From a virus, in IMG/VR virus record IMGVR_UViG_3300022752_000027, positions 59,736 through 123,735 of that record: DNA of 64,000 nt. One strand, 5' to 3'. The notes beneath the pieces are model-generated. The model did not search any database and had not been told where the DNA came from. It saw nothing but the letters and a program-made list of their open reading frames with translations. Below, piece after piece: positions 1 through 64,000 of this stretch (position 1 is its first letter; the number at the start of each line of letters is the position of its first letter). The translations under genes were made by a program, and so were the position numbers.

Positions 1-689
1 TAGGTACTTATGCCTGTTTTCTTCTTGAGAAAATGTAGGAATAGTAACTTAGAAATTCTAGGTTCAGAAGCACTAAACATATCCAGTTCATACTCTTTTG
101 TTAATGCCTTACGTAAAGCTATCTGACTCTTACTGAGTTCATATATTTTAGCCGTAGACTTAACGTCATTAATACAATACTGAATAATAGTATCTAGCTG
201 TTCTTGTTTTGTTATAGACGTTGTATGATGAATCGGCATCTCTTGGATGTTATACCAATCCATGCTATACTGAATCCACTTCAAACTAGATTTCTTTGCA
301 GGATTATCCCAATGATTTAGCTTATAAAGATCAATAGTATTTATTACACTATTGTTCCAGTTAGATTTAAAGTCTTGTTCATTAATAACTCTTTGTGCCT
401 CCTCATATATTTCAGCTGCTATATCCTGTCCGTGCATGTTATCATAAATACCTACACCAAACCGACTCATTATAAACGATGTAATATGATTGTCGAATCC
501 TATACCATTAAAACTGATATGGAATTCATCATCAATTACATTATCTACAAGAAATAAATATAGCTTCTGTACATCATTACGAAGCTTTGATATTACAAAT
601 ACTCTTAAATCTTCAGGATCTTTATAATGTTGTGCACAAAGAACTGTACAATCTACTAATGTCTCATAGTCTATGATCCAATGATTCAT
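1..689 (-). CDS. DNA polymerase, N-terminal 3'-5' exonuclease domain (probably family B, crAss type); truncated at window edge
   Basis: Not in the ORF track. Manual translation from ATG at 689 gives MNHWIIDYETLVDC...HISFNGIGFDNH...IDLYKLNHWDNPAKKSSLKWIQ...YCINDVKST, containing ExoI (DxE), ExoII (FN...FD) and ExoIII (YxxxD) motifs. Confidence 0.8.
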   Translation of the reverse strand, partial: MNHWIIDYETLVDCTVLCAQHYKDPEDLRVFVISKLRNDVQKLYLFLVDNVIDDEFHISFNGIGFDNHITSFIMSRFGVGIYDNMHGQDIAAEIYEEAQRVINEQDFKSNWNNSVINTIDLYKLNHWDNPAKKSSLKWIQYSMDWYNIQEMPIHHTTSITKQEQLDTIIQYCINDVKSTAKIYELSKSQIALRKALTKEYELDMFSASEPRISKLLFLHFLKKKTGIST

Positions 690-695
690 TAGTCA

Positions 696-1067
696 TTATT
701 CTGTTACCTCTGTTTCAAAATACTTTTGGAAGTCGTAGGTATCTGAATTAAAAGCAAAATGTTTTACGAATGCTTCAATGTCAGTTCTTTCTTCTAGATA
801 ATACTCCTGATATGTTTCAAGAGTTCTTCTCTCTTCTTTAACCATTTTGTCTGCAGACTTTGGATTCTTTCTAGGCTCTGGGTCACCATTAGGATCTAGC
901 TTTGCAATCAAATGGAATTGATCTTTCTTGTTCTTACCGATAACAGCTAAGACTTTAAGCTGTGAATCAAAGATACATTCTACAAATGGACAGTCTTCCG
1001 TTGCAGGAATCATTTTAAACGTCTTGTTGTTCTTCCAACTAGACGTAAATAACATCATATTATTCAT
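696..1067 (-). CDS. conserved phage hypothetical protein
   Basis: 123 aa ORF tightly packed in the replication operon. Confidence 0.6.
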   Translation of the reverse strand: MNNMMLFTSSWKNNKTFKMIPATEDCPFVECIFDSQLKVLAVIGKNKKDQFHLIAKLDPNGDPEPRKNPKSADKMVKEERRTLETYQEYYLEERTDIEAFVKHFAFNSDTYDFQKYFETEVTE

Positions 1068-1077
1068 GTTGGTTTTT

Positions 1078-1638
1078 TTAAAGATGCTGGAACAAAGATA
1101 TAGATTTAATCTCTGCCTTCAAATTTTCTTTCTCTAAATCTGGCTTTGAACATAACTCCCCAACCTCACGTAAGATTTTCTCACTGACATTCAACAGGTT
1201 AGCATATTGCTCATAGTAAATTTCGGGATTCAGATAACTATTTATTTGGTGATAATTAGACTTGTTTGCCATAAAAAACTTTAGGATTTTATTCTTGGTA
1301 TCAGTACTCATTTTAGAATACTTGCCATCAAGAAAATATCCCCAGTCTATAGCATATTCCGTCATATCAAAAACATAAACACCTTCGTCATCTTCAGTTT
1401 CATAATAAGAGTGAAACAATTTATTACTTGTAAGTTTTGTTTTCTCAAATCTTCTGAAGACATCATCGTCCCTTAGATGATATACACACACAAACTTCAT
1501 ATCTTCAGGAACATATTGACCGGTCCAACTGATATAACTTTCAATTGGAACAGCCTCAGAACCTTTTCTAATATCCAGAAGCGGATATATAAACAATCTA
1601 GACTTTTGGATATATTCAGTATACAGTTTATTAATCAT
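1078..1638 (-). CDS. phage hypothetical protein
   Basis: 186 aa ORF with operon packing. Confidence 0.6.
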   Translation of the reverse strand: MINKLYTEYIQKSRLFIYPLLDIRKGSEAVPIESYISWTGQYVPEDMKFVCVYHLRDDDVFRRFEKTKLTSNKLFHSYYETEDDEGVYVFDMTEYAIDWGYFLDGKYSKMSTDTKNKILKFFMANKSNYHQINSYLNPEIYYEQYANLLNVSEKILREVGELCSKPDLEKENLKAEIKSISLFQHL

Positions 1639-1640
1639 GT

Positions 1641-2600
1641 TTATAGGGTGATTTTACCTGTTGCAAACTCATAAGGTAAAGCGTAGTATCGGTTATCATA
1701 ATGATATCTAGCTACTTCAAGTTTGTTTCTAAGTTTTTCTCTCCATAATAACATAGTATTTTTTTCAACATCAAACACATATACCTGCTGATATTTGTCA
1801 ATTACTAAAAAACTAAAGCTGATATCTGATGGATCAATCTGCTTTGTGCAAGATACAAGCTCAATATACATTGCTGCTTGCATCCAGTAGTTATAGTACT
1901 CAACTGTATCTGCAAAATCACTAATAGTCTTACTAGTAGTTTTAAGGTCGCAAACTGTAATCTTAGAATCCTTTGTTATAATTCTATCTACAATACCTTT
2001 AATACCAAAAGGGTAATCACTAATGGTACAGTTTAACATTACCTCGCTTTCTACATAGTCACCAGATAAAGTATCCATAGCCATCTGGTTACTTCTAATA
2101 ACCTCTACTGAATTCTTTGCTCTAGTGTACATATCCTCATCAATAACATCCTTACCAGATCTATTTTTCAGGAACTCAAAATAACTTATGGCGTCATCCG
2201 TCAGGATTTTTTCTAGTCTCTGCTCATCCGTTTTAAGTCTCTGATGAAAATTAACATCTTTAAGGATGTCAAGTATTTCGCTCTGAAAACTTGACATTGA
2301 TTCATCTGTACGTCTCTGTTCTATAGCAGTTCTAAATACACGATCTATTACCTGTTTGGTTGGACCTGTAGGTACAGACCCAGAAGCAAGAACAAATTGC
2401 TTATCAAATGATTCTGCATCAAGCAGAAGGCAGTGCAATAGCCTGCCCTCTACAAGATGCGTATCTGTTCTATCCTCCTGTTGGTTTAGAATGTAATGCT
2501 TATAGAATATAGACGGTGAATACAATAACTTATTTAATCCAGAGTAACTGAAATAAAACTTGTTTTCGTAAAATCTATCTTCTGCTTGGGGATCAAACAT
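1641..2600 (-). CDS. PD-(D/E)XK exonuclease (RecB/Exo VIII-like)
   Basis: FSYSGL and GRLLHC N-terminal motifs; KGIVDRI...VCDLKT; YWMQAAMY. Confidence 0.85.
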   Translation of the reverse strand: MFDPQAEDRFYENKFYFSYSGLNKLLYSPSIFYKHYILNQQEDRTDTHLVEGRLLHCLLLDAESFDKQFVLASGSVPTGPTKQVIDRVFRTAIEQRRTDESMSSFQSEILDILKDVNFHQRLKTDEQRLEKILTDDAISYFEFLKNRSGKDVIDEDMYTRAKNSVEVIRSNQMAMDTLSGDYVESEVMLNCTISDYPFGIKGIVDRIITKDSKITVCDLKTTSKTISDFADTVEYYNYWMQAAMYIELVSCTKQIDPSDISFSFLVIDKYQQVYVFDVEKNTMLLWREKLRNKLEVARYHYDNRYYALPYEFATGKITL

Positions 2601-3681
2601 CTACTTCCTCTGTTTTGGTTGTTTGCATATATTCTTCGTACGGCATTGGTACAATACTTACTCTAAGAAGATTATTCTCCTGTATCTCGCGCATTATACC
2701 ATAGTCACTAACCTTATTAATTATTTTCTCTACCAGTGCACCGTAGATTTCCTCAGTAAGGCAGCTGTTTTCTTTGAATAAAGCCAACGCTTCTATATTA
2801 TCTGCATGCTGTAGCTTTGCAACTGCTGCCATAAAAGTCTTATGCGCCTTGGTATTACGATGTTTATAATAAGCAATGGCATAATTTACTTCTTTAAGCA
2901 GCTTCCAGATATAATAAGACGATGGACTTATGTTACAGTTATATAACATGTTCATTGCTACAGACTTATCTTCATCACTACCACGGAGCATCATTAGTAA
3001 TGTATCATAGATATCTTGATCTATAGTAACCTTATCTATTCCCTTGAATAAACTATTGACACTAACAACAGGTAGTTTTTTAGACAGCATTGTATACAGA
3101 ATGAAGGCACCATCATCGGTGATATATTTTCTTCTACGTTCATTAGCATACATTGTCCAGTCTTCATACCTACTGTTAAGTTCTTTGGTATACATTACAC
3201 AAGTTTGCTGGTTAAGATAATCAGGACTAACCCCTGCTCTAGAAGACATGAAATTTATAAATTCATTCTTAAGACCAACACCACAATCCTCAAATTCTAG
3301 GACATTAGTATGCCCATCTATTAATAGTGCCCTAGAATCTACAGCATGATCATACATTGAAGCATAATCTGCTATATGATCATTGCCAATAATGAAATTT
3401 GCATTACTAATATCATTAGTAATCTTAAGCTCATACCTTTTGCAAATCTCTTTAATGTCATCTTTCTTAAGATTATTCTTTGGCAAGATAAATCCTTTGG
3501 CACCTTTAGGTATACTGGTTATATCTGTATACGTAGTAAAGACTTTATGTATCTTACTATAATTATCATCATTAAGAAAATGAACATTATAGTGCATACC
3601 AGGTCTGAGCATTAGCCCAGACCTTTCAATAAACTTTAATCTACTTAATTGTTCCTCTGTTAATTTTATGCTTCTCTGCAT
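2593..3681 (-). CDS. hypothetical protein flanking the MoxR/vWA pair; possible BRCT-like segment
   Basis: 362 aa; shares a MxxSDxD-like helical segment with 6036..6470. Confidence 0.55.
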   Translation of the reverse strand: MQRSIKLTEEQLSRLKFIERSGLMLRPGMHYNVHFLNDDNYSKIHKVFTTYTDITSIPKGAKGFILPKNNLKKDDIKEICKRYELKITNDISNANFIIGNDHIADYASMYDHAVDSRALLIDGHTNVLEFEDCGVGLKNEFINFMSSRAGVSPDYLNQQTCVMYTKELNSRYEDWTMYANERRRKYITDDGAFILYTMLSKKLPVVSVNSLFKGIDKVTIDQDIYDTLLMMLRGSDEDKSVAMNMLYNCNISPSSYYIWKLLKEVNYAIAYYKHRNTKAHKTFMAAVAKLQHADNIEALALFKENSCLTEEIYGALVEKIINKVSDYGIMREIQENNLLRVSIVPMPYEEYMQTTKTEEVDV

Positions 3682-3687
3682 ACATTA

Positions 3688-4857
3688 TTATTTTACGGCC
3701 ATTTTAACGATTTCAGGATCAATCATAAGCTTAGTAAACTTGGCTTTATTACCATTGATTACATTCTTAATGATGTGATATTTAATGTCATTAGTAAATA
3801 CATCGGCAGTTACTATATTCTTTACGCGCTCTAGGATCTTATCTGTTACTGTCTCTGTATTACTATAGTTAACAGTATAATTAATAAGACGAGTAGCTAG
3901 AACACTTGCAATGTCAGCACGATAATTAGAACCTGTTCCAATTGTTTCATACATCTCAGACTTGATGTTATCCCAGTTCTGATTCAGGAGAATCTGATTA
4001 GGAGAAATCATCTTGTCAAGCTTGTTATTGATAAACATTGTAAACATTGTACCGAATGTCTCACCTACAGAACCTTCTGCAATAAATTGAATCATTGGAA
4101 GATTGTTCTCGAAAGAATCAAAGCTACTAATAGAGTTAAAGAATGTAGTAATACTACGAGCATTTGTTTCTTTAGTAACTAGCTCTGGATGCAACAATAG
4201 GAAGTTGATACAACGAGTATCTAGCTTTGCAGATTCTGCCCATTTTGCCCAGCAATCTATATCAAACTTAAGATTGGCTGTAATAAAACGAGTCTTCTGT
4301 GCAACGTCAATAGATGTTACATTGTAATCACCATTGTCAGGATTTGTAGTCAAGATGATGTGCCAATCTTTAGGAAGCTTCCATGAGATATATTCTTGAC
4401 GGTCAATCAAATCCATACAAGCCTGTAGGAATCTTGAATCAGCACGAGTATAGTCATCTAAGATAAGAATACCACCTTCTCCTTTACCTTGAATCCATTC
4501 AGGAGCAGCATGGGTCATTCTCTTCTCACCTGTTGGTACATACTTGTTCTGGATATACAGAGGCAGAGTATTCTCAGGAACCCATTTAGTTACATCATCT
4601 TTCTTAATCTCAAATTCCTTCATAGGAAAACCGGTCAAGTCACCAATCTCCTCGATCTGAGCAAGATTTAACTTTACTACATGTAGTCCTAAATCTTTAC
4701 CTATCTCCAAAATTGTACTTGTCTTACCGATACCTGCCTCACCCTCAACAGCAACAGCTACTGGAATCTTTCCATTCTGTTGAAGATATCTATTGTTAGA
4801 TACAATATGATTGATGAAGTCTTTAAGTTCTGAAGTATTTAAATTTACTTGTGCCAT
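3688..4857 (-). CDS. MoxR-like AAA+ ATPase
   Basis: Walker A GEAGIGKT, Walker B ILILDD, sensor TTNP; adjacent to a vWA protein. Confidence 0.85.
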   Translation of the reverse strand: MAQVNLNTSELKDFINHIVSNNRYLQQNGKIPVAVAVEGEAGIGKTSTILEIGKDLGLHVVKLNLAQIEEIGDLTGFPMKEFEIKKDDVTKWVPENTLPLYIQNKYVPTGEKRMTHAAPEWIQGKGEGGILILDDYTRADSRFLQACMDLIDRQEYISWKLPKDWHIILTTNPDNGDYNVTSIDVAQKTRFITANLKFDIDCWAKWAESAKLDTRCINFLLLHPELVTKETNARSITTFFNSISSFDSFENNLPMIQFIAEGSVGETFGTMFTMFINNKLDKMISPNQILLNQNWDNIKSEMYETIGTGSNYRADIASVLATRLINYTVNYSNTETVTDKILERVKNIVTADVFTNDIKYHIIKNVINGNKAKFTKLMIDPEIVKMAVK

Positions 4858-4858
4858 G

Positions 4859-6061
4859 TTAGTTTAATTTAATTTGTGGTCCTTTTAATGATTTGTTTAT
4901 GCTGCCACGGGTAGATATTACCCAAAGCATTTTACCTTTTACATTTATATCTGTATCACATTCGCCATCAGTAAGATAGAGAAGACACGTATACTTTCCA
5001 GTATTTGCATTATAATATTCTAATACAGGATCAAAACTAGTTCCACCTCTTCCGTGAACTACTAATTCTTGACCGCTTTTATATTCTCCAATATAACTTA
5101 TAGCTGTATCACATTGTATGACTGTGATATCACTACCCGTTCTATTAATGTGATCTATCTCATGAAAGAATTCTTTTAACTCTTTATCAGAAACAGATCC
5201 GCTTGTATCAATTGCCACGAGAACATGTCGGCGTTGCTTAATCTTCAGACCTGGATTCTCCTCAAATCTTTTATTAAACTTACGTCTAAGCTTTTTGGTA
5301 TATACCTTTTGAGAACCTCCGGTAAATCTTCTAAGATAACCCTTCCAATCAAACTTTGGTGGTTCCTTTACATTTAATTTCTCTAGAATATTCTTTAGTT
5401 CTCCTGGTATATTACCCCTTGACTTTTCTACTTGATCTTTAATCTCAGACAGAATATGCTCTGTTTGCTTTTCAATCAGTTTCTTTTCTGCATCACTGAG
5501 GTTTTCAAATTCACCCCATGATTCATGATCAGGTATCATGTCTCCCATTTGTGTATGGGATTGACCAGAACCCTGACCATCTAGCATCTCTTTAATTCTC
5601 TTACTAGCAGAACTATCAGGATTATTATCAAGTTCATCCTTAATCAGATCATAGTAGGTACGCCAACCTACTTTTTCTGGAAGATCCATTCCAACAAACG
5701 GTTCTGTATAAATAGTGCAGCCACCAAGAGGTAGATTATTTATATCAATATATTGATTAATCTCTAGGTCCATTGCAATATTAGCCAGCCTTGCCTCATA
5801 CCCAGGATGTTCAGAACAGATATGAAAGAATGCAATATGTAGCAACTCATGCTTTAATAACCCGAGCTTATGGGGATCAGATAGTGACCCCCAAAACTCT
5901 GGATTAATTATAAGCTGATAGTTAATATTGTTCTTAGCAACACCTGCTGTGGGTACCTTATCAGACCATACTTTATTTAGACTAATCAAAAACAAACCAT
6001 AGAATGGTTCTTTAAGCATTAGTTCTTTACTGGTTCTAGCCAGTGAATCTTGATGATTCAT
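4859..6061 (-). CDS. vWA-domain protein with N-terminal metallopeptidase-like domain (DUF2201-like)
   Basis: HELLH zinc motif; MIDAS DTSGS; GRGGTSF; YLTDG. Confidence 0.85.
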   Translation of the reverse strand: MNHQDSLARTSKELMLKEPFYGLFLISLNKVWSDKVPTAGVAKNNINYQLIINPEFWGSLSDPHKLGLLKHELLHIAFFHICSEHPGYEARLANIAMDLEINQYIDINNLPLGGCTIYTEPFVGMDLPEKVGWRTYYDLIKDELDNNPDSSASKRIKEMLDGQGSGQSHTQMGDMIPDHESWGEFENLSDAEKKLIEKQTEHILSEIKDQVEKSRGNIPGELKNILEKLNVKEPPKFDWKGYLRRFTGGSQKVYTKKLRRKFNKRFEENPGLKIKQRRHVLVAIDTSGSVSDKELKEFFHEIDHINRTGSDITVIQCDTAISYIGEYKSGQELVVHGRGGTSFDPVLEYYNANTGKYTCLLYLTDGECDTDINVKGKMLWVISTRGSINKSLKGPQIKLN

Positions 6062-6470
6062 TCTTAATAGGTATTAGTTTTAAATTAAAATCACTTAGGA
6101 AACTGAATCCCCATTCCATCATGTTTCTTTTTATGGAAACCGAAAACTTATCTAAGAAATATTCCATAGCTTCATCCGAAACATTATGGTAAGTTATCTC
6201 ATTATAGAGTGCATTATATGAAACCATGGTACCAAAATCTATATGTCTACAGATTAAAGCTAACTGGTTAACTATAGTCTCCATAAATACAGTTTGTCTA
6301 CATTCTGTATTTGCTTCTTTATACATAATCAATAGATACGGCAAGTTTTGTACTACATCTATATGCCGTATTGTTTCTGTAGCAATAGTAAGGTTATCTC
6401 TATCGCTACTCTGCATCATTTTAAGAATGTTATCACAAATTTCAGGTGTTAACTTTAATTCATTAGTCAT
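6036..6470 (-). CDS. hypothetical protein, partial paralogue of 2593..3681
   Basis: 144 aa, overlaps both neighbours. Confidence 0.55.
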   Translation of the reverse strand: MTNELKLTPEICDNILKMMQSSDRDNLTIATETIRHIDVVQNLPYLLIMYKEANTECRQTVFMETIVNQLALICRHIDFGTMVSYNALYNEITYHNVSDEAMEYFLDKFSVSIKRNMMEWGFSFLSDFNLKLIPIKNESSRFTG

Positions 6471-6804
6471 TGATATTCAATGTTTTAAGCATCCACGGTT
6501 GTGGATTATTCATAAATAATATCCATTCTCTTGCACTTGGTATGTAACCATTGCAGTCTTCTTTTACATGTTGTTCTCCAACATAACGGGTGTAAACTTT
6601 CTTACCATCAGAATTGATGAAGGAAGCACCAAAGATTCTTTCACATTCAAATATTCCCTCACTGTGATGACGGAATAGACGATGCATACTATGACCATAC
6701 CAGGCCTTAGTTTCATCAAACCAATCATGAATGTCTGTGTAATCTTCTAGTTTACCACCCCATTTTTTGACAGAACTTTTTGCATGTTCATGGGGATGTG
6801 CCAT
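6463..6804 (-). CDS. conserved His-rich phage protein (DUF6915-like)
   Basis: MAHPHEHAKSSVKKWGG...HDWFDETK...RHHSEGIFECE...EQHVKED; family assignment from memory. Confidence 0.7.
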   Translation of the reverse strand: MAHPHEHAKSSVKKWGGKLEDYTDIHDWFDETKAWYGHSMHRLFRHHSEGIFECERIFGASFINSDGKKVYTRYVGEQHVKEDCNGYIPSAREWILFMNNPQPWMLKTLNIND

Positions 6805-6807
6805 AAT

Positions 6808-7170
6808 CTAAATATCAATTTCTCCAACGATAGATGTTAACTCTCCAGATTCACTGTTAGGTTCTTCTACAAACTGGACACCTTCAATGTCCCATTCTTT
6901 TTCTTTAAAATTCATATGTAATGTACCCCTACCACCCTCATTATTATACCAATCATAACTATAGTGGTTAAGAATTATACGTTCTCCAATTCTCTGTATA
7001 ATATCTATAATACGTTCGTCATCTACATCAATCTCATATTTTTCCTCGTCATAATATCTCCATTCATCTATGTCACCACTATCTCCACCACCAGAAAAAT
7101 CTACTTCTACTTTATAAATACCTGCTTCTTTTACAGCCATCATAGCTGATACAATCTGTGCGTCCGTCAT
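6808..7170 (-). CDS. acidic protein (DUF6878-like)
   Basis: FSGGGDSG and WYNNEGGRG motifs; family assignment from memory. Confidence 0.6.
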   Translation of the reverse strand: MTDAQIVSAMMAVKEAGIYKVEVDFSGGGDSGDIDEWRYYDEEKYEIDVDDERIIDIIQRIGERIILNHYSYDWYNNEGGRGTLHMNFKEKEWDIEGVQFVEEPNSESGELTSIVGEIDI

Positions 7171-7589
7171 TTGTTTTGCTTATAAAATTTACCAAGAATA
7201 TTTCCGTTAAGCCACCTGTCTGATTCTAAAACTTCAAATTTGAATTGATACTTTGTCTCATTATAAGACAGTTCAGATTTAGAATAACAGATTTTAAGGA
7301 TGGATCTCTTGATAATTATACCATCCTTATGTGCTTGCTTTAAGACATCATTACTACTGTAGTAGTTCTGATATGTAGATTTACGTACACGTTTGTACGT
7401 CTTCTTACGCTTATCCGTAGGCAGTGCCTTCTTACTAAGCTTGGTTTTTACATCTGCAAAAAAGTTTTTCTTACCTATGTAGGCAACAGCTTTGTTATTT
7501 ATTGTTGCTTCCATAATGTATATAAAACCGATTGCACCTTCAGGAATCATGTCTTCTGTAAACATGACTCCATTATATATCCAACTCAT
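7167..7589 (-). CDS. GIY-YIG family nuclease-like protein
   Basis: GFIY...YIGKK, YYSS, conserved E and terminal N(G)NI. Confidence 0.7.
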   Translation of the reverse strand: MSWIYNGVMFTEDMIPEGAIGFIYIMEATINNKAVAYIGKKNFFADVKTKLSKKALPTDKRKKTYKRVRKSTYQNYYSSNDVLKQAHKDGIIIKRSILKICYSKSELSYNETKYQFKFEVLESDRWLNGNILGKFYKQNK

Positions 7590-8554
7590 TTGAGTAAACT
7601 ATTTTTAAGGATTGGTCTAAGAATTCTATCTACTGTATCAATACCATGAACTTTAATAGAATCAGATAAATCCTTTTCTAGATTTAAATGTATACCTGGT
7701 ATCTGATACAATGCATTATACTTTGCCATTGCCTCTATACCAACCTTATCATTATCAAGTAAAGTACAAATAGATTTATACTTTATTTTATATAGATCAA
7801 TTACCTCTTTACGAATTATACTATTCTCACTGTCCGGCGCAATAACCTCTACAGGATATCCCATAGAGTCTATAGACATTGCATCCTTAAGAGAACTACA
7901 TATTATCAAATACGGTTTTGTAAACTGCAGCTGATCAGTACCTTGCAGATAGTCTCTGACTTTTATGAATTTATAATCCAAACTCTTGGGTCGGTATATC
8001 TTACATATCTGATTATTTGAGTTATAATAACCATACATATAATTACCCTTTACATCAAACCCGGGCTTATCAATACAAGTAAATGCATAGTATTCAATAG
8101 GCTTTACATTAAATTTCTCAAGTGTCTCAGAACCTATGTTATACTGCAGCCAATATGCGGCGTCAAGATTATTCCAAGACCTTGTTACGACAGTAGATAA
8201 TTCATATTTGTTTTCTTCAACAATAGGACTTATGTAATAGCCATTCTTATTTTTTTCCAGGAATACTGCATAGTCTTTCATTATCATCTGAACTGTCTCA
8301 GGATATTCTAGCTTATATAAATCTGAAACAAGATTTACATCACTGCCACCATAGCCAGTAGAAAAGTCTTTCCATTTATACTTACCGTCTTTATAATAGA
8401 TATAAAAACTTGGGTTAGTATCCTTATGATTAAACAAGGATTTCATCTTAATACTTTGACCTGTAAGTTTTTCAGTTAGCTTACAGTAATACTCATATAT
8501 CCATGTAGATGGAACTTCATCTATTGAAACTACTATAGATTTTGTACTAAGCAT
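7586..8554 (-). CDS. DNA primase (TOPRIM)
   Basis: DTNPSF...WKDFSTG N-terminal domain; SSLKDAM; LLDNDKVG (DxD); KDLSD. Confidence 0.85.
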   Translation of the reverse strand: MLSTKSIVVSIDEVPSTWIYEYYCKLTEKLTGQSIKMKSLFNHKDTNPSFYIYYKDGKYKWKDFSTGYGGSDVNLVSDLYKLEYPETVQMIMKDYAVFLEKNKNGYYISPIVEENKYELSTVVTRSWNNLDAAYWLQYNIGSETLEKFNVKPIEYYAFTCIDKPGFDVKGNYMYGYYNSNNQICKIYRPKSLDYKFIKVRDYLQGTDQLQFTKPYLIICSSLKDAMSIDSMGYPVEVIAPDSENSIIRKEVIDLYKIKYKSICTLLDNDKVGIEAMAKYNALYQIPGIHLNLEKDLSDSIKVHGIDTVDRILRPILKNSLLK

Positions 8555-8559
8555 GTTGT

Positions 8560-8595
8560 AAAAAATTAAAGGGGACAGATAATTCTGCCCCCTTT
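8560..8595 (-). terminator. intrinsic terminator after the SSB gene
   Basis: Minus strand GGGGCAGA-ATTA-TCTGTCCC followed by a T-rich tail. Confidence 0.7.
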
Positions 8596-8615
8596 GTTAA
8601 TCAACAATTTAATTA

Positions 8616-9305
8616 CTACAACTCAAAGTCATCAGCCAGAGACTTCTTTGTTGTATTTTCACCAAAAGTTTTAACCTCTACGGTTTTGCTTTTCTTAATG
8701 TGAACTTCAGTATTGAACTTTACTACCTTACTCTTTACTTCATCGATACTAGCACTTTCATATGCTATACCATCCTTAGACCATTTGGGAAAATAAAGAT
8801 CGTGATTAGTATAACCAGCCTTGTTCTGATATTCTTTGCCTGCAATACATACACGCAAAAACTTATTAGCAAAAGGTTTGTCTTGATTAAACTGATTAAC
8901 TAATGAATCAACTGTATCATGCTTCTCATCTTGAGATTCTAACCATGCAAGTGAACCAGTCTCTTTACATAGATTCTTAACTGCTTTTAGGATCTCCTCA
9001 TCTCTTACAATGACATTACCCTTTGGAGTTGTAGCATCTGCAAATGGATACTCGGTAAGCTTTACACGACCTACCTGACCTTCATGACGACCCAAACCTG
9101 GGTTATCTTTATCAATATAAAATCCTTCAAAGTCATCACCTAATGCAGGACCTTCAACATCTAGAATGATATTGAAAGCTTCCTTATTATAGGGTGTTGC
9201 TTCAAGTCGGATATTATAAATTTTTACATTTGCATTACCGGGAGATAATGTCTTTGCTACTGAGGACGATGATCCGTTTTCTTTAATGTTTTTTGTACTA
9301 ATCAT
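8616..9305 (-). CDS. putative single-stranded DNA-binding protein
   Basis: Between primase and AAA ATPase; acidic tail LADDFEL; likely start MISTK at 9305. Confidence 0.55.
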   Translation of the reverse strand: MISTKNIKENGSSSSVAKTLSPGNANVKIYNIRLEATPYNKEAFNIILDVEGPALGDDFEGFYIDKDNPGLGRHEGQVGRVKLTEYPFADATTPKGNVIVRDEEILKAVKNLCKETGSLAWLESQDEKHDTVDSLVNQFNQDKPFANKFLRVCIAGKEYQNKAGYTNHDLYFPKWSKDGIAYESASIDEVKSKVVKFNTEVHIKKSKTVEVKTFGENTTKKSLADDFEL

Positions 9306-9315
9306 GGTTTTAAAT

Positions 9316-10059
9316 TTAGTCGATGAAGATTTGAGACCAGTCAACTGTTACGCTACCGTCCTCATTAATTTTTGAAATTTCAAATTCTTTATTCTTTAAA
9401 TGAATAGGTCTAGCACCACAAGATACATCATCCTTGGTTTTAAAACTAAGAATGTTAGTATCTCCACGTCGGTACAAATAACCTATAGCATCAGAGTGCT
9501 GCATGATAATTCTTTTAAGTTTACCTGTTAGGTCTAAATCCATTGATGTGAATTCAGATCCGTTCTTTTCCAGCAGCACATCCTTTACGTGACCAGCAAG
9601 AATAACTCTTGGTGCCCATTTCTTAATATAAGCAATAATTGTAGAGAATGCTTCACGAAGCCAAGGATAACCGGCACCATTAGGTAGGTTAAGTATGTTG
9701 CCATACTTAGGCTTACCCTCTGAAAACCAGTTCTTTCCCATTGGAGATTGAGAATAAAGTTCCTCTGCAAATGGGACACAAATTTCTTCTAAAGCAGTAA
9801 TTGTATCTACAGCTACGTACTTATAGGGATAACCTGCATCCTTAATTGCTTTACCAATTGCTTTAATTTCATCTACATTAGATGCACCAATCTTTAAAGC
9901 CTCAACATACTTAGAACCAGATTCTAAATCTAGGATTAGGCAATCAGGTAGATCAGCAAATAACGTAGTCTTACCTACCTTAGGCTTGCTAAATATTACA
10001 AGATTCTCTGGACTTGACGTATCAGGCTTCTGTTTCTTTGTTGGCAATACAATTTCCAT
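9316..10059 (-). CDS. AAA_24 / Sak4-like ATPase (putative recombinase)
   Basis: Walker A SKPKVGKT, LDLESG, VAVDTIT, LAGH. Confidence 0.8.
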   Translation of the reverse strand: MEIVLPTKKQKPDTSSPENLVIFSKPKVGKTTLFADLPDCLILDLESGSKYVEALKIGASNVDEIKAIGKAIKDAGYPYKYVAVDTITALEEICVPFAEELYSQSPMGKNWFSEGKPKYGNILNLPNGAGYPWLREAFSTIIAYIKKWAPRVILAGHVKDVLLEKNGSEFTSMDLDLTGKLKRIIMQHSDAIGYLYRRGDTNILSFKTKDDVSCGARPIHLKNKEFEISKINEDGSVTVDWSQIFID

Positions 10060-10604
10060 TAGCTTTTAATTATTTGATTTAGCCACTTCTTTCTACTTAC
10101 AGGTTTCTGCAACATGATTGCTGCTAAATCTCTAAGAGTTATTCTATCCAGGGGACAGTCCTCATCTGGATCCATGATCTCATCAAATGTATCAAATGTG
10201 ATTATATCAGATTCAGTTGCTTCAATCTTTGTAGAAACTGTAACTGCTTCTAATTCACTAACCGGTACAAGATATCTACGATCACTGCTGTTTTCTAATT
10301 CAACAGAATCATATTCTTCTTCCCAATATTTATTGTATCTCCACTTATACAAGGTTCTTTCCTCTGTCTCAGGTTCAAATTCTTTATTTACAAACTCCGT
10401 GTAAATATCCTGTCCCTTCTTTAGCTGACTTGGAAATAAACTAACATGCAATTCATTCTTTGTATATGGCTTATATGCCATCGTAGGTACAAACAGTGGA
10501 TCATCTATACCGAGTGCCTCAAAAGTTTTTTGATGATACTCTACAAGATTTTGCATCCTAGCTTTTTTGTCAAGCAGGTTTTTCTTTTCTTGAGTCTTAA
10601 TCAT
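10059..10604 (-). CDS. phage hypothetical protein
   Basis: 181 aa, start/stop overlaps on both sides. Confidence 0.6.
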   Translation of the reverse strand: MIKTQEKKNLLDKKARMQNLVEYHQKTFEALGIDDPLFVPTMAYKPYTKNELHVSLFPSQLKKGQDIYTEFVNKEFEPETEERTLYKWRYNKYWEEEYDSVELENSSDRRYLVPVSELEAVTVSTKIEATESDIITFDTFDEIMDPDEDCPLDRITLRDLAAIMLQKPVSRKKWLNQIIKS

Positions 10605-11593
10605 TATTTTGTATTTAAACGTTTTTCTTGCTTCGGTGGTGTCGGTATTTCTACTACAGTCATACTTTCAAAATTACCTCTGAAGAAACTCATTCTGGTA
10701 TCACCATTCCTGCATTTCAGAAAGTGCATTACCATAACTCTTTCATCATCAATAATATATCTTTCAGGACCGTAGTACCGAATCTTGAAATACCCTGGTC
10801 TGTTTAGACCAACAACTACGTCAGCATGCTGAAGCAAAGCATCGGCACCCATAAGATCTGAAGATAAGATATAGTTACCAGCCCTACCATCTTCATTTCT
10901 CTCTGGATTATCAATGTTTCTATTAAGCTGACTTAAAATAATAAATGCAATAGGATATCTTCTCTTAAGTTTTGTAAGAGTTTCTGCAAATTCATAAAGC
11001 ATATCCTGCTTATTCTGTCCATTGCTTACCTTAAGCAGGTACGAATGGTCAAGAGTAATTATCGTATTGACATATCTTGGAATCTCTCCTTCTGCATTAA
11101 TGTGACTTTCCATGTAATCAATGATTACATCTTCAATCTCCTTAACAGTCATCGGAGTTTCTACTACGTCAATAGGATACTTTACTCTAATCTTTGCATA
11201 GTCATAGCATTTTAAAAGAGTTTCATCATCTAGCTGACCATTAGCACTACATAAATCTTTGTATGATCTATTAACCACACTAGAGAATTCACGCAATGCT
11301 GTTACTCTGGAAAGCATCTCGAACTGAAATTCTAATATCCTAAATTCTTCACCTTTATTCAGTACAAATGCACTATTTACAATATTGTCTTTTACTAAAG
11401 TCTTACCTGCACCAGACCTACCTGCGATAACAGTTAGAGTATTCCATTCTATACCGTCGGTAGATGCATCATTAAATTTAGGCCAAGGAGTTCTGATACT
11501 ACGTATCTTACCCTCTTTCCTTCCTTTCATGTATTCTAGTGCCTGGACAAAACCATCTTTCTGCCCTTTCCAAGCATGATTTTTTTCTGCCAT
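10604..11593 (-). CDS. dnaB: DnaB-like replicative helicase
   Basis: AGRSGAGKT, FQFEM, ITLDH, LSQLNR, QHADVV, KCRNG. Confidence 0.9.
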   Translation of the reverse strand: MAEKNHAWKGQKDGFVQALEYMKGRKEGKIRSIRTPWPKFNDASTDGIEWNTLTVIAGRSGAGKTLVKDNIVNSAFVLNKGEEFRILEFQFEMLSRVTALREFSSVVNRSYKDLCSANGQLDDETLLKCYDYAKIRVKYPIDVVETPMTVKEIEDVIIDYMESHINAEGEIPRYVNTIITLDHSYLLKVSNGQNKQDMLYEFAETLTKLKRRYPIAFIILSQLNRNIDNPERNEDGRAGNYILSSDLMGADALLQHADVVVGLNRPGYFKIRYYGPERYIIDDERVMVMHFLKCRNGDTRMSFFRGNFESMTVVEIPTPPKQEKRLNTK

Positions 11594-11628
11594 TATACTG
11601 AAAATGAGATTGTTACCGGACCAGTAAC

Positions 11629-11826
11629 TTAGAATGATTCTAGGACTTTCCGGGATATAAAGCTATAACCTTTACTGAATAATTCCAAGAGAATACTGAT
11701 AAAAATTATTTCCAAAAAACTAATCTGAATGTGCAATATATCGATACTAATTCTCCAGACAATTACATGCAACAAGAGCATGATGGATAACATCATTACT
11801 ACAGCCGCCAACTTTCTATAATTCAT
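11629..11826 (-). CDS. small membrane protein
   Basis: 65 aa with two hydrophobic segments. Confidence 0.5.
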   Translation of the reverse strand: MNYRKLAAVVMMLSIMLLLHVIVWRISIDILHIQISFLEIIFISILLELFSKGYSFISRKVLESF

Positions 11827-12401
11827 ACTACTTTTTCAGATATTGTGGCTTCATCTTCGTAACCACCGTTTAATATAATTTCACAATAGCTTGCCAGATC
11901 AGAGTCTTTAGTCTTATCTGGATTAGTTTTACCTATAAAGTACTGTGAATTTCTCATGTACATAAACTTCTGTTTCTCAAAACTATCCACATAATATGCT
12001 GTAGCTTTAAGTATTGTATCCCAACTGTAATCATAATTTTGGAAGAACCATTTAAATGCCTTTTCAATATCTCTTCTGTTTACTCTTGCAGACTTTCCAC
12101 TGGGTAGTTTACCTCTAGGGAATAATTCCAAATACTGTGCAATAAAATCATCAGATACGATTGGCTTTTCCTCTACTATTTTCTCGTTGAATATGTCTTG
12201 TACCTTAGCTAATACCGTTTTACCATCCTCGGTTAAGGAATACTTTTCATCTAAAAGTTTTGTGGCAATAAGATTCCTCAGTTCTGCATGCGCATTTACT
12301 GACTTTGGCCTACGTTTATTGGCAATACACCATAAGATATGAAAAGCATTAGGAGTTACATCTAACTCATCAAGGATATCGTAAAACTGTTTGATCATCA
12401 T
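11823..12401 (-). CDS. putative replication initiator / helicase-associated protein
   Basis: HTH-like N-terminus, FP...YMRNSQYFI C-terminal domain, upstream of DnaB. Confidence 0.45.
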   Translation of the reverse strand: MMIKQFYDILDELDVTPNAFHILWCIANKRRPKSVNAHAELRNLIATKLLDEKYSLTEDGKTVLAKVQDIFNEKIVEEKPIVSDDFIAQYLELFPRGKLPSGKSARVNRRDIEKAFKWFFQNYDYSWDTILKATAYYVDSFEKQKFMYMRNSQYFIGKTNPDKTKDSDLASYCEIILNGGYEDEATISEKVV

Positions 12402-12687
12402 AGGTAAATCTTCTATCTAATGCATTCTGTGTATAATCAACCTCTCTAGTTCTAAATTTATGGGTAGTATCCAGCTCATTAGCAACCTCAGAAACTATTC
12501 TTTTTGCTGCACCATAATTGATCCCAAATATAGATAGAGCATCATACAATCCTTTTGCCTGTACATATCTTTTATTACTAAAAATTATAAAAGTATACTC
12601 GCCATTATTGACGTTAAGATAACCACGAACAGATATGTATTCAGGAAGGGGTACATACTTTTTAGTAGGTAATTTTTCGGTTTCCAT
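12370..12687 (-). CDS. hypothetical protein
   Basis: 105 aa, overlapping operon packing. Confidence 0.5.
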   Translation of the reverse strand: METEKLPTKKYVPLPEYISVRGYLNVNNGEYTFIIFSNKRYVQAKGLYDALSIFGINYGAAKRIVSEVANELDTTHKFRTREVDYTQNALDRRFTYDDQTVLRYP

Positions 12688-13366
12688 TTTTTTCTAGTTG
12701 GTTATTTATTTTATTCCACAAATCATTGCAATCCCAATCCGTTTGATTAGTATATGCGGCACTAGCAGGATGTGTAGCAAATATCTTATAATGATTATCG
12801 GGTATCATATCAGCATACTCCTGTGCCTTTTTACCGAGAAAAACATAAATAATTCCAGGCTTGTTCCATATAAGATGGTCAATTAATGCTGCCGTGAATG
12901 GCTTCCAAATTAACTGATGAGTACCAGGTTTATTTATAGTTGTGGTTAAGGCACTATTCAACATTAGAATGCCTTGATTAGCCCATTTTTTAAGATCTGT
13001 AGATCTTTCTAATGGTTGGTCAACAGTTCTTTCAATAGAATCATACATGTACTTTAAAGATTTCTCTATTGTACCATGCATGCTACAACTAAAAGCAATA
13101 CCATCAGCTACATTTACCTGAGGATATGGATCCTGACCGATAATAACTACGTTTACAGAATCATAGGGACATTCTTCAAATGCCCTAAATAAATTTTTAA
13201 TTTGTGGTGTCCACTTTTTACCGTTAACTGATTCATTATAAAGGAATTCCAGTATTTTATCAAAGTCTGATGACATTATAAAACTTACGGTTGCTGGACC
13301 CCAACCTGCTGATTTCAATTTTTGAAACAGTTTTTCTTTTATATCTTGTAGGTTTATATCTTTCAT
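12662..13366 (-). CDS. ung: uracil-DNA glycosylase, family 1
   Basis: VVIIGQDPY, GIAFS, WANQGILMLN, HPAS. Confidence 0.93.
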   Translation of the reverse strand: MKDINLQDIKEKLFQKLKSAGWGPATVSFIMSSDFDKILEFLYNESVNGKKWTPQIKNLFRAFEECPYDSVNVVIIGQDPYPQVNVADGIAFSCSMHGTIEKSLKYMYDSIERTVDQPLERSTDLKKWANQGILMLNSALTTTINKPGTHQLIWKPFTAALIDHLIWNKPGIIYVFLGKKAQEYADMIPDNHYKIFATHPASAAYTNQTDWDCNDLWNKINNQLEKNGNRKITY

Positions 13367-13367
13367 C

Positions 13368-13375
13368 TATATTTG
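13368..13375 (+). promoter_or_regulatory. Bacteroidota sigma-A -7 box (TAnnTTTG)
   Basis: TATATTTG 20 nt upstream of the plus-strand ORF at 13395. Confidence 0.55.
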
Positions 13376-13394
13376 TGCATTAAATAAAATCAAC

Positions 13395-13754
13395 ATGTCA
13401 GAAGAAACAGTAACACCAGCAGAAGATCTTAAGCCAGTAAGAGCCGAGGTCTATAAAGAGGATACATCTATCAGTGTAGATATTCCTGTTGCATACGTGA
13501 TGCGCTTTAACCAATTGCTTTTAGAATTTGTTCCATTCAAGGATCAGGAACATTTTACAGAAGTAATGAAGAATATTGGTGAAGGAAAGATTGAAGAACC
13601 GTTTGCATATCATTGCCAAACTATTCTTGCTTTCCTTACTCTTATAGAAACAGCTGCAAGATCACAAGATAAATTACAATGGGTTGAATACGATCCTGCA
13701 ACTCAGACCAAGACAGTAGTTGATGGTCCAGCTAAACAAGACAATGTAGGATAA
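13395..13754 (+). CDS. hypothetical protein, opposite strand to its neighbours
   Basis: 119 aa with its own promoter box and a downstream ACCTACATT/AATGTAGGT hairpin. Confidence 0.65.
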   Translation: MSEETVTPAEDLKPVRAEVYKEDTSISVDIPVAYVMRFNQLLLEFVPFKDQEHFTEVMKNIGEGKIEEPFAYHCQTILAFLTLIETAARSQDKLQWVEYDPATQTKTVVDGPAKQDNVG

Positions 13755-13781
13755 AACCTACATTGTCTGTGTTTTTTGGCT

Positions 13782-14159
13782 TTAATGTAGGTTAAATCCT
13801 ACAATATCACCTATTTCTATAATGGCTTGGATGGCCAGACTCATCTCGTCTTTAGAGCAATCAGCAAAGGATCTGCATTGGCCATCAACACATAGTCCTG
13901 ACCTTACTTTTACTTCATGTTTGACACTCTCAAATGTGTCACCTGTATATGTGGCGACTTCTCTTATGCACTTCATCAGTTTTGATAGCTGTGCATAAGA
14001 TTTGTCTGCTGTAATAACCTCGTAGGTTAAAGAAACAATCTGACCTTCATCAAGATTTTTAATAAATATGTCAAGTTTTGCTAAACTTAGTTCATTTACA
14101 AGTATTAAAGTATTATTCTGCTTTTTTACCTGAATTGTTATTGGAAGCTGGTCTGCCAT
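13782..14159 (-). CDS. NinB/Orf-like recombination protein
   Basis: KSYAQL...IREVATYTG...VKHEVK...SFADCSKDEMSLAI pattern. Confidence 0.55.
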   Translation of the reverse strand: MADQLPITIQVKKQNNTLILVNELSLAKLDIFIKNLDEGQIVSLTYEVITADKSYAQLSKLMKCIREVATYTGDTFESVKHEVKVRSGLCVDGQCRSFADCSKDEMSLAIQAIIEIGDIVGFNLH

Positions 14160-14517
14160 AATTCTTCTTCTTTTTATATGGACCTCGTTTTTTAGTCAAA
14201 CCCTGCTGATTAGTAGCAGGAGTAACTACAGGAGCTGCCTCTGTCCTTACAGACTCTTTTACTTTCTTTGACAACTCGTTAATCTCCTTGTCTTTTTCAC
14301 AAAGACTAACCTCAAACATATTGATTCTTGAATTAGAAGCAATAAGTTTTACATTTAGATTGTTAATCTCTGAAATTTTTGCATTCAATCCTTCCTGTAA
14401 AGAAGCAAGTTTATCCAACATTTTCTTGGATGCCTCTTTCCATTTAAGATCAACGAGAATACCAGTGACTACACCACCACCAATAGCAAATACTAAACAC
14501 GTTAAAAAATGACTCAT
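14113..14517 (-). CDS. membrane-anchored coiled-coil protein with basic tail
   Basis: N-terminal hydrophobic helix, heptad repeats, KKRGPYKKKK. Confidence 0.55.
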   Translation of the reverse strand: MSHFLTCLVFAIGGGVVTGILVDLKWKEASKKMLDKLASLQEGLNAKISEINNLNVKLIASNSRINMFEVSLCEKDKEINELSKKVKESVRTEAAPVVTPATNQQGLTKKRGPYKKKKNYGRPASNNNSGKKAE

Positions 14518-14852
14518 GATTTTTTGTTTTTATAGTTATTAATTAATTTGGTTACTTCTTCCAGATCATAGTATTCCAGTGATCCGGCAGCTTCGCCAAA
14601 GTTACTAAGAACTTTTGTAATTTCTACCATATCCAGCTCAGGAATATCCCAAAAAGTTTTGATCACATGACCATGTTCTTTAAGTATAATATCTAGAAAT
14701 GTATTTAGAATATTCTTTGTTTTGTGCTTATTGAACCAAGGAATCATAGTTGTTTCATCAGCTGCATAGACACATATCTGCAAAAGCATAAGCAAATTAA
14801 CAACTTTCAGTTTATCTTCTTCAGTCATATTAAAAGATGTATCTGATTTCAT
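14514..14852 (-). CDS. hypothetical protein
   Basis: 112 aa, overlapping operon packing. Confidence 0.5.
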   Translation of the reverse strand: MKSDTSFNMTEEDKLKVVNLLMLLQICVYAADETTMIPWFNKHKTKNILNTFLDIILKEHGHVIKTFWDIPELDMVEITKVLSNFGEAAGSLEYYDLEEVTKLINNYKNKKS

Positions 14853-15696
14853 TCCAAGGAATTATTAAACCGTGAAGCATTTTAAATTGGTAGATGTAGT
14901 CGTCTTTTAAGTTGTGCTTATATCGAATATTTTTACCACCGTACTTGGATATCTTATCCTCCTGAATTTCAGGATTCCATAGCAAATTTTCACCAAGTAT
15001 ATTATTTTTTAGATTATACTCGTGTTTATTAGCATTATGCGTAAGAAATATTACTTCAGACTTTACCAAAGGCTTATACACAGGACCAACATACTTATCT
15101 ACTAGCTGAAATAGTGCTGTATACTCTTGTTCCCATCCTTCTGTTACAATTACAGGACTGAAGTTTATATGTACCACCCAACCTTTTTCCATAAAGGGCC
15201 TAATAGCTTTTATTCTATCAATAATTTTACTGGTATTAGGTTCTAGCATATCAGCATAGTTCTGAGGCATAAGACTAAATCTTATTCTCATTTTAGATGC
15301 AGGATAGAGCTTTAATAAATCAGGATTTACATACTTGGTAGCAAAAGAACCATATGCTTTTTCATGATCACGGAAAAATTTAGTAATCTTTTCCATATCA
15401 TAATACTTAGCATGCAATGCTAAATCTTCATTACAACCTATGTCATAAGTAATAAAGAAAGGATGTGTTTGATTAGGCTTTTCTACTTGTGCAAACCAAG
15501 AATGATGGTCTATGGCGGTTAGAATATCTTCTATATTCTTAGCTACTGTTAGACCTTTAGGTTTATGCCTCTTACAATAACAGTAAGAACATTCAAACAA
15601 GCACCCCTGACCAAAACTTGGTGCAATGAAGTCAGTAGATCTACCCGAAGGTCTGATCTGCATAGACTTCCGAGTAACTAATTCTACTTTACTCAT
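14830..15696 (-). CDS. spore photoproduct lyase family radical SAM protein
   Basis: GCLFECSYCY (CxxxCxxC), YDIGCNED, SFATKY, RIRFSLMP, VHINFSPVI, RYIF C-terminus. Confidence 0.85.
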   Translation of the reverse strand: MSKVELVTRKSMQIRPSGRSTDFIAPSFGQGCLFECSYCYCKRHKPKGLTVAKNIEDILTAIDHHSWFAQVEKPNQTHPFFITYDIGCNEDLALHAKYYDMEKITKFFRDHEKAYGSFATKYVNPDLLKLYPASKMRIRFSLMPQNYADMLEPNTSKIIDRIKAIRPFMEKGWVVHINFSPVIVTEGWEQEYTALFQLVDKYVGPVYKPLVKSEVIFLTHNANKHEYNLKNNILGENLLWNPEIQEDKISKYGGKNIRYKHNLKDDYIYQFKMLHGLIIPWNEIRYIF

Positions 15697-15986
15697 AGTA
15701 CTGCTTCTTCTAGTTCTTCTAAAGTAATACTATCTAGAACTTGGTCTAATGGAGCAAACCGGGTAATATTAAAGCTGGGTTCCTGTGTTTTACCAAATAG
15801 ATCTCTAACATTTTTAGAATTTCTAATCTCCATTAATGTAACACCCATCTTATCATGCATATCATAGTATCTCATTTCTCGGATAGTATAAATCTTATCC
15901 TTAATGGGTCTATTAGGAATAATCTCCATTGACCGGGGATCAAAGACATCATTTATACATACTACTTGATCACCTTCTTTAATCAT
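15693..15986 (-). CDS. hypothetical protein
   Basis: 97 aa; GDQVVCI...YTIRE...RFAPL. Confidence 0.55.
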   Translation of the reverse strand: MIKEGDQVVCINDVFDPRSMEIIPNRPIKDKIYTIREMRYYDMHDKMGVTLMEIRNSKNVRDLFGKTQEPSFNITRFAPLDQVLDSITLEELEEAVL

Positions 15987-16197
15987 TGGCTCTTTCTCCT
16001 TCGTTAATTCTTTGGTTAATCATCTGGTAGATCTCATCTACAAGATTCCATTGCTCCTCAGGTAGTTCTCTGTACTTCCAGATTTTCCGGACATCCTCTC
16101 TGATATTATTCAGAGCTTCACGGTATTCCTCACCATTAATAGCATAGCGGAAATCATCTCCATCTTCAGGAAGATTAAACTCTAGTATTGCTTTCAT
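15979..16197 (-). CDS. conserved small phage protein
   Basis: MKAILEFNLPED N-terminus. Confidence 0.6.
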   Translation of the reverse strand: MKAILEFNLPEDGDDFRYAINGEEYREALNNIREDVRKIWKYRELPEEQWNLVDEIYQMINQRINEGERAND

Positions 16198-16238
16198 TTA
16201 TAACAAGTTTATTAAGTTTAGTAAAAAAAGATAAACTC

Positions 16239-16613
16239 TCATTTGTCACCTCTTTTTACAAGTTCAATCAACTTTTTAAGACAGGCAAGTTCTGCTTCTT
16301 CGTATGTAGTATAACTCATATTTCTTTGCTCACCATTAGGAAATATGACCTTAAAAAATTCACCCAAATCTGACATACCAGACTGTATAAAAAATCTAAT
16401 TTTATACTTCTCTCTAAACCATCTAAATGCTTGTTGGTATAGTGGTGCTGAACAATTCCAAGTATCTTCTTTACTATTAGTATAATATTGTTTAATACTC
16501 ATAACTGTAAGTCCAAGCACTCCTTTTTCATCATAGCAACCAAAACAAGGTTCATTAAACCCAAGCCTTTTAAGTTCTAATGCTTCTTGATATGGTACAA
16601 ATTCTTTTTTCAT
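16239..16613 (-). CDS. conserved phage hypothetical protein
   Basis: MKKEFVPY...LGFNEPC...APLYQQAFRWFREK...YEEAELACL; start at 16613 overlaps the upstream stop (ATGA). Confidence 0.65.
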   Translation of the reverse strand: MKKEFVPYQEALELKRLGFNEPCFGCYDEKGVLGLTVMSIKQYYTNSKEDTWNCSAPLYQQAFRWFREKYKIRFFIQSGMSDLGEFFKVIFPNGEQRNMSYTTYEEAELACLKKLIELVKRGDK

Positions 16614-16768
16614 TTTTTTACCTCCCAATAATGTTTACAAGTACCATCTTTTTCAAGTGGTATACCTAAAAAATAAGACTGTCTAAACTCAGATGGAGTA
16701 GCAGTATGTCTGTAACAGGAGTGTTTCAGGGGGCAATCACCCCCTGAACACATTGAAATATCTGGCAT
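16610..16768 (-). CDS. 52 aa Cys-rich phage protein, below ORF-track cutoff
   Basis: Manual translation MPDISMCSGGDCPLKHSCYRHTATPSEFRQSYF...CKHYWEVKK; ATGA coupling to the next gene. Confidence 0.7.
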   Translation of the reverse strand: MPDISMCSGGDCPLKHSCYRHTATPSEFRQSYFLGIPLEKDGTCKHYWEVKK

Positions 16769-16772
16769 ATAC

Positions 16773-17033
16773 TTACCAAGAGGTTACGTTACTTACACAA
16801 AATCTGTCTCCAACATAATTGTTTGTCCAGACATCCTGATCAAAACAGAACTTCTTTTTGTTACCGGAACACTCATTACGAATTTCTAGCCAATAACAAT
16901 TAGTTGCTGAATCAATGCCATCATTAGCAATAACTCCGCAGTTACATTGTTCAGTTGATTCAGGCTCCTCCTTTTTACATGAAGACAAAAAGATAAACAG
17001 CACAGATAGTACTGTAAATAAAACTTTTTTCAT
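16773..17033 (-). CDS. lipoprotein
   Basis: MKK, hydrophobic core, lipobox LSSC; four further Cys. Confidence 0.7.
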   Translation of the reverse strand: MKKVLFTVLSVLFIFLSSCKKEEPESTEQCNCGVIANDGIDSATNCYWLEIRNECSGNKKKFCFDQDVWTNNYVGDRFCVSNVTSW

Positions 17034-17165
17034 AATTGATTAAAATTTATAAGATGAAACTTCTTCTACCTTTAGAACCTTAGTAGTATATCTACCAGAG
17101 ACAGCTTGTTTAATTCGAGTTCCAACCATTCTACTGCTGTTTGCTTTTTCATAATAAGTTATTTA

Positions 17166-17222
17166 ATACCCTAAAGGGTATAATTTTGTTACTTATATAA
17201 AAATTATACCTGATCAGGTATA
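17166..17222. repeat. bipartite palindromic element, copy 1
   Basis: ATACCCTAAAGGGTAT, AT-rich spacer, then perfect palindrome TATACCTGATCAGGTATA (17205-17222). Confidence 0.7.
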
Positions 17223-17280
17223 TTATTCAAAATTTGCATAACCTAGATCCTCCCATACAGGAGGTTTGGTTTCATTAGGA

Positions 17281-17547
17281 TCATTCATCCTTGTTTGATT
17301 TTCCGATACCATTCTTTTTACCCCAATTAATTATTGTTTGCTCTATTAAAAATAATACATCTGGAGCAATTACGTCGTCACAATCTTCTACACAACACAC
17401 ATCTCGAACGTAATATGGCTGAAAATCAGGTGGAACAGGTCCATCTACAATTGTTTTCTCTACTGTAAATATATATTTACGATCTAATTCTATAGTACCT
17501 TCATATACCTCGGTTACACTAACCGGGCTGCTGCCTATCTTGATCAT
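17281..17547 (-). CDS. hypothetical protein
   Basis: 88 aa ORF. Confidence 0.5.
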   Translation of the reverse strand: MIKIGSSPVSVTEVYEGTIELDRKYIFTVEKTIVDGPVPPDFQPYYVRDVCCVEDCDDVIAPDVLFLIEQTIINWGKKNGIGKSNKDE

Positions 17548-17618
17548 TAAAAGATTGTATTAGTTTTTCTTGAATTGACTTACTTACTGGAACATCATCC
17601 CAGTAGATAAAAATTAAA

Positions 17619-18032
17619 TCACTTGAGTCGGTCATAATCTTGTGTATAGCCCCAAAGGACCATAATGCAAGATATGAAATAAATACATGTAAGTGCTAAC
17701 CACATGTCGAATTCTATATATCCGTATCGGCTGTAGTCGGCAATAGAGTTGATGATAGTAACAATCCAACAACCTGCTGCGATTACGTAATATATAGGAC
17801 CATTGAGAAAGTCGTACTTAATGTATTGGAGTATCTTGATTCTGTTATCCATAAAGTTATTGAACTTATAGGATAATGCCCATCCAATGATTAATGCTAT
17901 TCCTATAGCGAATCCAAAATACATAACGTACTTGGAGATCATGCCACCTATCAATGCAAATAATGCAGTAAGGGTTAGGTACATGGTACCATTGCTTATT
18001 GTAGGATGATCATTTACAGGCCTCATTCCCAA
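17619..18032 (-). CDS. membrane protein with about four TM segments
   Basis: Four hydrophobic segments. Confidence 0.6.
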   Translation of the reverse strand: MGMRPVNDHPTISNGTMYLTLTALFALIGGMISKYVMYFGFAIGIALIIGWALSYKFNNFMDNRIKILQYIKYDFLNGPIYYVIAAGCWIVTIINSIADYSRYGYIEFDMWLALTCIYFISCIMVLWGYTQDYDRLK

Positions 18033-18304
18033 ATGATTGCAATGTTATTCTCGTAGGCAATGAAATAAACTGTGTCATCAATATCAATGATTTCACAGTT
18101 AGCTAGTGCGGTACCAATATATACCTGATCTCCTGCCTTTACAGATGTGCATTCATCACCAGTAGCTACTACGTTTAGTTTACTCCATGACTTCATGAAC
18201 TCTGCTTCTAGGTTTGCTTGTACATCTTCTGTAAGGATTACTTGACTCTCAGGTCTTACAGGCTTTTCAATAAGGATTCTCTTTCCTTTTAATTTAAACT
18301 TCAT
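18023..18304 (-). CDS. GroES/Cpn10-like co-chaperonin
   Basis: LKGKRILIE...VVATGDECTSVKAGDQVYI...IIDIDDTVYFIAYENNIAII. Confidence 0.75.
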   Translation of the reverse strand: MKFKLKGKRILIEKPVRPESQVILTEDVQANLEAEFMKSWSKLNVVATGDECTSVKAGDQVYIGTALANCEIIDIDDTVYFIAYENNIAIIWE

Positions 18305-18506
18305 CTTCGTTGGTTTTTGGTTTATTTACTTTGTTCATACCATCTGGTATAAAATGATATCTGCAATAGAACCAGTCTCCGTATTTATCTATTTCAGATT
18401 TAGGGTAACCGTTTTCTATTAGCCATTCTTTTACGTTTACTACATCAGTAGGTATTGATTTTGGAAATCCATATTTCCAACCTGATGGTGGATCAATCAT
18501 TTTCAT
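18294..18506 (-). CDS. conserved small phage protein
   Basis: IDPPSGWKYGFPK...WLIENGYP. Confidence 0.65.
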   Translation of the reverse strand: MKMIDPPSGWKYGFPKSIPTDVVNVKEWLIENGYPKSEIDKYGDWFYCRYHFIPDGMNKVNKPKTNEDEV

Positions 18507-18709
18507 GCGCCATCATCTGAATAGTAATCAGAAAATTCCTCGCCAAAACATTTGCTACAGATAATAGATGTGGTTAACAAATCAAAGTAGATGCTATCTA
18601 CCATGTTCTCATCATCTTCTAATGCAGCTAAGTCTTGTGCACATTTATAGATACTGTCTTTATCGCAGTATCTACATAGACCGGTGCATGTGTCTTCAGT
18701 ATCTAGCAT
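18503..18709 (-). CDS. small Cys-rich acidic protein
   Basis: Several CxxC motifs. Confidence 0.5.
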   Translation of the reverse strand: MLDTEDTCTGLCRYCDKDSIYKCAQDLAALEDDENMVDSIYFDLLTTSIICSKCFGEEFSDYYSDDGA

Positions 18710-19103
18710 TGTTCTTTTCTTTTAATTGTTTTCTATACCAAGTATACACTGTTTCAAATGGTACTCCCATTATTACGGGAAATAAAAAGAAAGCCACAAA
18801 TATACTTAGTATAATCTTAGGAGTAATAAGTAAACCTATTGCTAGAAACAAACAACGCTGCATAAAGAACTGATTCATGTGCCAACGATCAGTTAGGAAT
18901 ACAAGTAATGTTGAGCTAAATGGAAACTTTTCTGGAAATGCTGGCTTGATTATACCGAGGTACCACCAATGACATTTGTATTCTTTTGACAAATCATACT
19001 TACAATGCCAGTCAATTGTTTTCATTTCCTCGTCTGCAAGAGCATCCATCTTTCCTTTAAAGACTCCTGCTGCAATAATTAGTAATAGAATTAGTGTAGT
19101 CAT
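18696..19103 (-). CDS. membrane protein
   Basis: KGKMD...FPFSSTLLVFLTDRWH with hydrophobic segments. Confidence 0.6.
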   Translation of the reverse strand: MTTLILLLIIAAGVFKGKMDALADEEMKTIDWHCKYDLSKEYKCHWWYLGIIKPAFPEKFPFSSTLLVFLTDRWHMNQFFMQRCLFLAIGLLITPKIILSIFVAFFLFPVIMGVPFETVYTWYRKQLKEKNNARY

Positions 19104-19139
19104 GTTTTTAATTTATGTGACCAATATACACTAAATAAT

Positions 19140-19412
19140 CTATATTTGTATTTCAGTAGTTAAATCATTGGCAGTCAGTTGGGTATTGATACTAACCAAC
19201 TCATCTATGCTACCATGCTTTACTGCATATTTACCTTTAGTATGTACAAGATGTGCACACTGTTCTGCTTGAATCATGTTGTGCCTACAGAATGCCATGA
19301 GGCATAGTATTACGTGCTCAAAAGAATTATGATTGTCGTTGTATAATACAATCTTAGGCTGTGACTCTATGTCTTCTAGTAATTCTTCAACGTGTTCTAC
19401 CTGTGTATTCAT
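19140..19412 (-). CDS. clpS: ClpS-like N-degron adaptor
   Basis: IVLYNDNHNSFEHVILCL...QAEQCAHLVHTKGKYAVK. Confidence 0.85.
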   Translation of the reverse strand: MNTQVEHVEELLEDIESQPKIVLYNDNHNSFEHVILCLMAFCRHNMIQAEQCAHLVHTKGKYAVKHGSIDELVSINTQLTANDLTTEIQI

Positions 19413-20530
19413 GCTGTGAATTTTGAATTTTTAGATACCCACATAACTTTGGATGTGTCATAGTCTTCAAGTGCTGACTTGACCCATGTTTCATCAACAG
19501 TATTTCTATAGCATAGAATATGAATCTTCCCTGTTTCATCTGGATTCAAACGTAATAATCTACCCAATCTTTGAGATGACTTACGTTCGTTACCGTAGGA
19601 ATGCATGATGATTCCCTGCTTTAAATTTGGAATATTAACACCCTCATTTAATTGTAGGACACATGCAAGTTTAAAGATATCTCCGGATTTAAATTTATCA
19701 AGGTTAGATTCAGAACTCCTATTACCACTAAAATAAGAATAACTACATAGTCTACTAGCCTGGTCTTTAGTATTAGCAAACAGTATTACTTTATCATTGA
19801 TATAATTAAGTAACTCCTTGGCATATACCTCTTTACTAGGATAAGACATCAATGATTTCATCCTAAGGATACGCTTCATTTGTAATTCTTTCTGACCATT
19901 GGCACTGTCTATTGATCTACACCAGTACATGTAATCCTCATACTCAGAAGTATAATAACCACCTGTCTTAGTCTTCTTGAAATAGTTTTTTCTATTATCT
20001 AAATCAAGCATGTGTACGTAGATAATGTAATCATTTAGTATCCCGTCACTTACAGCATCATCCACCATGTAGGTAAACTTAATGGGACAATGCTTTGCCA
20101 CCATTTCACCTTTCTCAGATGATGCAATCTTTGGTGGTGTACCAGTAACACCTACAACTATTCCTTTGTACTTAGATAGCGTATCATCATGCTTGTGCAA
20201 TAGATTATGACACTCATCTAATATAATCAGATCATAGTTATTTACTGGTCTTTTGGGTAATGACAGATACGTACTGTAATGTAATTCTGCCTTAAAGTTT
20301 TCATAGCCATGTTTAATAATCTCTTCCTTCCATGATTTATGAATAGATACTTTAGGTGCAACGACTAATACTTTAATTGGTATCAGTTTAGTATTGGACA
20401 AGTATTCGATATAATCTAAACATATTTTAGTTTTACCTACACCCATACTGATACCTAAACCAATCCTTGAATTTGCAGGTAAAGCCTTTAATAAATCTAG
20501 AGCTTCTGCTTGTATATCATTCCTTGTCAT
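19409..20530 (-). CDS. superfamily 2 (DExH) helicase
   Basis: MGVGKT, DECH, TGTP, EGVNIP, QRLGRLLR. Confidence 0.9.
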   Translation of the reverse strand: MTRNDIQAEALDLLKALPANSRIGLGISMGVGKTKICLDYIEYLSNTKLIPIKVLVVAPKVSIHKSWKEEIIKHGYENFKAELHYSTYLSLPKRPVNNYDLIILDECHNLLHKHDDTLSKYKGIVVGVTGTPPKIASSEKGEMVAKHCPIKFTYMVDDAVSDGILNDYIIYVHMLDLDNRKNYFKKTKTGGYYTSEYEDYMYWCRSIDSANGQKELQMKRILRMKSLMSYPSKEVYAKELLNYINDKVILFANTKDQASRLCSYSYFSGNRSSESNLDKFKSGDIFKLACVLQLNEGVNIPNLKQGIIMHSYGNERKSSQRLGRLLRLNPDETGKIHILCYRNTVDETWVKSALEDYDTSKVMWVSKNSKFTA

Positions 20531-20873
20531 TTGGTTTTATTCTATAATAAATTTTATTAGGATAACCTTCTGGAAAATACAATTGTAATATATCACAGAT
20601 ATATACTTCACCATAATACGAATCATACCTACCTTCTTCCATCTCCTCATTGTGTATCTTCTCAAGTATCTTAGCAGTATCTAAATAATACTTACTTACT
20701 TCAAATGATATGGACTCCGTAGATATTCCTACCTCTTCCTCAATTATTTCTGTAAGTGAGGCAGAAACTTTTAATTCTTCAGAGTCCCCTCTCCAAGTAG
20801 GTTCATAAAGGTACCAACATTTGGTACCTGTAGCATTGTCTTCGTATTTCTTAAATCTGATAATCATACCCAA
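20517..20873 (-). CDS. hypothetical protein
   Basis: 118 aa ORF. Confidence 0.5.
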   Translation of the reverse strand: MGMIIRFKKYEDNATGTKCWYLYEPTWRGDSEELKVSASLTEIIEEEVGISTESISFEVSKYYLDTAKILEKIHNEEMEEGRYDSYYGEVYICDILQLYFPEGYPNKIYYRIKPNDKE

Positions 20874-21166
20874 GCGTTTTTACATTGCTTAGAAGTTAAG
20901 CTAATAGATTTTACAAGTTGACTATATCTTCCCTGATTAATGCCGTCACCATAGCTCCTAAAGATATGTAGGTCTGCTTTGTTAGGAGTAATTCTAAATC
21001 GTTTATTACGTACCTGATTGATTACAGACTTAACTGTATCTGGAGATAGAAACTCAGGTTCAATAAAGGTTGTAGCATAATCTGGTTCACTTTCATTTGG
21101 AAAGTAAACATCCGCCGTTACTACATACCCATCAAAGTTGTCAATGAATTGTTTTATCTTTCCCAT
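20864..21166 (-). CDS. hypothetical protein
   Basis: 100 aa ORF. Confidence 0.5.
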   Translation of the reverse strand: MGKIKQFIDNFDGYVVTADVYFPNESEPDYATTFIEPEFLSPDTVKSVINQVRNKRFRITPNKADLHIFRSYGDGINQGRYSQLVKSISLTSKQCKNAWV

Positions 21167-21167
21167 A

Positions 21168-21569
21168 CTAATGATATAGTTTTAATGCTTTTGCTTTTTG
21201 TGGATTATCATGTATCCATGTATGACACATTCTACATATAGACATGAACTCAGAATCATCAAGATATAATTCTCCGACTCTTCCTTGCTTGTGATGTATA
21301 TCTGTGGCATTGAGACTGCAACCTGGCAGTCTTGCTTCACACATAGGATGTGTAGATAAATAAACTTTTCTTAGAGCAGTATATGCAGCATCCAACTTTT
21401 CTTTCTTGGAAGATTTGGGGGACAAAGGTTTCTGCTTTGTTGGTTTAATTTTGTCCTTACTAGAATGGCAACTCCAGCAGTCCTTACAGAACCTCTGTCT
21501 CCCCTCTTTCTTCCATATAGGTTTTTGAATGCCGCAACCGCTGCAAATTTTAGGCTTTGCAACTAACAT
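21168..21569 (-). CDS. HNH endonuclease with N-terminal zinc ribbon
   Basis: CSGC...CKDC; CE...C...DIHHKQGR...ICRMCHTWIH. Confidence 0.8.
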   Translation of the reverse strand: MLVAKPKICSGCGIQKPIWKKEGRQRFCKDCWSCHSSKDKIKPTKQKPLSPKSSKKEKLDAAYTALRKVYLSTHPMCEARLPGCSLNATDIHHKQGRVGELYLDDSEFMSICRMCHTWIHDNPQKAKALKLYH

Positions 21570-21580
21570 TTGAATTGTTA

Positions 21581-21895
21581 TTAAAAACGGAAACGGTAAT
21601 TTACGACTTCCTCAACTTCATCATAAAGTTTAGGATCAACCTCACCAATAATTGTAGCTATTGGTTGTAGTTTTTCATGTAAGTTAAGAACGTATTTGTA
21701 ATGATCACTGTTTTTAATCTCAACAAGTTCTTCTTCAAACAGATTGTTTTTGATTATGATACTACCCATATCAAACATGTCAACTATAGATTCATATTTC
21801 TTATCGATAAGCACAGTCTCATACAAATCATAAACAGATTTGTTTGCAAAGTATACAAACAACAACTCTTTATTGCTTAACTCATTTAGATTCAT
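21581..21895 (-). CDS. hypothetical protein
   Basis: 104 aa ORF. Confidence 0.55.
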   Translation of the reverse strand: MNLNELSNKELLFVYFANKSVYDLYETVLIDKKYESIVDMFDMGSIIIKNNLFEEELVEIKNSDHYKYVLNLHEKLQPIATIIGEVDPKLYDEVEEVVNYRFRF

Positions 21896-22356
21896 CTTAG
21901 TTCGTAAAAGTTAGACGGCAATACTTTTTCCTGAATCAACTTCTCTATGATATTTTCTTTCTTAATACCTAGGTCTTTGAATTCAGTGGTGCTAATGTAC
22001 GCATCATCTACTATGCCGACAAACTTTTCAGAGTAATCTTTTGCAAACTTACTATGATGAAATAACTTACACAGAAAATTAGAAACGAAATCATGGATTA
22101 GCTCTTGCTTCCATATGTTTAGAATCTTTTGTGCACGGAGATTAACATTATTTATTCTCTTCTTCTTGGCGTAATGCATGGTATCTATCTCCTCTTTAGA
22201 GTAAACGGATAACCCAAACAGTGCACGTTTGTAAAGGAAGTTCTGATAGGCATTAAACCTATCCTGTTCATAGATTACTTGAGATGTAAATCTTTTAGGG
22301 AATTTCTGATATTCAGATAGTTTTCCAGTGTAAATAACTTTTTGGTAGAGTGGCAT
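21892..22356 (-). CDS. hypothetical protein
   Basis: 154 aa ORF. Confidence 0.55.
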   Translation of the reverse strand: MPLYQKVIYTGKLSEYQKFPKRFTSQVIYEQDRFNAYQNFLYKRALFGLSVYSKEEIDTMHYAKKKRINNVNLRAQKILNIWKQELIHDFVSNFLCKLFHHSKFAKDYSEKFVGIVDDAYISTTEFKDLGIKKENIIEKLIQEKVLPSNFYELR

Positions 22357-22380
22357 AATAAATTGATTTTTAAGTTGATA

Positions 22381-22413
22381 AAATAAAATAGGGGGCTGTT
22401 ACACCCCCTATTT
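22381..22413 (-). terminator. intrinsic terminator
   Basis: Minus strand TAGGGGG-loop-CCCCCTA followed by TTTTATTT. Confidence 0.7.
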
Positions 22414-22437
22414 AATATACTCGAGATACCTAAACCA

Positions 22438-22911
22438 TTACAGACTGAACGGATCGTTATCCGTTTCTGTAACTTCTTCTTCTTCTGCAAATTTAATATT
22501 TGCCTGACGTATTGCATCACCATTTGTATGGGAAATAGTTTCATCAGTATCAGTACCGCTTTGATTGTAGAAACATTTACGGTAGATAGGTTGCTCATTT
22601 ACCATACACACAATGCCAGTCTTACCAGCAACTTTAAAATCTAGTGATGGTTCTTTAGCATTAAATGGAGTCAATGATTCCTTGATAATGATTTTACCAG
22701 GAAGGATTTCTCCTGCCATAAATCCAAGGCTTTCTAATTCATCTACAGTACCATGCATCAATGCACTTAGTACTTTGCTACGTACCCAGCCTTTATCTGT
22801 AATGACTGTACGCTTTTGTTCTACACGGATATGACCGTAATTTGGATTTTCTTTAGATGGAATAACCACTTGACCAGCTTCATTAGCTGTCACATAAACT
22901 TTACTAAACAT
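22438..22911 (-). CDS. conserved protein with acidic tail, possibly ssDNA-binding
   Basis: Ends EEEEVTETDNDPFSL and is followed by a terminator. Confidence 0.55.
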   Translation of the reverse strand: MFSKVYVTANEAGQVVIPSKENPNYGHIRVEQKRTVITDKGWVRSKVLSALMHGTVDELESLGFMAGEILPGKIIIKESLTPFNAKEPSLDFKVAGKTGIVCMVNEQPIYRKCFYNQSGTDTDETISHTNGDAIRQANIKFAEEEEVTETDNDPFSL

Positions 22912-22937
22912 AATAATAAGAGATTTAAATTGTTAAA

Positions 22938-23222
22938 CTAATTTTCAAGGTCGTCAAAATTTATACTGTCGTCCTTGACATCTGGGAATTCATCAGGATA
23001 AAACTCTTTATAATAAAAGTCTACATCCCCTGATTCAGCTTCCTCATCTGAATCAGTTTCTTCCAGTTCATCCTTATTGTTTAGTACTGAGTTCTTAAAA
23101 GGATTAAGTATTACTTCACCCATATTAGTAGCGATGAGGTATTGGATATCTTCAGGAGTTAAGTTTAAAACATCTGAAATATCTAACCAAATCGTCTTAC
23201 CGTTAGGTAACTGATAATACAT
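22938..23222 (-). CDS. acidic hypothetical protein
   Basis: MYYQLPNGKTI...; TAACTTTG box at 23227-23234 just upstream. Confidence 0.6.
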   Translation of the reverse strand: MYYQLPNGKTIWLDISDVLNLTPEDIQYLIATNMGEVILNPFKNSVLNNKDELEETDSDEEAESGDVDFYYKEFYPDEFPDVKDDSINFDDLEN

Positions 23223-23301
23223 ATATCAAAGTTACTCAGTCTAATAAATAATAGATTAACTTAAGATACTATATACAAAATAAACTGCATTACATAGCTA
23301 A

Positions 23302-23769
23302 TTAAATAATATTACCGGGTAATACTGTAGGCATAGAAAGCTTAATGGTATTATCCATCATAATAGTGTTATGATTAAATTCTAAATCTCTATTACTTTC
23401 TTGACCATGGTAATCTATGAAAGTTATGACGCCGGTATAACAGTTTATATCTGTTCTATTTATTTCTTTTATTACAGCATATATACCGTCACCTGAAATG
23501 TATCCTTGCTCTCTTGATTTTTCATCATCAATAGAATACCATAAAGTTTTTCTCATAATTCTAACCTTATCACCGGGTTTAAATATGATTTCTGGAAATG
23601 TATCAGTCAATGCCATGAAGAAGTTCTCTCCATTATTACCTTTCATAATGATTCTTGTTAGATAATCAATCATTAATTTCTTATTAGCAATCTGATCAGT
23701 CACTACACTTTCCAGTATTTTTTCTATTGTTTTGGTGGTAACATTAAACTGAAATTGGTCTTGAGCCAT
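23302..23769 (-). CDS. hypothetical protein
   Basis: 155 aa ORF. Confidence 0.55.
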   Translation of the reverse strand: MAQDQFQFNVTTKTIEKILESVVTDQIANKKLMIDYLTRIIMKGNNGENFFMALTDTFPEIIFKPGDKVRIMRKTLWYSIDDEKSREQGYISGDGIYAVIKEINRTDINCYTGVITFIDYHGQESNRDLEFNHNTIMMDNTIKLSMPTVLPGNII

Positions 23770-23824
23770 AAATAATTAGGTTGGTTTAAGAATTTATACG
23801 ATATTAGTATTATAAATATGTCAT

Positions 23825-24829
23825 ATGGCAGGAAAAAATAAACTATCTGGAGAGCTATGCAAGGCCTCCCTAAAGAAATTTCCAAATACACCATTACTTA
23901 CATTAGCTAAAAAATTATACTCCGAAAACTCCTTACATTTCAGTAGTGTAGAACATGCAAGGAAAGTATTGTCTTACCATAGCGGTAAGAACGGTGTTAA
24001 AAATAGAAAATCTCTACAAGATAAATCTTTACAGCAAGAACTTACATATAACTATTCTCCATTTGATGAGATTCCAGAATCATTTGAAGAAATTCGGGAG
24101 CCATACATTCTAGGTACTGCCACAAAAAAAATTCTAATACTATCTGATATACACTTTCCTTACCATAATGCTACAGCACTTAGAACTGCAATTAGGTATG
24201 GTTTAGAACAAGAGGTAGATTGTATTATTCTTAATGGAGATATACTAGATTTCTATTCACTCTCTGATTTTGATAAAGACCCAAGTAAACCTAAGTTCCG
24301 TAAAGAAATAGAATTAGGTAAGTGGTTCCTCAATGAACTCAGAATGGCATTTCCAAAGGCACAGATATACTACAAAATTGGTAATCATGAGATGAGACTA
24401 GAAAGATATCTAAAGGTAAAGGCACCAGAAATATTTGATACTGATGAGTTTAGATTAGAGATCTTACTAGAGTTTGCCAAACATCATGTAATACTAATAG
24501 ATAAGTATACTGTAATTAAAGCAGGTAATCTTAACATCATTCACGGTCATGAATACCGAGGAGCTGGAGGTACATACCCTGCTAAGTATATCTATGGTAA
24601 ATCAAAAGTCAATACAATCTGTGGTCATTACCACAGATCTAGCACTTACCTAGATAAAAACATGGATGGCCAATATCACGGTGGATTCTCTACAGGATGT
24701 CTGTGTGAACTATCTCCTGATTATATGCCATACAATGAATGGGTACATGGATTTGCTGTTGTGACTATGAAAAAAGATGGTAACTTTAGTGTTCAGAATC
24801 TTACAATAGATAATGGGGAGATACGCTAA
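23825..24829 (+). CDS. calcineurin-like metallophosphoesterase
   Basis: SDIH, NGDILD, GNHE, HGH, GHYH. Confidence 0.9.
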   Translation: MAGKNKLSGELCKASLKKFPNTPLLTLAKKLYSENSLHFSSVEHARKVLSYHSGKNGVKNRKSLQDKSLQQELTYNYSPFDEIPESFEEIREPYILGTATKKILILSDIHFPYHNATALRTAIRYGLEQEVDCIILNGDILDFYSLSDFDKDPSKPKFRKEIELGKWFLNELRMAFPKAQIYYKIGNHEMRLERYLKVKAPEIFDTDEFRLEILLEFAKHHVILIDKYTVIKAGNLNIIHGHEYRGAGGTYPAKYIYGKSKVNTICGHYHRSSTYLDKNMDGQYHGGFSTGCLCELSPDYMPYNEWVHGFAVVTMKKDGNFSVQNLTIDNGEIR

Positions 24830-25062
24830 TGCCTACTGTAATAAAGCTAGGATTGTTTGATTCAAACATGATACGCAGTGATCAGAATGAATTAGATATT
24901 CCTGAAATATATATTGACCATGCTGTTATGCAAGTTGTAGATGAAAATGCACAGCTTGTTGTGCAGTTTACCTATGAAGAACTTCGGGGTATCATGGCTA
25001 TTATGGCAGCTGAACAGGAGAAGAAACATATCTATATAGCCGCAGCATCTAAAGATAATTAG
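24829..25062 (+). CDS. hypothetical protein
   Basis: 77 aa, start overlaps the phosphoesterase stop. Confidence 0.55.
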   Translation: MPTVIKLGLFDSNMIRSDQNELDIPEIYIDHAVMQVVDENAQLVVQFTYEELRGIMAIMAAEQEKKHIYIAAASKDN

Positions 25063-25147
25063 TACTCAGAATGGGACTCGAACCCATACAGCTGTTATAG
25101 CCAAGGGATTTTAAGTCCCTCATGTCTACCTATTCCATCATCTGAGC
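25063..25147 (-). tRNA. tRNA-Leu(UAA)
   Basis: Acceptor GCTCAGA/TCTGAGT, anticodon arm AGGGA-CTTAAAA-TCCCT, long variable arm, GGTTCGAGTCC; no encoded CCA. Confidence 0.92.
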
Positions 25148-25153
25148 AATTAG

Positions 25154-25210
25154 TACCCGATCAGGTATAAATTTTTATAATAACGTATAATTATACCCTA
25201 TCAGGTGTAA
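25154..25210. repeat. bipartite palindromic element, copy 2 (inverted relative to copy 1)
   Basis: TACCCGATCAGGTATAA + 20 nt + TTATACCCTATCAGGTGTAA. Confidence 0.7.
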
Positions 25211-25221
25211 TAATAGATTAG

Positions 25222-25293
25222 TACCTCCACCAGGATTCGAACCTGGAATGAGGGATTAGAAATCCCTAGTTATATCCCTTTAACTATAGAGGC
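25222..25293 (-). tRNA. tRNA-Arg(UCU)
   Basis: Acceptor GCCTCTA/TGGAGGT, anticodon arm AGGGA-TTTCTAA-TCCCT, CCAGGTTCGAATCCTGG. Confidence 0.92.
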
Positions 25294-25380
25294 ATGAACC
25301 TATATTTACTCACACCGAGTGCTGCAGATTACGTTGAGTATTGTAAATATAGGAAGATTGATAGCTACTCAATCTATTAG

Positions 25381-25483
25381 TAGTCAGGACAGGATTCGAA
25401 CCTGTATGGAGTCCTTATTTCAGGATTTTTGAAATGTCTTCCCCCCTTACATTTTTAGCGTCTACCAATTCCGCCACCTGACT
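25381..25483 (-). ncRNA. tRNA-like RNA with a non-canonical anticodon arm
   Basis: Acceptor AGTCAGG/CCTGACT, Leu/Ser-type D arm GGCGGAATTGGTAGACGC, T arm ACAGGTTCGAATCCTGT; central hairpin AAATGT-AAGGGGGGAAG-ACATTT. Confidence 0.7.
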
Positions 25484-25547
25484 ATGTTGCTGTCTTTCCA
25501 GCTGTCATCAACTTTTTCTTTCAATGTTTCGGGGTTGACACCTTCTG

Positions 25548-25620
25548 TAGTCAGGACAAGATTCGAACTTGTATTCCCTAATTAAGCGTTAGGTACTTTA
25601 CCAATTAAGTACACCTGACT
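25548..25620 (-). tRNA. atypical tRNA, nominal anticodon CUU (Lys)
   Basis: Same AGTCAGG/CCTGACT acceptor; anticodon arm CCTAA-CGCTTAA-TTAGG has G at position 33 and there is no nucleotide 26. Confidence 0.6.
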
Positions 25621-25670
25621 AATCAGCGTTCTATTATAAAAAGAGGAAGTTACCGCCTATACCTACTGCA

Positions 25671-25862
25671 TTATTGATACCTCTCTTGGATATCATCTAG
25701 ATTATATAGAAGATGTTGTGTCTTCCATTCTTCATATAGGTCTAGCCATTTATCTATCCACCATCCTGTAGGACATAACTTTAACGCTTTTTCTGCTTCT
25801 TCCAGTGTAGGATATTCTAACCCGGAGAAGACATCTTGATTATTCATTATTCTGTAGCTCAT
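25671..25862 (-). CDS. small hypothetical protein
   Basis: 63 aa, overlaps the upstream gene. Confidence 0.55.
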   Translation of the reverse strand: MSYRIMNNQDVFSGLEYPTLEEAEKALKLCPTGWWIDKWLDLYEEWKTQHLLYNLDDIQERYQ

Positions 25863-26065
25863 GCTAATATATTATATATTAAATAGATTAAAATATAGAT
25901 ACCGACCATGTAACCAACTAGTAGAAACATGGATGACATTATAACTAAAACCTTTCTTGCCTTGTCGGATTGAACAGTATATAGCAAAGTGTCAATCCAT
26001 GTTCCTATTGCGTAACATAAAATGATGTAGGTAACGCATAGTATTATATGACATATGTGTTCCAT
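25859..26065 (-). CDS. small membrane protein with two TM segments
   Basis: Two hydrophobic helices. Confidence 0.5.
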   Translation of the reverse strand: MEHICHIILCVTYIILCYAIGTWIDTLLYTVQSDKARKVLVIMSSMFLLVGYMVGIYILIYLIYNILA

Positions 26066-26066
26066 A

Positions 26067-26264
26067 TTACTCTTGTCTTATAAAAATTCTTTCTGTTTTG
26101 CTAATAGCCTGGTCCAAATATACACGGTTCCTATAGTCTTTACAAACTATACGTCTTACACGGTTTATTGTTTGGTATGCATTAGCAGGATAAATAAAGA
26201 AGTCTTCCTTCTTTAGTTTTGTCACGGGTTTAACAAATTCTTCAAAAGTAAATTGCCTTTTCAT
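26067..26264 (-). CDS. small basic hypothetical protein
   Basis: 65 aa ORF. Confidence 0.55.
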   Translation of the reverse strand: MKRQFTFEEFVKPVTKLKKEDFFIYPANAYQTINRVRRIVCKDYRNRVYLDQAISKTERIFIRQE

Positions 26265-26311
26265 TGTAGATAATAGGTATTAAAGGAAAAAAGGGGAATG
26301 CCGTAGGTATC

Positions 26312-26410
26312 CTATAGAATAGCTCCTATAGTGATCCACATAATAGTAATGGATACTGCAACTAGTATCCCAGCAATGAATAGAAGTAAATCCTTAGTAT
26401 TCTCTGACAT
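26312..26410 (-). CDS. 32 aa single-TM peptide, below ORF-track cutoff
   Basis: Manual translation MSENTKDLLLFIAGILVAVSITIMWITIGAIL; A/T-rich leader. Confidence 0.5.
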   Translation of the reverse strand: MSENTKDLLLFIAGILVAVSITIMWITIGAIL

Positions 26411-26448
26411 AGTTAATAGATTTAAGTTAATAGATTATAAAAATAGAG

Positions 26449-26649
26449 TTGTAATAGGAACTCATTAGGTTTACACTGCATACCAGCTTCGGTTCCCAAT
26501 TTTGCTTTCAGTTCTATTGTTTAGGCTTTATATCTCCTATTACAAGTTTAATATCCCCTCTGCACTCAGTTGTAATACTAATACCTTTACTTGCCCGGAT
26601 ATTTATATCAAGGTCATCACGGAAGTCCGGTGTGATGGTATTACAACTG
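26449..26649 (-). ncRNA. two adjacent structured non-coding stem-loop domains
   Basis: Closing helices TTGTAATAGGA/TCCTATTACAA (26449-26545) and CAGTTGTAATAC/GTATTACAACTG (26567-26649); strand inferred from context. Confidence 0.5.
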
Positions 26650-26790
26650 CTATCCCTTGGGAAGATAGTTATGGTGCATTAAATATGAGGGTTATCTGGA
26701 CTCCCACAAACGCCAGCAACTTACTGGATAGTATCTTACAATTTATATAACCGGAGTATAGATACAAAAGCCGGTACCCTTATATAACCA

Positions 26791-26973
26791 CTATGATTTC
26801 CTATTATTGAGAATATGCCGGAGATATTGTATAGTAACATTTGCTTTATCAGCCCCGATAAGATCGCCGGAAGCATACATCTCCTCTTTATCATGCCTAT
26901 AGGAAGTAATAAGCATAATGAGTTCATCTATAGATAGCTGATAATAGATATCTTCTAAGGTTTCTTCGTACAT
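26791..26973 (-). CDS. small hypothetical protein
   Basis: 60 aa ORF. Confidence 0.5.
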   Translation of the reverse strand: MYEETLEDIYYQLSIDELIMLITSYRHDKEEMYASGDLIGADKANVTIQYLRHILNNRKS

Positions 26974-27086
26974 AGCTATATATTTGCTTGGTTGATTAGA
27001 TATACAACTGATTTACAATTAGTTAGCATGTAGTAATAGGATAAGTGTGTTTCACCCTATTACATACATGCCTCATTATCAACTAA

Positions 27087-27485
27087 TTATGGCTTGAACG
27101 GATCCACATTAGCATCCTGTTGTTCATTTACAGGAGTTATAGTAGTTCTTTTACGTCCTCCAAATCCTAATTCATCTAACATACGTTCAGCAAGAGCATC
27201 TTTCATGAAAGACATCTGATTTACCAGACTGTTTGCTTTACGGATATTACTAGTGTCTGCAACTACATTACCTGTACGGGTAAATATCAGGTCAATCTGT
27301 GGTCCGTAGTATTCTACAGTCCAGAATAACGGCTTACCAGTTGTTTCATTCTCCCGGTAATTAGCACCCTTAACATTCTTATAATCAGCAAGTTCCTGCT
27401 CGGTTCCATGTACATCATATACATAAACCCATTGACCTTTTACATTCTTACTTGGATAGCTTAATCCTGTGTCTACTGCTTTCAT
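27087..27485 (-). CDS. putative early protein, paralogue of 27800..28231
   Basis: Likely start MKAVDTG at 27485; ends VDPFKP. Confidence 0.65.
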   Translation of the reverse strand: MKAVDTGLSYPSKNVKGQWVYVYDVHGTEQELADYKNVKGANYRENETTGKPLFWTVEYYGPQIDLIFTRTGNVVADTSNIRKANSLVNQMSFMKDALAERMLDELGFGGRKRTTITPVNEQQDANVDPFKP

Positions 27486-27757
27486 CTTGATTGGTTTTAG
27501 ATTGTTATTATTATTGTGAATAAAATGCAAAAGAAGAAAGGGGAGAGAAAAAAGATAGTGAAGGACCTGTAGATAGCATAAGTCGCTGATATCCAGCAGA
27601 TTCTGTAGATCCTGTAGGTAGGGATAATCGAGGATGATAGTAAAACTATCGTCCCCATCCCTCCAATAGATAGTGAAAGAACTTGCATTAAAAATGCGAT
27701 TTGTCCACCGATGAAACACCAGTGTTTACGGGAAAAATGACTTTTTCCTATAGTAAT

Positions 27758-27792
27758 AAAAAAGGACAGTCCCCCGTTAGGAGAACTGTCCT
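27758..27792 (-). terminator. intrinsic terminator
   Basis: AGGACAGT...ACTGTCCT followed by a T tract, just after 27800..28231. Confidence 0.75.
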
Positions 27793-27799
27793 GTACCCA

Positions 27800-28231
27800 T
27801 TATGATTTGAATGGGTCGATATCACCACCCTGAGGTTCAGGAGTAGTAATAGGTGTTACATCAGCAGTAATATCTGCACCGCCTATTAGTTGCTGTGCTA
27901 GATGCTTGCCGAGGTCTAAGCCAGGAAACATCTTGTTAAGTTCAGCTAGTTCACGGTATTTGCTAGTATCTGCATACCATTTACCTTTCTGACTGCGCTT
28001 AACTGCACATCCTTTGGGAACCATACGATAGTTACGATAGATGTACATGCCTGTCTCCTCATCCTTAATGACCTCGTATCCTGCTTCCTTTTGGTCTGCA
28101 ATATATTGCTCTATAGCAGCAGCAGGAGTGCTAGGCAAGATGTGGTAATAATAAGTTGTGAATTGACCGCCATCTTCAGCAGTACGGTCTTTGCTAAGTT
28201 TGAAACGAACGTTAAGAAACATGTTACTCAT
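27800..28231 (-). CDS. putative early protein, paralogue of 27087..27485
   Basis: Shared E.TG, G...ADTS..R and DPFK C-terminus. Confidence 0.65.
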   Translation of the reverse strand: MSNMFLNVRFKLSKDRTAEDGGQFTTYYYHILPSTPAAAIEQYIADQKEAGYEVIKDEETGMYIYRNYRMVPKGCAVKRSQKGKWYADTSKYRELAELNKMFPGLDLGKHLAQQLIGGADITADVTPITTPEPQGGDIDPFKS

Positions 28232-28430
28232 AAGATTTAATTGAATTAAGTTAATATAAATTGAATTAAGAAAAAAAAGGGGATTATCCTATTAGATAGT
28301 GAAATAACTGTAGTTCCGTAGGTAAGGTAGTGATGATAGTAAAATCCTAGAGTCCCCGCATTGTTGCACCAATAGATAGTGACAGAACTCTGCCCCACCA
28401 TAATGCCTAGGAGTCTGATGCCTTGATGGG

Positions 28431-28462
28431 AAAAATAAAAAGGACAGGATTGCTCCTGTCCT
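28431..28462 (-). terminator. intrinsic terminator
   Basis: AGGACAGGA-GCAA-TCCTGTCCT followed by TTTTATTTTT. Confidence 0.8.
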
Positions 28463-28469
28463 CTGCCTG

Positions 28470-28592
28470 TTATGGCTTGATAATCTCGTCTTCAAAATCG
28501 TACTCAGGATAATAAATATAGTCCTGAGCATTAATCATTTGACGGTCTTTGGCTGATAGTTCAACCATGAATAAAGCAAGTTCTTTAAACAT
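28470..28592 (-). CDS. 40 aa acidic peptide, below ORF-track cutoff
   Basis: MFKELALFMVELSAKDRQMINAQDYIYYPEYDFEDEIIKP; has its own leader and terminator. Confidence 0.6.
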   Translation of the reverse strand: MFKELALFMVELSAKDRQMINAQDYIYYPEYDFEDEIIKP

Positions 28593-28630
28593 GTGATAAA
28601 GGATTTATGATAAGCAACATTACTTATCAA

Positions 28631-28654
28631 AAGAAAAAAGGGGATTTCTCCCCT
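28631..28654 (-). terminator. intrinsic terminator
   Basis: AGGGGA-GAAA-TCCCCT followed by a T tract. Confidence 0.75.
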
Positions 28655-28670
28655 AGTTTCCCTCCCTCTA

Positions 28671-28874
28671 TCAATGGTCCTTATTATAGGACAATTCTCT
28701 TTGGATAGCATATAATTCTTGTGTTCGTTGAATCATAGAACTATATACATTAATAATATCTGTTTTACCGTTCTTATCTTTACGGTGCTTAATCTCATGT
28801 GGAGTACTAACAAGATAGTTGCTCCAGTTTCTACGGAGTTCTAATAACTCATCGTCAATATCTGCTTGTGTCAT
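28671..28874 (-). CDS. small hypothetical protein
   Basis: 67 aa bounded by terminators. Confidence 0.55.
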   Translation of the reverse strand: MTQADIDDELLELRRNWSNYLVSTPHEIKHRKDKNGKTDIINVYSSMIQRTQELYAIQRELSYNKDH

Positions 28875-28895
28875 GATAGTAAAAGGATTAATGTT

Positions 28896-28919
28896 AAAAA
28901 AGAAAAGGGGTTTCCCCCT
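28896..28919 (-). terminator. intrinsic terminator
   Basis: GGGG-GAAA-CCCC followed by TTTTCTTTTTT. Confidence 0.7.
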
Positions 28920-28931
28920 AATCTTTAGCCG

Positions 28932-29348
28932 TTAGAATGGCAGTTCCTCATCTAGGATAAGCCAATCAGGTGCCACGCTGTTTGTTGGTGCCACAATAAA
29001 TGGTGGTGCATTCTTAGTGCCAAGCTTCTTGTCTGCCTCATACTGCAATACATAGCCACCTGCCGTGTCCCATACCTTCCTGACCTCATTAAATTCCTTG
29101 AGGTTAGTAGTCGCATAAGTAAGGATGATGTAATGCCGTCCTTTCTTGTCTTGCGTCTGATGCTGATACAATACTGGAATCTCGGCCTCCTTGGTACGCA
29201 CATAGTTATAGGCCATGTGCATTGGACTGTCCTTTCTAATACGCATTCTAAACGTATAGATAGTTAGACCGTTGATTCCTACACTACCCAGGCCGAAACC
29301 TGAATAGATGTTCTTTGTGCCTTTCGGCAAGCTGTTAAACTTATTCAT
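28932..29348 (-). CDS. putative early protein with an SSB-like tail
   Basis: 138 aa, ends LDEELPF. Confidence 0.6.
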   Translation of the reverse strand: MNKFNSLPKGTKNIYSGFGLGSVGINGLTIYTFRMRIRKDSPMHMAYNYVRTKEAEIPVLYQHQTQDKKGRHYIILTYATTNLKEFNEVRKVWDTAGGYVLQYEADKKLGTKNAPPFIVAPTNSVAPDWLILDEELPF

Positions 29349-29647
29349 TGAGTAAAGGATTTATGATAGGCTGAATTACCTATCAGAAAAAAAAAGGGGT
29401 GATATACCCCATTCATCATGAGGCATTATCTAATAGATAGTGATTGAACAATCCATAGCACCTAGATAGCATTATTATTACCATAGTTATTAGTCGTTAT
29501 TACCCCGACATATCCCATAGCATATGCTTATTCTTTTTCTGCTACAGATTTTTTTATTTTATTCTATCCTGTCAATTGCATTTGTCCTAAAACAACAGGG
29601 GGTATACCCCGATCCAGATGCAGCCGGGGTCGTTAGGTAGGAGGACC

Positions 29648-29723
29648 CATAACATCGTCTACTACAGTAAATAAAAATCAGGGGGACATAACATTGTCTA
29701 CTCCATAAAATAAAAATTAGGAT
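29648..29723. repeat. imperfect tandem repeat, two copies with 39 bp period
   Basis: CATAACATCGTCTACTACAGTAAATAAAAATCAGG and CATAACATTGTCTACTCCATAAAATAAAAATTAGG. Confidence 0.75.
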
Positions 29724-30388
29724 CAGGCGTATTCGTTGAGTAACCTTAGAATTTCATTCAGTGCCTCATGTCTATGGTTCTCAGTTAGGACTATCTTATT
29801 GACCCATTCAGACTTTTCTACCTTTGGTACTTCATGTATTGCGGAGTCGTTTCTGAACTTGAGGTCTATCTGCTGGGTGTCCCCCGTAAAGATCATTATG
29901 GAGTTCTTACCTAATCTACCTACACACATTTGTAACTGTGCCTTGGTTAGGTTCTGGAATTCGTCTATTATACATACAGCATTCTCAAAGGTTCTTCCTC
30001 TAAAGTGACTTAAGGATACTAGTTCTATGGCACCATCTTCTTCCATCTTGTTTAGGATGTCTGGTTTATCATAGACTTTTCTCATATTAGACTTAATAGG
30101 GACTAACCATGGTTCCATTTTTTCTTTCTCTGATCCGGGTAAGAATCCGTTATCTTCGGTAGAGACGGTAGGTCTGGTTATAATAATCTTATTTACCCTT
30201 CTCTTAAAGTAAAGATCTAAAGCTATCTGTACGGCTACTAGTGTCTTACCACTACCAGCATGACCTATAAGGAAGTTATAGGGCGTACTCATGATTAGTT
30301 CTTTAGCTTTCTTCTGTTCTTCAGATAATGTTATTGAGAACTTGATGTCACCCTTAGGTGCTGCCTTTTCAATGTTTTCTTTACCCAT
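29723..30388 (-). CDS. phoH: PhoH-family ATPase
   Basis: GHAGSGKT, ITRPTV, GFLPG, RGRTF, IDEFQN, TGDTQQID; likely start MGKEN at 30388. Confidence 0.93.
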   Translation of the reverse strand: MGKENIEKAAPKGDIKFSITLSEEQKKAKELIMSTPYNFLIGHAGSGKTLVAVQIALDLYFKRRVNKIIITRPTVSTEDNGFLPGSEKEKMEPWLVPIKSNMRKVYDKPDILNKMEEDGAIELVSLSHFRGRTFENAVCIIDEFQNLTKAQLQMCVGRLGKNSIMIFTGDTQQIDLKFRNDSAIHEVPKVEKSEWVNKIVLTENHRHEALNEILRLLNEYA

Positions 30389-30455
30389 ACTATAAAGATA
30401 GATGTTATTGCGAATATACAACCTTCATAACAAAAATTTTTTGTATCTTTGAAGT
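30389..30455. promoter_or_regulatory. divergent promoter region at the main strand switch
   Basis: TATCTTTG (TAnnTTTG) at 30444-30451 on plus; TTGTATATTCG on minus ahead of phoH. Confidence 0.55.
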
Positions 30456-30746
30456 ATGAGAAATAGTCTTGCTGGAAAATCCAAAGGAAAGTCTACGTCT
30501 GCTAAATACTTTGCTTCTCATCCTGAAGCAAGGGCAAAAAAGAATGCTTATAATAAGGAGTATCATTCTTCAGAAGAGAGGAAGACTTATAGAGCTAAGT
30601 TGAATAAGGCAAACCGTGATGCTGGTACTTATGGTAATAAGGATGGTAAGGATATGTCTCATACAAAGTCCGGAGGTATGGTTAAGGAGAGTCAATCTGC
30701 TAACCGTGCAAGGAACGGAAAAGGAAATAATAAAAGACGTAAGTAA
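30456..30746 (+). CDS. small basic HNH-like protein
   Basis: Very Lys/Arg-rich; DGKDMSHTK...NRARN. Confidence 0.55.
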   Translation: MRNSLAGKSKGKSTSAKYFASHPEARAKKNAYNKEYHSSEERKTYRAKLNKANRDAGTYGNKDGKDMSHTKSGGMVKESQSANRARNGKGNNKRRK

Positions 30747-31093
30747 TGGCAATACCTCTTACCCAATATCCTATACATTCACAGGGTGTTTTAACAGCTG
30801 GTACTAATACATTATTTACTGGACCTGCTGGGTATAACACAACTATATCTGGATTAACCTTTACAAGTAGTGCTGCTAATCTTGTTACTTTAGTTATTAA
30901 TAAAGTAACTCCTGCGTCTTCGGTTACTTCATTTAGTTTTACTTTAGATCCTGGGGATGTATTATGTGATAATACTTCGTATGTGTTACAGGCAGGGGAT
31001 ACTATTGAGGTTACTACAACTGCAGCTAGTACTAATTATATGTTTAGTGGTCAGGCTATGTCAGCTTCAGTGCAATATACAAGCTTTATATAA
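30746..31093 (+). CDS. small beta-rich virion/tail-associated protein
   Basis: Thr/Ser-rich, LQAGDTI motif, coupled to the tail fibre gene. Confidence 0.55.
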   Translation: MAIPLTQYPIHSQGVLTAGTNTLFTGPAGYNTTISGLTFTSSAANLVTLVINKVTPASSVTSFSFTLDPGDVLCDNTSYVLQAGDTIEVTTTAASTNYMFSGQAMSASVQYTSFI

Positions 31094-34000
31094 TGAGAAG
31101 CATAGGTCTTACAGATGCAACTGGAAATAGTTACGGTTTCCCTAGAGTAACTGTATATGGTCCTGATGGTAAAATAAAGTTCCCAACAGGAGGGGGAGGA
31201 GGAGGTTCAGGTACAGTTACTTCTATAGGTATTACTGTACCATCTGGATTTAATGTTACCCCAAGTCTTATTACTACATCAGGTACCTTTGCCATAACTG
31301 GAGCTGGAACTACTGCTCAGTATATTGATGGTACAGGTGCATTGCAGACATTTCCATCAATACCTAGTTTTACTCCATCTGCCCTCACTAAAACAGATGA
31401 TACTAATGTGACCCTAACTCTTGGAGGTAGTCCTTCTGTAGCACTATTAGCCGCTACAAGTCTTACATTAGGTTGGACAGGTACACTTGCTACAGGTAGA
31501 GGTGGTACTGGACTTAGTAGTATTGGAACAGCTCTTCAATACCTTAGAGTAAATTCTGGCGCTACAGGATTAGAGTATGCTACATTTCCCACTATACCTA
31601 CGGTTAATCCTTCTGCATTAACTAAGACTGACGATACTAATGTAACTCTTACTTTAGGTGGTACCCCAGCAACATCTTTATTACAAGCTGTAAGTCTTAC
31701 CCTTGGCTGGACAGGTCAGTTATCAACTAGTCGTGGTGGTACTGGGTTATCTACAATAGGAACATCACTACAATACCTACGTGTAAATTCAGGAGGAACT
31801 GCATTAGAGTATGCTACCTTTCCTAGTACAAGTGGATTATTGCATGGTACAGCATCGGGCACAAATAACTATACTGTAACTATATCAGGAGTAACTGGTT
31901 ATGCAGATGGAGATGCCTACATTATTAAGTTTACTAATGGCAATGATGCAGACTCTGATATTAACATCAATGGTTTAGGGGTTAAAACTTTAGTAAAACA
32001 ATTTGATGTTCAGCTTACTGGGGGAGATATTGTATCAGGACAAGAGCTGATTATCATGTATGACGGTACTAATTTCCAAACTCTTGGAGTAGCACCTAAT
32101 CAGCTCTTTGCTTATGTAACTAATGATGATTCGGTTACTATAACTAAGGGTCAGCCAGTATATGCAGCTGGATCTGCTGGTAACAGGATGAGTGTTAAAC
32201 TTGCCTATAACACATCAGATACTACATCGGCACAGACCGTTGGTGTTGTATTTTCTACATCTATTGCCCCAAATCAAAGAGGGTTTATTATTACTCAAGG
32301 TGTTATATCTGGAGTAAATACAGCAGCATACTCAGCTGGTGCTCAGTTATATTTAGGTGCTACTGCGGGAACATTAACAGCTACTAAACCCTATGCCCCT
32401 AATCACCTTGTATATGTAGGTATTGTTGAAAGAGCAAATGCAGGTAATGGGCAGATATATGTCAAACCTCAGAATGGTTATGAACTAGATGAAATCCATG
32501 ATGTAGATCTAAAGAGTGTTGGGAATATTCCATCTAATAATGATATACTTACTTATATTACTGGGACAAATAATCTTTGGAAACCAAGAAGTATAGCAAC
32601 TATACTGGGATACACTCCTCAGGCACAGCTTAATGGAACCGGGTTTGTAAAAGCTAGTGGCACCACTATATCCTATGATAATAGTACTTATTATTTAGCA
32701 AGTAATCCAAGTAATTTTATCCCCCTTACTGCACTAAGTTCAACTGCAACAGGATTAACCTATACAAATACAACAGGTGTATTTAGTTTGACAAGTGGAT
32801 ATGTTATTCCTACTACATCTTCCGCAACCAATTGGGATACAGCATATACCAATCGAATTACTAGTTTAACAACAACTGGTTCCTCCGGTGCATCTACACT
32901 AAGTAGTAATACCCTAAATATTCCTAACTATACATTATCTGGACTAGGTGGCGTTCCAACATCAAGGCAATTAACTATTAATGGAACAACATATGATTTA
33001 TCAGCAGATAGATCCTGGACTATTTCCGCTGGTATAAGTTTGACTACTACAGGAACATCAGGAAATGCTACTCTTGTTTCAACTACATTAAATATCCCTA
33101 ACTATGGACTCAATGACTTAAGTCAGATATCAGTATCTACAAGTAATGCAAGAGAGGATAACTACGCACCAACAGGATGGCCAGGAACATCGGATAGAGT
33201 TAAAATAATTCGCATAGATTCTACTAACACCAACTACATGATGAGTCTTGGTGGATTGGCAAGTCCAACAGCTGGTAGAGTTGTAACTATTGTTAATGCA
33301 TCCGCAGCTAATAATCTAATTATTATTGAGAATCTATCCACTTCTTCTACAGCTGCTAATAGATTTAGGATGACCAGTAATATGGCCTATTTTTTACTTC
33401 CCACAAGAAGTATAACATTTATTTATGATGGTACATACTGGACACAGTTGTCAGCAAGTAATCCAATGGGATTAGATTTATTTGATGATTGCACAGGAGG
33501 ACCACAGAACTATGCCAATGGAGCAGTAGGAATAACTGCATCTATATCTAGTGGAACAAACTCTGGTATAAGGGCTGAAGGTGATTTATTTGGTTCTTTT
33601 GGACTATCTACAGGAACTACGGCAGCAGGAGGTGCTGCTATAACAACACAAGCAAGAAGAGCTGGAGCAAATAATGCATTTGCACTTAACTCTGATTATC
33701 CGTATTTAGTAGTTGGCAAATTAGCATTAATGCAGACGGCTACTGTAGCACAAGATTTTAAAGTTTGGTTTGGTATAAATGGAGATGGACCAACTGTATT
33801 AAATAATACTTTTAATCCAATAGGATATAATTGGTATTATAACGGCAGTAGTAGTTCTTTATGGGATAATAGAAGCCAAAATGCTGGAGGTACTGTATCT
33901 CAGGTAAGTAGTCCATTAACAGCTGCAGTTACATCTGTTGTATTAGGAGTATATAAACCAGGTGGAGCAAACATAAGGGATGCTGTATATTTCTACTCTA

Positions 34001-34155
34001 CTGACTATATCATATATCAAGTATCAACAAAATTTGTAGGGACAACTGGTAACTATGGTGGTAACATGGTTGGTCAAATATATTCAACTGCAGGAACAAC
34101 AGCCAAAGAACTTCGTTTTGATTATCATGGTGCATCAGTAAACTTAGTACGATGA
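31093..34155 (+). CDS. long tail fibre protein
   Basis: 1020 aa Gly/Thr/Ser-rich; poly-Gly hinge, RGGTG repeats, internal duplications, ITKGQPVY domain. Confidence 0.8.
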   Translation: MRSIGLTDATGNSYGFPRVTVYGPDGKIKFPTGGGGGGSGTVTSIGITVPSGFNVTPSLITTSGTFAITGAGTTAQYIDGTGALQTFPSIPSFTPSALTKTDDTNVTLTLGGSPSVALLAATSLTLGWTGTLATGRGGTGLSSIGTALQYLRVNSGATGLEYATFPTIPTVNPSALTKTDDTNVTLTLGGTPATSLLQAVSLTLGWTGQLSTSRGGTGLSTIGTSLQYLRVNSGGTALEYATFPSTSGLLHGTASGTNNYTVTISGVTGYADGDAYIIKFTNGNDADSDININGLGVKTLVKQFDVQLTGGDIVSGQELIIMYDGTNFQTLGVAPNQLFAYVTNDDSVTITKGQPVYAAGSAGNRMSVKLAYNTSDTTSAQTVGVVFSTSIAPNQRGFIITQGVISGVNTAAYSAGAQLYLGATAGTLTATKPYAPNHLVYVGIVERANAGNGQIYVKPQNGYELDEIHDVDLKSVGNIPSNNDILTYITGTNNLWKPRSIATILGYTPQAQLNGTGFVKASGTTISYDNSTYYLASNPSNFIPLTALSSTATGLTYTNTTGVFSLTSGYVIPTTSSATNWDTAYTNRITSLTTTGSSGASTLSSNTLNIPNYTLSGLGGVPTSRQLTINGTTYDLSADRSWTISAGISLTTTGTSGNATLVSTTLNIPNYGLNDLSQISVSTSNAREDNYAPTGWPGTSDRVKIIRIDSTNTNYMMSLGGLASPTAGRVVTIVNASAANNLIIIENLSTSSTAANRFRMTSNMAYFLLPTRSITFIYDGTYWTQLSASNPMGLDLFDDCTGGPQNYANGAVGITASISSGTNSGIRAEGDLFGSFGLSTGTTAAGGAAITTQARRAGANNAFALNSDYPYLVVGKLALMQTATVAQDFKVWFGINGDGPTVLNNTFNPIGYNWYYNGSSSSLWDNRSQNAGGTVSQVSSPLTAAVTSVVLGVYKPGGANIRDAVYFYSTDYIIYQVSTKFVGTTGNYGGNMVGQIYSTAGTTAKELRFDYHGASVNLVR
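31375..31824 (+). repeat. in-frame duplication with 78 aa (234 bp) period in the tail fibre
   Basis: PSALTKTDDTNVTLTLGG...LEYATFP occurs twice, starting at 31375 and 31609. Confidence 0.9.
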
Positions 34156-34382
34156 GATATTACATATACGAAATACGTTTTGTGGATTATTTAGGTCAGC
34201 AATGTTTAGTATCAACTCCAGGAGCATGTGAAGATGCACTATTTGATCAAAATTTAGAAGAGATAAAAGCAATAGTTTTTACTCAGGCTAAAGCACTAAA
34301 TAATGATCAGGAGGTAATTGACTTTACATTCTCTATTACTGACATAACAAAGCCTATATATGATGACTTTGTAAACACTTAA
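34152..34382 (+). CDS. small acidic protein, possible fibre assembly chaperone
   Basis: 76 aa, ATGA-coupled to the fibre gene. Confidence 0.45.
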   Translation: MRYYIYEIRFVDYLGQQCLVSTPGACEDALFDQNLEEIKAIVFTQAKALNNDQEVIDFTFSITDITKPIYDDFVNT

Positions 34383-34457
34383 AACTTTTCGTAAAGTTCT
34401 AGGTTTTAAGAAAAATCTTGTGTAAATTAGTAATACAAACTACTAAATTTATATAAA

Positions 34458-36719
34458 ATGTATAAAGCAATTTATTACAATTCTACGGCAATTTATAATA
34501 AGTATAAACTTGCTACAGGTGTTATTCAAGCACATGACCCTTTTAATATGGTTGTACTTGATACAGCAGATAAAACTCCTGGAACATCCACTGAAATTAA
34601 AAACACTTTTACCTTTTCAAGTCTAGATTCTATTCCAGCTAATAAGGCAATTATTAAAATACTTAGTGGATCAGAAAGTTCTTATGACATTGCCGTAGAG
34701 TATCTAAAAAATCAAAAGGTTACAGTTACAGATCAGTTTTATAATCTGGGTATTATTGTAGCCGAAATACCAAAAGGTAGTTATTCTAGTTTTGAATCTA
34801 AACTTAGTACTTGGCTTACCCCTTATGGTTTACAGTATGTAGAGCTAGACGTAGTACATACTATAGATCCAAATTATCAAATTCCATATAGTGAACACTG
34901 GCATCTAGGTAATATCCAAGCACAATGTGCCTGGGACGCTATGGATCCATATGCAGTAAATACAGATGACCCAATACCTGTAACTGCTCCAGGAGGAATT
35001 ACTTATGTTGGAGGTTGTAATCGTCCTGAAGTTGCTTTATTAGATGGGGGTGTTGAAATTAATCATCCCGATCTCATAGGCAGATTAAGTGGTGGCTGTA
35101 ATGTTAATCGCTTTGGCGAAAGTTCAACAAGTCTTAACTGGAATTGTGTAGATAATAACTCTAGTGTAATTCCAATTAATAGTTTTGATAATCATGGAAC
35201 AGCAATGGCAGGAGTTATTGCTGGAAATAATTTGAATTATCAATATAGTTTATCTGCATCTAATAACTATTTACGAGTTCAGGTTTTAAAGATAATGTAT
35301 CCGATAACAACCAATCAATATTATACAAGCTCTACTATACAGATATTGGCAATTAATAAGGCAGTTGCAAATCCTAATTGTGTAGCCATTAACATGTCTT
35401 TTGGAAGCACTGTTTACTCTAGTGCATTAGCAGATGCCATTTTGTATGCAAGAAATGTTGGTAGGGATTGTAAAGGTATTCCTTTATTTGCATCAGCAGG
35501 TAACTATTCACAGTCTAATCCTACTATTTATCCAGCATTGTATGACGGTGTATTACCAATTGCCGCATCTACTGCAGGAAATTTTAAAGCGTCATATTCA
35601 AATATGGGAGATTTTCTATTTGCAGCTGCACCTGGAGTTAATATCATAACTACAGATAGAGTTGGTGCAAATGGGTATTCTACTACAACAAGCTCAAACT
35701 CTACTACTCAGTATGATTCATATTACACAAATCTGGCTACATATAGATATTTTGGAGGTACGTCAGCATCTTGTGGAATTGCATCAGCAATAGCTGGTTG
35801 TATGGTTGCAGTAAATCCTAATATTACAGCAAATCAAATTGAAACTATATTAGCTGATACTGCTGCTCAGACAGGAGGTTATACATATGATCCTAAATCA
35901 AATGAGCTTGGTTATGGGGTATTAAGAATGTGTGATGCTATTCAAAGTGTTATTGATTCACTTCCTGATCAGTTACCTACTATTGATATTTCAACAGAAG
36001 TTACTAGTGGCGCTATTGCTTCAACAACATGTAGTAATATTGGTGTAACGACAACTGTTACAATTAATGAAGGAACCTCAGCTAATATTACTAATATGAC
36101 ACTTGATTACTATGCTTCAAACAGTAGTGCTGCAAATCCTAATATGATTTGGTTATACCAATCTTCATATACCACAGAATCAATAGGAAATTCTGCATAT
36201 ACCAATGATGAGTTTTATGTATCAAATATTCCAGCATTATATAATCCATCAGCATATCCATATCTTATTATAAGATATACTTTTTATGATGCATGCGGTC
36301 ATATTATCTCAGATGGTGAAACAGAAGTAACAGCAATGGTTCCAATGACTCTTACACAAGGTTGTGTAGCAACTGATGCAGCAGTAGAAATTATTAGTTA
36401 TGAGCTTGCTACTGGTGCTAACAATTCAATTCAAAGAAGATTTACTGTAAGATACACCAATACTGGAACAGTGCCAATTACAAACATTTATGTTAAAAGA
36501 GGATGGGTAGGAGGAGCTTATGCTTATCAGGCCATATCAGGATCAAATCTTTCTACTACTGGTGTACTGAATCCGGGTCAAACTAGAACTGCTGTTATTA
36601 CATTTAATCAGCCAGTTCCAGCTTTACCTGCTACTTATTACACACAAATTCTTACTGTAAATGGCAATTCAGATAGTAATCCTGGAAATAATTATGCTTC
36701 CTTTACTATAACTGCATAA
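34458..36719 (+). CDS. S8 subtilisin-like serine protease with CARDB-like C-terminus (copy 1)
   Basis: VALLDGG, HGTAMAG, ASAGN, GGTSAS. Confidence 0.92.
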   Translation: MYKAIYYNSTAIYNKYKLATGVIQAHDPFNMVVLDTADKTPGTSTEIKNTFTFSSLDSIPANKAIIKILSGSESSYDIAVEYLKNQKVTVTDQFYNLGIIVAEIPKGSYSSFESKLSTWLTPYGLQYVELDVVHTIDPNYQIPYSEHWHLGNIQAQCAWDAMDPYAVNTDDPIPVTAPGGITYVGGCNRPEVALLDGGVEINHPDLIGRLSGGCNVNRFGESSTSLNWNCVDNNSSVIPINSFDNHGTAMAGVIAGNNLNYQYSLSASNNYLRVQVLKIMYPITTNQYYTSSTIQILAINKAVANPNCVAINMSFGSTVYSSALADAILYARNVGRDCKGIPLFASAGNYSQSNPTIYPALYDGVLPIAASTAGNFKASYSNMGDFLFAAAPGVNIITTDRVGANGYSTTTSSNSTTQYDSYYTNLATYRYFGGTSASCGIASAIAGCMVAVNPNITANQIETILADTAAQTGGYTYDPKSNELGYGVLRMCDAIQSVIDSLPDQLPTIDISTEVTSGAIASTTCSNIGVTTTVTINEGTSANITNMTLDYYASNSSAANPNMIWLYQSSYTTESIGNSAYTNDEFYVSNIPALYNPSAYPYLIIRYTFYDACGHIISDGETEVTAMVPMTLTQGCVATDAAVEIISYELATGANNSIQRRFTVRYTNTGTVPITNIYVKRGWVGGAYAYQAISGSNLSTTGVLNPGQTRTAVITFNQPVPALPATYYTQILTVNGNSDSNPGNNYASFTITA

Positions 36720-36802
36720 AAATTAGTATTTTTATATCATAATCTAACACGGTAGGTCCTAGATAACTTCTAGGACTTACTTGTGTTATAAAAATAATAA
36801 TC

Positions 36803-38854
36803 ATGAGCAAAATCAACTCTGTTAAATTCAAAGACAAGAAGTCATTTGATAAAAACAAAACAAAGCCTAATGTGCTTGCAATACATGAACCTTTTGGAAT
36901 CATTATCTTTAAAGATGACAATGAGGTAGTTCCCGATACTGCTAAAGTATCCCAAACCAATACAGTAGACGCATCCTTAGATCAGATTTCTACAGGTCTT
37001 GCCATTCTTATTGCTCATGACTATAATGAGGGGTTGGCTTATCTTAAATCTGCAAATGTTGTTATTAAAGAATCATTTGAATTAACCAAAACCTTTTTTA
37101 CCGAAGTTCCTGATTTTATTCCATTTGATTCTTTTTACGGTAGTATCATGTCTACTGGATTGTTTATCAGTGTAGAACCTGATTATATTGTCCCAATGCA
37201 GACAACTGCAGAAACTCCATATACAGGTCATTGGCATTTAGGTGATATGAAATGTGCTGAGGCTTGGACCTTACTTCCTGATGGAGTAGTTAAAGAAGTG
37301 GCCGTACTTGATATTGGTTGCGAAACTACACATGAAGATTTAGCAGGTATGATTAGTTCTACATCTTGGAACTGTGTTACAGATGCCCCAGATGTAAATC
37401 CTATTAGTGAATATGAAAAGCATGGTACATGTTGCTCAGGTGTAATTGCAGCAAATACTGGAAATGATATTGGCTGTAAATCAATCGGTAACAATCACCT
37501 TAAAGTACAGTTCCTACATATTGGCTATAACAGTTCAAGTACGGGAAGTTTTTCTACCTCAGATACTATATGCACAAGAGCAATAAATAAAGCTATTGCT
37601 AACCCTAATTGTGTTGCTGTTTCAATGTCATGGGGAGGAGGTAGCGCATATCCAATATTCAGTAATGCATTAAATAATGCTAGAACAATAGCAAGAGGTG
37701 GAAAAGGTATTCCAATTTTTGCTAGTTCTGGTAATCAAAACAATGCTAACTTTAATCAATTTCCAGCAGCATATCCGGCTGTAATGGCTGTAGGAGCAAC
37801 TACAAGCACTAATACAAGAGCAAGTTTTAGTAACTATGGTCCACTTTTGTATGCCTCTGCTCCAGGTGTAAGCCTCTGGACAGTAGATCGTACAGGTGCT
37901 GCAGGATATGGTCCAGATTCGTATAAAGGATTTTCAGGTACCTCAGCATCTTGTCCAGCAATGGCAGCAGTAGCAGGTTGTATACTTGTGAAGAATGAAA
38001 ATCTTACTGAGGTACAGGTTCGTGACATTATAAAAAATTCCTGCAGAAAACTGGGAGGCTATGTTTATGATTCAACTGGAAAATCCCTAGAACTTGGATG
38101 GGGAATTGTAGATATGTACTCTGCAATTTCATTGGCTGGTGGTACTAATCCTGGTGAACCTACGCCTGGACCTACATATAATATTTTTGGGACTATATCA
38201 TCTCAAGCAACAATCGAACAAGGACAAATTGCTAACATAACTTATTCAGTTATTTCAGATAAAGCAATGACCCAAGATACAGCTGTAGGTGTAAACATAG
38301 CATTTAAAAAACCTGATGGCTCAAGTTTAAACTTCTATTCTGGAAACATAACTATTAGTGCTGACCAGACTACAAAGTCTATGAATATTCCATTTACAGT
38401 TCCTAATACAATCAGCGGTCCATGCCAGTTTATAATGACCGTAGATCCAAATAATTTTGTACAGGAAACAAATGAAAATGATAATGTAGCATTTACGTCT
38501 ATTAATGTAACTCAAATGCCTACACCAACTAATGGTGTTGATGGTGAGATTACAATTACTGGCTATGAATGGGTTGATGCAACAAGGGTTAGAATTAGAT
38601 ATATGCTTACTAATAGAGGCACAACCACTATAACATCTTGGAAAGCAGTAGTTGGTTTTGATGGAATGTCACAGATTACTTGGAATAGAAATGATGTAAT
38701 TGCACCTGGAAAGTATGGTGCCTTTGGTTCTGTATTTAGTAGTAATTTATATGGTACTCTTCCAAATACATTTAGAATCAACGTTACCCAGGTAAATGGA
38801 GTACCGGATTCAAATATTTCTAACAATACTGCATCTATTTTAGTATCTTATTAA
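36803..38854 (+). CDS. S8 subtilisin-like serine protease with CARDB-like domains (copy 2)
   Basis: VAVLDIG, HGTCCSG, ASSGN, SGTSASCP; VDPNNFVQETNENDN. Confidence 0.95.
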   Translation: MSKINSVKFKDKKSFDKNKTKPNVLAIHEPFGIIIFKDDNEVVPDTAKVSQTNTVDASLDQISTGLAILIAHDYNEGLAYLKSANVVIKESFELTKTFFTEVPDFIPFDSFYGSIMSTGLFISVEPDYIVPMQTTAETPYTGHWHLGDMKCAEAWTLLPDGVVKEVAVLDIGCETTHEDLAGMISSTSWNCVTDAPDVNPISEYEKHGTCCSGVIAANTGNDIGCKSIGNNHLKVQFLHIGYNSSSTGSFSTSDTICTRAINKAIANPNCVAVSMSWGGGSAYPIFSNALNNARTIARGGKGIPIFASSGNQNNANFNQFPAAYPAVMAVGATTSTNTRASFSNYGPLLYASAPGVSLWTVDRTGAAGYGPDSYKGFSGTSASCPAMAAVAGCILVKNENLTEVQVRDIIKNSCRKLGGYVYDSTGKSLELGWGIVDMYSAISLAGGTNPGEPTPGPTYNIFGTISSQATIEQGQIANITYSVISDKAMTQDTAVGVNIAFKKPDGSSLNFYSGNITISADQTTKSMNIPFTVPNTISGPCQFIMTVDPNNFVQETNENDNVAFTSINVTQMPTPTNGVDGEITITGYEWVDATRVRIRYMLTNRGTTTITSWKAVVGFDGMSQITWNRNDVIAPGKYGAFGSVFSSNLYGTLPNTFRINVTQVNGVPDSNISNNTASILVSY

Positions 38855-38871
38855 TAGTAAAAAATTAAAAC

Positions 38872-41130
38872 ATGTTCTATTCAATAGTATTCTCAACACA
38901 AAAAGCTTTATTAACAGCTGCTAAGTTACCTGGTGTGCATTCTGTGCACACACCATTACAAATGATCATTTTTGAAGGATCTGTTCCTTCAAAACTTGAC
39001 CCTAAAACAGTAATTTATATATCGGAGCCATATGCCGGAATTGAAGAGGCTAAAACAGGACTAGTAATTTTTACTGCGGCAACTAATAAATTTTTAGATT
39101 TAGTAAACTACCTGAAGAAATCAGCAGTACTTGTTTTAGATACTTTTCCAGAAACAAATATTATCATTACCAGAATGCCTACAATGACAACGTGGACTAA
39201 GTTTAATGCTAAACTTGCCAAAGAAGCATCGTCATTAATTGGATTTGTAGAAGAGGATTTAACATTTAATGTTGTTCCAGATTCTCCAGATTATGCATAT
39301 GGAAATTATACATATGAGCAACATGGTTGGTTAAATTCAATAAATGCAGGAGATTCGTATTCAATGATTTCTGCACTTTCTGGTGAAAAACATGTTGCTA
39401 TTTTTGATTCATCATTTGATATTAACCATCCTGATTTAGTTGGCAGATCTGCATTTAACTGGAACTGTGTTGATAATAATTCAAATGTAGATGTTATTGC
39501 AGGAGATCCATATTATAATTCTTCTTTGGGTCAAATGGATTTTGCATATCCTCAGCATGCTACTGCAATGGCAGGTATTGTTGCGGCAAACTCTACAAAT
39601 GGAATTCTTGTACAGTCTAATACTTTAAATAAAGTAAAGGCACAAGTATTAAAAGTACTTTATCCATATAATATTAATACCCCCACACCAACTATTATCT
39701 ATAACACAACAAATTCTGCGTTGATTCGTGGATTTAATCGTGCTATGTTAAATAATTCTTGTGCGGCAATAAGTATAGCATGGACAGGCTCAGCATTTAC
39801 ATCACAAGTATATAGTGTAATGAATTATGTACTTCAGAGTGCTAGAAATTGTAAAGGTATTCCAATCTTTGTATCTGCAGGTAATGTGCCAACTGACCAA
39901 ATTAATTATTTTCCAGCTGCCTATGGACAAAGCACAAAACTATGCACGATAAGTGGGACATGTTGCGGAACAATAGACCGTGAAAATTCACTAATTGCAT
40001 CATTTTCTAGTTTTGGTATTAATGTTTTTATAGCAGCTCCAGCAGTACAGGTTTTAACAACAGATGTTAGTGGAACATACGGATATTCCTATTCATCAGA
40101 CCCTAGTGTAAATGCTGTAACATATTTCAATGGAACATCGGCATCTGCACCAATTGTTGCTGGAGTAGCAGCATTAATGTCTTTAGTAAATTCAGGTTTA
40201 AGTGTAACAGATATTAGAACAATTTTAAAAAATAGTGCATTGCAAGTCAATCCAGGAACTGCAGAAGGAGAATATAATTATTCAGGAGTTGGTGGCTTTT
40301 TTGATACTGGAGGTAGTAAATCTAATGAGTTGGGATATGGTTTACTTGATCAATATTCTGCACTAATAGGTGCTGCTGCATTTGTACCAGCAACTGGAGG
40401 ATCTGATTTAAGTTTTTCTGAAATTGATATTCCAGATACAATTTATGCTGGAGATACAATTACTGTAAGTTTTGGAATTGATATTGATCCTGGATTTATC
40501 TATCAAGCAACAGGGTGCTCATCTAATAGTATTAAAGTTGCATTTTATAGTTCATCGACTCCGTATTATACGACTGCCAATTGCCCATTGATTTATGAAA
40601 CTACAGTTTATCCAGAACTTGGGGATACTTCAATTTCTAGTACATTCCCCTACACTGTACCATGTAATGCAACTGGTGATGTTTACATTATTGGAAATGT
40701 AGATTATGCAGAGTTATATCATGAAGGTGATGAAACTAATAATATTGGCGTTAGTAATTCAATGACTATAAATGGAATTTTAGCGCCTTGTCAGATTACT
40801 GATTTATCCGTAAGCATTATTTCAAGTTCATTACAGACAAATGGGTATAGATCATTTGTAGTTAGATTTACTAATACAGGAAATACTAATATTACTACTT
40901 TTAACTGGACAAGAGGTTGGTTAAATTCTCCAACTGGATCTCAAACAACAGGTACGTATAACTTTTCAGCAAGTACTCCACTGTTACCAGGAGCGTCAAG
41001 AAATGTTTCTGTAACATGGGCACAGTATGCGGCATCTTTCCCAGCTACTTGGTTTGCAAGAATTAATACTGTAAATGGTGCGCCAGATGCTGTTATAAGC
41101 AATAATACATCAACAATTGAAGTAAACTAA
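38872..41130 (+). CDS. S8 subtilisin-like serine protease with CARDB-like domains (copy 3)
   Basis: VAIFDSS, HATAMAG, VSAGN, NGTSASAP; EGDETNN. Confidence 0.92.
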   Translation: MFYSIVFSTQKALLTAAKLPGVHSVHTPLQMIIFEGSVPSKLDPKTVIYISEPYAGIEEAKTGLVIFTAATNKFLDLVNYLKKSAVLVLDTFPETNIIITRMPTMTTWTKFNAKLAKEASSLIGFVEEDLTFNVVPDSPDYAYGNYTYEQHGWLNSINAGDSYSMISALSGEKHVAIFDSSFDINHPDLVGRSAFNWNCVDNNSNVDVIAGDPYYNSSLGQMDFAYPQHATAMAGIVAANSTNGILVQSNTLNKVKAQVLKVLYPYNINTPTPTIIYNTTNSALIRGFNRAMLNNSCAAISIAWTGSAFTSQVYSVMNYVLQSARNCKGIPIFVSAGNVPTDQINYFPAAYGQSTKLCTISGTCCGTIDRENSLIASFSSFGINVFIAAPAVQVLTTDVSGTYGYSYSSDPSVNAVTYFNGTSASAPIVAGVAALMSLVNSGLSVTDIRTILKNSALQVNPGTAEGEYNYSGVGGFFDTGGSKSNELGYGLLDQYSALIGAAAFVPATGGSDLSFSEIDIPDTIYAGDTITVSFGIDIDPGFIYQATGCSSNSIKVAFYSSSTPYYTTANCPLIYETTVYPELGDTSISSTFPYTVPCNATGDVYIIGNVDYAELYHEGDETNNIGVSNSMTINGILAPCQITDLSVSIISSSLQTNGYRSFVVRFTNTGNTNITTFNWTRGWLNSPTGSQTTGTYNFSASTPLLPGASRNVSVTWAQYAASFPATWFARINTVNGAPDAVISNNTSTIEVN

Positions 41131-41144
41131 TACTATTCATTGGA

Positions 41145-43601
41145 ATGATAAACGCAGTAACATATAAAACAGGTGCTTTATATAAAAAAGCATTAGCTGA
41201 TAAGAATATTTTACAGACACATGAGCCGTTTAATATCATAGTATATGATGACCCGTCTCCTGTAAAAAGGGATATGACGACTATTCGTAGAATTACTGAG
41301 GTTGATGATATTACTAAAGTTCCAACTGGATTAGCGTTATTAAAAGTTAATTGTGATCTTTTTGAAACTCGCTTAGATCCGGATTATCGAATTAATATGG
41401 ACCTTAAATATGAGGCTGAAAAAATCCTAAAAGAAAATAATGTAAAAGTTATTGATACAATACCACTTACATTTGGATATATTGTAGAAATACCTTCTAA
41501 TTTATCTTTTACAAAATTTACTGAAAAAATTAATAAAACATATAATGATCAAAATATTTTTTTAGTAATTGAGGAAGATGTAATTTTTGATGCACAGTCT
41601 TGTGATTACTATGCATGGCCTGATAGTTCTCAATGGCATCTTAAAGATATTCAAGCAAATCAAGCATATGCACTATTAGATCAAGGTGGCTATAACTCAG
41701 AAGATGGTACTACATATGGAGAATGGTATACCAGAGACGTAGCAATTATTGATGGTACAGGTTTTGAACTTAGTCATCCAGATTTATATAATACTGATTA
41801 TCCAGTAGACCATCCTGGTCGTGTTATGACTAGAGAAAACTGGGATTGTGTAAACAATAATAGTAATCCTCAACCAAGTGGTCCAAATGATAAACATGGT
41901 ACCGTCATGGCAGGAATAGCTGCATCAGGATGGGCAGATAGAAGATTTTTAAAAGGTGTTGGTTTAGATCATATTAATGCACAATGTCTTAGAATAGGAT
42001 ATAATGTTGGAATAAATGGTGCATTTTCAACATCAACCACTTTTGTAATAAGGGCTTTAAATAAAGCAATATTAAATACTAACTGTGCGGCAATTGCAAT
42101 GCCATATTCGCATGGAGGATTTTCAGTATTTACTAATATTATGCTAAATAATATTAGATATTTTAGTAGATTTGGAAAAGGAATGTTGGTTTTTGCTGCT
42201 TCTGGAAATAGTGGAGCAAGTAGTATTTCTAATGTTTATCCAGCAGCATATGATAATGTATTAGCTATAGGCGCTAGTACTGTAAGTCATTCAAGAGCTT
42301 CTTTTTCAAACTATGGTTCTGATTTATTTGCAACTGCTCCAGGAGCTTCAATTTTTGCAATTGACCGCTGCTGTAGTAGGGGATATAATATAAATCCAGA
42401 CCCCACCTATGGGTCAGTGACATATTTTAGCGGTACATCTGCATCTGCAGTCATTGCAGCTACTATAGCCGCTACAATGGTTGTGGCAAATCCTGATATT
42501 ACTGCACTACAGATTAAAACAATATTAGAAATTACTGCCAGAAGAATTGGTCCATATACTTATTATTCTACAAGTAATGAGATTGGATTTAATCTCAGTA
42601 CTAATCCTGAAATGGGTAATGGTATTCTAACCCAAGCTACTGCAGTACAAAAAGCACTTGAATATGCTTCAGTAAATCAAACCGCATATTTAAATTATGC
42701 GATAGATACTTTAAGTTTTTCTCAAGGTGACTTTGACAATGGTTTACAGGTTGCAACAGGTAGTGCTGTTCAATGGTTAATGGATATTAGTATTACAAAT
42801 GATTCTCCAGAACCCTTACCAGTAAGTGTAAATACTATTAATGTAAGAGTTTCAGTAACATTAGAAACTGATGGCCCAACACCAACTGCAAGTACACCAA
42901 TGATGCCTCTTTCTAATACTGCCTATATTTATGGACCACAAGATGTCGTGGTTCTTCCTGGAGAAACTATAACAAGGACTGTTACATGCCAGAGTGGAGG
43001 TTTAGAAAGATACAGTTGTCTTTTAGAGGGTAATTATTATTTTGTTGCTAAAATTGATAGTGCCGATTATGTTGTAGAAACAAGTGAAGAAGATAATATT
43101 GTATATATTCCTGTAGAATATATATATACTGAAGGTAGCATTGGATATTGTTCTCAAACCTGTGATCCTACTCAATACCCAGATGTGCAAATAAGAATTG
43201 ATTATTTAACAGTACAAAGGTTGGATCAAGCACTTCCTGCCCCATATACTGGATATTTTTGGAAAATAAAAGCAAGATTTACAAACTTAGACACCATAAA
43301 TGCAAATAGTTTTTGGGTAAGATATAACTGGAATCCAAGTATAATAAGTGGAGTATGGGAACAATGGGTTTTTGAGAACTCTTCGTTTATAAATGATGAT
43401 AATCTTGTACCATATGCCCCACAGTTTCAAATGCTTACACCTTTACTACCAGGAGAATCAAGATATATAGAAAAAATTATTGGATATCCACCATTACAAT
43501 ATCCTGCTATAATGACAGCTGTTGTTGCTATAGTTAATACATGGCCAGTAAATAATATTCAACCAATACATTTTACACAATCGGCTATAATATATCAATA
43601 A
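41145..43601 (+). CDS. S8 subtilisin-like serine protease with CARDB-like domains (copy 4)
   Basis: VAIIDGTG, HGTVMAG, AASGN, SGTSASA; VVETSEEDN. Confidence 0.92.
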   Translation: MINAVTYKTGALYKKALADKNILQTHEPFNIIVYDDPSPVKRDMTTIRRITEVDDITKVPTGLALLKVNCDLFETRLDPDYRINMDLKYEAEKILKENNVKVIDTIPLTFGYIVEIPSNLSFTKFTEKINKTYNDQNIFLVIEEDVIFDAQSCDYYAWPDSSQWHLKDIQANQAYALLDQGGYNSEDGTTYGEWYTRDVAIIDGTGFELSHPDLYNTDYPVDHPGRVMTRENWDCVNNNSNPQPSGPNDKHGTVMAGIAASGWADRRFLKGVGLDHINAQCLRIGYNVGINGAFSTSTTFVIRALNKAILNTNCAAIAMPYSHGGFSVFTNIMLNNIRYFSRFGKGMLVFAASGNSGASSISNVYPAAYDNVLAIGASTVSHSRASFSNYGSDLFATAPGASIFAIDRCCSRGYNINPDPTYGSVTYFSGTSASAVIAATIAATMVVANPDITALQIKTILEITARRIGPYTYYSTSNEIGFNLSTNPEMGNGILTQATAVQKALEYASVNQTAYLNYAIDTLSFSQGDFDNGLQVATGSAVQWLMDISITNDSPEPLPVSVNTINVRVSVTLETDGPTPTASTPMMPLSNTAYIYGPQDVVVLPGETITRTVTCQSGGLERYSCLLEGNYYFVAKIDSADYVVETSEEDNIVYIPVEYIYTEGSIGYCSQTCDPTQYPDVQIRIDYLTVQRLDQALPAPYTGYFWKIKARFTNLDTINANSFWVRYNWNPSIISGVWEQWVFENSSFINDDNLVPYAPQFQMLTPLLPGESRYIEKIIGYPPLQYPAIMTAVVAIVNTWPVNNIQPIHFTQSAIIYQ

Positions 43602-45685
43602 TGATGAAAACAATAAATTCTGTAAAGTTTAAAAGTCAAAGTACTTTTGAAAAGACTAAAGTAAAATCTAATGTTTTACAGGTTCACGAGCCTTTTAATA
43701 TTGTTGTATTTGAAGATGATGCTCATGTAGATCCTGATTTTTCAAAAGTAAAACAAACTAATAAGGTTTCCGATCTAAAAGAAATACCTTCAGGTTTAGC
43801 TACGGCAATTGCATTTGACTATAAAAAAGCAAAGAAATTTTTAAAAGATTCTAATATTGACATAGTAAATGATTTTGAGTTAACTAAAACATTTATTATA
43901 GATATTCCGGATCATACGGCTTTTGAGGATTTTAGAACTCTTGTAATTGGATCAAATCTATTTGCCTCAGTTGTTGAGGATAAGATTATAGAGAGTAAAT
44001 CAAACTTGACAAACTATCCATATTCCGCACACTGGTGGTTAGGTAATATTAATGCATCTTCTGCTTGGTCACAATTAACTGCGCCAGGTTTAGTTGATGT
44101 TGCTGTAATTGACGGAACGGGTTGTGAGGTATCACATCCTGATTTAGTTGGAAAAACAAACCTGAACTGGAACTGCGTAGCTAATAATAGTAATGTAAGT
44201 CCTGTTTCTGATAATGAAAAACACGGTACTCCATGTGCCGGAATTATTGCAGCTAACTGTGCAAACAATGAGCTTGTATTATCTGTTGGAAATGATAAAG
44301 TAAGAGTACAGTTCCTAAAAGTAGGGTATAACCACACATCTACAGGCTCTTGGAATACATCAGATGCAATTTTAACAATGGCTGTAAATAAGGCAATTGC
44401 AAATACAAATTGTGTTGCAATATCAATGTCTTTTTACACTTCTATTTCTGGAGGATTTAAATCAGCATTAACAAGTGCTAAAGTATCAGGTAGAGGGGGA
44501 AAAGGAATGCCTTTGTTTGCATCTTCAGGTAATGATGGTGCATCATCAGTTACTCAAGCTCCTGCTGCATGGCCAGAAGTAATGGCTATTGGTGCATCTA
44601 ATAGTACTAATACTAGATCATCTTTTTCAAATTATGGAACTAGTCTTTTTGCAGCAGCTCCAGGATCATCAGTGCTTACTACAGATAGAACTGGCGGAAA
44701 AGGCTATTCTATAAATGTAGACCCTACTTTAGATGCTGTAACTTACTTTAGTGGTACTTCAGCTGCCTGTCCTGTTATGGCCGGTGTAGCTGGTACAATG
44801 ATTCTTGCAAATCCTAATTTAACAGAATCTCAAGTAAGAACAATACTTGCACAGACAAGTAGAAAACTTGGCGGCTATAACTATACTAGTGGCAAATCCC
44901 TAGAATTAGGATATGGCATTGTTGATCAAAACGCTGCAGTTGCAGCTGCTATTGCAGCAACTACAGTAGTACCGGATGTTCCAAACATCAGCATGATAAT
45001 GTCAGCACAAGGTACTGCTGTACAGGGAAGCATAATTCCAATTAACTATACTGTAAATTTATCTACTGCACAAACTAGTGCCTTAACACTAAGAGTATCA
45101 TTTTATAGATCGTTGAATACTATTCTTGAAGCTAATGATACATTGATTCAAACAGAAGTAATTACAGTACCAGCAAGTACTACCATGTATACTTCTGGCT
45201 TTAATTATACTGTTCCAACTAACATAGTTGGAAATCTATATGTTATTGGTTTTGTGGACAGTACGAATATTGTTTCTGAGCCAATTGAAACTGATAATAC
45301 AGCAAGTGTCGTAATTAATGTAGTTACTACAGGTCCAGTACCATCAAATAGTGGTTTAGATTTATCTGTGCAGCTTATTCAAACTAGATATGCTACCAAT
45401 GGAAAACTTTATGTAAAACAAAAGTTTACTAATGTCGGTTCAGTTGCAATCACAAGTTATAAATTTGTGAGGGGATTTATTGGTGGCACACAGCAAACTA
45501 AACAGATTAATAATGTCAATATGCAACCTGGACAATCTGTAACAAGTGAAACTGTTTGGAGTAACTATCCTCCAGCATATCCAGCAACTTATAAGATAAC
45601 TATAACAGAAGTAAATGGAGTAGTTGATTCAGTTGCCACAAATAATGTTAGTACAATTCAAGTAAATGAGAATGTTGCGCTATGA
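43601..45685 (+). CDS. S8 subtilisin-like serine protease with CARDB-like domains (copy 5)
   Basis: VAVIDGTG, HGTPCAG, ASSGN, SGTSAACP; VDSTNIVSEPIETDN. Confidence 0.95.
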   Translation: MMKTINSVKFKSQSTFEKTKVKSNVLQVHEPFNIVVFEDDAHVDPDFSKVKQTNKVSDLKEIPSGLATAIAFDYKKAKKFLKDSNIDIVNDFELTKTFIIDIPDHTAFEDFRTLVIGSNLFASVVEDKIIESKSNLTNYPYSAHWWLGNINASSAWSQLTAPGLVDVAVIDGTGCEVSHPDLVGKTNLNWNCVANNSNVSPVSDNEKHGTPCAGIIAANCANNELVLSVGNDKVRVQFLKVGYNHTSTGSWNTSDAILTMAVNKAIANTNCVAISMSFYTSISGGFKSALTSAKVSGRGGKGMPLFASSGNDGASSVTQAPAAWPEVMAIGASNSTNTRSSFSNYGTSLFAAAPGSSVLTTDRTGGKGYSINVDPTLDAVTYFSGTSAACPVMAGVAGTMILANPNLTESQVRTILAQTSRKLGGYNYTSGKSLELGYGIVDQNAAVAAAIAATTVVPDVPNISMIMSAQGTAVQGSIIPINYTVNLSTAQTSALTLRVSFYRSLNTILEANDTLIQTEVITVPASTTMYTSGFNYTVPTNIVGNLYVIGFVDSTNIVSEPIETDNTASVVINVVTTGPVPSNSGLDLSVQLIQTRYATNGKLYVKQKFTNVGSVAITSYKFVRGFIGGTQQTKQINNVNMQPGQSVTSETVWSNYPPAYPATYKITITEVNGVVDSVATNNVSTIQVNENVAL

Positions 45686-47781
45686 AACTAAATGCCGTAA
45701 AATTTAAAGATCGTAAAGCCTTTGATAAGAATAAATCAAAGGCAAATGTTGCTGCTTTCTACGATCAGCACAATGTAATTGTCTTTAAAGATAAAGCATA
45801 TGTAAAACCAGATAAGGTAAAAGTTTCTCACGTTGAACAAATTTTAGATGTTAAATATGGTGTACCGACCAGTATTGCCATACTTAAACCATCAAATTAT
45901 CACATAGGTTTAGGCATTTGCGAAAAAATGAATTTAAAAATTATAAATTCATATCCGCAAACAAGGACAATCATAGTTGAAATTCCTGAGCATATGTCAT
46001 ATACAAAATTTTATGAAACAGTTTTTAGTGCTGGATCATTTGATTTTATTGAACAGGATATAATTACTCAATTTGGAACTCATGCAAATTTTGCCTATAA
46101 CGACCATTGGCAATTAATTGCTATGAATGCTCAGGAAGGATGGAATATTATTGCACAAAATCCTCCAGTACAAAATAATATTGTAACAGTAATAGATATT
46201 GGATGTGAAACAACGCACCCAGATTTAACTGGTCAAGTAATTAATACACTTAATACTGTAACAAATACAACAGATGTTTTACCTTCATCACAGTATGATA
46301 ATCACGGAACTTGTTGTACAGGATTAATTGTTGCAAATCCAACTAATGGAATTAATACAATAGGTGTGGCAGGTCCATATACTAAAGCAAGTTTTGTAAA
46401 TCTTGCCGTTATGGATAATCCCCATACATTTTCAACAAGCACAACACAAAAAGTGCAGGCTATTAATCATGCCATTAGTATGCCTAACTGTGTTGCAATT
46501 TCTATGTCTTTTGGTGGAGGCAACATTGAACAAGCATTTGAAGATGCTCTTGTTGAGGCACAACAGATCGGAAGAGGAGGTAAAGGAATAGTTTGTTGCG
46601 CATCATCTGGTAATCAAGGATTATTTAATGATGTTCAATATCCTGCTTATTATCAAGGTGTTTGTAGTATAGGTGCACTTGATTTTAATGACTTTGATTA
46701 TAAAAAAGCAAGTTATTCTAACTACGGTGTAGAATTATTTGCTGCAGCTCCTGGATCATATACACCAACTACAGATAGAAGTGGTTCAGCAGGATATTCA
46801 CTAGACAATACTACTTATTTTAGCGGTACATCAGCCGCATGTCCTGTATTTGCTGGTGCTGTTGCTGCAATAGCAGCAGCATCTCCTAATCTAACAGCGG
46901 AACAAATAAAAAATATAATTAGAGAAAGTTGTGTCCAAATAGGTGGATATAATTATAACGGCAATCCTGTTTATCCAAACAGATCGTATGAAACAGGTTA
47001 TGGAATGATTAGTATTGAAAATGCTGTTGCTCTTGCTGTTGGCGGAACTGTTTCACCAGATCCAACAATTCCTATAAATGTTCGTGTTACTGTAAGTACT
47101 GTATCATTATCATTTCCAAATAGCACAGTGCCACTTACATATACAATTATATGTAATAAGGTTTTACAAACAGACACTAATATTTCAGTTACTATTTTTA
47201 AATCTGCTAATAATTCACCTGTTTTAGAACCGGCAGATACAGTACTTACCACATTAACTATTACTATTCCTGCTGGTCAATATCGTTATCAGGGATCTTA
47301 TGATTTTGTAGTAGATAATTCCTGGATAGGTTTAACTTATATAGGTGTTTATGCGGCATCATTGCCAGGAGAAACATTTACTGTTGATAATTATGGATTT
47401 AGAGCAATTCAAGTAATAGGTGAAAGTGCTCCACCAAACTTAAATTTAAAGGCCAGAATTCAAAAAATTACTCTAAATTCTGATTTTACAAAAGCTATTG
47501 TTTATTTTGATATTCAAAATACAGGTTTAACACCAGTAACAAGATTTACAATTAAAAAAGGATTTGTTGGGTATGAGGAGTATGTTTATGAAGTAATTTA
47601 TGATCTTCAAACTGATAAATATTATGTTGAAGAAACAGCATGGGAATTACTTCCTCCTCCAAATTTCTTGTATAGCACACCCTTTAAAATTGAAATTACT
47701 TCTGTAAATGGAATTTTCCCTGATGATGTAACAACAGATAATAGTGCATCTTATAACATAATTCCATCAGTTAATCCTTAA
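45682..47781 (+). CDS. S8 subtilisin-like serine protease with CARDB-like domains (copy 6)
   Basis: VTVIDIG, HGTCCTG, ASSGN, SGTSAACP. Confidence 0.95.
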   Translation: MKLNAVKFKDRKAFDKNKSKANVAAFYDQHNVIVFKDKAYVKPDKVKVSHVEQILDVKYGVPTSIAILKPSNYHIGLGICEKMNLKIINSYPQTRTIIVEIPEHMSYTKFYETVFSAGSFDFIEQDIITQFGTHANFAYNDHWQLIAMNAQEGWNIIAQNPPVQNNIVTVIDIGCETTHPDLTGQVINTLNTVTNTTDVLPSSQYDNHGTCCTGLIVANPTNGINTIGVAGPYTKASFVNLAVMDNPHTFSTSTTQKVQAINHAISMPNCVAISMSFGGGNIEQAFEDALVEAQQIGRGGKGIVCCASSGNQGLFNDVQYPAYYQGVCSIGALDFNDFDYKKASYSNYGVELFAAAPGSYTPTTDRSGSAGYSLDNTTYFSGTSAACPVFAGAVAAIAAASPNLTAEQIKNIIRESCVQIGGYNYNGNPVYPNRSYETGYGMISIENAVALAVGGTVSPDPTIPINVRVTVSTVSLSFPNSTVPLTYTIICNKVLQTDTNISVTIFKSANNSPVLEPADTVLTTLTITIPAGQYRYQGSYDFVVDNSWIGLTYIGVYAASLPGETFTVDNYGFRAIQVIGESAPPNLNLKARIQKITLNSDFTKAIVYFDIQNTGLTPVTRFTIKKGFVGYEEYVYEVIYDLQTDKYYVEETAWELLPPPNFLYSTPFKIEITSVNGIFPDDVTTDNSASYNIIPSVNP

Positions 47782-47786
47782 TTACT

Positions 47787-48155
47787 ATGAAAAAATTTCT
47801 ATACTACTTACAGAAATATGATGGTATATGGAGTATACCATTAGCATTCATGGGTTTTTTTCTAGCTGGCCAATACAGCTTTGAATACTTTGGGGATGCA
47901 ATTATCTCTACAGAATACCTACAATTTGCAGTACTCACATCATTAATTATGGTATTTGCTAATTTTGTAGTATTCTTAGGTATTAACTTTAACTTTAGAA
48001 GTCTTCAGAGATACTTCTACTCAAAAGAAATCAAATATGACATACAAGCTAATCTAACAACATGGCAAAGAATAAAGTTATACTTATTAGTCTACTTTGG
48101 ATTTTTATTCATCTTCCTCTTTATTCTATATTTGCTAATGACGGTTACTGCGTAA
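47787..48155 (+). CDS. putative holin
   Basis: Three hydrophobic segments, directly upstream of and overlapping the endolysin. Confidence 0.6.
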   Translation: MKKFLYYLQKYDGIWSIPLAFMGFFLAGQYSFEYFGDAIISTEYLQFAVLTSLIMVFANFVVFLGINFNFRSLQRYFYSKEIKYDIQANLTTWQRIKLYLLVYFGFLFIFLFILYLLMTVTA

Positions 48156-48643
48156 GGGTAACAGCATCAAGTTATGTTGGAGTAAGAGAGAAGGGAGGTA
48201 ATAACCAGGGGTTTACTAAATGGGATTTTAGGCAACTTATGGTAGAAAATGGATGGAAACCAGGTAATGCGTGGTGCGCATATTTTGTAAAAGCAATGCT
48301 TAATGAATGTGGAGTACCTAATAATATTACTGGTTGGTCTCCAACAGCTTACAATAAGAATGACGTAATCTTTACTGACGGTAAATTTTATAAGTCTTTT
48401 AATGATGGTGATGTACTAGTTATGACTTTAAGTTATCCAGATAAGTATGGAACAACTAGATATAAAGCTATAGGGCATACAGGAATAGTAGATAAAATTG
48501 GTCAGTATTCTATAAGGACAATAGAGGGGAACACTAATGAACAGGGTATGAGAGATAGCAGAACTACTGACGGAGTATATTATAAAATCAGACCATTAAC
48601 TAAAAAATTACATATTACAAGATGGGCAAAACATCAAAACTAG
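48062..48643 (+). CDS. CHAP-domain endolysin with N-terminal signal/SAR segment
   Basis: GVREKGGNN, AWCAYFV, GHTGIV, TIEGNT; hydrophobic N-terminus. Confidence 0.85.
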   Translation: MAKNKVILISLLWIFIHLPLYSIFANDGYCVRVTASSYVGVREKGGNNQGFTKWDFRQLMVENGWKPGNAWCAYFVKAMLNECGVPNNITGWSPTAYNKNDVIFTDGKFYKSFNDGDVLVMTLSYPDKYGTTRYKAIGHTGIVDKIGQYSIRTIEGNTNEQGMRDSRTTDGVYYKIRPLTKKLHITRWAKHQN

Positions 48644-49044
48644 GAAAAATAGGGGTTATACTAGCAGTAGTTATTATACTACTATCTATATTCTTTAGTA
48701 TTAAAACTTGTACTAAAAAACCAGTAACTAATCCAGCTGTTGATAGACTGCATGAAATAAACGATAGTTTATATGAAGTCATTGAAGAAAATAACCGAAT
48801 AGCAAATGATCTTTACAATAAATTGGATTCTATAACAATTATATCGGATACAATTATTCAACGTCAAGAGATTACCAATAAATACTATAAAAATGAAGTT
48901 TATAACATTCTTAGCAGTAATGATGCTGATGCCAATACTCAGTTTAGGGCAACCCTCAAAAAGTCAGACTCCCTCCTTAAAAGTGGATTCTACTCCAAAA
49001 CTTACGACTTACGATCTTCAGCTAATGAATCTAAACTTCACTAG
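48622..49044 (+). CDS. putative spanin component (N-terminal TM + coiled coil)
   Basis: TM helix ending KTC, coiled coil, follows the endolysin. Confidence 0.55.
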   Translation: MGKTSKLGKIGVILAVVIILLSIFFSIKTCTKKPVTNPAVDRLHEINDSLYEVIEENNRIANDLYNKLDSITIISDTIIQRQEITNKYYKNEVYNILSSNDADANTQFRATLKKSDSLLKSGFYSKTYDLRSSANESKLH

Positions 49045-49336
49045 TATGTACTATTGGTACAACACGGCAATGGAAATTGATTCAGTGTACCAGCTAGAGA
49101 AGTTAAAGACACACTACTATTCTAAGATTACTGGCATTCAAGCTGATAGCTATCAGACCTTGCAGGAAATCTATGATAATAAGCAAGCTATTGAAAAAGC
49201 AATAGCGCAAGAAAAGGAGATGCAGATAAAAGACCTAAAGAAAAAAAACAGACGGCTTATATTCCAAAATGTTGGATTATCTGTTGGTGTTGCATGTCTT
49301 TCACTTACAACAATTTATTTTGCAATTGTTCCATAA
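48893..49336 (+). CDS. putative second spanin component (signal peptide + C-terminal TM)
   Basis: Overlaps 48622..49044 by 152 nt; signal peptide ending SLG-Q; C-terminal hydrophobic helix. Confidence 0.5.
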   Translation: MKFITFLAVMMLMPILSLGQPSKSQTPSLKVDSTPKLTTYDLQLMNLNFTSMYYWYNTAMEIDSVYQLEKLKTHYYSKITGIQADSYQTLQEIYDNKQAIEKAIAQEKEMQIKDLKKKNRRLIFQNVGLSVGVACLSLTTIYFAIVP

Positions 49337-49377
49337 TAAGATATATTTTTGTATATTGTTAATATAAAATTTTACTC

Positions 49378-50490
49378 ATGGATATAGTAAACTGGGATTT
49401 TTTAAGAAAGGGACTTCTGATTAAAGAAACCCTTCAAAACCCCGATGACCTTGTACTTGTTGCTGCTAATACAACGTACAAAAAAAGAGGTGACTTATTT
49501 CAGACATATGCTGTACCTGCAAGTGCACTTGGAGGAGGTGGCGGTGGCGGTGTAGGCATCACTGAATTAACAGGAGATGTTCTTGCTGGACCAATTACTG
49601 TATCGGGACCTGCTGCGGCTACTATTGCAAATAATGCTGTAACTGCACCTAAAATAGCAAATAATGCAGTAACAAATTTAAAAATTGCTAATAATGCCGT
49701 TACTACAACCAAGATACTTGATGCTAATGTAACATTTGAGAAAATTAAAAATGTTGCAGCAAATACATTTCTAGCAAATGTAACTAGCGCAGCAGCCACA
49801 GTACAAGAAGTTGCAACTAATAGAATACCATTATTTTCATCAGCAATTACTGGTAGTGCTAACAGTACTACATTTCTAAGGGGAGATGGTACTTGGCAAT
49901 CTGTACCTCCAGGTGGTATTACAACACTTAATACATCTGGATTAATTTCTGGTGGCCCTATTTCTGCACCCTCTGGTACAATTAGTACAAGTGTAACTGC
50001 AGGAAAATTAGTAGGTAGATATACTGCTAGTACAGGTGAAATGCAAGAAATTTCACTTGGTTCAGGCCTTACTCTTAATTCAACAACTGGTGTATTAACA
50101 GCATCAGGTAGTGCAGGTATTGTACAAACAATAGGTGTAACTGTTGATGGTTCAGGCGGTACAATCACACAAGGTAACAAAGGATATCTTAAAATGCCGT
50201 ATGGCGCAACCATAACTGGTTGGACTGTAATTGCAAGTACTGCCACAGCAGGACAAAGCATAACATTTGATATTTGGAAAAGTAGTACAGGTCTTCCAAC
50301 GAGTTCTGGACAATCACTTGTTGGTGCAGGCACTAAACCTAATTTGGCATCTGGTCAACAACTTGGTAATTCAGTTAACGTAAATAACTGGTCAACATCA
50401 TTATCTGCTGGTGATTACTTAATATTCAGAGTAGATGCTGCTGTAATTGTTTCATATGCAGTTCTAGAAATATACGTAACTAGAACATAA
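49378..50490 (+). CDS. fibre-like virion protein with shared N-terminal adaptor
   Basis: MDIVNW...TYAVP + poly-Gly; IANNAVT..K repeats; TFLRGDGTW. Confidence 0.7.
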   Translation: MDIVNWDFLRKGLLIKETLQNPDDLVLVAANTTYKKRGDLFQTYAVPASALGGGGGGGVGITELTGDVLAGPITVSGPAAATIANNAVTAPKIANNAVTNLKIANNAVTTTKILDANVTFEKIKNVAANTFLANVTSAAATVQEVATNRIPLFSSAITGSANSTTFLRGDGTWQSVPPGGITTLNTSGLISGGPISAPSGTISTSVTAGKLVGRYTASTGEMQEISLGSGLTLNSTTGVLTASGSAGIVQTIGVTVDGSGGTITQGNKGYLKMPYGATITGWTVIASTATAGQSITFDIWKSSTGLPTSSGQSLVGAGTKPNLASGQQLGNSVNVNNWSTSLSAGDYLIFRVDAAVIVSYAVLEIYVTRT

Positions 50491-50512
50491 TAAACTTTAA
50501 AAGTGTCATAAT

Positions 50513-52363
50513 ATGGCAACCTGGTTAGGTACGACAAGTAATAGTTGGAATACTGCATCAAATTGGAGCACTAATGCTGTTCCTACAGACACAGAACCTG
50601 TAGTATTTACAAGTATAACCAATAATCCTTGTATTGTTGATACTGCAACTGCTGTTTGCAAAAGTTTAGATTTTACTGGTGGAACTGGATATACTGCCAC
50701 AATAAACATGGCCAACTCAATTACGGTTGGTGCCGTTGCCACTGCAAATCCAGATCATTTTGTTACTCTATCTGCTGGCATGAATGTTAGTGGAACTGGT
50801 AAAATAATAACAAGAGCAAATGGCATAACTACATTAACTAGTAATGGTTATCTTTGGCCAAATGACTTTGATCTAAATTATTTACAACAATCTACTACTT
50901 CTACAGTTACTTTAGTAGATAACTGGTCTGTTAAATCTTTAGCTTTAGGTCCAGCCGCAAATCATACGGTTACAGTACAGGGTGCATTTAACTTTAGGGT
51001 TAATGGTAATTTTACTGTACGTCCTGTAGGAGGTGTGAGTGCATATGTTGCTACAGTTGCAGGCCAAATACCTACATTTATTTTAGCTGATACCGGTACA
51101 TGGTCAACAACTGCAACTTTTACAGGCCTAACTACAGTAGCACGTGGATTTGGACCAAATATTACAATTAATGCTCCAGGAAAAACTATAACCATTAATA
51201 ATGGTTGTTACTATGGTGGTCAGGGTGTTGCATTATCTGGATTATCTGAATTTAAATATGTTGCTGGAACAGTTGTAGCAGCTGCAAATTCAACTTTTTA
51301 TTTTTTGGGATTAGGTGGAATAGTTGGTTATACCGTTAATCTTTTTGGAAGCACATCTCCATCAGCAACACTAACAAATACCTCTGGTGTTAATTTTAAT
51401 AATCTTGCTTTTGTACAATTTGCTCCTTCTCAGCCTCAAGTCGTAACAATATCAGGAAATGTATGTGTTGTTGGTGATATAATAATTAGTCAGTTTGATC
51501 CAACTGCTACGGCAAAAGGTTCTCCAACAAATACAACAGGAGGAACTATTTATGTTAAAAAAGGTATAAATAATATAAATAGTGGAATGAGAAATGCTAG
51601 TAATACAGTTGTTGTATTACATGGTACTGGAACATGGTCCGATGGTCCGGTTTCTTTGAGTAGTTTTAATACTTATTATGGTCTAACTTGGCAAATTCAA
51701 GTTAATACGACTGGAACAATTACTCTTACCTCTGATGTAGGAGTATCCGATGGTGGAAAACTAAAATATATTTCAGGAACGTTTGTATCTACTAATAGAA
51801 ACATATGTGCTGGTAAGTCAGCAACAATTGAAGGATTTGGATCAGGTGGAGTTACAATATGGGGTATTAAGCATGTAACATCAGGTGGTGCTGATCTACT
51901 TAGTTTTGTAGATACCGTTCCAATAAGAATTACAAATCTTACATTTACAGGATTTACAGGTACTGCTGGATTTACACATGGAGGAACAATAGGTTGGATA
52001 TGTGATAATTTTACATATATTCCAGGAGCAGCAGCAACTAACTTTTTTTATAAGCTATTAGACGGACCATCTGTTGAATATAAAGTATTATCAAGTTTTA
52101 TTATGCGGCATTTTAAAGCCCCCACTACAGTTACATCTGGCTCCGTTACATGCAATCTAAGAAATACTTCAAATTCAACATTAACAAAAGCCATTTTAAC
52201 TATAGATAATGGTGCTAGTCAAGATGTTTATGCTGTTGATGCAGCATATATAGATAGTAGTAGAGGACAAACTGTATGGAACAGAAAAGGTGTAATTCCA
52301 AATACTATTAACTGGGATCTTTGGGATTATCCAAGAACAAAATATGCAACATTTACTTTATAA
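50513..52363 (+). CDS. beta-helix-like adhesin / tail spike
   Basis: W.G...W.TASNWS N-terminal motif; Thr/Gly/Asn-rich. Confidence 0.6.
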   Translation: MATWLGTTSNSWNTASNWSTNAVPTDTEPVVFTSITNNPCIVDTATAVCKSLDFTGGTGYTATINMANSITVGAVATANPDHFVTLSAGMNVSGTGKIITRANGITTLTSNGYLWPNDFDLNYLQQSTTSTVTLVDNWSVKSLALGPAANHTVTVQGAFNFRVNGNFTVRPVGGVSAYVATVAGQIPTFILADTGTWSTTATFTGLTTVARGFGPNITINAPGKTITINNGCYYGGQGVALSGLSEFKYVAGTVVAAANSTFYFLGLGGIVGYTVNLFGSTSPSATLTNTSGVNFNNLAFVQFAPSQPQVVTISGNVCVVGDIIISQFDPTATAKGSPTNTTGGTIYVKKGINNINSGMRNASNTVVVLHGTGTWSDGPVSLSSFNTYYGLTWQIQVNTTGTITLTSDVGVSDGGKLKYISGTFVSTNRNICAGKSATIEGFGSGGVTIWGIKHVTSGGADLLSFVDTVPIRITNLTFTGFTGTAGFTHGGTIGWICDNFTYIPGAAATNFFYKLLDGPSVEYKVLSSFIMRHFKAPTTVTSGSVTCNLRNTSNSTLTKAILTIDNGASQDVYAVDAAYIDSSRGQTVWNRKGVIPNTINWDLWDYPRTKYATFTL

Positions 52364-52366
52364 GCA

Positions 52367-53044
52367 ATGGCAACACTAACATGGACAGGTGCTGGTGCAG
52401 ATAGTTTCTGGGGTACAGCAGGTAACTGGTCCCCAGCTCAAGCACCAGCTGCAGGTGATATAATTGTATTTAATTTTACTGCTAATAATCCCTGCATTGT
52501 AAATGCAAATACTGCCACAGTTGCTAGTATTAATTTTAATGCTTATCAAGGTACAGTTACCATTAACAATGGTATTAATTTAGTTGTTGGGGGTAATGTT
52601 ACACTTTCAACATCTAATCTTTTTGATATTACTACACTTGCAACAGGTACTTTAACAATTTCTGCTAATTCGTCACTGATGACTAATGGTCGTACTATTA
52701 ATTGCATTTTAAGATTAATAAATACTAATGTAAATCCAGCAACACCAACTATTGTAACTGTTTCATTAATGGATAATGTTACAATGAGTAAAGGATTTGT
52801 TGCTGGAGGTAGTCCTGTTGGAACAGTTGTTTTGCAATCATCAGTACTTAATACACAAAGACAGTTTACACTTCAGAATATTGAAGGTGTTACTCAAGAT
52901 ATTGACTTTTTAAATGTTATTGATATAGATGGTAATCAAGGAGTTACGATGTGGTCATATCAAGGAGCAACTCCTGTTAATAGTAAAAATTGGTATGTAA
53001 TGTCAACGCAACCACCACCAACAAGTGGATTTGCAATTGGATAA
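52367..53044 (+). CDS. short paralogue of 50513..52363
   Basis: Shares the N-terminal WxTAxNWS...NNPCIV and C-terminal QD...ID...G.T.W...NW segments. Confidence 0.6.
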   Translation: MATLTWTGAGADSFWGTAGNWSPAQAPAAGDIIVFNFTANNPCIVNANTATVASINFNAYQGTVTINNGINLVVGGNVTLSTSNLFDITTLATGTLTISANSSLMTNGRTINCILRLINTNVNPATPTIVTVSLMDNVTMSKGFVAGGSPVGTVVLQSSVLNTQRQFTLQNIEGVTQDIDFLNVIDIDGNQGVTMWSYQGATPVNSKNWYVMSTQPPPTSGFAIG

Positions 53045-53056
53045 AATATTAATAAG

Positions 53057-53161
53057 ATGGCACTAGGTAATAATAAATATTCAGAAGGAAGTAAGAGATC
53101 TAACTTTTACTTTCAATTGAAAGTACTTCAACTTTTACAAAGAATTTTAAACGCTATATAA
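53057..53161 (+). CDS. 34 aa peptide, paralogue of the next gene's N-terminus; below ORF-track cutoff
   Basis: MALGNNKYSEGSKRSNFYFQLKVLQLLQRILNAI compared with MGLGNGNPKEGDKGSNFNFELKMLQGLEAI. Confidence 0.7.
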   Translation: MALGNNKYSEGSKRSNFYFQLKVLQLLQRILNAI

Positions 53162-53162
53162 C

Positions 53163-53426
53163 ATGGGATTAGGTAACGGAAACCCCAAAGAAGGGGACAA
53201 AGGTTCAAATTTTAATTTTGAACTAAAAATGTTACAGGGACTTGAAGCAATTGCTGTTGCTCTTGAAGGTGGCACAGGTTTAAGTACAAACCAGTTTGAT
53301 TTAAATGCACCTAATTTAGGTGTTCTTCCTACATCATCTACTGGATTAAATACTGGTGACCTTTATACCCAAACTGCTGAACAACTTGGTGGAATAGGCA
53401 CACAAAAAATAATCTGCGTATTATAA
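53163..53426 (+). CDS. small virion-associated protein
   Basis: 87 aa; LPTSSTGLNTGDLY motif typical of fibre tips. Confidence 0.55.
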   Translation: MGLGNGNPKEGDKGSNFNFELKMLQGLEAIAVALEGGTGLSTNQFDLNAPNLGVLPTSSTGLNTGDLYTQTAEQLGGIGTQKIICVL

Positions 53427-53427
53427 A

Positions 53428-54786
53428 ATGGATATAGTAAACTGGTTATATTTAAAAAAGGCTGAACTTATTCGTAGTTCAATCAGCAGTCCTGATGATC
53501 TTGTTCTTTTAGGTACTGATGTCGGTTTTGAAAAAAGAGGAGATAAATACCTTACATATGCTGTTCCTGTAAGTTTGCTTATGGGCGGCGGAGGGGGAAT
53601 TACATTAAAGACAAATGGCACTAATAACAGTAGTCAAACAGTCTTAAATATACAAGAAGGATCAAATATAACTATAAGTGAATCTTTTGGAACAGTAACT
53701 ATTAATTCTACTGCAGGCACTACTTATGATGCTAATGCAGGTATTTATAAAGATACCAGTCTTACAAATGATACTTTTCAGTTAGGTACGACACTTGCAA
53801 TTGATTCACTTAATATTCCATTTACAACTAACAGATATATAAATCTTAACCGTAACAGCTTTAATATTCTTGGCTCCATAAATTCTTCTGATGTTAGTAA
53901 CTTATTCACTATTGATAATGCAGGTTTTGTAAATATAGCAATGGGTGATATAGATGAATCAAATGGTGGAACTAAAATAACTATTAATGATACTTCTGGG
54001 GGTTCTCAAGGACCAGGTGGAATAATAGAATTAAAAGCAAATACAAAAACAGCACTTTATTTAGATTTTGGTGCAGGCGAATATTATTTTGGAGATAAAT
54101 CATTTCATGCATCTGGATCATTTGTATTATACGATTTACCAAGTGGGGATTTTTTCTTTAAGGGAAATAATGCGTATAATAATCCAACAAATGTTAACTT
54201 AACAATTCAGGCCAGCGATGGAATGATTGCATTTAATAAATATGGAGTTGGTAACTTTGCTGCTACACCCGCATATTATTTAGGTGTTGACTCAACTGGT
54301 CAAATTACAGAAACATTTCCAAATCCTCTAACTATAGTAAAAACTGCACAAGAAGATTTTACTATAGACGGTACATATTATACTGTTGCTGAGCTAAATT
54401 TTAAAGCTGTTTTTACAAAAAGCTACCATTTTAGAGCTGTTATACATTATAAAGTTCTTGATCGTACTGATCAAGGAACTGGTTGGACGATAAGTATTAC
54501 TGGTGCAGGATTTGAAAATACAGGTTGGTACTCACAATTGTGGAGACCAGGTAATAGCATATGGACCATTGCTAATTTATATGATTTATATCCCGAACCA
54601 ACTCCAACAGTATCATCAAACGATAACAGTTATAATATTGCCATAGTAGAGGGGATACTAACAAACTGTAAGGGCACTACAAATGTATATGTTAGAGGTG
54701 CTGGAAAAACAGGAAGTGGGACAACTGTTTTCAATGGTTTAACAATATTACCTGGATCTAGCCTTACTATAATAAGAACACCATAA
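53428..54786 (+). CDS. fibre-like virion protein sharing its N-terminal adaptor with 49378..50490
   Basis: MDIVNW...PDDLVL...KRGD...TYAVP...GGGGG. Confidence 0.7.
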   Translation: MDIVNWLYLKKAELIRSSISSPDDLVLLGTDVGFEKRGDKYLTYAVPVSLLMGGGGGITLKTNGTNNSSQTVLNIQEGSNITISESFGTVTINSTAGTTYDANAGIYKDTSLTNDTFQLGTTLAIDSLNIPFTTNRYINLNRNSFNILGSINSSDVSNLFTIDNAGFVNIAMGDIDESNGGTKITINDTSGGSQGPGGIIELKANTKTALYLDFGAGEYYFGDKSFHASGSFVLYDLPSGDFFFKGNNAYNNPTNVNLTIQASDGMIAFNKYGVGNFAATPAYYLGVDSTGQITETFPNPLTIVKTAQEDFTIDGTYYTVAELNFKAVFTKSYHFRAVIHYKVLDRTDQGTGWTISITGAGFENTGWYSQLWRPGNSIWTIANLYDLYPEPTPTVSSNDNSYNIAIVEGILTNCKGTTNVYVRGAGKTGSGTTVFNGLTILPGSSLTIIRTP

Positions 54787-54805
54787 ATTTTTTGTATATT
54801 ATAAT

Positions 54806-55156
54806 ATGGATCAGATAGAAGTACGAGATGTAATAAGTATCATTGTTGCAGCACTGTCTTTAGCAGGTTTATACTATGCATTAAAAAGATCAGTCGACAA
54901 ACTCTACAATAAGTTTAATATTATGGAACAAAATCATAACCGTGAAGTCGAACTATTAAAAGACGGTCTAAAAGATGTAAAACTAGATGTGGATAAAAGA
55001 GAGAGACATGTTTACGAAAGAATGACTGAAATCAAAGAAGAACAGAAAGGAGCTATTGACAAGCTAGAAGTAAAAATAGATGCTATATCTGTAAATTTAG
55101 CCACAATGAATACTTGTCTTTCTGAGTTAACCGGATATATTAAGGCTAAGCCGTAG
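54806..55156 (+). CDS. membrane-anchored coiled-coil protein (holin/antiholin-like)
   Basis: Single N-terminal TM followed by heptads. Confidence 0.5.
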   Translation: MDQIEVRDVISIIVAALSLAGLYYALKRSVDKLYNKFNIMEQNHNREVELLKDGLKDVKLDVDKRERHVYERMTEIKEEQKGAIDKLEVKIDAISVNLATMNTCLSELTGYIKAKP

Positions 55157-55180
55157 AATTACTAAAATACTTTTTAATGC

Positions 55181-55210
55181 ACCCAGGATATATTTCCTGG
55201 GTTTTTTATT
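55181..55210 (+). terminator. intrinsic terminator
   Basis: ACCCAGGA-TATATT-TCCTGGGT followed by TTTTT. Confidence 0.85.
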
Positions 55211-55270
55211 ATAACTCTTGTAAGTTTAAACTTATTGTGTATATTTGTGTTATAATTTAAACCAACAGTT

Positions 55271-55534
55271 ATGACACAAGAGATTAATGATCCAGCTGAG
55301 TTGTCAAAAGAACAACTTACAGAAAGACAAAAGGAGATTCATGAGTATTACTCATCTCAGATCCCTTTCCTAGAGACTCAGAAAGCATATGAAATTCTAA
55401 TTACTGAGTTAGAAGAACTTGAATTACGCAGAATGATGGCTAGAATGCGCATGGCACAGATCATGGCACCAGCACCAGATGAGCCTGAGTCAGATGATGA
55501 ACAAAAAAAACCTAGATCCCTAAAAAAGAACTAA
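55271..55534 (+). CDS. conserved hypothetical protein
   Basis: 87 aa; TATATTTG box at 55240-55247 upstream. Confidence 0.6.
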   Translation: MTQEINDPAELSKEQLTERQKEIHEYYSSQIPFLETQKAYEILITELEELELRRMMARMRMAQIMAPAPDEPESDDEQKKPRSLKKN

Positions 55535-55535
55535 A

Positions 55536-55919
55536 ATGGCAGTAGTCAATCAAGTACGTAAAAATGTTAAGATGGATCTTTGGAGTATAGTTAAATTCCA
55601 ACTAGCTGTTCATTGCCATCTTAAAGCATTAAATGTATCTGATCAGGACTTAAGTTGTCTTACTTTTCTTGCTTTAACAGGAGAAAAAGAACTTACTGAA
55701 TTTTGCAATGATGCTACTAAAAACAAGATTTTTGGTAGTAGTCAGTCAGTAAGAAATGCTGTGACAAAAGCAGAAAAGAAAAAATTGATTGTGAAGAATG
55801 GTAAGAATAGGAAGACAATTTACTTGAATCCTGAACTTAAGATTCAGATCGCCGGTAACATTTTATTAGATTATAAAATTCTACATGCTGAACCCAAAGA
55901 AAATATCGTCTCTGTATAG
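55536..55919 (+). CDS. winged-helix-like DNA-binding protein
   Basis: SSQSVRNAVTKAEKKKLIVK helix-wing pattern. Confidence 0.5.
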   Translation: MAVVNQVRKNVKMDLWSIVKFQLAVHCHLKALNVSDQDLSCLTFLALTGEKELTEFCNDATKNKIFGSSQSVRNAVTKAEKKKLIVKNGKNRKTIYLNPELKIQIAGNILLDYKILHAEPKENIVSV

Positions 55920-56262
55920 TACTGCTTCTGAGGAACTTAATATACCAGAATCAGATTTGACAGATATAGTATCTTTTTATTGGAGTCAGGTAAGGAAAGC
56001 AATGGAAGGATTGAATGATGCTAATATAAATGTTGAGAATTTTGGAATGTTTACTGTTAAACCTAAAGCACTTAGGGCAGAAATGTATAAGTGTGAAAAG
56101 TTTATAAATAACGTTAATCCTAAAGATTTTACAAGATATCCCTACTACAAAGTAGCAAAGGAGAAACTAGAAAGATTTAATGTTATAAGCGCAAAGATTT
56201 TAGAAGAAAACCTAAGAAAGAAAAGCAAAATAGATCAACGATATGGCAACAACATTTCTTGA
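55885..56262 (+). CDS. IHF/HU-like DNA-binding protein
   Basis: Helical N-terminus then INVENFGMFTVK; position matches crAss-like IHF genes. Confidence 0.65.
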   Translation: MLNPKKISSLYSTASEELNIPESDLTDIVSFYWSQVRKAMEGLNDANINVENFGMFTVKPKALRAEMYKCEKFINNVNPKDFTRYPYYKVAKEKLERFNVISAKILEENLRKKSKIDQRYGNNIS

Positions 56263-56563
56263 AGTCTGGAAGAAAAAAGGTAAAATATTAGAGGGAATTA
56301 AGAACTCTATATTTAAAGATGAACACGTAGAGGAGATAGCCGCAGAAAGAGATAGCATATGTCAATCTTGTGATCAGATTGATAGAGAAGGTAGCAAATG
56401 TTTTGCACCAGGAACACAACCCTGTTGTGGGGTATGCGGCTGCTCCCTTAAATTTTTACAAAGATCATTGGCATCTGAATGTGAGGCAGGCAAATGGAAA
56501 GCCGTACTTAGTCAAGAAGAAGCCGATGAATTAGAAAATAAACTAAATGAGAATGGCAATTAA
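56243..56563 (+). CDS. Cys-rich zinc-binding protein
   Basis: RDSICQSC...C...CCGVCGCSL...C..GKW. Confidence 0.65.
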   Translation: MATTFLEVWKKKGKILEGIKNSIFKDEHVEEIAAERDSICQSCDQIDREGSKCFAPGTQPCCGVCGCSLKFLQRSLASECEAGKWKAVLSQEEADELENKLNENGN

Positions 56564-57365
56564 GTTTGAACCTATAGAGCATAAATACGTAAGTATTGAT
56601 GATGATGGCATAAACTGGACAAGTGTTACAAGTGTAATATCTATGTTTAAAAAACCATTTGACTCTGATGTAATTGCTGAGAAGTCGGCTAAGAATAAGA
56701 AAAGCAAATGGTACGGACTAGATGTTGATGTTATAAAAGAAGCCTGGAAAAATGAGTCACAAAAAGCAGTAAACCTAGGTAGCTGGTATCATAACCAAAG
56801 AGAAAAGGATTTACTTTCTTGTAATACTATTGTTTTAGATGATACAGAGATTCCAATTATTCAACCTCTTACAGAAGATGGACTTAAAAAAGCTCCTGAC
56901 CAAAAGCTTGGAAATGGTATTTATCCTGAGCATATGGTTTATCTTAAGTCTGCTGGTATATGTGGCCAGGCAGACCGGGTTGAAGTAATCAATGGAGTAG
57001 TCAATATATATGACTACAAAACAAACAAGGAGATTAAAACAGAAAGCTATGTTAACTGGGAGGGTATATCAGAGAAGATGTTACCACCCTTACACCATTT
57101 AGATGACTGTAACCACAATCATTACAATATACAGCTTAGTCTATATATGTATATGATACTAAAGCACAATCCTAGATTAAAGCCTGGTAAGTTAGTTATT
57201 GAACACATACAGTTTAAGGAAGCAGGTAGAGATGCATATGATAACAGAGTTGTGTTTTATGATAGTAACGGTGAACCCGTAGTAGACAAAATTGTGCAAT
57301 ATCACTTACCTTATCTAAAAGAAGAGGTAATATCTATAATCAACCATCTGAAAAATGACAATTAA
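56547..57365 (+). CDS. PD-(D/E)XK nuclease
   Basis: H.Y...SVTSVI, PEH, CGQADRV, IYDYKTN, YNIQLSLY. Confidence 0.85.
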   Translation: MRMAIKFEPIEHKYVSIDDDGINWTSVTSVISMFKKPFDSDVIAEKSAKNKKSKWYGLDVDVIKEAWKNESQKAVNLGSWYHNQREKDLLSCNTIVLDDTEIPIIQPLTEDGLKKAPDQKLGNGIYPEHMVYLKSAGICGQADRVEVINGVVNIYDYKTNKEIKTESYVNWEGISEKMLPPLHHLDDCNHNHYNIQLSLYMYMILKHNPRLKPGKLVIEHIQFKEAGRDAYDNRVVFYDSNGEPVVDKIVQYHLPYLKEEVISIINHLKNDN

Positions 57366-57876
57366 ACTATTTGATATATCTAACGGTAAAGTAATTCCTA
57401 CGGAACATTGCCATACTCTTGAGACATTACGACGACTTATGGACATGTATCCTGATAACTATCTTAAGATCTATCAGTATTTGTTTTACATGACTTGTCC
57501 TAATCCAGATACTAACCCATTCTTTAATACAGTTGATACAGATAGGGAGGAGATTATACTAGCAGAGATTGATGCTGATTTTAGTCCTGAGGAGGATGGT
57601 ATACCACAAGCAATTGACTTCTGTAGGAAACTATATGAAACCCCTACAATGAGGGCATATAATGGTATCAAAAGGGCACTAGATAATATTGCTACCTATA
57701 TGAATAATACATCTATTACAGATGGTAGGGATGGTAATATCAACCAGATTAGAGCTATGGCTAAGGACTTTGATGCCATTAGGCAGTCATATAAGGGTGC
57801 TTTACGTGATATGCAGGATGAACAGAAGAGTCACGTAAGGGGTGGCACAGGTCTAGCATACGACCAAAACATGTAA
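57355..57876 (+). CDS. conserved protein upstream of TerL, possible terminase small subunit
   Basis: 173 aa helical protein ending VRGG...AYDQ, immediately before TerL. Confidence 0.5.
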   Translation: MTIKLFDISNGKVIPTEHCHTLETLRRLMDMYPDNYLKIYQYLFYMTCPNPDTNPFFNTVDTDREEIILAEIDADFSPEEDGIPQAIDFCRKLYETPTMRAYNGIKRALDNIATYMNNTSITDGRDGNINQIRAMAKDFDAIRQSYKGALRDMQDEQKSHVRGGTGLAYDQNM

Positions 57877-57877
57877 T

Positions 57878-60094
57878 ATGCAGCAAGAATTCTACACAAA
57901 TATTCCTGTATATGAGAACGGAGTATGGACGGATATCACCTTTAACTCTCAGATGGAGTTTAGGGATTACTTGCTTACCCTATTTAAAGTTCCTGGAGAA
58001 TATGAATTTGATGAAACTAGTCTAAAGTTTAATGAATTAGCTAAGCTTTTTAATACACAAGGGTTCTACTGTGTACATCCTGAGGGAACTAAAGACTTTC
58101 GTGCATTCTGGGATACTGAAAAACAGAAGTGTAGGAAAGGGGTATTCTTTATAAATGGGGATAAGAAATGGTATCTGTCTCGTGATTACTATATGTGGCT
58201 AAACTTTCTACCGATCTTTAACAAGGAGATACAGAAGTTTGGTTTTGCTGATATACGTGATGCACAGTATCATATGGCATTATATGAAATACTTGCTGAA
58301 TTAAATCATAAGCATGCAGCCATATTAAAGAAACGTCAGATAGCTAGTTCCTACTTTCATGCTGGTAAGTTTATAAATCAGGTATGGTTTGAAGAAGGGG
58401 TTACTTTAAAGATGGGAGCCAGTCTTAAAGATTATATCAATGAGAAAGGTACTTGGAAGTTTCTTAATGAGTACGAAGCATTCCTGAATAAACATACTGC
58501 TTGGTATAGACCTATGAATCCCCATAAGACACTCTTCTGGCAACAGAAGATTGAGATTGATACGTACGTTGGGGCACAGAAAAGAAAATCTGAGGTAGGA
58601 TTAAAAGGAGTTATACAAGGTATGTCCTTTGAAAAGGATCCTACAAATGGTGTCGGTGGTCCATGTAAATTCTTTTTTCATGAGGAAGCAGGTATTGCAC
58701 CTAAGATGGATACAACCTTTGAATTCATCAGACCTGCTATGAAATCTGGTATGACCACTACAGGTATGTTTATAGCTGCTGGTTCTGTCGGTGACCTTAG
58801 TCAATGTGAACCATTGAAGAAAATGATTACTAGACCAGATGCAAATGACATCTATAGTGTAGAAACAGATCTTATAGATGAGCTAAATACCATAGGAAGG
58901 TCAGGACTATTCATACCTGAGCAATGGTCAATGCCACCTTACATTGATAGATATGGTAATTCACAGGTTGCAGATGCATTAAAAGCATTAGATGAACAAT
59001 TTGCTACTTGGAAAAGAGAACTGGATCCCCAAGATTATCAGTTACGTATATCTCAGCATCCTAGAAATATCAAAGAAGCATTTGATTTTAGAACTGTATC
59101 TGTATTTCCTGCTCATCTTGTTACCGCACAGACTAGAAGAATTGAAGATAAGATGTATGCCTATGAGCATCTAGAACTATATAGAGATGAGAGAGGTGCT
59201 ATACAATCTACTGAAAGCAATAAGTTACCAATTCGGGAATTTCCAATAACTAAAGATACTGAAGATAAAACTGGTGTTATTGTAGTATGGGAAAGGCCAG
59301 TAAAGGATCCTGAGTTTGGAATGTACTATGCATCTGTTGACCCCGTAGGAGAAGGTAAGACAACTACCTCAGAATCACTGTGTTCCATATATGTATACAA
59401 GACAGCTGTTGAGGTAACTAAAAACAAAGGGGATGCAATTGAAACATATATTGAACAGGATAAACTTGTAGCTGCTTGGTGTGGTAGATTTGATGATATC
59501 AATAAAACACATGAACGTTTAGAGATGATGATTGAATGGTATAATGCCTGGACTATTGTAGAAAATAACATTAGTCAGTTTATTAACCACATGATCTATA
59601 GAAAGAAGCAGAGATATCTTGTCCCTAGATCACAGATACTATTCCTTAAGGATATTGGAGCAAATGCTAACGTCTTCCAGGAGTATGGCTGGAGAAATAC
59701 AGGAACTCTGTTTAAGAGTCACATGCTAAGCTATGCTATTGAATTTGTAAAAGAGGAATTATATACTGATACAGATGAAAGTGGAAAGGTATTTAAAACC
59801 GTATATGGTATAGAAAGAATACCAGATCCCATGCTACTTAAAGAGATGATGGCATACAGGGATGGGGTAAACGTCGATAGACTAGTTAGCTTTGCAGCAT
59901 TAGTTGCTTTTGCCAAGGTTCAGCAGGCTAATAGGGGATATAAGAAAAGATATGAGGAATCTGGCACTAAAAAATTGGATAATAATAATAATTTCAGTAA
60001 ATTGAATAGAAGTCCGTTCCGTCATATTGGAGGGACTTCTGGTTCATTTTCAGGAATGAAAGTACCAAAATTACCGTTTAGAAATCTAAGATAA
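57878..60094 (+). CDS. terL: terminase large subunit (crAss-like)
   Basis: LKKRQIASS Walker A variant, FFHEEAG Walker B, nuclease ASVDPV, VENN, NVDRLVS. Confidence 0.9.
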   Translation: MQQEFYTNIPVYENGVWTDITFNSQMEFRDYLLTLFKVPGEYEFDETSLKFNELAKLFNTQGFYCVHPEGTKDFRAFWDTEKQKCRKGVFFINGDKKWYLSRDYYMWLNFLPIFNKEIQKFGFADIRDAQYHMALYEILAELNHKHAAILKKRQIASSYFHAGKFINQVWFEEGVTLKMGASLKDYINEKGTWKFLNEYEAFLNKHTAWYRPMNPHKTLFWQQKIEIDTYVGAQKRKSEVGLKGVIQGMSFEKDPTNGVGGPCKFFFHEEAGIAPKMDTTFEFIRPAMKSGMTTTGMFIAAGSVGDLSQCEPLKKMITRPDANDIYSVETDLIDELNTIGRSGLFIPEQWSMPPYIDRYGNSQVADALKALDEQFATWKRELDPQDYQLRISQHPRNIKEAFDFRTVSVFPAHLVTAQTRRIEDKMYAYEHLELYRDERGAIQSTESNKLPIREFPITKDTEDKTGVIVVWERPVKDPEFGMYYASVDPVGEGKTTTSESLCSIYVYKTAVEVTKNKGDAIETYIEQDKLVAAWCGRFDDINKTHERLEMMIEWYNAWTIVENNISQFINHMIYRKKQRYLVPRSQILFLKDIGANANVFQEYGWRNTGTLFKSHMLSYAIEFVKEELYTDTDESGKVFKTVYGIERIPDPMLLKEMMAYRDGVNVDRLVSFAALVAFAKVQQANRGYKKRYEESGTKKLDNNNNFSKLNRSPFRHIGGTSGSFSGMKVPKLPFRNLR

Positions 60095-60097
60095 GAC

Positions 60098-62845
60098 ATG
60101 CAGATATATAATGCAATGCAAATGAAGGCTGGTGCCAAGGTAGAGTACAATAAAATGGGTACTCTAAACCAGCCAATTCAATTTGTTCCACGTGAAAAAA
60201 AGGACAATGAATGGACAGCTTGGAACTTAGACTGGCTTGAATGGAAGGGACTACAGCATGTTCGTAGAAATGCTAGACGCCTGATGAAGAATTATAAGCT
60301 TGCTAAAGGTATTATAGACAAGGGTGATTATATAATTGAGGAAGATAACGAATATGCAGATCTGCTAGAGGTTTTAACTAAAGAAGATGCATCTGCACTA
60401 GAATTAAAATTCTACCCAATCATCCCTAATGTAATTAATACTCTTGTATCTGAATTTGCTAAAAGAGCAAGTGCCGTATCCTACAGAGCAGTAGATGACA
60501 TTTCATATAATGAACTTCTTGAATTAAAAAGACAAGAAGTTGAACAGGCACTGGTTTATGATGCAGAAAGAGAATTAATGATGAAACTTGCTGAGGATGG
60601 AGTAGACATTGAATCTGAAGAATATCAACAGGCTACATCACCAGAAGCAATTAGACAACTTCCAGAGATTCAAGCATTTTTTGATAAGACTTATAGATCA
60701 TTATCAGAACAATGGGCATCACATCAACATGCTGTTGACGTAGAAAGATTTAAGATAGATGAACTAGAAGAAAGAGCATTTAGAGATATGCTCATTACTG
60801 ATAGGGAATTCTGGCATTTTAGAATGCTTGAGGATGATTATGATGTTGAGTTATGGAATCCAGTTCTTACATTTTATCACAAGTCGCCTGATGTAAGATA
60901 TATATCTCAGGGACAATGGGTAGGAAAGTTTGATATGATGACTGTTGCTGATGTTATTGACCGCTATGGTTGGTTAATGACAGAAGATCAAATGGAAACA
61001 TTAGAACTTATTTATCCGGTAAGATCAGCTGGTTACCCATTGCAGGGATATCAGAATGATGGTACTTACTATGATGGTACTAAACCGCATGATTGGAATA
61101 CAAACATGCCGTCTTTAGGATACCGTCAGTACACATCTATGTGGGATAATACACTACGTGGTGGTGATATTGTAAACTGGATTCTTGCAGATAGTGAGGA
61201 TTACTTTGATATGGGTATGACCAACCTTCTCAGAGTAACTACAGTATACTGGAAATCTCAAAGAAAAGTTGGTCATTTGACTAAAATTGATGATCTCGGT
61301 CAGGTAACAACAGATATTGTTGATGAGGCCTATAGTGTAACTGATAAACCGTTATATAATACTGACCTCTTTAAGAATAAGAGTAAGCAGAATCTTTTAT
61401 TTGGAGAACACATTGATTGGATTTGGATTAATGAAGTATGGGGAGGAGTTAAGATTGGTCCAAACCATCCTACATACTGGGGAACTAATAATCCCGGCGG
61501 TATTAATCCAATCTATCTTGGTATTAATACTAATAATATTGGCCCATTAAAGTTCCAGTTCAAAGGTGATGATACAATTTATGGGTGTAAATTACCTGTA
61601 GAGGGATCTGTATTCTCAGATAGAAATACAAGATCTACATCCCTTGTAGACTTAATGAAGCCATTCCAGATTGGCTACAACATTGTAAATAATCAGATTG
61701 CAGATATTCTTGTAGATGAACTTGGAACAGTAATCTTGTTAGATCAGAATGCTTTACCAAGACACAGTCTGGGAGAAGATTGGGGAAAGAACAATCTTGC
61801 TAAGGCATATGTAGCAATGAAGAACTTCCAGATGTTACCTCTGGATACTTCTATTACTAATACAGAGAATGCTCTTTCATTCCAGCATTACCAAAAGCTT
61901 GACCTTGAACAAACTAATCGTTTAATGTCAAGGATTAATCTTGCTGGATACTTTAAGAATCAAGCATTTGAAGTTATTGGTATTACACCCCAACGTATGG
62001 GACAACAGATATCTCAGCAAACAGCTACTGGTGTTGAGCAATCTGTTAATGCTAGTTATGCTCAAACTGAGGTTTACTTTATGCAACACTCTGATTATCT
62101 GATGCCTAGAGTACATCAGATGAGAACAGATCTTGCACAGTTCTATCAGGCTACTCAACCTTCTGTAAGACTACAATACTTAACTACTACGGAAGAACGT
62201 AAGAACTTTGAGATTAACGGAACAGACCTTCTTCTTAGAGATCTTAATATATTCTGTACAACCAAAGCAAATCACAGAGCCGTAGTAGAACAACTGAAGC
62301 AACTGGCCATTAATAACAATACTACAGGTGCTTCAATCTATGACTTAGGTAAGTTGATGATGGCTGAATCTCTTCCAGATGTTGACCAAGTTCTCAAGAA
62401 GACTGAACAGAAGCAACAGCAGATGCGTCAAGAAGAAATGCAACAACAGCAACAGATGCAGGAACAACAACTGCAGGCTCAGGCTGAAGAAGCAAGACTT
62501 AAAAGAGAATTTGAAGCAGAGCAGAATGATCTTAACAGACAAACTAGACTTCAGGAGGCTAGAATTAGGTCTGCTGGATTTGGTGCTACCGTTGATATTA
62601 ATCAGAATCAGCAATCAGACTATATGGATGCTCTTACTCAGATTAATAAGATGGGTATTGAGAATGAGAACATTAGCCTTCAGAAAGAAAAAGAGCTTAA
62701 CAGAATATCTGAACATAGAGAAAAAATGAATGTTGAGCAGCAGAAACTTAATACGCAAAGAGATATAGCCAATACACAACTGCAAATAGCTAGGGAGAAT
62801 AAGAATAAGTATGATAAAAAGAGCAGCGAGAAAAAGAAAAAATAA
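60098..62845 (+). CDS. portal protein (crAss-like)
   Basis: 915 aa directly after TerL; YPIIPNVIN, SLVDLMKPFQ, GITPQRMG, Gln-rich coiled-coil C-terminus. Confidence 0.85.
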   Translation: MQIYNAMQMKAGAKVEYNKMGTLNQPIQFVPREKKDNEWTAWNLDWLEWKGLQHVRRNARRLMKNYKLAKGIIDKGDYIIEEDNEYADLLEVLTKEDASALELKFYPIIPNVINTLVSEFAKRASAVSYRAVDDISYNELLELKRQEVEQALVYDAERELMMKLAEDGVDIESEEYQQATSPEAIRQLPEIQAFFDKTYRSLSEQWASHQHAVDVERFKIDELEERAFRDMLITDREFWHFRMLEDDYDVELWNPVLTFYHKSPDVRYISQGQWVGKFDMMTVADVIDRYGWLMTEDQMETLELIYPVRSAGYPLQGYQNDGTYYDGTKPHDWNTNMPSLGYRQYTSMWDNTLRGGDIVNWILADSEDYFDMGMTNLLRVTTVYWKSQRKVGHLTKIDDLGQVTTDIVDEAYSVTDKPLYNTDLFKNKSKQNLLFGEHIDWIWINEVWGGVKIGPNHPTYWGTNNPGGINPIYLGINTNNIGPLKFQFKGDDTIYGCKLPVEGSVFSDRNTRSTSLVDLMKPFQIGYNIVNNQIADILVDELGTVILLDQNALPRHSLGEDWGKNNLAKAYVAMKNFQMLPLDTSITNTENALSFQHYQKLDLEQTNRLMSRINLAGYFKNQAFEVIGITPQRMGQQISQQTATGVEQSVNASYAQTEVYFMQHSDYLMPRVHQMRTDLAQFYQATQPSVRLQYLTTTEERKNFEINGTDLLLRDLNIFCTTKANHRAVVEQLKQLAINNNTTGASIYDLGKLMMAESLPDVDQVLKKTEQKQQQMRQEEMQQQQQMQEQQLQAQAEEARLKREFEAEQNDLNRQTRLQEARIRSAGFGATVDINQNQQSDYMDALTQINKMGIENENISLQKEKELNRISEHREKMNVEQQKLNTQRDIANTQLQIARENKNKYDKKSSEKKKK

Positions 62846-62956
62846 TAAATTCTGACCCTATTTGCTATAAAGTGCCACATTATTATTTTAATGTGCTAAT
62901 CTTTAAAGTTTAAATCTATACTTTTGTGTATATTGATATTATAAAACCAACAAAAA

Positions 62957-64000
62957 ATGAGTGAAAAAGAAACAGCTACTGCCGAGACTACGTCTATAGA
63001 GCAAGTAGATATTGACCTAGATAGTTTAGACTTTTTAGGGACACCGGGAGCAGAAAACGTTATGCTTCCAGAGGAACAGAAACCTAGTGTATTTTCAAGA
63101 GGATCTGTAGACCTCAGTTTTATTGACAAAGATTCATCTGATGAAAAAGATGAAACAAAGGAACCAGAAGTAAAGATTGATGACGTAATTCAGGAAGTAG
63201 ACCCTGATAGCGACTTTAGACCTAAAGCAGAAACAAAGACGGAAGAAAATCCTGAAACAAAAGCTGGAAGACCTAAGGTAGAAAAGAATGGAATGGCTGA
63301 AGTAGTTAATAAACTAATTGAAGCTGGTAAGATTATTCCATTTGATGATGATAAACCTCTTGAGGAATATTCATTAAAAGACTATCAAGAACTGATTGAA
63401 GCAAACTTTCAAGAAATTGAAAATAAAGTACGTCAGCAAACTCCAATTGAATTCTTTGATTCACTGCCTCAAGAATTGCAATATGCTGCTAAATATGTAG
63501 CAGATGGAGGACAAGACCTTAAAGGTTTATTTAAGGTACTTGCCGCAGCAGAGGAGGTTAGAGAATTAAATCCAACAGTGGAGCAGGACCAAGAACAAAT
63601 TGTAAGAGAATATCTTAAAGTTACTAAGTTCGGAAGTCCAGAAGATATTCAAGAAGAAATTGATGCATGGAAAGATCGTGGGGATCTTGAAGCTAAAGCA
63701 TTGAAGTTCAAACCAAAATTGGATGCAATGCAAGAAGAAGTTGTACAACACAGAGTTGCACAACAAGAACAAATGCGTCAACAACAGCAGCAAGCTGCAC
63801 AACAATACATGGAAAATGTATATAATACTGTAAGTGCTGCTGATATAAATGGACTGAAGCTGGATAAAAAGGTTCAAGGCATGTTATATAATGGTCTTGT
63901 ACAACCAAACTATCCATCTATCTCAGGAAGACCTACTAATATGTTAGGACATCTTCTAGAGAAATATCAGTACGTTGAACCTAACTATCCGTTAATTCTG
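62957..64000 (+). CDS. acidic putative capsid scaffolding/structural protein; truncated at window edge
   Basis: Not in the ORF track. Open from ATG 62957 (MSEKETATAETTSIEQVDIDL...) to the window end; follows portal as in crAss-like head modules. Confidence 0.7.
   Translation, partial: MSEKETATAETTSIEQVDIDLDSLDFLGTPGAENVMLPEEQKPSVFSRGSVDLSFIDKDSSDEKDETKEPEVKIDDVIQEVDPDSDFRPKAETKTEENPETKAGRPKVEKNGMAEVVNKLIEAGKIIPFDDDKPLEEYSLKDYQELIEANFQEIENKVRQQTPIEFFDSLPQELQYAAKYVADGGQDLKGLFKVLAAAEEVRELNPTVEQDQEQIVREYLKVTKFGSPEDIQEEIDAWKDRGDLEAKALKFKPKLDAMQEEVVQHRVAQQEQMRQQQQQAAQQYMENVYNTVSAADINGLKLDKKVQGMLYNGLVQPNYPSISGRPTNMLGHLLEKYQYVEPNYPLIL

Follow-up and report, generated by a model that had tools for sequence, protein, structure and literature searches.

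A lake-water phage carries a genuine tandem array of six active-looking pro-subtilases, and we tentatively consider these to be zymogens that would be freed at lysis and would cut proteins of the host surface or matrix. The window analysed (64,000 nucleotides) is the final 64 kb of a 123.7-kb virus record from an uncultured phage of freshwater with a distant relationship to the crAss-like phages, and the same record holds terminase, portal and capsid genes that are distantly crAss-like. Six consecutive plus-strand ORFs (34458-47781, 683-818 aa) encode full-length Peptidase_S8 paralogues (Table 1), the only S8 matches in all 123,735 bases of the record. ORF calls, Pfam (87.5-125.9 bits, E 1e-24 to 3e-36, at a cut-off of 21.8 bits) and phrog_3677 'protease', matched by all six copies (E 1e-18 to 4e-38), agree on the same-strand tandem of S8 genes reported in a preliminary description of this DNA. 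The catalytic residues that it had read as kept (Asp196, His246, Asn349 and Ser436, copy 1 numbering) are invariant in the alignment of the six copies, the histidine lying in a HAT motif in copy 3 and in HGT in the other five, and they are retained in every one of the 42 array and single-copy members that were aligned, as well as in 48 of the 49 rows of alignment A2. Pairwise identity among the copies is 24.7-43.9%, with near full-length alignment for most pairs, and copy 4 has insertions in the prodomain and the C-terminal region. The reading frames of copies 4 and 5 share 1 nt and those of copies 5 and 6 share 4 nt, and the remaining gaps measure 83 (copies 1/2), 17 and 14 nt; terminator-like sites in the region number 12 against 8.7 ± 2.7 expected, i.e., without overall enrichment. 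A full-text literature search found no description of such a multi-copy S8 phage array, and no S8 array was found among 50,697 phage records, where copy 2 had just two partial matches (27-30% identity, 43-45% coverage).

Table 1 Features of the protease array and its surroundings (positions in the window)
Feature	Position	Strand	Remarks
115-aa ORF	30746-31093	+	coupled to tail-protein gene; context only
1020-aa putative tail fibre/depolymerase-like protein	31093-34155	+	N-terminus conserved, rest variable
76-aa ORF	34152-34382	+	overlaps tail-protein stop codon
S8 pro-protease copy 1	34458-36719	+	753 aa; Pfam PF00082 E 5.1e-28; triad intact
13-bp-stem hairpin	36751-36781	+	inside 83-nt gap, copies 1/2
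S8 pro-protease copy 2	36803-38854	+	683 aa; Pfam S8 E 2.6e-36
Copy 2 N1 domain	36803-36970	+	
Copy 2 prodomain	36980-37198	+	
Copy 2 S8 domain	37220-38140	+	
Copy 2 beta-sandwich 1	38174-38518	+	
Copy 2 beta-sandwich 2	38534-38851	+	
S8 pro-protease copy 3	38872-41130	+	752 aa; Pfam S8 E 1.3e-24
S8 pro-protease copy 4	41145-43601	+	818 aa; Pfam S8 E 2.3e-27
S8 pro-protease copy 5	43601-45685	+	694 aa; Pfam S8 E 4.4e-33
S8 pro-protease copy 6	45682-47781	+	699 aa; Pfam S8 E 4.1e-30
122-aa membrane protein, holin candidate	47787-48155	+	hydrophobic segments, maximum hydropathy 2.77
193-aa endolysin	48062-48643	+	phrog_9589 and phrog_21357 'endolysin'; Pfam CHAP 28.1 bits; hydrophobic N-terminus
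Two overlapping membrane-protein genes, 140 and 147 aa	48622-49336	+	spanin-like by position/topology only
Tail-fibre-like gene	49378-50490		phrog_892 match

The domain order is an N-terminal module (a small domain, then a subtilase-type prodomain), the S8 domain and two CARDB-like beta-sandwiches, and in the AlphaFold2 model of copy 2 (mean pLDDT 86.8) the S8 core is preceded by two small domains and followed by two beta-sandwiches. A CARDB C-terminus had been proposed for every copy; by Pfam it holds for copies 2 (27.2 bits) and 3, both above the cut-off, while copies 4 and 5 give a weak match and copies 1 and 6 none. In the N-terminal model (pLDDT 92.6) the best matches to residues 62-135 are subtilase prodomains, with fold Z scores of 8.6 for PC1/3, 8.0 for EpiP, 7.5 for PAM protease, 7.2 for subtilisin BPN', 6.8 for PCSK9 and 6.1 for fervidolysin. 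These scores are middling, and the ferredoxin-like fold is a common one. Pfam's own models do not match the phage N-termini even at E <= 10. A profile of the N-module gave 39 matches among 1.84 billion representatives and also picks up P0157, in which the matching stretch is Pfam Fervidolysin_NPro-like (E 1.2e-15). All 31 N-module matches of at least 600 aa contain a catalytic S8 domain, and this exclusive association argues for a prodomain rather than a general virion or tail anchor. The N-terminal module common to the copies is not a novel phage module but a prodomain, which a bacterial homologue has too (see below).

The same layout of prodomain, S8 domain and two beta-sandwiches, at about the same length (671 aa), is seen in the solved four-domain subtilase fervidolysin (PDB 1r6v), a secreted bacterial keratinase and not a phage protein; the Foldseek alignment covers 710 columns at a low identity of 16%, and Fervidolysin_NPro-like provides a transitive sequence link to the phage N-module through P0157. 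Unlike fervidolysin, the phage copies have an extra domain of ~56 aa before the prodomain. Among orthologues, this first domain (residues 1-56) is conserved about as well as the catalytic domain and, in most of them, better than the prodomain proper. Mean identity between paralogues is 40.5% in the S8 domain vs 18.6% and 25.4% in the beta-sandwiches, the least conserved parts, and the segment that we take to be subtilisin's SxGG substrate-binding wall, on the basis of the alignment, is different in each of the six copies.

No signal peptide was found in the six copies (19-residue hydropathy maximum in the first 60 aa <=0.92, compared with 1.94-2.77 in the membrane segments of the four proteins of the lysis cassette), and no T9SS sorting domain was matched by NCBIfam (E <= 0.1) or, in the C-terminal ~250 aa, by Pfam (E <= 10), so that hydropathy and both databases concur with the earlier observation that these export signals are absent. 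A chromosomal Bacteroidota contig (L071) carries, flanked by ordinary cell genes, a 1104-aa homologue that matches copy 2 at 32% identity across 624 columns. This homologue combines a signal peptide with the N-module, the S8 domain, four CARDB-like repeats and, as its T9SS domain, Por_Secre_tail. Among solved structures, mirolase of Tannerella, a T9SS protease, is the best relative (E 3.5e-48). In the tree, all copies in the window group with the single-copy phage genes and with array members from three further contigs in a single clade (SH-aLRT 99), and the signal-peptide forms fall outside it. Given this homologue and a phage clade that excludes it, the idea that a host-type protease was captured, lost its export signals and expanded within phages gains support, and the phage family descends from a Bacteroidota protease that leaves the cell through Sec and the type IX secretion system.

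Mirolase (Tannerella forsythia, PDB 8ehe) and the L071 homologue have in common with the phage copies the S8 domain and an N-terminal profragment ahead of it, and in the L071 homologue CARDB-like repeats follow the catalytic domain, four of them vs two beta-sandwiches. T9SS-secreted Bacteroidota subtilases differ in that the phage copies are without signal peptide and T9SS C-terminal domain, lie in a late block and are present six-fold. An account of the KLIKK proteases of T. forsythia gives their make-up as signal peptide, profragment, catalytic domain and C-terminal extension with a CTD, and describes mirolase as calcium-dependent (PMC4404884). As presented there, KLIKK loci resemble the phage array in comprising six secreted-type proteases with profragment and catalytic domain in a Bacteroidota setting, but the enzymes belong to different catalytic classes, bear signal peptides and CTDs and are chromosomal, whereas the phage genes are six S8 paralogues (PMC4404884). 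Each KLIKK gene is placed, in a second account, immediately downstream of a potempin inhibitor ORF (PMC9890683), unlike the phage array, where gaps of <=83 nt leave no room for inhibitor genes.

The bacterial type of the catalytic domain, and a 2.9-kb contig in a bacterial MAG bin that bears a 64%-identical copy, could be taken to mean that the array is host DNA or a chimeric join of bacterial protease genes to a phage contig. We consider this extremely improbable: a 23,956-base contig of X1 (possibly the source sample) spans 33166-49900, including both array edges, with 0 differences; four further contigs from other records bear a comparable array between the same phage neighbours; the sole genome with the N-module among 401 sampled Bacteroidota has a single gene with export signals; and a pattern scan of 185,579 species genomes returned two loci and no array.

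Multiple copies are not the norm: the S8 gene is single-copy in 49 of the 52 related viral loci. In all 51 loci apart from the array locus L007, its best window match is copy 2 (51.5-76.7% identity), and the copy-2 clade has an SH-aLRT of 99; copy 2 is orthologous to the gene that related phages carry as a single copy. Syntenic arrays with varying copy number, sought as the preliminary description had suggested, were found on related contigs, the known ones holding 6 (window), 5, 5 and 4 copies with differing membership. Copy 1 has orthologues in L059 and L063 (37-39% identity) and is missing from L062 and from contigs of runs X3 and X4 (two other studies), in which 34435 is joined to 36803. 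Copy 3 has an orthologue only in L062 (42%), being absent in L059 and L063, and copy 4 in L059, L061 and L062 (45-52%), being absent in L063. Orthologues of copy 5 occur in L059-L063 (78-90%), and 24 clusters in the database share 74-90% identity with it, the contigs that carry them reaching up to 123,897 bases; copy 6 forms a clade with L059, L062 and L063 members (SH-aLRT 95 and 100 in two trees). At 25-44% identity, the duplications are old, not recent, and one phage lineage has expanded the gene to 4-6 such diverged paralogues, which come and go as whole cassettes. Annotated phage subtilases (phrog_3677 'protease', UniProt A0A6J5R7S5, the subtilase of Bacillus phage BMBtp16) are, in contrast to the six-gene array, single genes with an automatic name only; A0A6J5R7S5 (uncultured Caudovirales phage, 683 aa) belongs to the family as a single-copy gene and shares 53% identity with copy 2.

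The genes around the array had been read as tail fibre and holin/endolysin. The upstream 1020-aa protein has no PHROG match and a sub-threshold match to Pfam Phage_depo_C (E 4.9e-4, residues 699-784), so that its tail role stays putative; a short stretch alone matches in many related loci, and the matched ORFs vary widely in length. The 115-aa ORF before it has no Pfam or PHROG match, and its homologues precede the tail-protein homologue in L021, L026, L058 and L063; the 76-aa ORF recurs in the same position after that homologue in L062 (42%, E 9e-12) and L026 (45%, E 2e-7). Downstream, the endolysin is upheld by phrog_9589 and CHAP, and the holin remains a candidate on its hydrophobic segments, with no family match in Pfam or PHROG. 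One protein of the spanin-like pair has an N-terminal membrane segment and the other a signal-like N-terminal and a hydrophobic C-terminal segment; sub-threshold DUF4755 on the 147-aa ORF (E 0.0081) is their only family match, and both genes are conserved after the endolysin in related loci. Lysis genes lie directly beside S8 in 15 of the 51 loci besides L007 (8 after S8, 7 before), the holin candidate adjoining the endolysin gene in the 13 of these that have both, and ~5.5 kb downstream of S8 in another 8. In L035-type loci, S8 is not next to the lysis genes; its neighbours are the gene of an XkdF-type protease on one side and scaffold-like and portal genes on the other.

Six intact, diverged copies without export signals beside lysis genes suggest a protease set released at burst, and we lean, with reservation, towards this explanation. 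The proteases would be produced late, alongside the tail-fibre and lysis genes, would fold on their own prodomains while in the cytoplasm and would stay latent inside the cell. Because they lack an export route of their own, they would leave only once the cell is burst by the holin, endolysin and spanin-like cassette, and would mature outside, perhaps aided by calcium as in mirolase. The mature enzymes could then cleave protein components of the host surface or the surrounding matrix, e.g., adhesins, receptors on debris or vesicles, or the surface shields of neighbouring cells, and divergent substrate clefts and C-terminal binding domains may give each paralogue a separate target. Release at lysis has several points against it: the middling prodomain scores and the lack of Pfam matches at the phage N-termini, the strong conservation of residues 1-56, which a disposable propeptide does not need, the L035-type loci, and the tail-fibre-like genes on both sides within the gene block.

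Tandem, variable cassettes of surface-degrading enzymes are a known tail-spike pattern, so that the gene order is just as compatible with proteases bound to the virion. The six proteases would then sit on the tail or capsid, e.g., via their C-terminal beta-sandwiches, and clear a protein coat or adhesin layer for receptor access, as protein-cutting counterparts of tail-spike depolymerases. Multi-tailspike depolymerase cassettes consist of several tandem, swappable tail-spike genes, and the phage array is likewise tandem, near tail-fibre genes (directly after the depolymerase-like gene and small ORFs, before further tail-fibre-like genes) and variable by cassette in copy number and membership. 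Its C-terminal Ig-like domains evolve fast, as is typical of virion surface proteins, and virion proteins need no signal peptide. Unlike those cassettes, the array would be aimed at protein rather than polysaccharide. We find a virion-bound role rather unlikely: the array has no shared tail-anchor module, the common N-terminus being a subtilase prodomain, found also in the secreted bacterial homologue and only with S8; the copy 2 model has no beta-helix or trimerisation element; and a gene kept at 52-77% identity across phages with very different structural modules would require a common docking site.

The lysis genes also allow a more direct part in lysis, in which, after holin firing, periplasmic proteases would cut envelope proteins linking the outer membrane and the wall, aiding the endolysin and spanin-like proteins against a tough envelope. 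Besides the recurrent proximity of S8 to holin-like/endolysin genes, in either order, only 5 nt separate copy 6 from the holin-like gene in the window, and the lysis cassette and S8 move as a unit among phages whose terminases are unrelated (in L010 they are 65-77% identical to those of the window, the terminase 28%). Such a part is nevertheless unlikely, as a full cassette (holin-like, endolysin, two spanin-like genes) is already there, the endolysin has its own N-terminal hydrophobic segment, and one conserved envelope target hardly explains six diverged paralogues with variable binding domains; a 75-kDa protease would, if the holin is of the small-pore type, be unable to pass before the cell breaks.

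Proteins without export signals begin in the cytoplasm, and in L035-type loci the gene lies among head-morphogenesis genes beside the XkdF-type protease. The proteases might thus work inside the infected cell, breaking down host proteins for amino acids, disabling host defence or regulators, or processing phage proteins. We think this quite unlikely, since a broadly acting protease would, during assembly, be a danger to the proteins of the phage itself, head-maturation proteases belong to other families and are normally present as single copies, and both the ancestry and the CARDB-like domains match a secreted surface enzyme; the five cysteine positions, mostly conserved, and a secreted, calcium-dependent nearest solved relative would likewise fit an extracellular enzyme.

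The protease array is filled by six plus-strand ORFs of 753, 683, 752, 818, 694 and 699 aa (copies 1-6), which overlap by 1 base (copies 4/5) and 4 bases (copies 5/6) and are otherwise separated by 83, 17 and 14 nt. All six pass the Pfam threshold for Peptidase_S8 (PF00082; 87.5-125.9 bits vs. a cut-off of 21.8), match phrog_3677 ("protease") and account for every S8 match in the whole 123,735-base record, with pairwise identities of 24.7-43.9% and near full-length alignment for most pairs. In the alignment D196, H246, N349 (oxyanion) and S436 are invariant across the six, the histidine lying within HAT in copy 3 and HGT in the other five, and the catalytic residues are retained in 42 of 42 aligned relatives and in 48 of the 49 rows of the family alignment. 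The preliminary description of a tandem of six subtilisins is thus confirmed by the ORFs, the PF00082 scores and the intact Asp/His/Asn/Ser, and the copies can be assigned to the subtilases by family match, catalytic residues and predicted fold. The sole exception among the 49 aligned members is P0022, a copy-5 orthologue from the databases with Glu at the catalytic Asp position (VAVIEGDGC).

Export signals were also said to be lacking, and this is upheld by hydropathy, Pfam and NCBIfam checks. No copy carries a hydrophobic N-terminal segment (within the first 60 aa, 19-residue hydropathy peaks at <=0.92, vs. 1.94-2.77 for the lysis-cassette proteins by the same measure), and the T9SS sorting domain (Por_Secre_tail / TIGR04183) was matched neither in the C-terminal parts (Pfam, E <= 10) nor in the six copies (NCBIfam, E <= 0.1). 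The missing signal peptide and CTD rule out a T9SS cargo protein carried by a phage; a role inside the cell we regard as quite improbable.

The surroundings of the array are summarized in the table. Among the neighbor genes named in the preliminary description the CHAP endolysin stands, but the "tail fibre" upstream lacks an above-threshold match. The 76-aa ORF may encode a chaperone or a fibre assembly protein, and the hydrophobic start of the predicted endolysin fits a signal-anchored or secreted CHAP enzyme. The holin-like and endolysin ORFs (47787-48643) have 94 nt in common, an overlap that recurs in related loci. A head-maturation protease is ruled out by the family (S8), the presence of six copies and the site between tail-fibre and lysis genes.

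Gene order around the S8 array (window coordinates)
Feature	Position	Strand	Remarks
96-aa gene, phrog_6437	from 30456	+	opens the array-bearing block
115-aa gene	after the phrog_6437 gene	+	second in the block
1020-aa protein	before the 76-aa ORF	+	sub-threshold depolymerase-type match only
76-aa ORF	34152-34382	+	overlaps the stop codon of the 1020-aa gene; same place in related loci L062 (42%) and L026 (45%)
Six S8 genes	34458-47781	+	between the 76-aa ORF and the 122-aa gene
122-aa holin-like protein	from 47787	+	several membrane segments; directly after the S8 array
CHAP endolysin, hydrophobic N-terminus	ends 48643	+	after the 122-aa gene
Two small membrane proteins	after the endolysin	+	predicted
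Further tail-fibre-like genes, exonuclease gene, terminase, portal	after the small membrane proteins		last in the block order

The record is rated complete by CheckV (123,735 bases, the window being its last 64 kb). Its terminase (57878-60094) shares 25-26% identity, across 85-89% of its length, with those of uncultured crAss-like phages and matches 130 records, mainly uncultured phages plus Bacteroides and Flavobacterium phages; the portal matches phrog_6547 (E 4.5e-94) and a major head protein (phrog_11589) lies at the record start. Together with the giant ORFs, these terminase, portal and head protein matches identify the phage, as far as sequence comparison goes, as a distant relative of the crAss-like phages. 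The giant ORFs (3338 and 1910 aa) are direct neighbors outside the window, at 40472-56217 of the record; ahead of them lies a 1732-aa virion structural protein (phrog_37948), an arrangement shared with crAss-like genomes.

Copy 2 was modelled with AlphaFold2 from 49 family members (mean pLDDT 86.8). In the model, residues 1-56 form a small alpha/beta domain and residues 62-129 a beta-alpha-beta-beta-alpha-beta domain that immediately precedes the catalytic domain; the S8 core (ca. 140-446) and two beta-sandwiches (ca. 460-570 and 580-683) follow. The model superimposes on subtilisins with TM scores (target) of 0.86-0.89 and an rmsd of ca. 3 A. The same four-domain order is found in fervidolysin (1r6v; 710 columns aligned), and by sequence the T9SS subtilase mirolase from Tannerella is the best solved relative (E 3.5e-48). 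The N-terminal 135 residues were modelled separately (pLDDT 92.6) and compared with 48,161 solved chains by VIA-align. For residues 62-135 the best matches were subtilase prodomains, i.e., those of PC1/3 (Z 8.6), EpiP (8.0), PAM protease (7.5) and subtilisin BPN' (7.2), followed by PCSK9 (6.8), Aspergillus alkaline protease (6.5), pro-subtilisin E (6.2) and fervidolysin (6.1), scores that are middling given how common this fold is. Since the region sits directly before the S8 domain and many prodomains appear in the match list, it is reasonable to read it as a predicted subtilase prodomain (I9 / fervidolysin N-pro type). Pfam yielded chance-level matches but no prodomain family in the six N-termini (140-160 aa, E <= 10), Foldseek found nothing in the PDB for the N-terminal model at E <= 0.001, and an indirect link comes from P0157, a protein found by the profile of the N-module (small first domain plus prodomain), whose residues 103-175 match PF22148 (Fervidolysin_NPro-like). 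For residues 1-56 there was no convincing fold match among the solved chains (best Z 5.6, a microcompartment protein), and the ESM Atlas returned unnamed clusters for residues 1-58 with scores of 0.76-0.77, under the level of a lead. The C-terminal sandwiches had been described as CARDB-type in every copy, which holds at the Pfam CARDB cut-off for copies 2 and 3 while the other copies remain below it.

The domains have diverged to different extents, mean identity among the window paralogues being 40.5% for S8, 28.2% for the first small domain, 26.3% for the prodomain, 25.4% for the second beta-sandwich and 18.6% for the first. Each copy has its own version of the segment aligned with the SxGG wall (SFGS, SWGG, AWTG, PYSH, SF-Y and SFGG), which we presume to map onto the substrate-binding SxGG wall of subtilisin. 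Comparison of orthologues shows the first small domain to be better kept than the prodomain proper in most cases. Its conservation (residues 1-56, e.g., 36803-36970) is about that of the catalytic domain, reaching 67-82% in the copy-2 group.

The N-module profile returned 39 matches among 1.84 billion database representatives; an S8 catalytic domain is present on all 31 that measure at least 600 aa, the other eight being fragments of 44-150 aa. As regards an anchor shared by tail enzymes, no non-S8 protein among the long matches carried the module, and because it is found on S8 proteins only we assign it to this subtilase family rather than to general virion anchors. This bears on the possibility that the proteases are bound to the virion: the neighboring tail genes and the variation in cassettes speak for such a location, but the nature of the N-module weakens it, and we hold it to be rather unlikely.

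In 401 sampled Bacteroidota genomes the module was matched once, in a 1104-aa ORF flanked by ordinary cell genes (locus L071). The encoded protein begins with a signal peptide, followed by the N-module at 33-173 (first small domain included), the S8 domain, four CARDB-like repeats and, as T9SS sorting domain, Por_Secre_tail at 44.8 bits; its alignment with copy 2 extends over 624 collinear columns with 32% identity. Two trees were computed by quick searches, with SH-aLRT as the sole support measure and a distant Lewinellaceae S8 protein (L065) as root. For tree 1, clean full-length ORFs were the criterion by which 22 of the 49 single-copy loci were selected; tree 2, of 47 rows, left out seven of those 22 for speed (L016, L017, L018, L019, L044, L049 and L058) and represented the L071 protein by its first 640 residues only. 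Tree 2 contains a clade of 38 rows (SH-aLRT 99) that unites the six window copies, 14 members of the fetched arrays L059, L062 and L063, 15 single-copy phage genes and three unnamed representatives, and that excludes the L071 protein as well as P0151 and P0155, both with hydrophobic, signal-peptide-like N-terminal segments. Within the phage clade both trees recover six orthologue groups. Copy 2 and all single-copy genes form one of them (SH-aLRT 99), copies 1, 3, 4 and 5 group together (97 in tree 1, 83 in tree 2) and copy 6 stands apart. The copy-2 genes of array-bearing phages are scattered within the copy-2 clade, and thus arrays have been either lost repeatedly or exchanged.

These sequence comparisons support the capture of a host protease, the loss of its export signals and its expansion in phages. 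These inferences of the preliminary description are retained, as the phage clade excludes the signal-peptide forms and the L071 protein has all the export parts, but the expansion is old and the N-terminus common to the copies is ancestral. We infer the host-to-phage direction from the fact that such enzymes are more widely distributed in bacteria, and from the distant root, and the bacterial counterpart with its signal peptide and T9SS domain suggests a Bacteroidota host.

When the six-copy alignment was used to scan IMG/VR, 52 loci were obtained, of which 49 hold exactly one S8 ORF and one, L007, holds five. L038 has one full S8 gene, and at its contig end (7420-8016) part of a second runs on the opposite strand; in L050 (2458-4561) two ORFs of 466 and 246 aa together make up the S8 gene, through a frameshift or because the copy is broken. 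Copy 2 is the best window match of the S8 protein in all 51 loci besides L007 (51.5-76.7% identity). Homologues of the lysis genes lie directly after the S8 gene in eight loci, directly before it in seven and ca. 5.5 kb downstream in eight, and none were found within the DNA fetched for the remaining 28, many of these contigs being short. That the proteases assist lysis by cutting envelope proteins we consider improbable.

Only in L035-type loci does the S8 gene lie among head genes, after an XkdF-type protease gene and before scaffold-like, portal and DUF6712 genes. The structural module of these phages differs from that of the window, with S8 at 52-57% and lysis genes at ca. 60-70% identity, and in L010 the S8 protein is 77% and the terminase 28% identical. 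The S8 gene thus moves between unrelated phages, often with lysis genes, and L010 suggests a host-interaction and lysis module that is exchanged between distantly related phages. In L035 (9396-17493) the S8 gene overlaps the end of the XkdF-type (Peptidase_S78_2) gene and is followed by a coiled-coil protein, Phage_portal, DUF6712 and the shared lysis genes. Aligning L010 8250-19357 with window 31093-62845 gives 55-77% for tail-protein, S8 and lysis genes, 28% for the terminase and 23% for the portal.

The syntenic arrays and copy-number variation that the preliminary description proposed to seek were found in L059, L062, L063 and in contigs of two sequencing runs, X3 and X4. L059 holds copies 1, 2, 4, 5 and 6, L062 copies 2, 3, 4, 5 and 6, and L063 copies 1, 2, 5 and 6, and in the X3 and X4 contigs, from two other studies, position 34435 is joined to 36803 via 19 other letters, omitting copy 1. 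Given these different memberships, copy number varies by whole cassettes. For copy 5 the database contains 24 clusters with 74-90% identity, the longest of their contigs measuring 123,897 bases. With copy 5 as a single-protein query the IMG/VR scan returned the L007/L059 contig only, and a metagenome scan returned four loci. A 23,956-base contig from run X1 covers 33166-49900 with 0 differences; it rules out an assembly chimera, and as it spans the array unchanged we regard an artefact as next to impossible. For runs X2-X4, window stretches lacking cover were not counted as evidence. Genome contigs were scanned with two N-terminal-module patterns only, by which divergent prophage copies could be missed. 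A full-length member (64% to copy 2, N-module E 7e-63) lies on a 2.9-kb contig in a Phycisphaerales MAG bin (L064/L069), which is probably a piece of phage DNA that was assigned to a bacterial bin and hence no host evidence.

The order of the genes, the lack of export signals, the predicted prodomain and an ancestry among secreted enzymes together fit best with latent pro-enzymes freed at lysis that cut host surface or matrix proteins, a scheme we advance tentatively, all of its steps being inferred. The pro-enzymes would accumulate in the cytoplasm late in infection, exit the cell at lysis, mature outside it and then cleave host surface or matrix proteins, with targets set by the C-terminal domains and the clefts. 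Put more broadly, there may be something short of an even chance that the array is a diversified protein-degrading set used outside the cell, lysis-freed or virion-carried, which strips or destroys Bacteroidota protein receptors, adhesins or surface shields, and which was built from a host T9SS protease minus its export signals, lysis replacing secretion. Such a set would be the protein-targeting counterpart of the multi-depolymerase tail-spike sets, whose targets are polysaccharide capsules.

To our knowledge, the phage enzymes that act against the cell envelope target polysaccharides, peptidoglycan and lipids. By term search, "protease" and "proteolytic" are absent from the main text of a 2018 review of phage envelope-breaching enzymes (PMC6116005). 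Phage subtilases are already annotated (phrog_3677), and a single-copy member 53% identical is in UniProt (A0A6J5R7S5); copy 2 found two partial matches and none of full length among 50,697 deposited phage records, and in full-text literature searches, which covered few subscription journals, neither an array of subtilases in a phage nor a role for this family was described. A widespread freshwater phage family of export-less pro-subtilases, single-copy in most relatives and grown to 4-6 diverged cassettes in one lineage, would indicate that host surface proteins are among the targets of phage enzymes and, if our reading is true, that lysis stands in for a secretion system. With the bacterial counterpart, which has a signal peptide and a T9SS domain, the course of evolution can be traced, and the paralogues offer a natural series of related proteases, differing in clefts and binding domains, that is open to direct expression and comparison.

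Regulatory motifs gave no usable signal, with 91 sigma-70-like promoters found vs. 96.3 expected, 12 terminator-like sites vs. 8.7 and 76 occurrences of the Bacteroidota -7 motif TAnnTTTG vs. 86.7. A hairpin at 36751-36781, with a 13-bp stem and then a T-rich run, occupies the array's only sizeable gap (copies 1/2), inside the stretch missing from the X3 and X4 contigs. On the minus strand at 25062-25620, tRNA genes for Leu-TAA, Arg-TCT and Lys-CTT lie between two gene blocks.

Follow-up and report, generated by a model that had tools for sequence, protein, structure and literature searches.

A conserved N-terminal module joined to an I9-type prodomain in six tandem phage subtilases, with a possible role in zymogen latency

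Six subtilases that share an N-terminal segment

Classical subtilases are secreted with a signal peptide, and the question raised here is what stands in its place in a set of phage-encoded subtilases, and what it may do. In a complete phage genome of 124 kb (123,735 bp; crAss-like only distantly, as judged by the terminase), six S8 subtilase genes form a tandem array on the + strand, at positions 34458-47781 of the window, i.e., the whole stretch of 64,000 nucleotides that was analysed. The paralogues are P1 (34458..36719; 753 aa; PF00082 E 5e-28), P2 (36803..38854; 683 aa; PF00082 E 2.6e-36, CARDB 27.2 bits), which is the copy that was modelled, P3 (38872..41130; 752 aa), P4 (41145..43601; 818 aa), P5 (43601..45685; 694 aa) and P6 (45682..47781; 699 aa), assigned from their open reading frames, Pfam matches and triad positions. 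All six match Peptidase_S8 (PF00082; E 1e-24 to 3e-36, scores of 87.5-125.9 bits, cut-off 21.8), and the catalytic Asp, His and Ser and the oxyanion Asn are invariant in a six-way alignment (D196, H246, S436 and N349 in P1). The proteins share one layout, in which a segment of about 55 residues is followed by an I9-type prodomain fold, the catalytic domain and two β-sandwich domains. A preliminary description of the locus had ended the relevant stretch at 45900, which cuts P6; the five peptides that it quoted are the N-termini of P2, P5, P4, P1 and P3.

That description had noted a related segment of about 60 residues at the start of all six proteases. We refer to it as the N-module, and its copies lie on the + strand at 34458..34625 in P1 (first 56 residues; module-only profile E 3.5e-21), 36803..36976 in P2 (first 58 residues, delimited by AF2 secondary structure; profile E 1.6e-30), 38872..39042 in P3, 41145..41312 in P4, 43601..43777 in P5 and 45682..45855 in P6. 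Apart from P2, all were placed by alignment, module-only profile and cross-type hhalign. When a separate profile was built for each paralogue type from the first ~58 residues only, and the profiles were compared pairwise by hhalign, the probability was at least 93% (E ≤2.5e-7) in 20 of the 21 type-pairs; the weakest pair, P3-type against P6-type, reached 61.8%. The module-only profile, which was built including these six copies, matched the 123,735-bp genome at six sites and no others, each of them a protease start. Judged by these profile comparisons, the N-module is homologous across the paralogue types beyond chance, as had been proposed. The suggested H(E/D)PF motif holds for four of the six copies and fails in P3 and P6, where HTPL and YDQH take its place. 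The His of HEPF is replaced by Phe or Tyr in many orthologues, and for this reason it appears structural rather than catalytic.

Unlike the classical secreted enzymes, P1-P6 carry neither a Sec nor a lipoprotein signal peptide; over their first 60 residues the Kyte-Doolittle mean of 12-residue stretches peaks at 0.69-1.82, and there is no hydrophobic core of about 10 or more residues near any of the N-termini. The open frames leave at most 15 codons between the upstream stop and the start of each gene, which is too little room for a signal peptide. The N-module thus stands where a signal peptide would be, in agreement with the preliminary description.

A predicted two-lobed pro-region

The full-length AF2 model of P2 has a pLDDT of 87.4, and a model of residues 1-136, based on a 33-row alignment, has a pLDDT of 92.9 and a pTM of 0.79; the secondary structure of the pro-region agrees between the two. 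The N-module is predicted as β-α-β-β-β, with strands at residues 3-9, 24-28, 33-38 and 49-54 and a helix at 12-18. The part that follows it (36983..37192, +; residues 61-130) is predicted as β-α-β-β-α-β (strands 62-71, 88-92, 97-101 and 121-129, helices 74-83 and 108-116), directly before the catalytic domain. In the models, the two are joined by a 7-residue turn and form one unit.

An I9/prodomain-like segment with a (V/I)E.D ending had been proposed to follow the N-module. Pfam I9 (PF05922) matches none of 33 pro-regions at E ≤10, and it is the predicted fold that supports the assignment: in VIA-align, residues 62-136 of the P2 model match the solved prodomain of EpiP (3t41; Z 8.4, rmsd 2.5, 68 aligned), pro-subtilisin E (3whi; Z 6.7), the BPN' prosegment (3bgo_P; Z 6.3) and fervidolysin (1r6v; Z 5.9), and the prodomains of subtilisin, furin/PC1 and CspC fall at Z 6-6.7. 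The ending is exact in five of the six paralogues (VEPD in P2), and P5 has VVED with the Asp still aligned; we count this terminal strand as a further likeness to classical I9 propeptides (BPN'/E, Tk-subtilisin, EpiP, furin/PC1), which the P2 segment resembles in fold and in position before the catalytic domain. Those that were found align from about residue 61 of P2 onwards, and the preceding lobe of ~55 residues is left uncovered. What appears to be new here, on the alignments and models, is therefore a small undescribed N-terminal domain joined to an I9-type prodomain of the usual kind.

The single modelled unit, together with features of the gene neighbourhood described below, leads us to favour, with slightly less than even confidence, an N-module that acts as an extra propeptide lobe and keeps a zymogen made in the cytoplasm latent until lysis. 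The N-module (~55 residues) and the I9-type domain would then make up a two-lobed pro-region of ~130 residues that folds and blocks the enzyme, by analogy with classical subtilisins, and the extra lobe may strengthen or control latency, so that the protease would stay silent during virion assembly. The zymogen would leave the cell on lysis by the adjacent holin-like/endolysin cassette, as gene context suggests. A cut in the linker at residues 131-143 (37193..37231, +), presumed from classical subtilisins to be the autoprocessing region, would remove the pro-region, and the protease set free would carry two CARDB-like binding domains, which are variable. Residues 132-134 of this linker are the only segment with a pLDDT below 50 in the full-length model. 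The resemblance of residues 62-136 to solved subtilase prodomains, the triad intact in all six copies, the missing export signal and the apparently structural character of the HEPF His are all consistent with an extra propeptide lobe. Sequence and fold searches found no known prodomain with a comparable lobe, and the analogy with propeptides is for this reason one of position only.

Duplication of the I9 domain, giving a tandem prodomain, was considered as an origin of the N-module and rejected, as hhalign between the N-module and the I9-like part gives a probability of 0.2%. The sole hint of duplication comes from tandem ferredoxin-like/ACT proteins, which match the 136-residue model weakly in Foldseek (E 0.017-0.045, rmsd 13-15). 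Complex prediction of residues 1-58 against 59-447 gave ipSAE values of 0.01 and 0.04 (mark 0.32) in runs without controls, and weighs neither way.

Restriction to a phage subtilase family

A different explanation is that the N-module simply belongs to the N-terminal end of a prodomain already known from S8 enzymes and common among cellular subtilases. Some solved pro-regions and chaperones do exceed 77 residues. One of these is ORF2 (3wqb_B), the external chaperone of an Aeromonas sobria serine protease, which has a propeptide-like body and an extra N-terminal part, and is the only solved chain that aligns into the N-module (model 3..135, 85 residues, a middling Z of 6.1, rmsd 3.8, identity 14%); ORF2 is, however, separate from its enzyme, whereas the pro-region of P1-P6 is part of the enzyme chain. 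In fold searches with the 136-residue model (Foldseek PDB, VIA, BFVD), matches otherwise fell in the I9-like part, and besides the weak ORF2 row only a family member in BFVD, A0A6J5R7S5 (TM 0.92), covered residues 1-60. Fervidolysin has about 34 residues ahead of its I9-like fold (chain range 35..105) and the same four-part layout as P2, with propeptide, catalytic domain and two β-sandwich domains. Foldseek aligns it with the full P2 model over 701 columns (E 6.8e-22, identity 16%), with a TM-score of only 0.37, from which we conclude that the domain arrangement differs. Its prodomain match spans model residues 61..129 and leaves the N-module unaligned, and Pfam Fervidolysin_NPro-like appears in one of 33 members, at E 0.073.

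The only relative with a signal peptide, P0104, has 37 unmatched residues between that peptide and the I9-like part, which could also be taken to favour an ordinary prodomain. By eye, its residues 22-58 look similar to the N-module; the module-only HMM, however, gives P0104 a score of -0.4 bits, and the hhalign alignment is confined to the I9-like part. With P0104 as query, no cellular homologue was found among genome contigs.

Database searches make an ordinary prodomain very improbable. A profile search of 1.84 billion (1.84e9) representative proteins returned 35 matches, all from the same S8 family, 32 of which have the N-module at the extreme N-terminus (29 clear, at 27-104 bits with the module-only HMM, and three weak) and three of which lack it. 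Among 120 matches listed for the module-only profile, PF00082 is present in 109; the remaining 11 are 119-228 aa long. For the N-module there were no matches at E ≤10 in PDB sequences, no significant Pfam family among 33 members and nothing significant in PHROGs (best E 0.016, in 3 of 24 members), and the best ESM Atlas score for residues 1-60, 0.78, is under the lead level. The pro-region profile found one match in 185,579 species genomes. The MAG contig concerned is 2.9 kb long and has the phage holin-like and CHAP genes as well, and we read it as a phage fragment, not a cellular sequence. In these searches, the view that the N-module is unrecognised and no ordinary part of cellular subtilase prodomains is supported; on sequence grounds, it is specific to this S8 family. 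Among viral contigs, a scan with the single P4 sequence gave no relatives, and one with a P1-type alignment gave a single locus, L087. Full-text literature searches listed no paper that deals with subtilases in crAss-like phages or their relatives, or with a propeptide extension of this kind.

Selection, gene context and the role of the N-module

Subtilase propeptides, which in the textbook picture serve as intramolecular chaperones and inhibitors, usually change more quickly in evolution than the enzyme does. The trend here is the opposite: no region of the protein is under stronger constraint than the undescribed lobe. Over 203 pairs with similar pS, the N-module has a pN/pS of 0.084, the catalytic domain one of 0.134 and the I9-like part one of 0.168. 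The 43 P2 orthologues show the same order in mean pairwise identity (77.7%, 70.4% and 58.8%), and the C-terminal β-sandwich domains are least conserved (49.4% and 48.1%); in the P1 lineage, identity is 61.7% for the N-module, 48.2% for the catalytic domain and 35.8% for the I9-like part. Strong purifying selection on the N-module is compatible with virion docking and with a second inhibitory or latency element alike. A constraint stronger than that on the I9-like domain, or even on the catalytic domain, nevertheless speaks against a propeptide lobe, and if the N-terminus were a disposable propeptide, one would not expect it to be conserved while the C-terminal domains vary.

Strong constraint could also mark a targeting or recognition tag, used in packaging into the particle as cargo, in passing through the lysis machinery or attaching to it, or in binding a component of the host envelope via the Lys-rich helix. 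Many charged surface positions are nearly invariant among P2 orthologues (K8, K10, D11, K17, K19, K21 and N23), and each paralogue lineage has a conserved surface of its own. The Lys-rich pattern is, however, weak in P1, P3 and P4, and none of the PDB, Pfam, ESM Atlas and PHROGs searches revealed a likeness to a known targeting sequence or domain; we consider this purely inferential idea unlikely.

Gene context points in two directions. The array lies between tail-fibre genes and a holin-like/CHAP-endolysin cassette. Upstream is a fibre-like protein of 1020 aa (31093..34155, +), with an N-terminal module, a Gly6 hinge and a weak Phage_depo_C match, homologues of which precede the protease gene in relatives. 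Downstream, 5 nt after P6, is a candidate holin of 122 aa with several predicted membrane passes (47787..48155, +), which has no family match in domain and phage-family searches, and then a CHAP-domain endolysin (48062..48643, +; PF05257 28.1 bits against a cut-off of 26; phrog_9589 endolysin E 2.8e-8). In relatives the holin-candidate gene is always beside a CHAP gene, and of 12 long related loci, 8 have a protease gene that abuts the holin-like gene and the CHAP gene, in one order or the other; L086 and L087 are arranged likewise. Canonical endolysins have no signal peptide and are released through holin lesions. P1-P6 resemble them in lacking an export signal and in gene neighbours, but they are not peptidoglycan hydrolases: they belong to the proteases and have a zymogen pro-region. 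They may depend on the holin.

That the protease genes also directly follow tail-fibre genes argues against an extra propeptide lobe and for a virion anchor, a serious rival that we regard as somewhat less probable. The N-module would then dock the protease on the tail, as the preliminary description had suggested, the I9-like domain would tether the cleaved enzyme, latent on the particle, and a set of one to six interchangeable proteases would work as 'depolymerases' of surface proteins. Phage receptor-binding proteins show this combination of a conserved N-terminus and variable C-terminal domains, and in multi-tailspike phages tail fibres and tailspikes have N-terminal anchor domains. P1-P6 share with them the conserved N-terminus, the variable C-terminal domains and a copy number that varies between phages (1, 2, 5 or 6) while the order of paralogue types is kept; fibre genes precede protease genes in most relatives, and a missing signal peptide suits a virion protein.

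Several observations oppose such an anchor. The N-module occurs on no other gene of the phage and on no non-S8 protein, and it has no similarity to the anchors of the phage's own fibre-like proteins. In these (ORFs at 31093, 49378 and 53428) an N-terminal module is followed by a Gly5-7 hinge, whereas in the proteases the N-module runs straight into the I9-like domain, with which it is modelled as a unit and not as a free adaptor. In L014 and L068 the protease gene follows the endolysin and not a fibre gene. A tblastn search among 50,697 phage records gave only two weak S8 matches and no cultured relative. The one-unit model and the missing hinge lean towards the propeptide lobe.

A more specific proposal, to which we give a rather low probability, is that the N-module is a tail anchor that fixes the pro-region to the particle, so that these phages would carry virion-tethered zymogens, already cleaved but held latent by the I9-like domain until host contact. 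If so, they would be a protein-directed analogue of multi-depolymerase phages: each would bear between one and six exchangeable protease 'warheads', whose CARDB-like binding domains vary, and would use them to shave proteinaceous surface layers of different kinds. The N-module is known only from uncultured phages, distantly crAss-like by terminase, and knowledge of its function would reveal how a broad protease can be mounted on a phage particle, or else be kept harmless while particles assemble; such knowledge would also offer a handle on why these phages carry one to six such enzymes near fibre and lysis genes.

The presence of six paralogues with homologous N-termini in one operon had also suggested a hetero-hexameric ring on a six-fold tail. 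Copy number makes such a ring highly improbable, since relatives carry one, two or five copies. Among the 28 related viral contigs in which the gene has 2.5 kb or more of flanking sequence on each side, 25 have a single copy, and so do the closest syntenic relatives (terminase ~76% identical); a further contig, L087, has five copies, with the P3 type missing. The remaining three of the 28 contigs have two copies, and in one of them the second copy is an end fragment.

The N-terminal module of the six subtilases

The virus record is 123,735 bp long and rated complete by CheckV, and its second half, the window, carries six protease ORFs of 683–818 aa, arranged head-to-tail on the + strand (34458–47781) and designated P1 to P6. 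All six match the Pfam model Peptidase_S8 well over its cut-off, the copies agree without exception at the Asp, His, Ser and oxyanion Asn positions, and three of the six give weak Pfam matches to CARDB in the C-terminal part. The peptides quoted in the preliminary description are the genuine N-termini of P2, P5, P4, P1 and P3; the end coordinate it assigned to the set, 45900, falls inside the sixth copy, which starts at 45682. A hydrophobic stretch suitable for a signal peptide was found in none of the six (maximum Kyte-Doolittle mean over 12 residues 0.69–1.82), and the open frame upstream of the protease starts extends for at most 15 codons.

In each protease, an N-terminal module precedes an I9-like domain, with which it makes up a predicted pro-region of ~130 residues. 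Module alignments comprising the first ~58 residues only, one per paralogue type (P1- to P6-type) and one for a distant group, were compared using hhalign, where 20 of the 21 pairs are related at a probability of 93–99.9% (E 2.5e-7 to 6e-34); only P3-type versus P6-type falls lower (61.8%). In the phage genome, a module-only profile that includes the six copies finds six places, all of them protease starts, and no other gene. On these grounds, the N-terminus proposed to be shared by the six proteases is real. The H(E/D)PF motif used to describe it is present in four of the six copies and missing from two, and because the motif histidine is commonly replaced by Phe or Tyr in orthologues (VFEPFG, VYEPFG, SFDAFG), it looks like a packing residue, neither catalytic nor metal-binding. 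Within the module, V7, F9, K17, K19, N23, V24, F36, D38 and V49 are nearly invariant.

Predicted fold of the pro-region

AlphaFold2 models were obtained for full-length P2 (36803–38854; 48-row alignment, pLDDT 87.4) and for its pro-region only (33-row alignment, pLDDT 92.9, pTM 0.79), and the two agree on the parts from the module through the linker, the S8 domain and two β-sandwich domains. The module is predicted to consist of a strand (residues 3–9), a helix (12–18) and three further strands (24–28, 33–38 and 49–54), followed by a β-α-β-β-α-β unit at residues 62–129, a poorly ordered linker (131–143), the S8 domain and, last, the β-sandwich domains. Residues 62–136 align with solved subtilase prodomains, best with that of EpiP (PDB code 3t41; Z 8.4, rmsd 2.5, 68 residues), followed by pro-subtilisin E (3whi; Z 6.7), CspC (Z 6.7), the furin/PC1 prodomain (Z 6.6), the BPN' prosegment (Z 6.3) and fervidolysin (Z 5.9). 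The earlier assignment of an I9-like segment ending in (V/I)E.D is therefore borne out by fold and motif; the Pfam I9 model gives no match to the pro-regions. I9 propeptides, fervidolysin and the chaperone ORF2 (below) come closest among known systems. The likeness to I9 propeptides in fold and place is confined to residues 62–136, whereas that to fervidolysin lies in the four-domain layout of the whole protein (Foldseek, 701 columns, E 6.8e-22, TM 0.37).

In the fold searches with the P2 models, the first ~55 residues remain uncovered except in a single row, that of ORF2, the external chaperone of the Aeromonas protease ASP, which consists of a propeptide-like body preceded by an N-terminal extension and aligns over model residues 3–135 with a middling Z of 6.1. 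Tandem ferredoxin-like proteins are matched weakly by Foldseek, and these matches hint at most at the module being a second lobe of ferredoxin-like type that has degenerated. An origin of the module by duplication of the I9-like part finds no sequence support (hhalign 0.2%).

Spread, conservation and role of the module

An exhaustive HMMER search with a 136-position profile of the pro-region against 1.84 billion representatives (E ≤ 0.001) matched only 35 proteins. A module-only HMM scores 27–104 bits on 29 of them, the match always starting at residue 1–8; three more are weak (5–13 bits) and likewise N-terminal, and three do not have the module: in P0104 a signal peptide and then 37 unmatched residues precede the I9-like part, P0106 begins with that part, and P0109 is fragmentary. 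P0104 (metagenomic, 697 aa, on a 7.3-kb contig) is alone among the family relatives in having a clear signal peptide at its N-terminus; its 37 residues resemble the module by eye, and tests gave no support for this. In a set of 5.8 billion clusters, the module-only profile has 223 matches; PF00082 is present in 109 of the 120 matches listed, and the remaining 11 are 119–228 aa long. The cluster members that were looked up are all metagenomic, BFVD contains a single member, from an uncultured Caudovirales phage, whose pro-region is predicted to be nearly identical (TM 0.92), and the protease family was not found in any cultured phage. The module has no match among PDB sequences and no significant match in Pfam and PHROGs; as far as sequence comparison goes, it fits no described family among those tested.

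Searched against 185,579 species genomes, the profile of the pro-region has one match, on a 2.9-kb contig (L086) binned in a Phycisphaerales MAG. The holin-like and CHAP genes of the phage are on this contig as well; it is therefore most probably a piece of phage DNA sorted into a bacterial MAG, and gives no reliable host information. At the sequence level, the module is thus not an ordinary part of cellular subtilase prodomains, a possibility the preliminary description had allowed for, since the searches found it confined to this S8 family.

The 43 P2 orthologues compared are on average 77.7% identical pairwise over residues 1–38, 70.4% over the catalytic domain, 58.8% over the I9-like part and 48–49% over the two β-sandwich domains; in the P1 lineage, module, catalytic domain and I9-like part are 61.7%, 48.2% and 35.8% identical, respectively. 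From 63 coding sequences, 203 orthologue pairs of 80–97% identity were taken, and over these pN/pS is 0.084 in the module, 0.134 in the S8 domain and 0.168 in the I9-like part; pS is alike across the regions (0.52–0.62), which places the constraint on the protein rather than the DNA. Judged by these sequence comparisons, the module is the most conserved region of the protein among orthologues, and among the six paralogues its identity (33.7%) is second to that of the catalytic domain alone (40.7%).

Strong constraint on the module together with variable C-terminal domains is the pattern of phage receptor-binding proteins, and for this reason we keep alive the suggestion that the module is a virion anchor that docks the protease on the particle. 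However, the N-module plus Gly5–7 hinge common to the phage's three fibre-like proteins is absent from the proteases, and the protease module occurs on no other protein. We favour, by analogy, a role for the module as an extra lobe of the zymogen pro-region, because it is modelled as one unit with the I9-like part, is exclusive to this particular S8 family, and belongs to enzymes that have no export signal and are encoded next to lysis genes. By inference from classical subtilisins, such an extra lobe would help the enzyme to fold, or keep it latent in the cytoplasm until the cell lyses, and would depart together with the I9-like part. We regard the arrangement as a subtilase pro-region of two parts, carried by phage enzymes that lack a signal peptide; a literature search found nothing on such a pro-region.

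Copy number and gene neighbourhood

Contigs of this kind occur in freshwater samples. An S8 ORF is present in 75 related IMG/VR loci, 28 of which extend at least 2.5 kb on both flanks; 25 of these 28 have one protease gene and three have two, one of the second copies being an end fragment on the opposite strand. The nearest syntenic relatives (terminase ~76% identical) have a single copy, and one contig, L087, has five tandem proteases (3685–14904) in the same order (P1-, P2-, P4-, P5- and P6-like, no P3-like), with the holin-like and CHAP genes coming next, as here. The idea that the six paralogues form an obligate six-membered ring is disfavoured, since relatives have one, two or five copies.

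Directly after P6 follow four genes of a lysis cassette (47787–49336), encoding a holin candidate (122 aa, a multi-pass membrane protein with no family match), a CHAP endolysin (28.1 bits versus a cut-off of 26; phrog_9589) and a putative spanin-like pair, one protein of 140 aa that has a membrane anchor at its N-terminus and one of 147 aa that combines a signal peptide with an anchor at its C-terminus. The protease gene abuts the holin-like/CHAP pair, before or after it, in eight of 12 long related loci; the pair lies ~5 kb downstream in three and is unseen in one. Farther on, an ORF at 54806–55156 has a weak match to Rz-like spanins (E 0.0044).

A fibre-like gene lies upstream of the protease in most relatives. 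Here, the 1020-aa fibre-like protein (31093–34155) has its own N-module and a Gly6 hinge, the fibre-like ORFs at 49378–50490 and 53428–54786 have a common start (MDIVNW...) that runs into a Gly5–7 hinge, and those at 50513–52363 and 52367–53044 share another N-terminus (MATW/MATL...). Since the genes at 49378–54786 are in relatives either missing at this position or located elsewhere, the phage seems to have expanded both fibres and proteases.

The segment at 57878–62845 encodes the large terminase (phrog_6681) and the portal (phrog_6547, P22_portal). In a comparison in which 130 phage records matched, the terminase has 24–26% identity to its counterparts in crAss-like Bacteroides, Flavobacterium and Cellulophaga phages, and terminase and portal together suggest that the phage is distantly related to crAss-like phages of Bacteroidota. 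By this distant terminase likeness alone, Bacteroidota are candidate hosts. A tRNA gene cluster (Leu-taa, Arg-tct and Lys-ctt; 25062–25620, − strand) is situated at the switch from the − strand early/replication block to the + strand late block. A 232-aa ORF on the − strand (29723–30421) is 89–91% identical to an ORF in four relatives (L011, L065, L071 and L077), where it is on the + strand and immediately precedes the terminase gene; it is much better conserved than the genes around it, and has been moved and inverted in the present phage.
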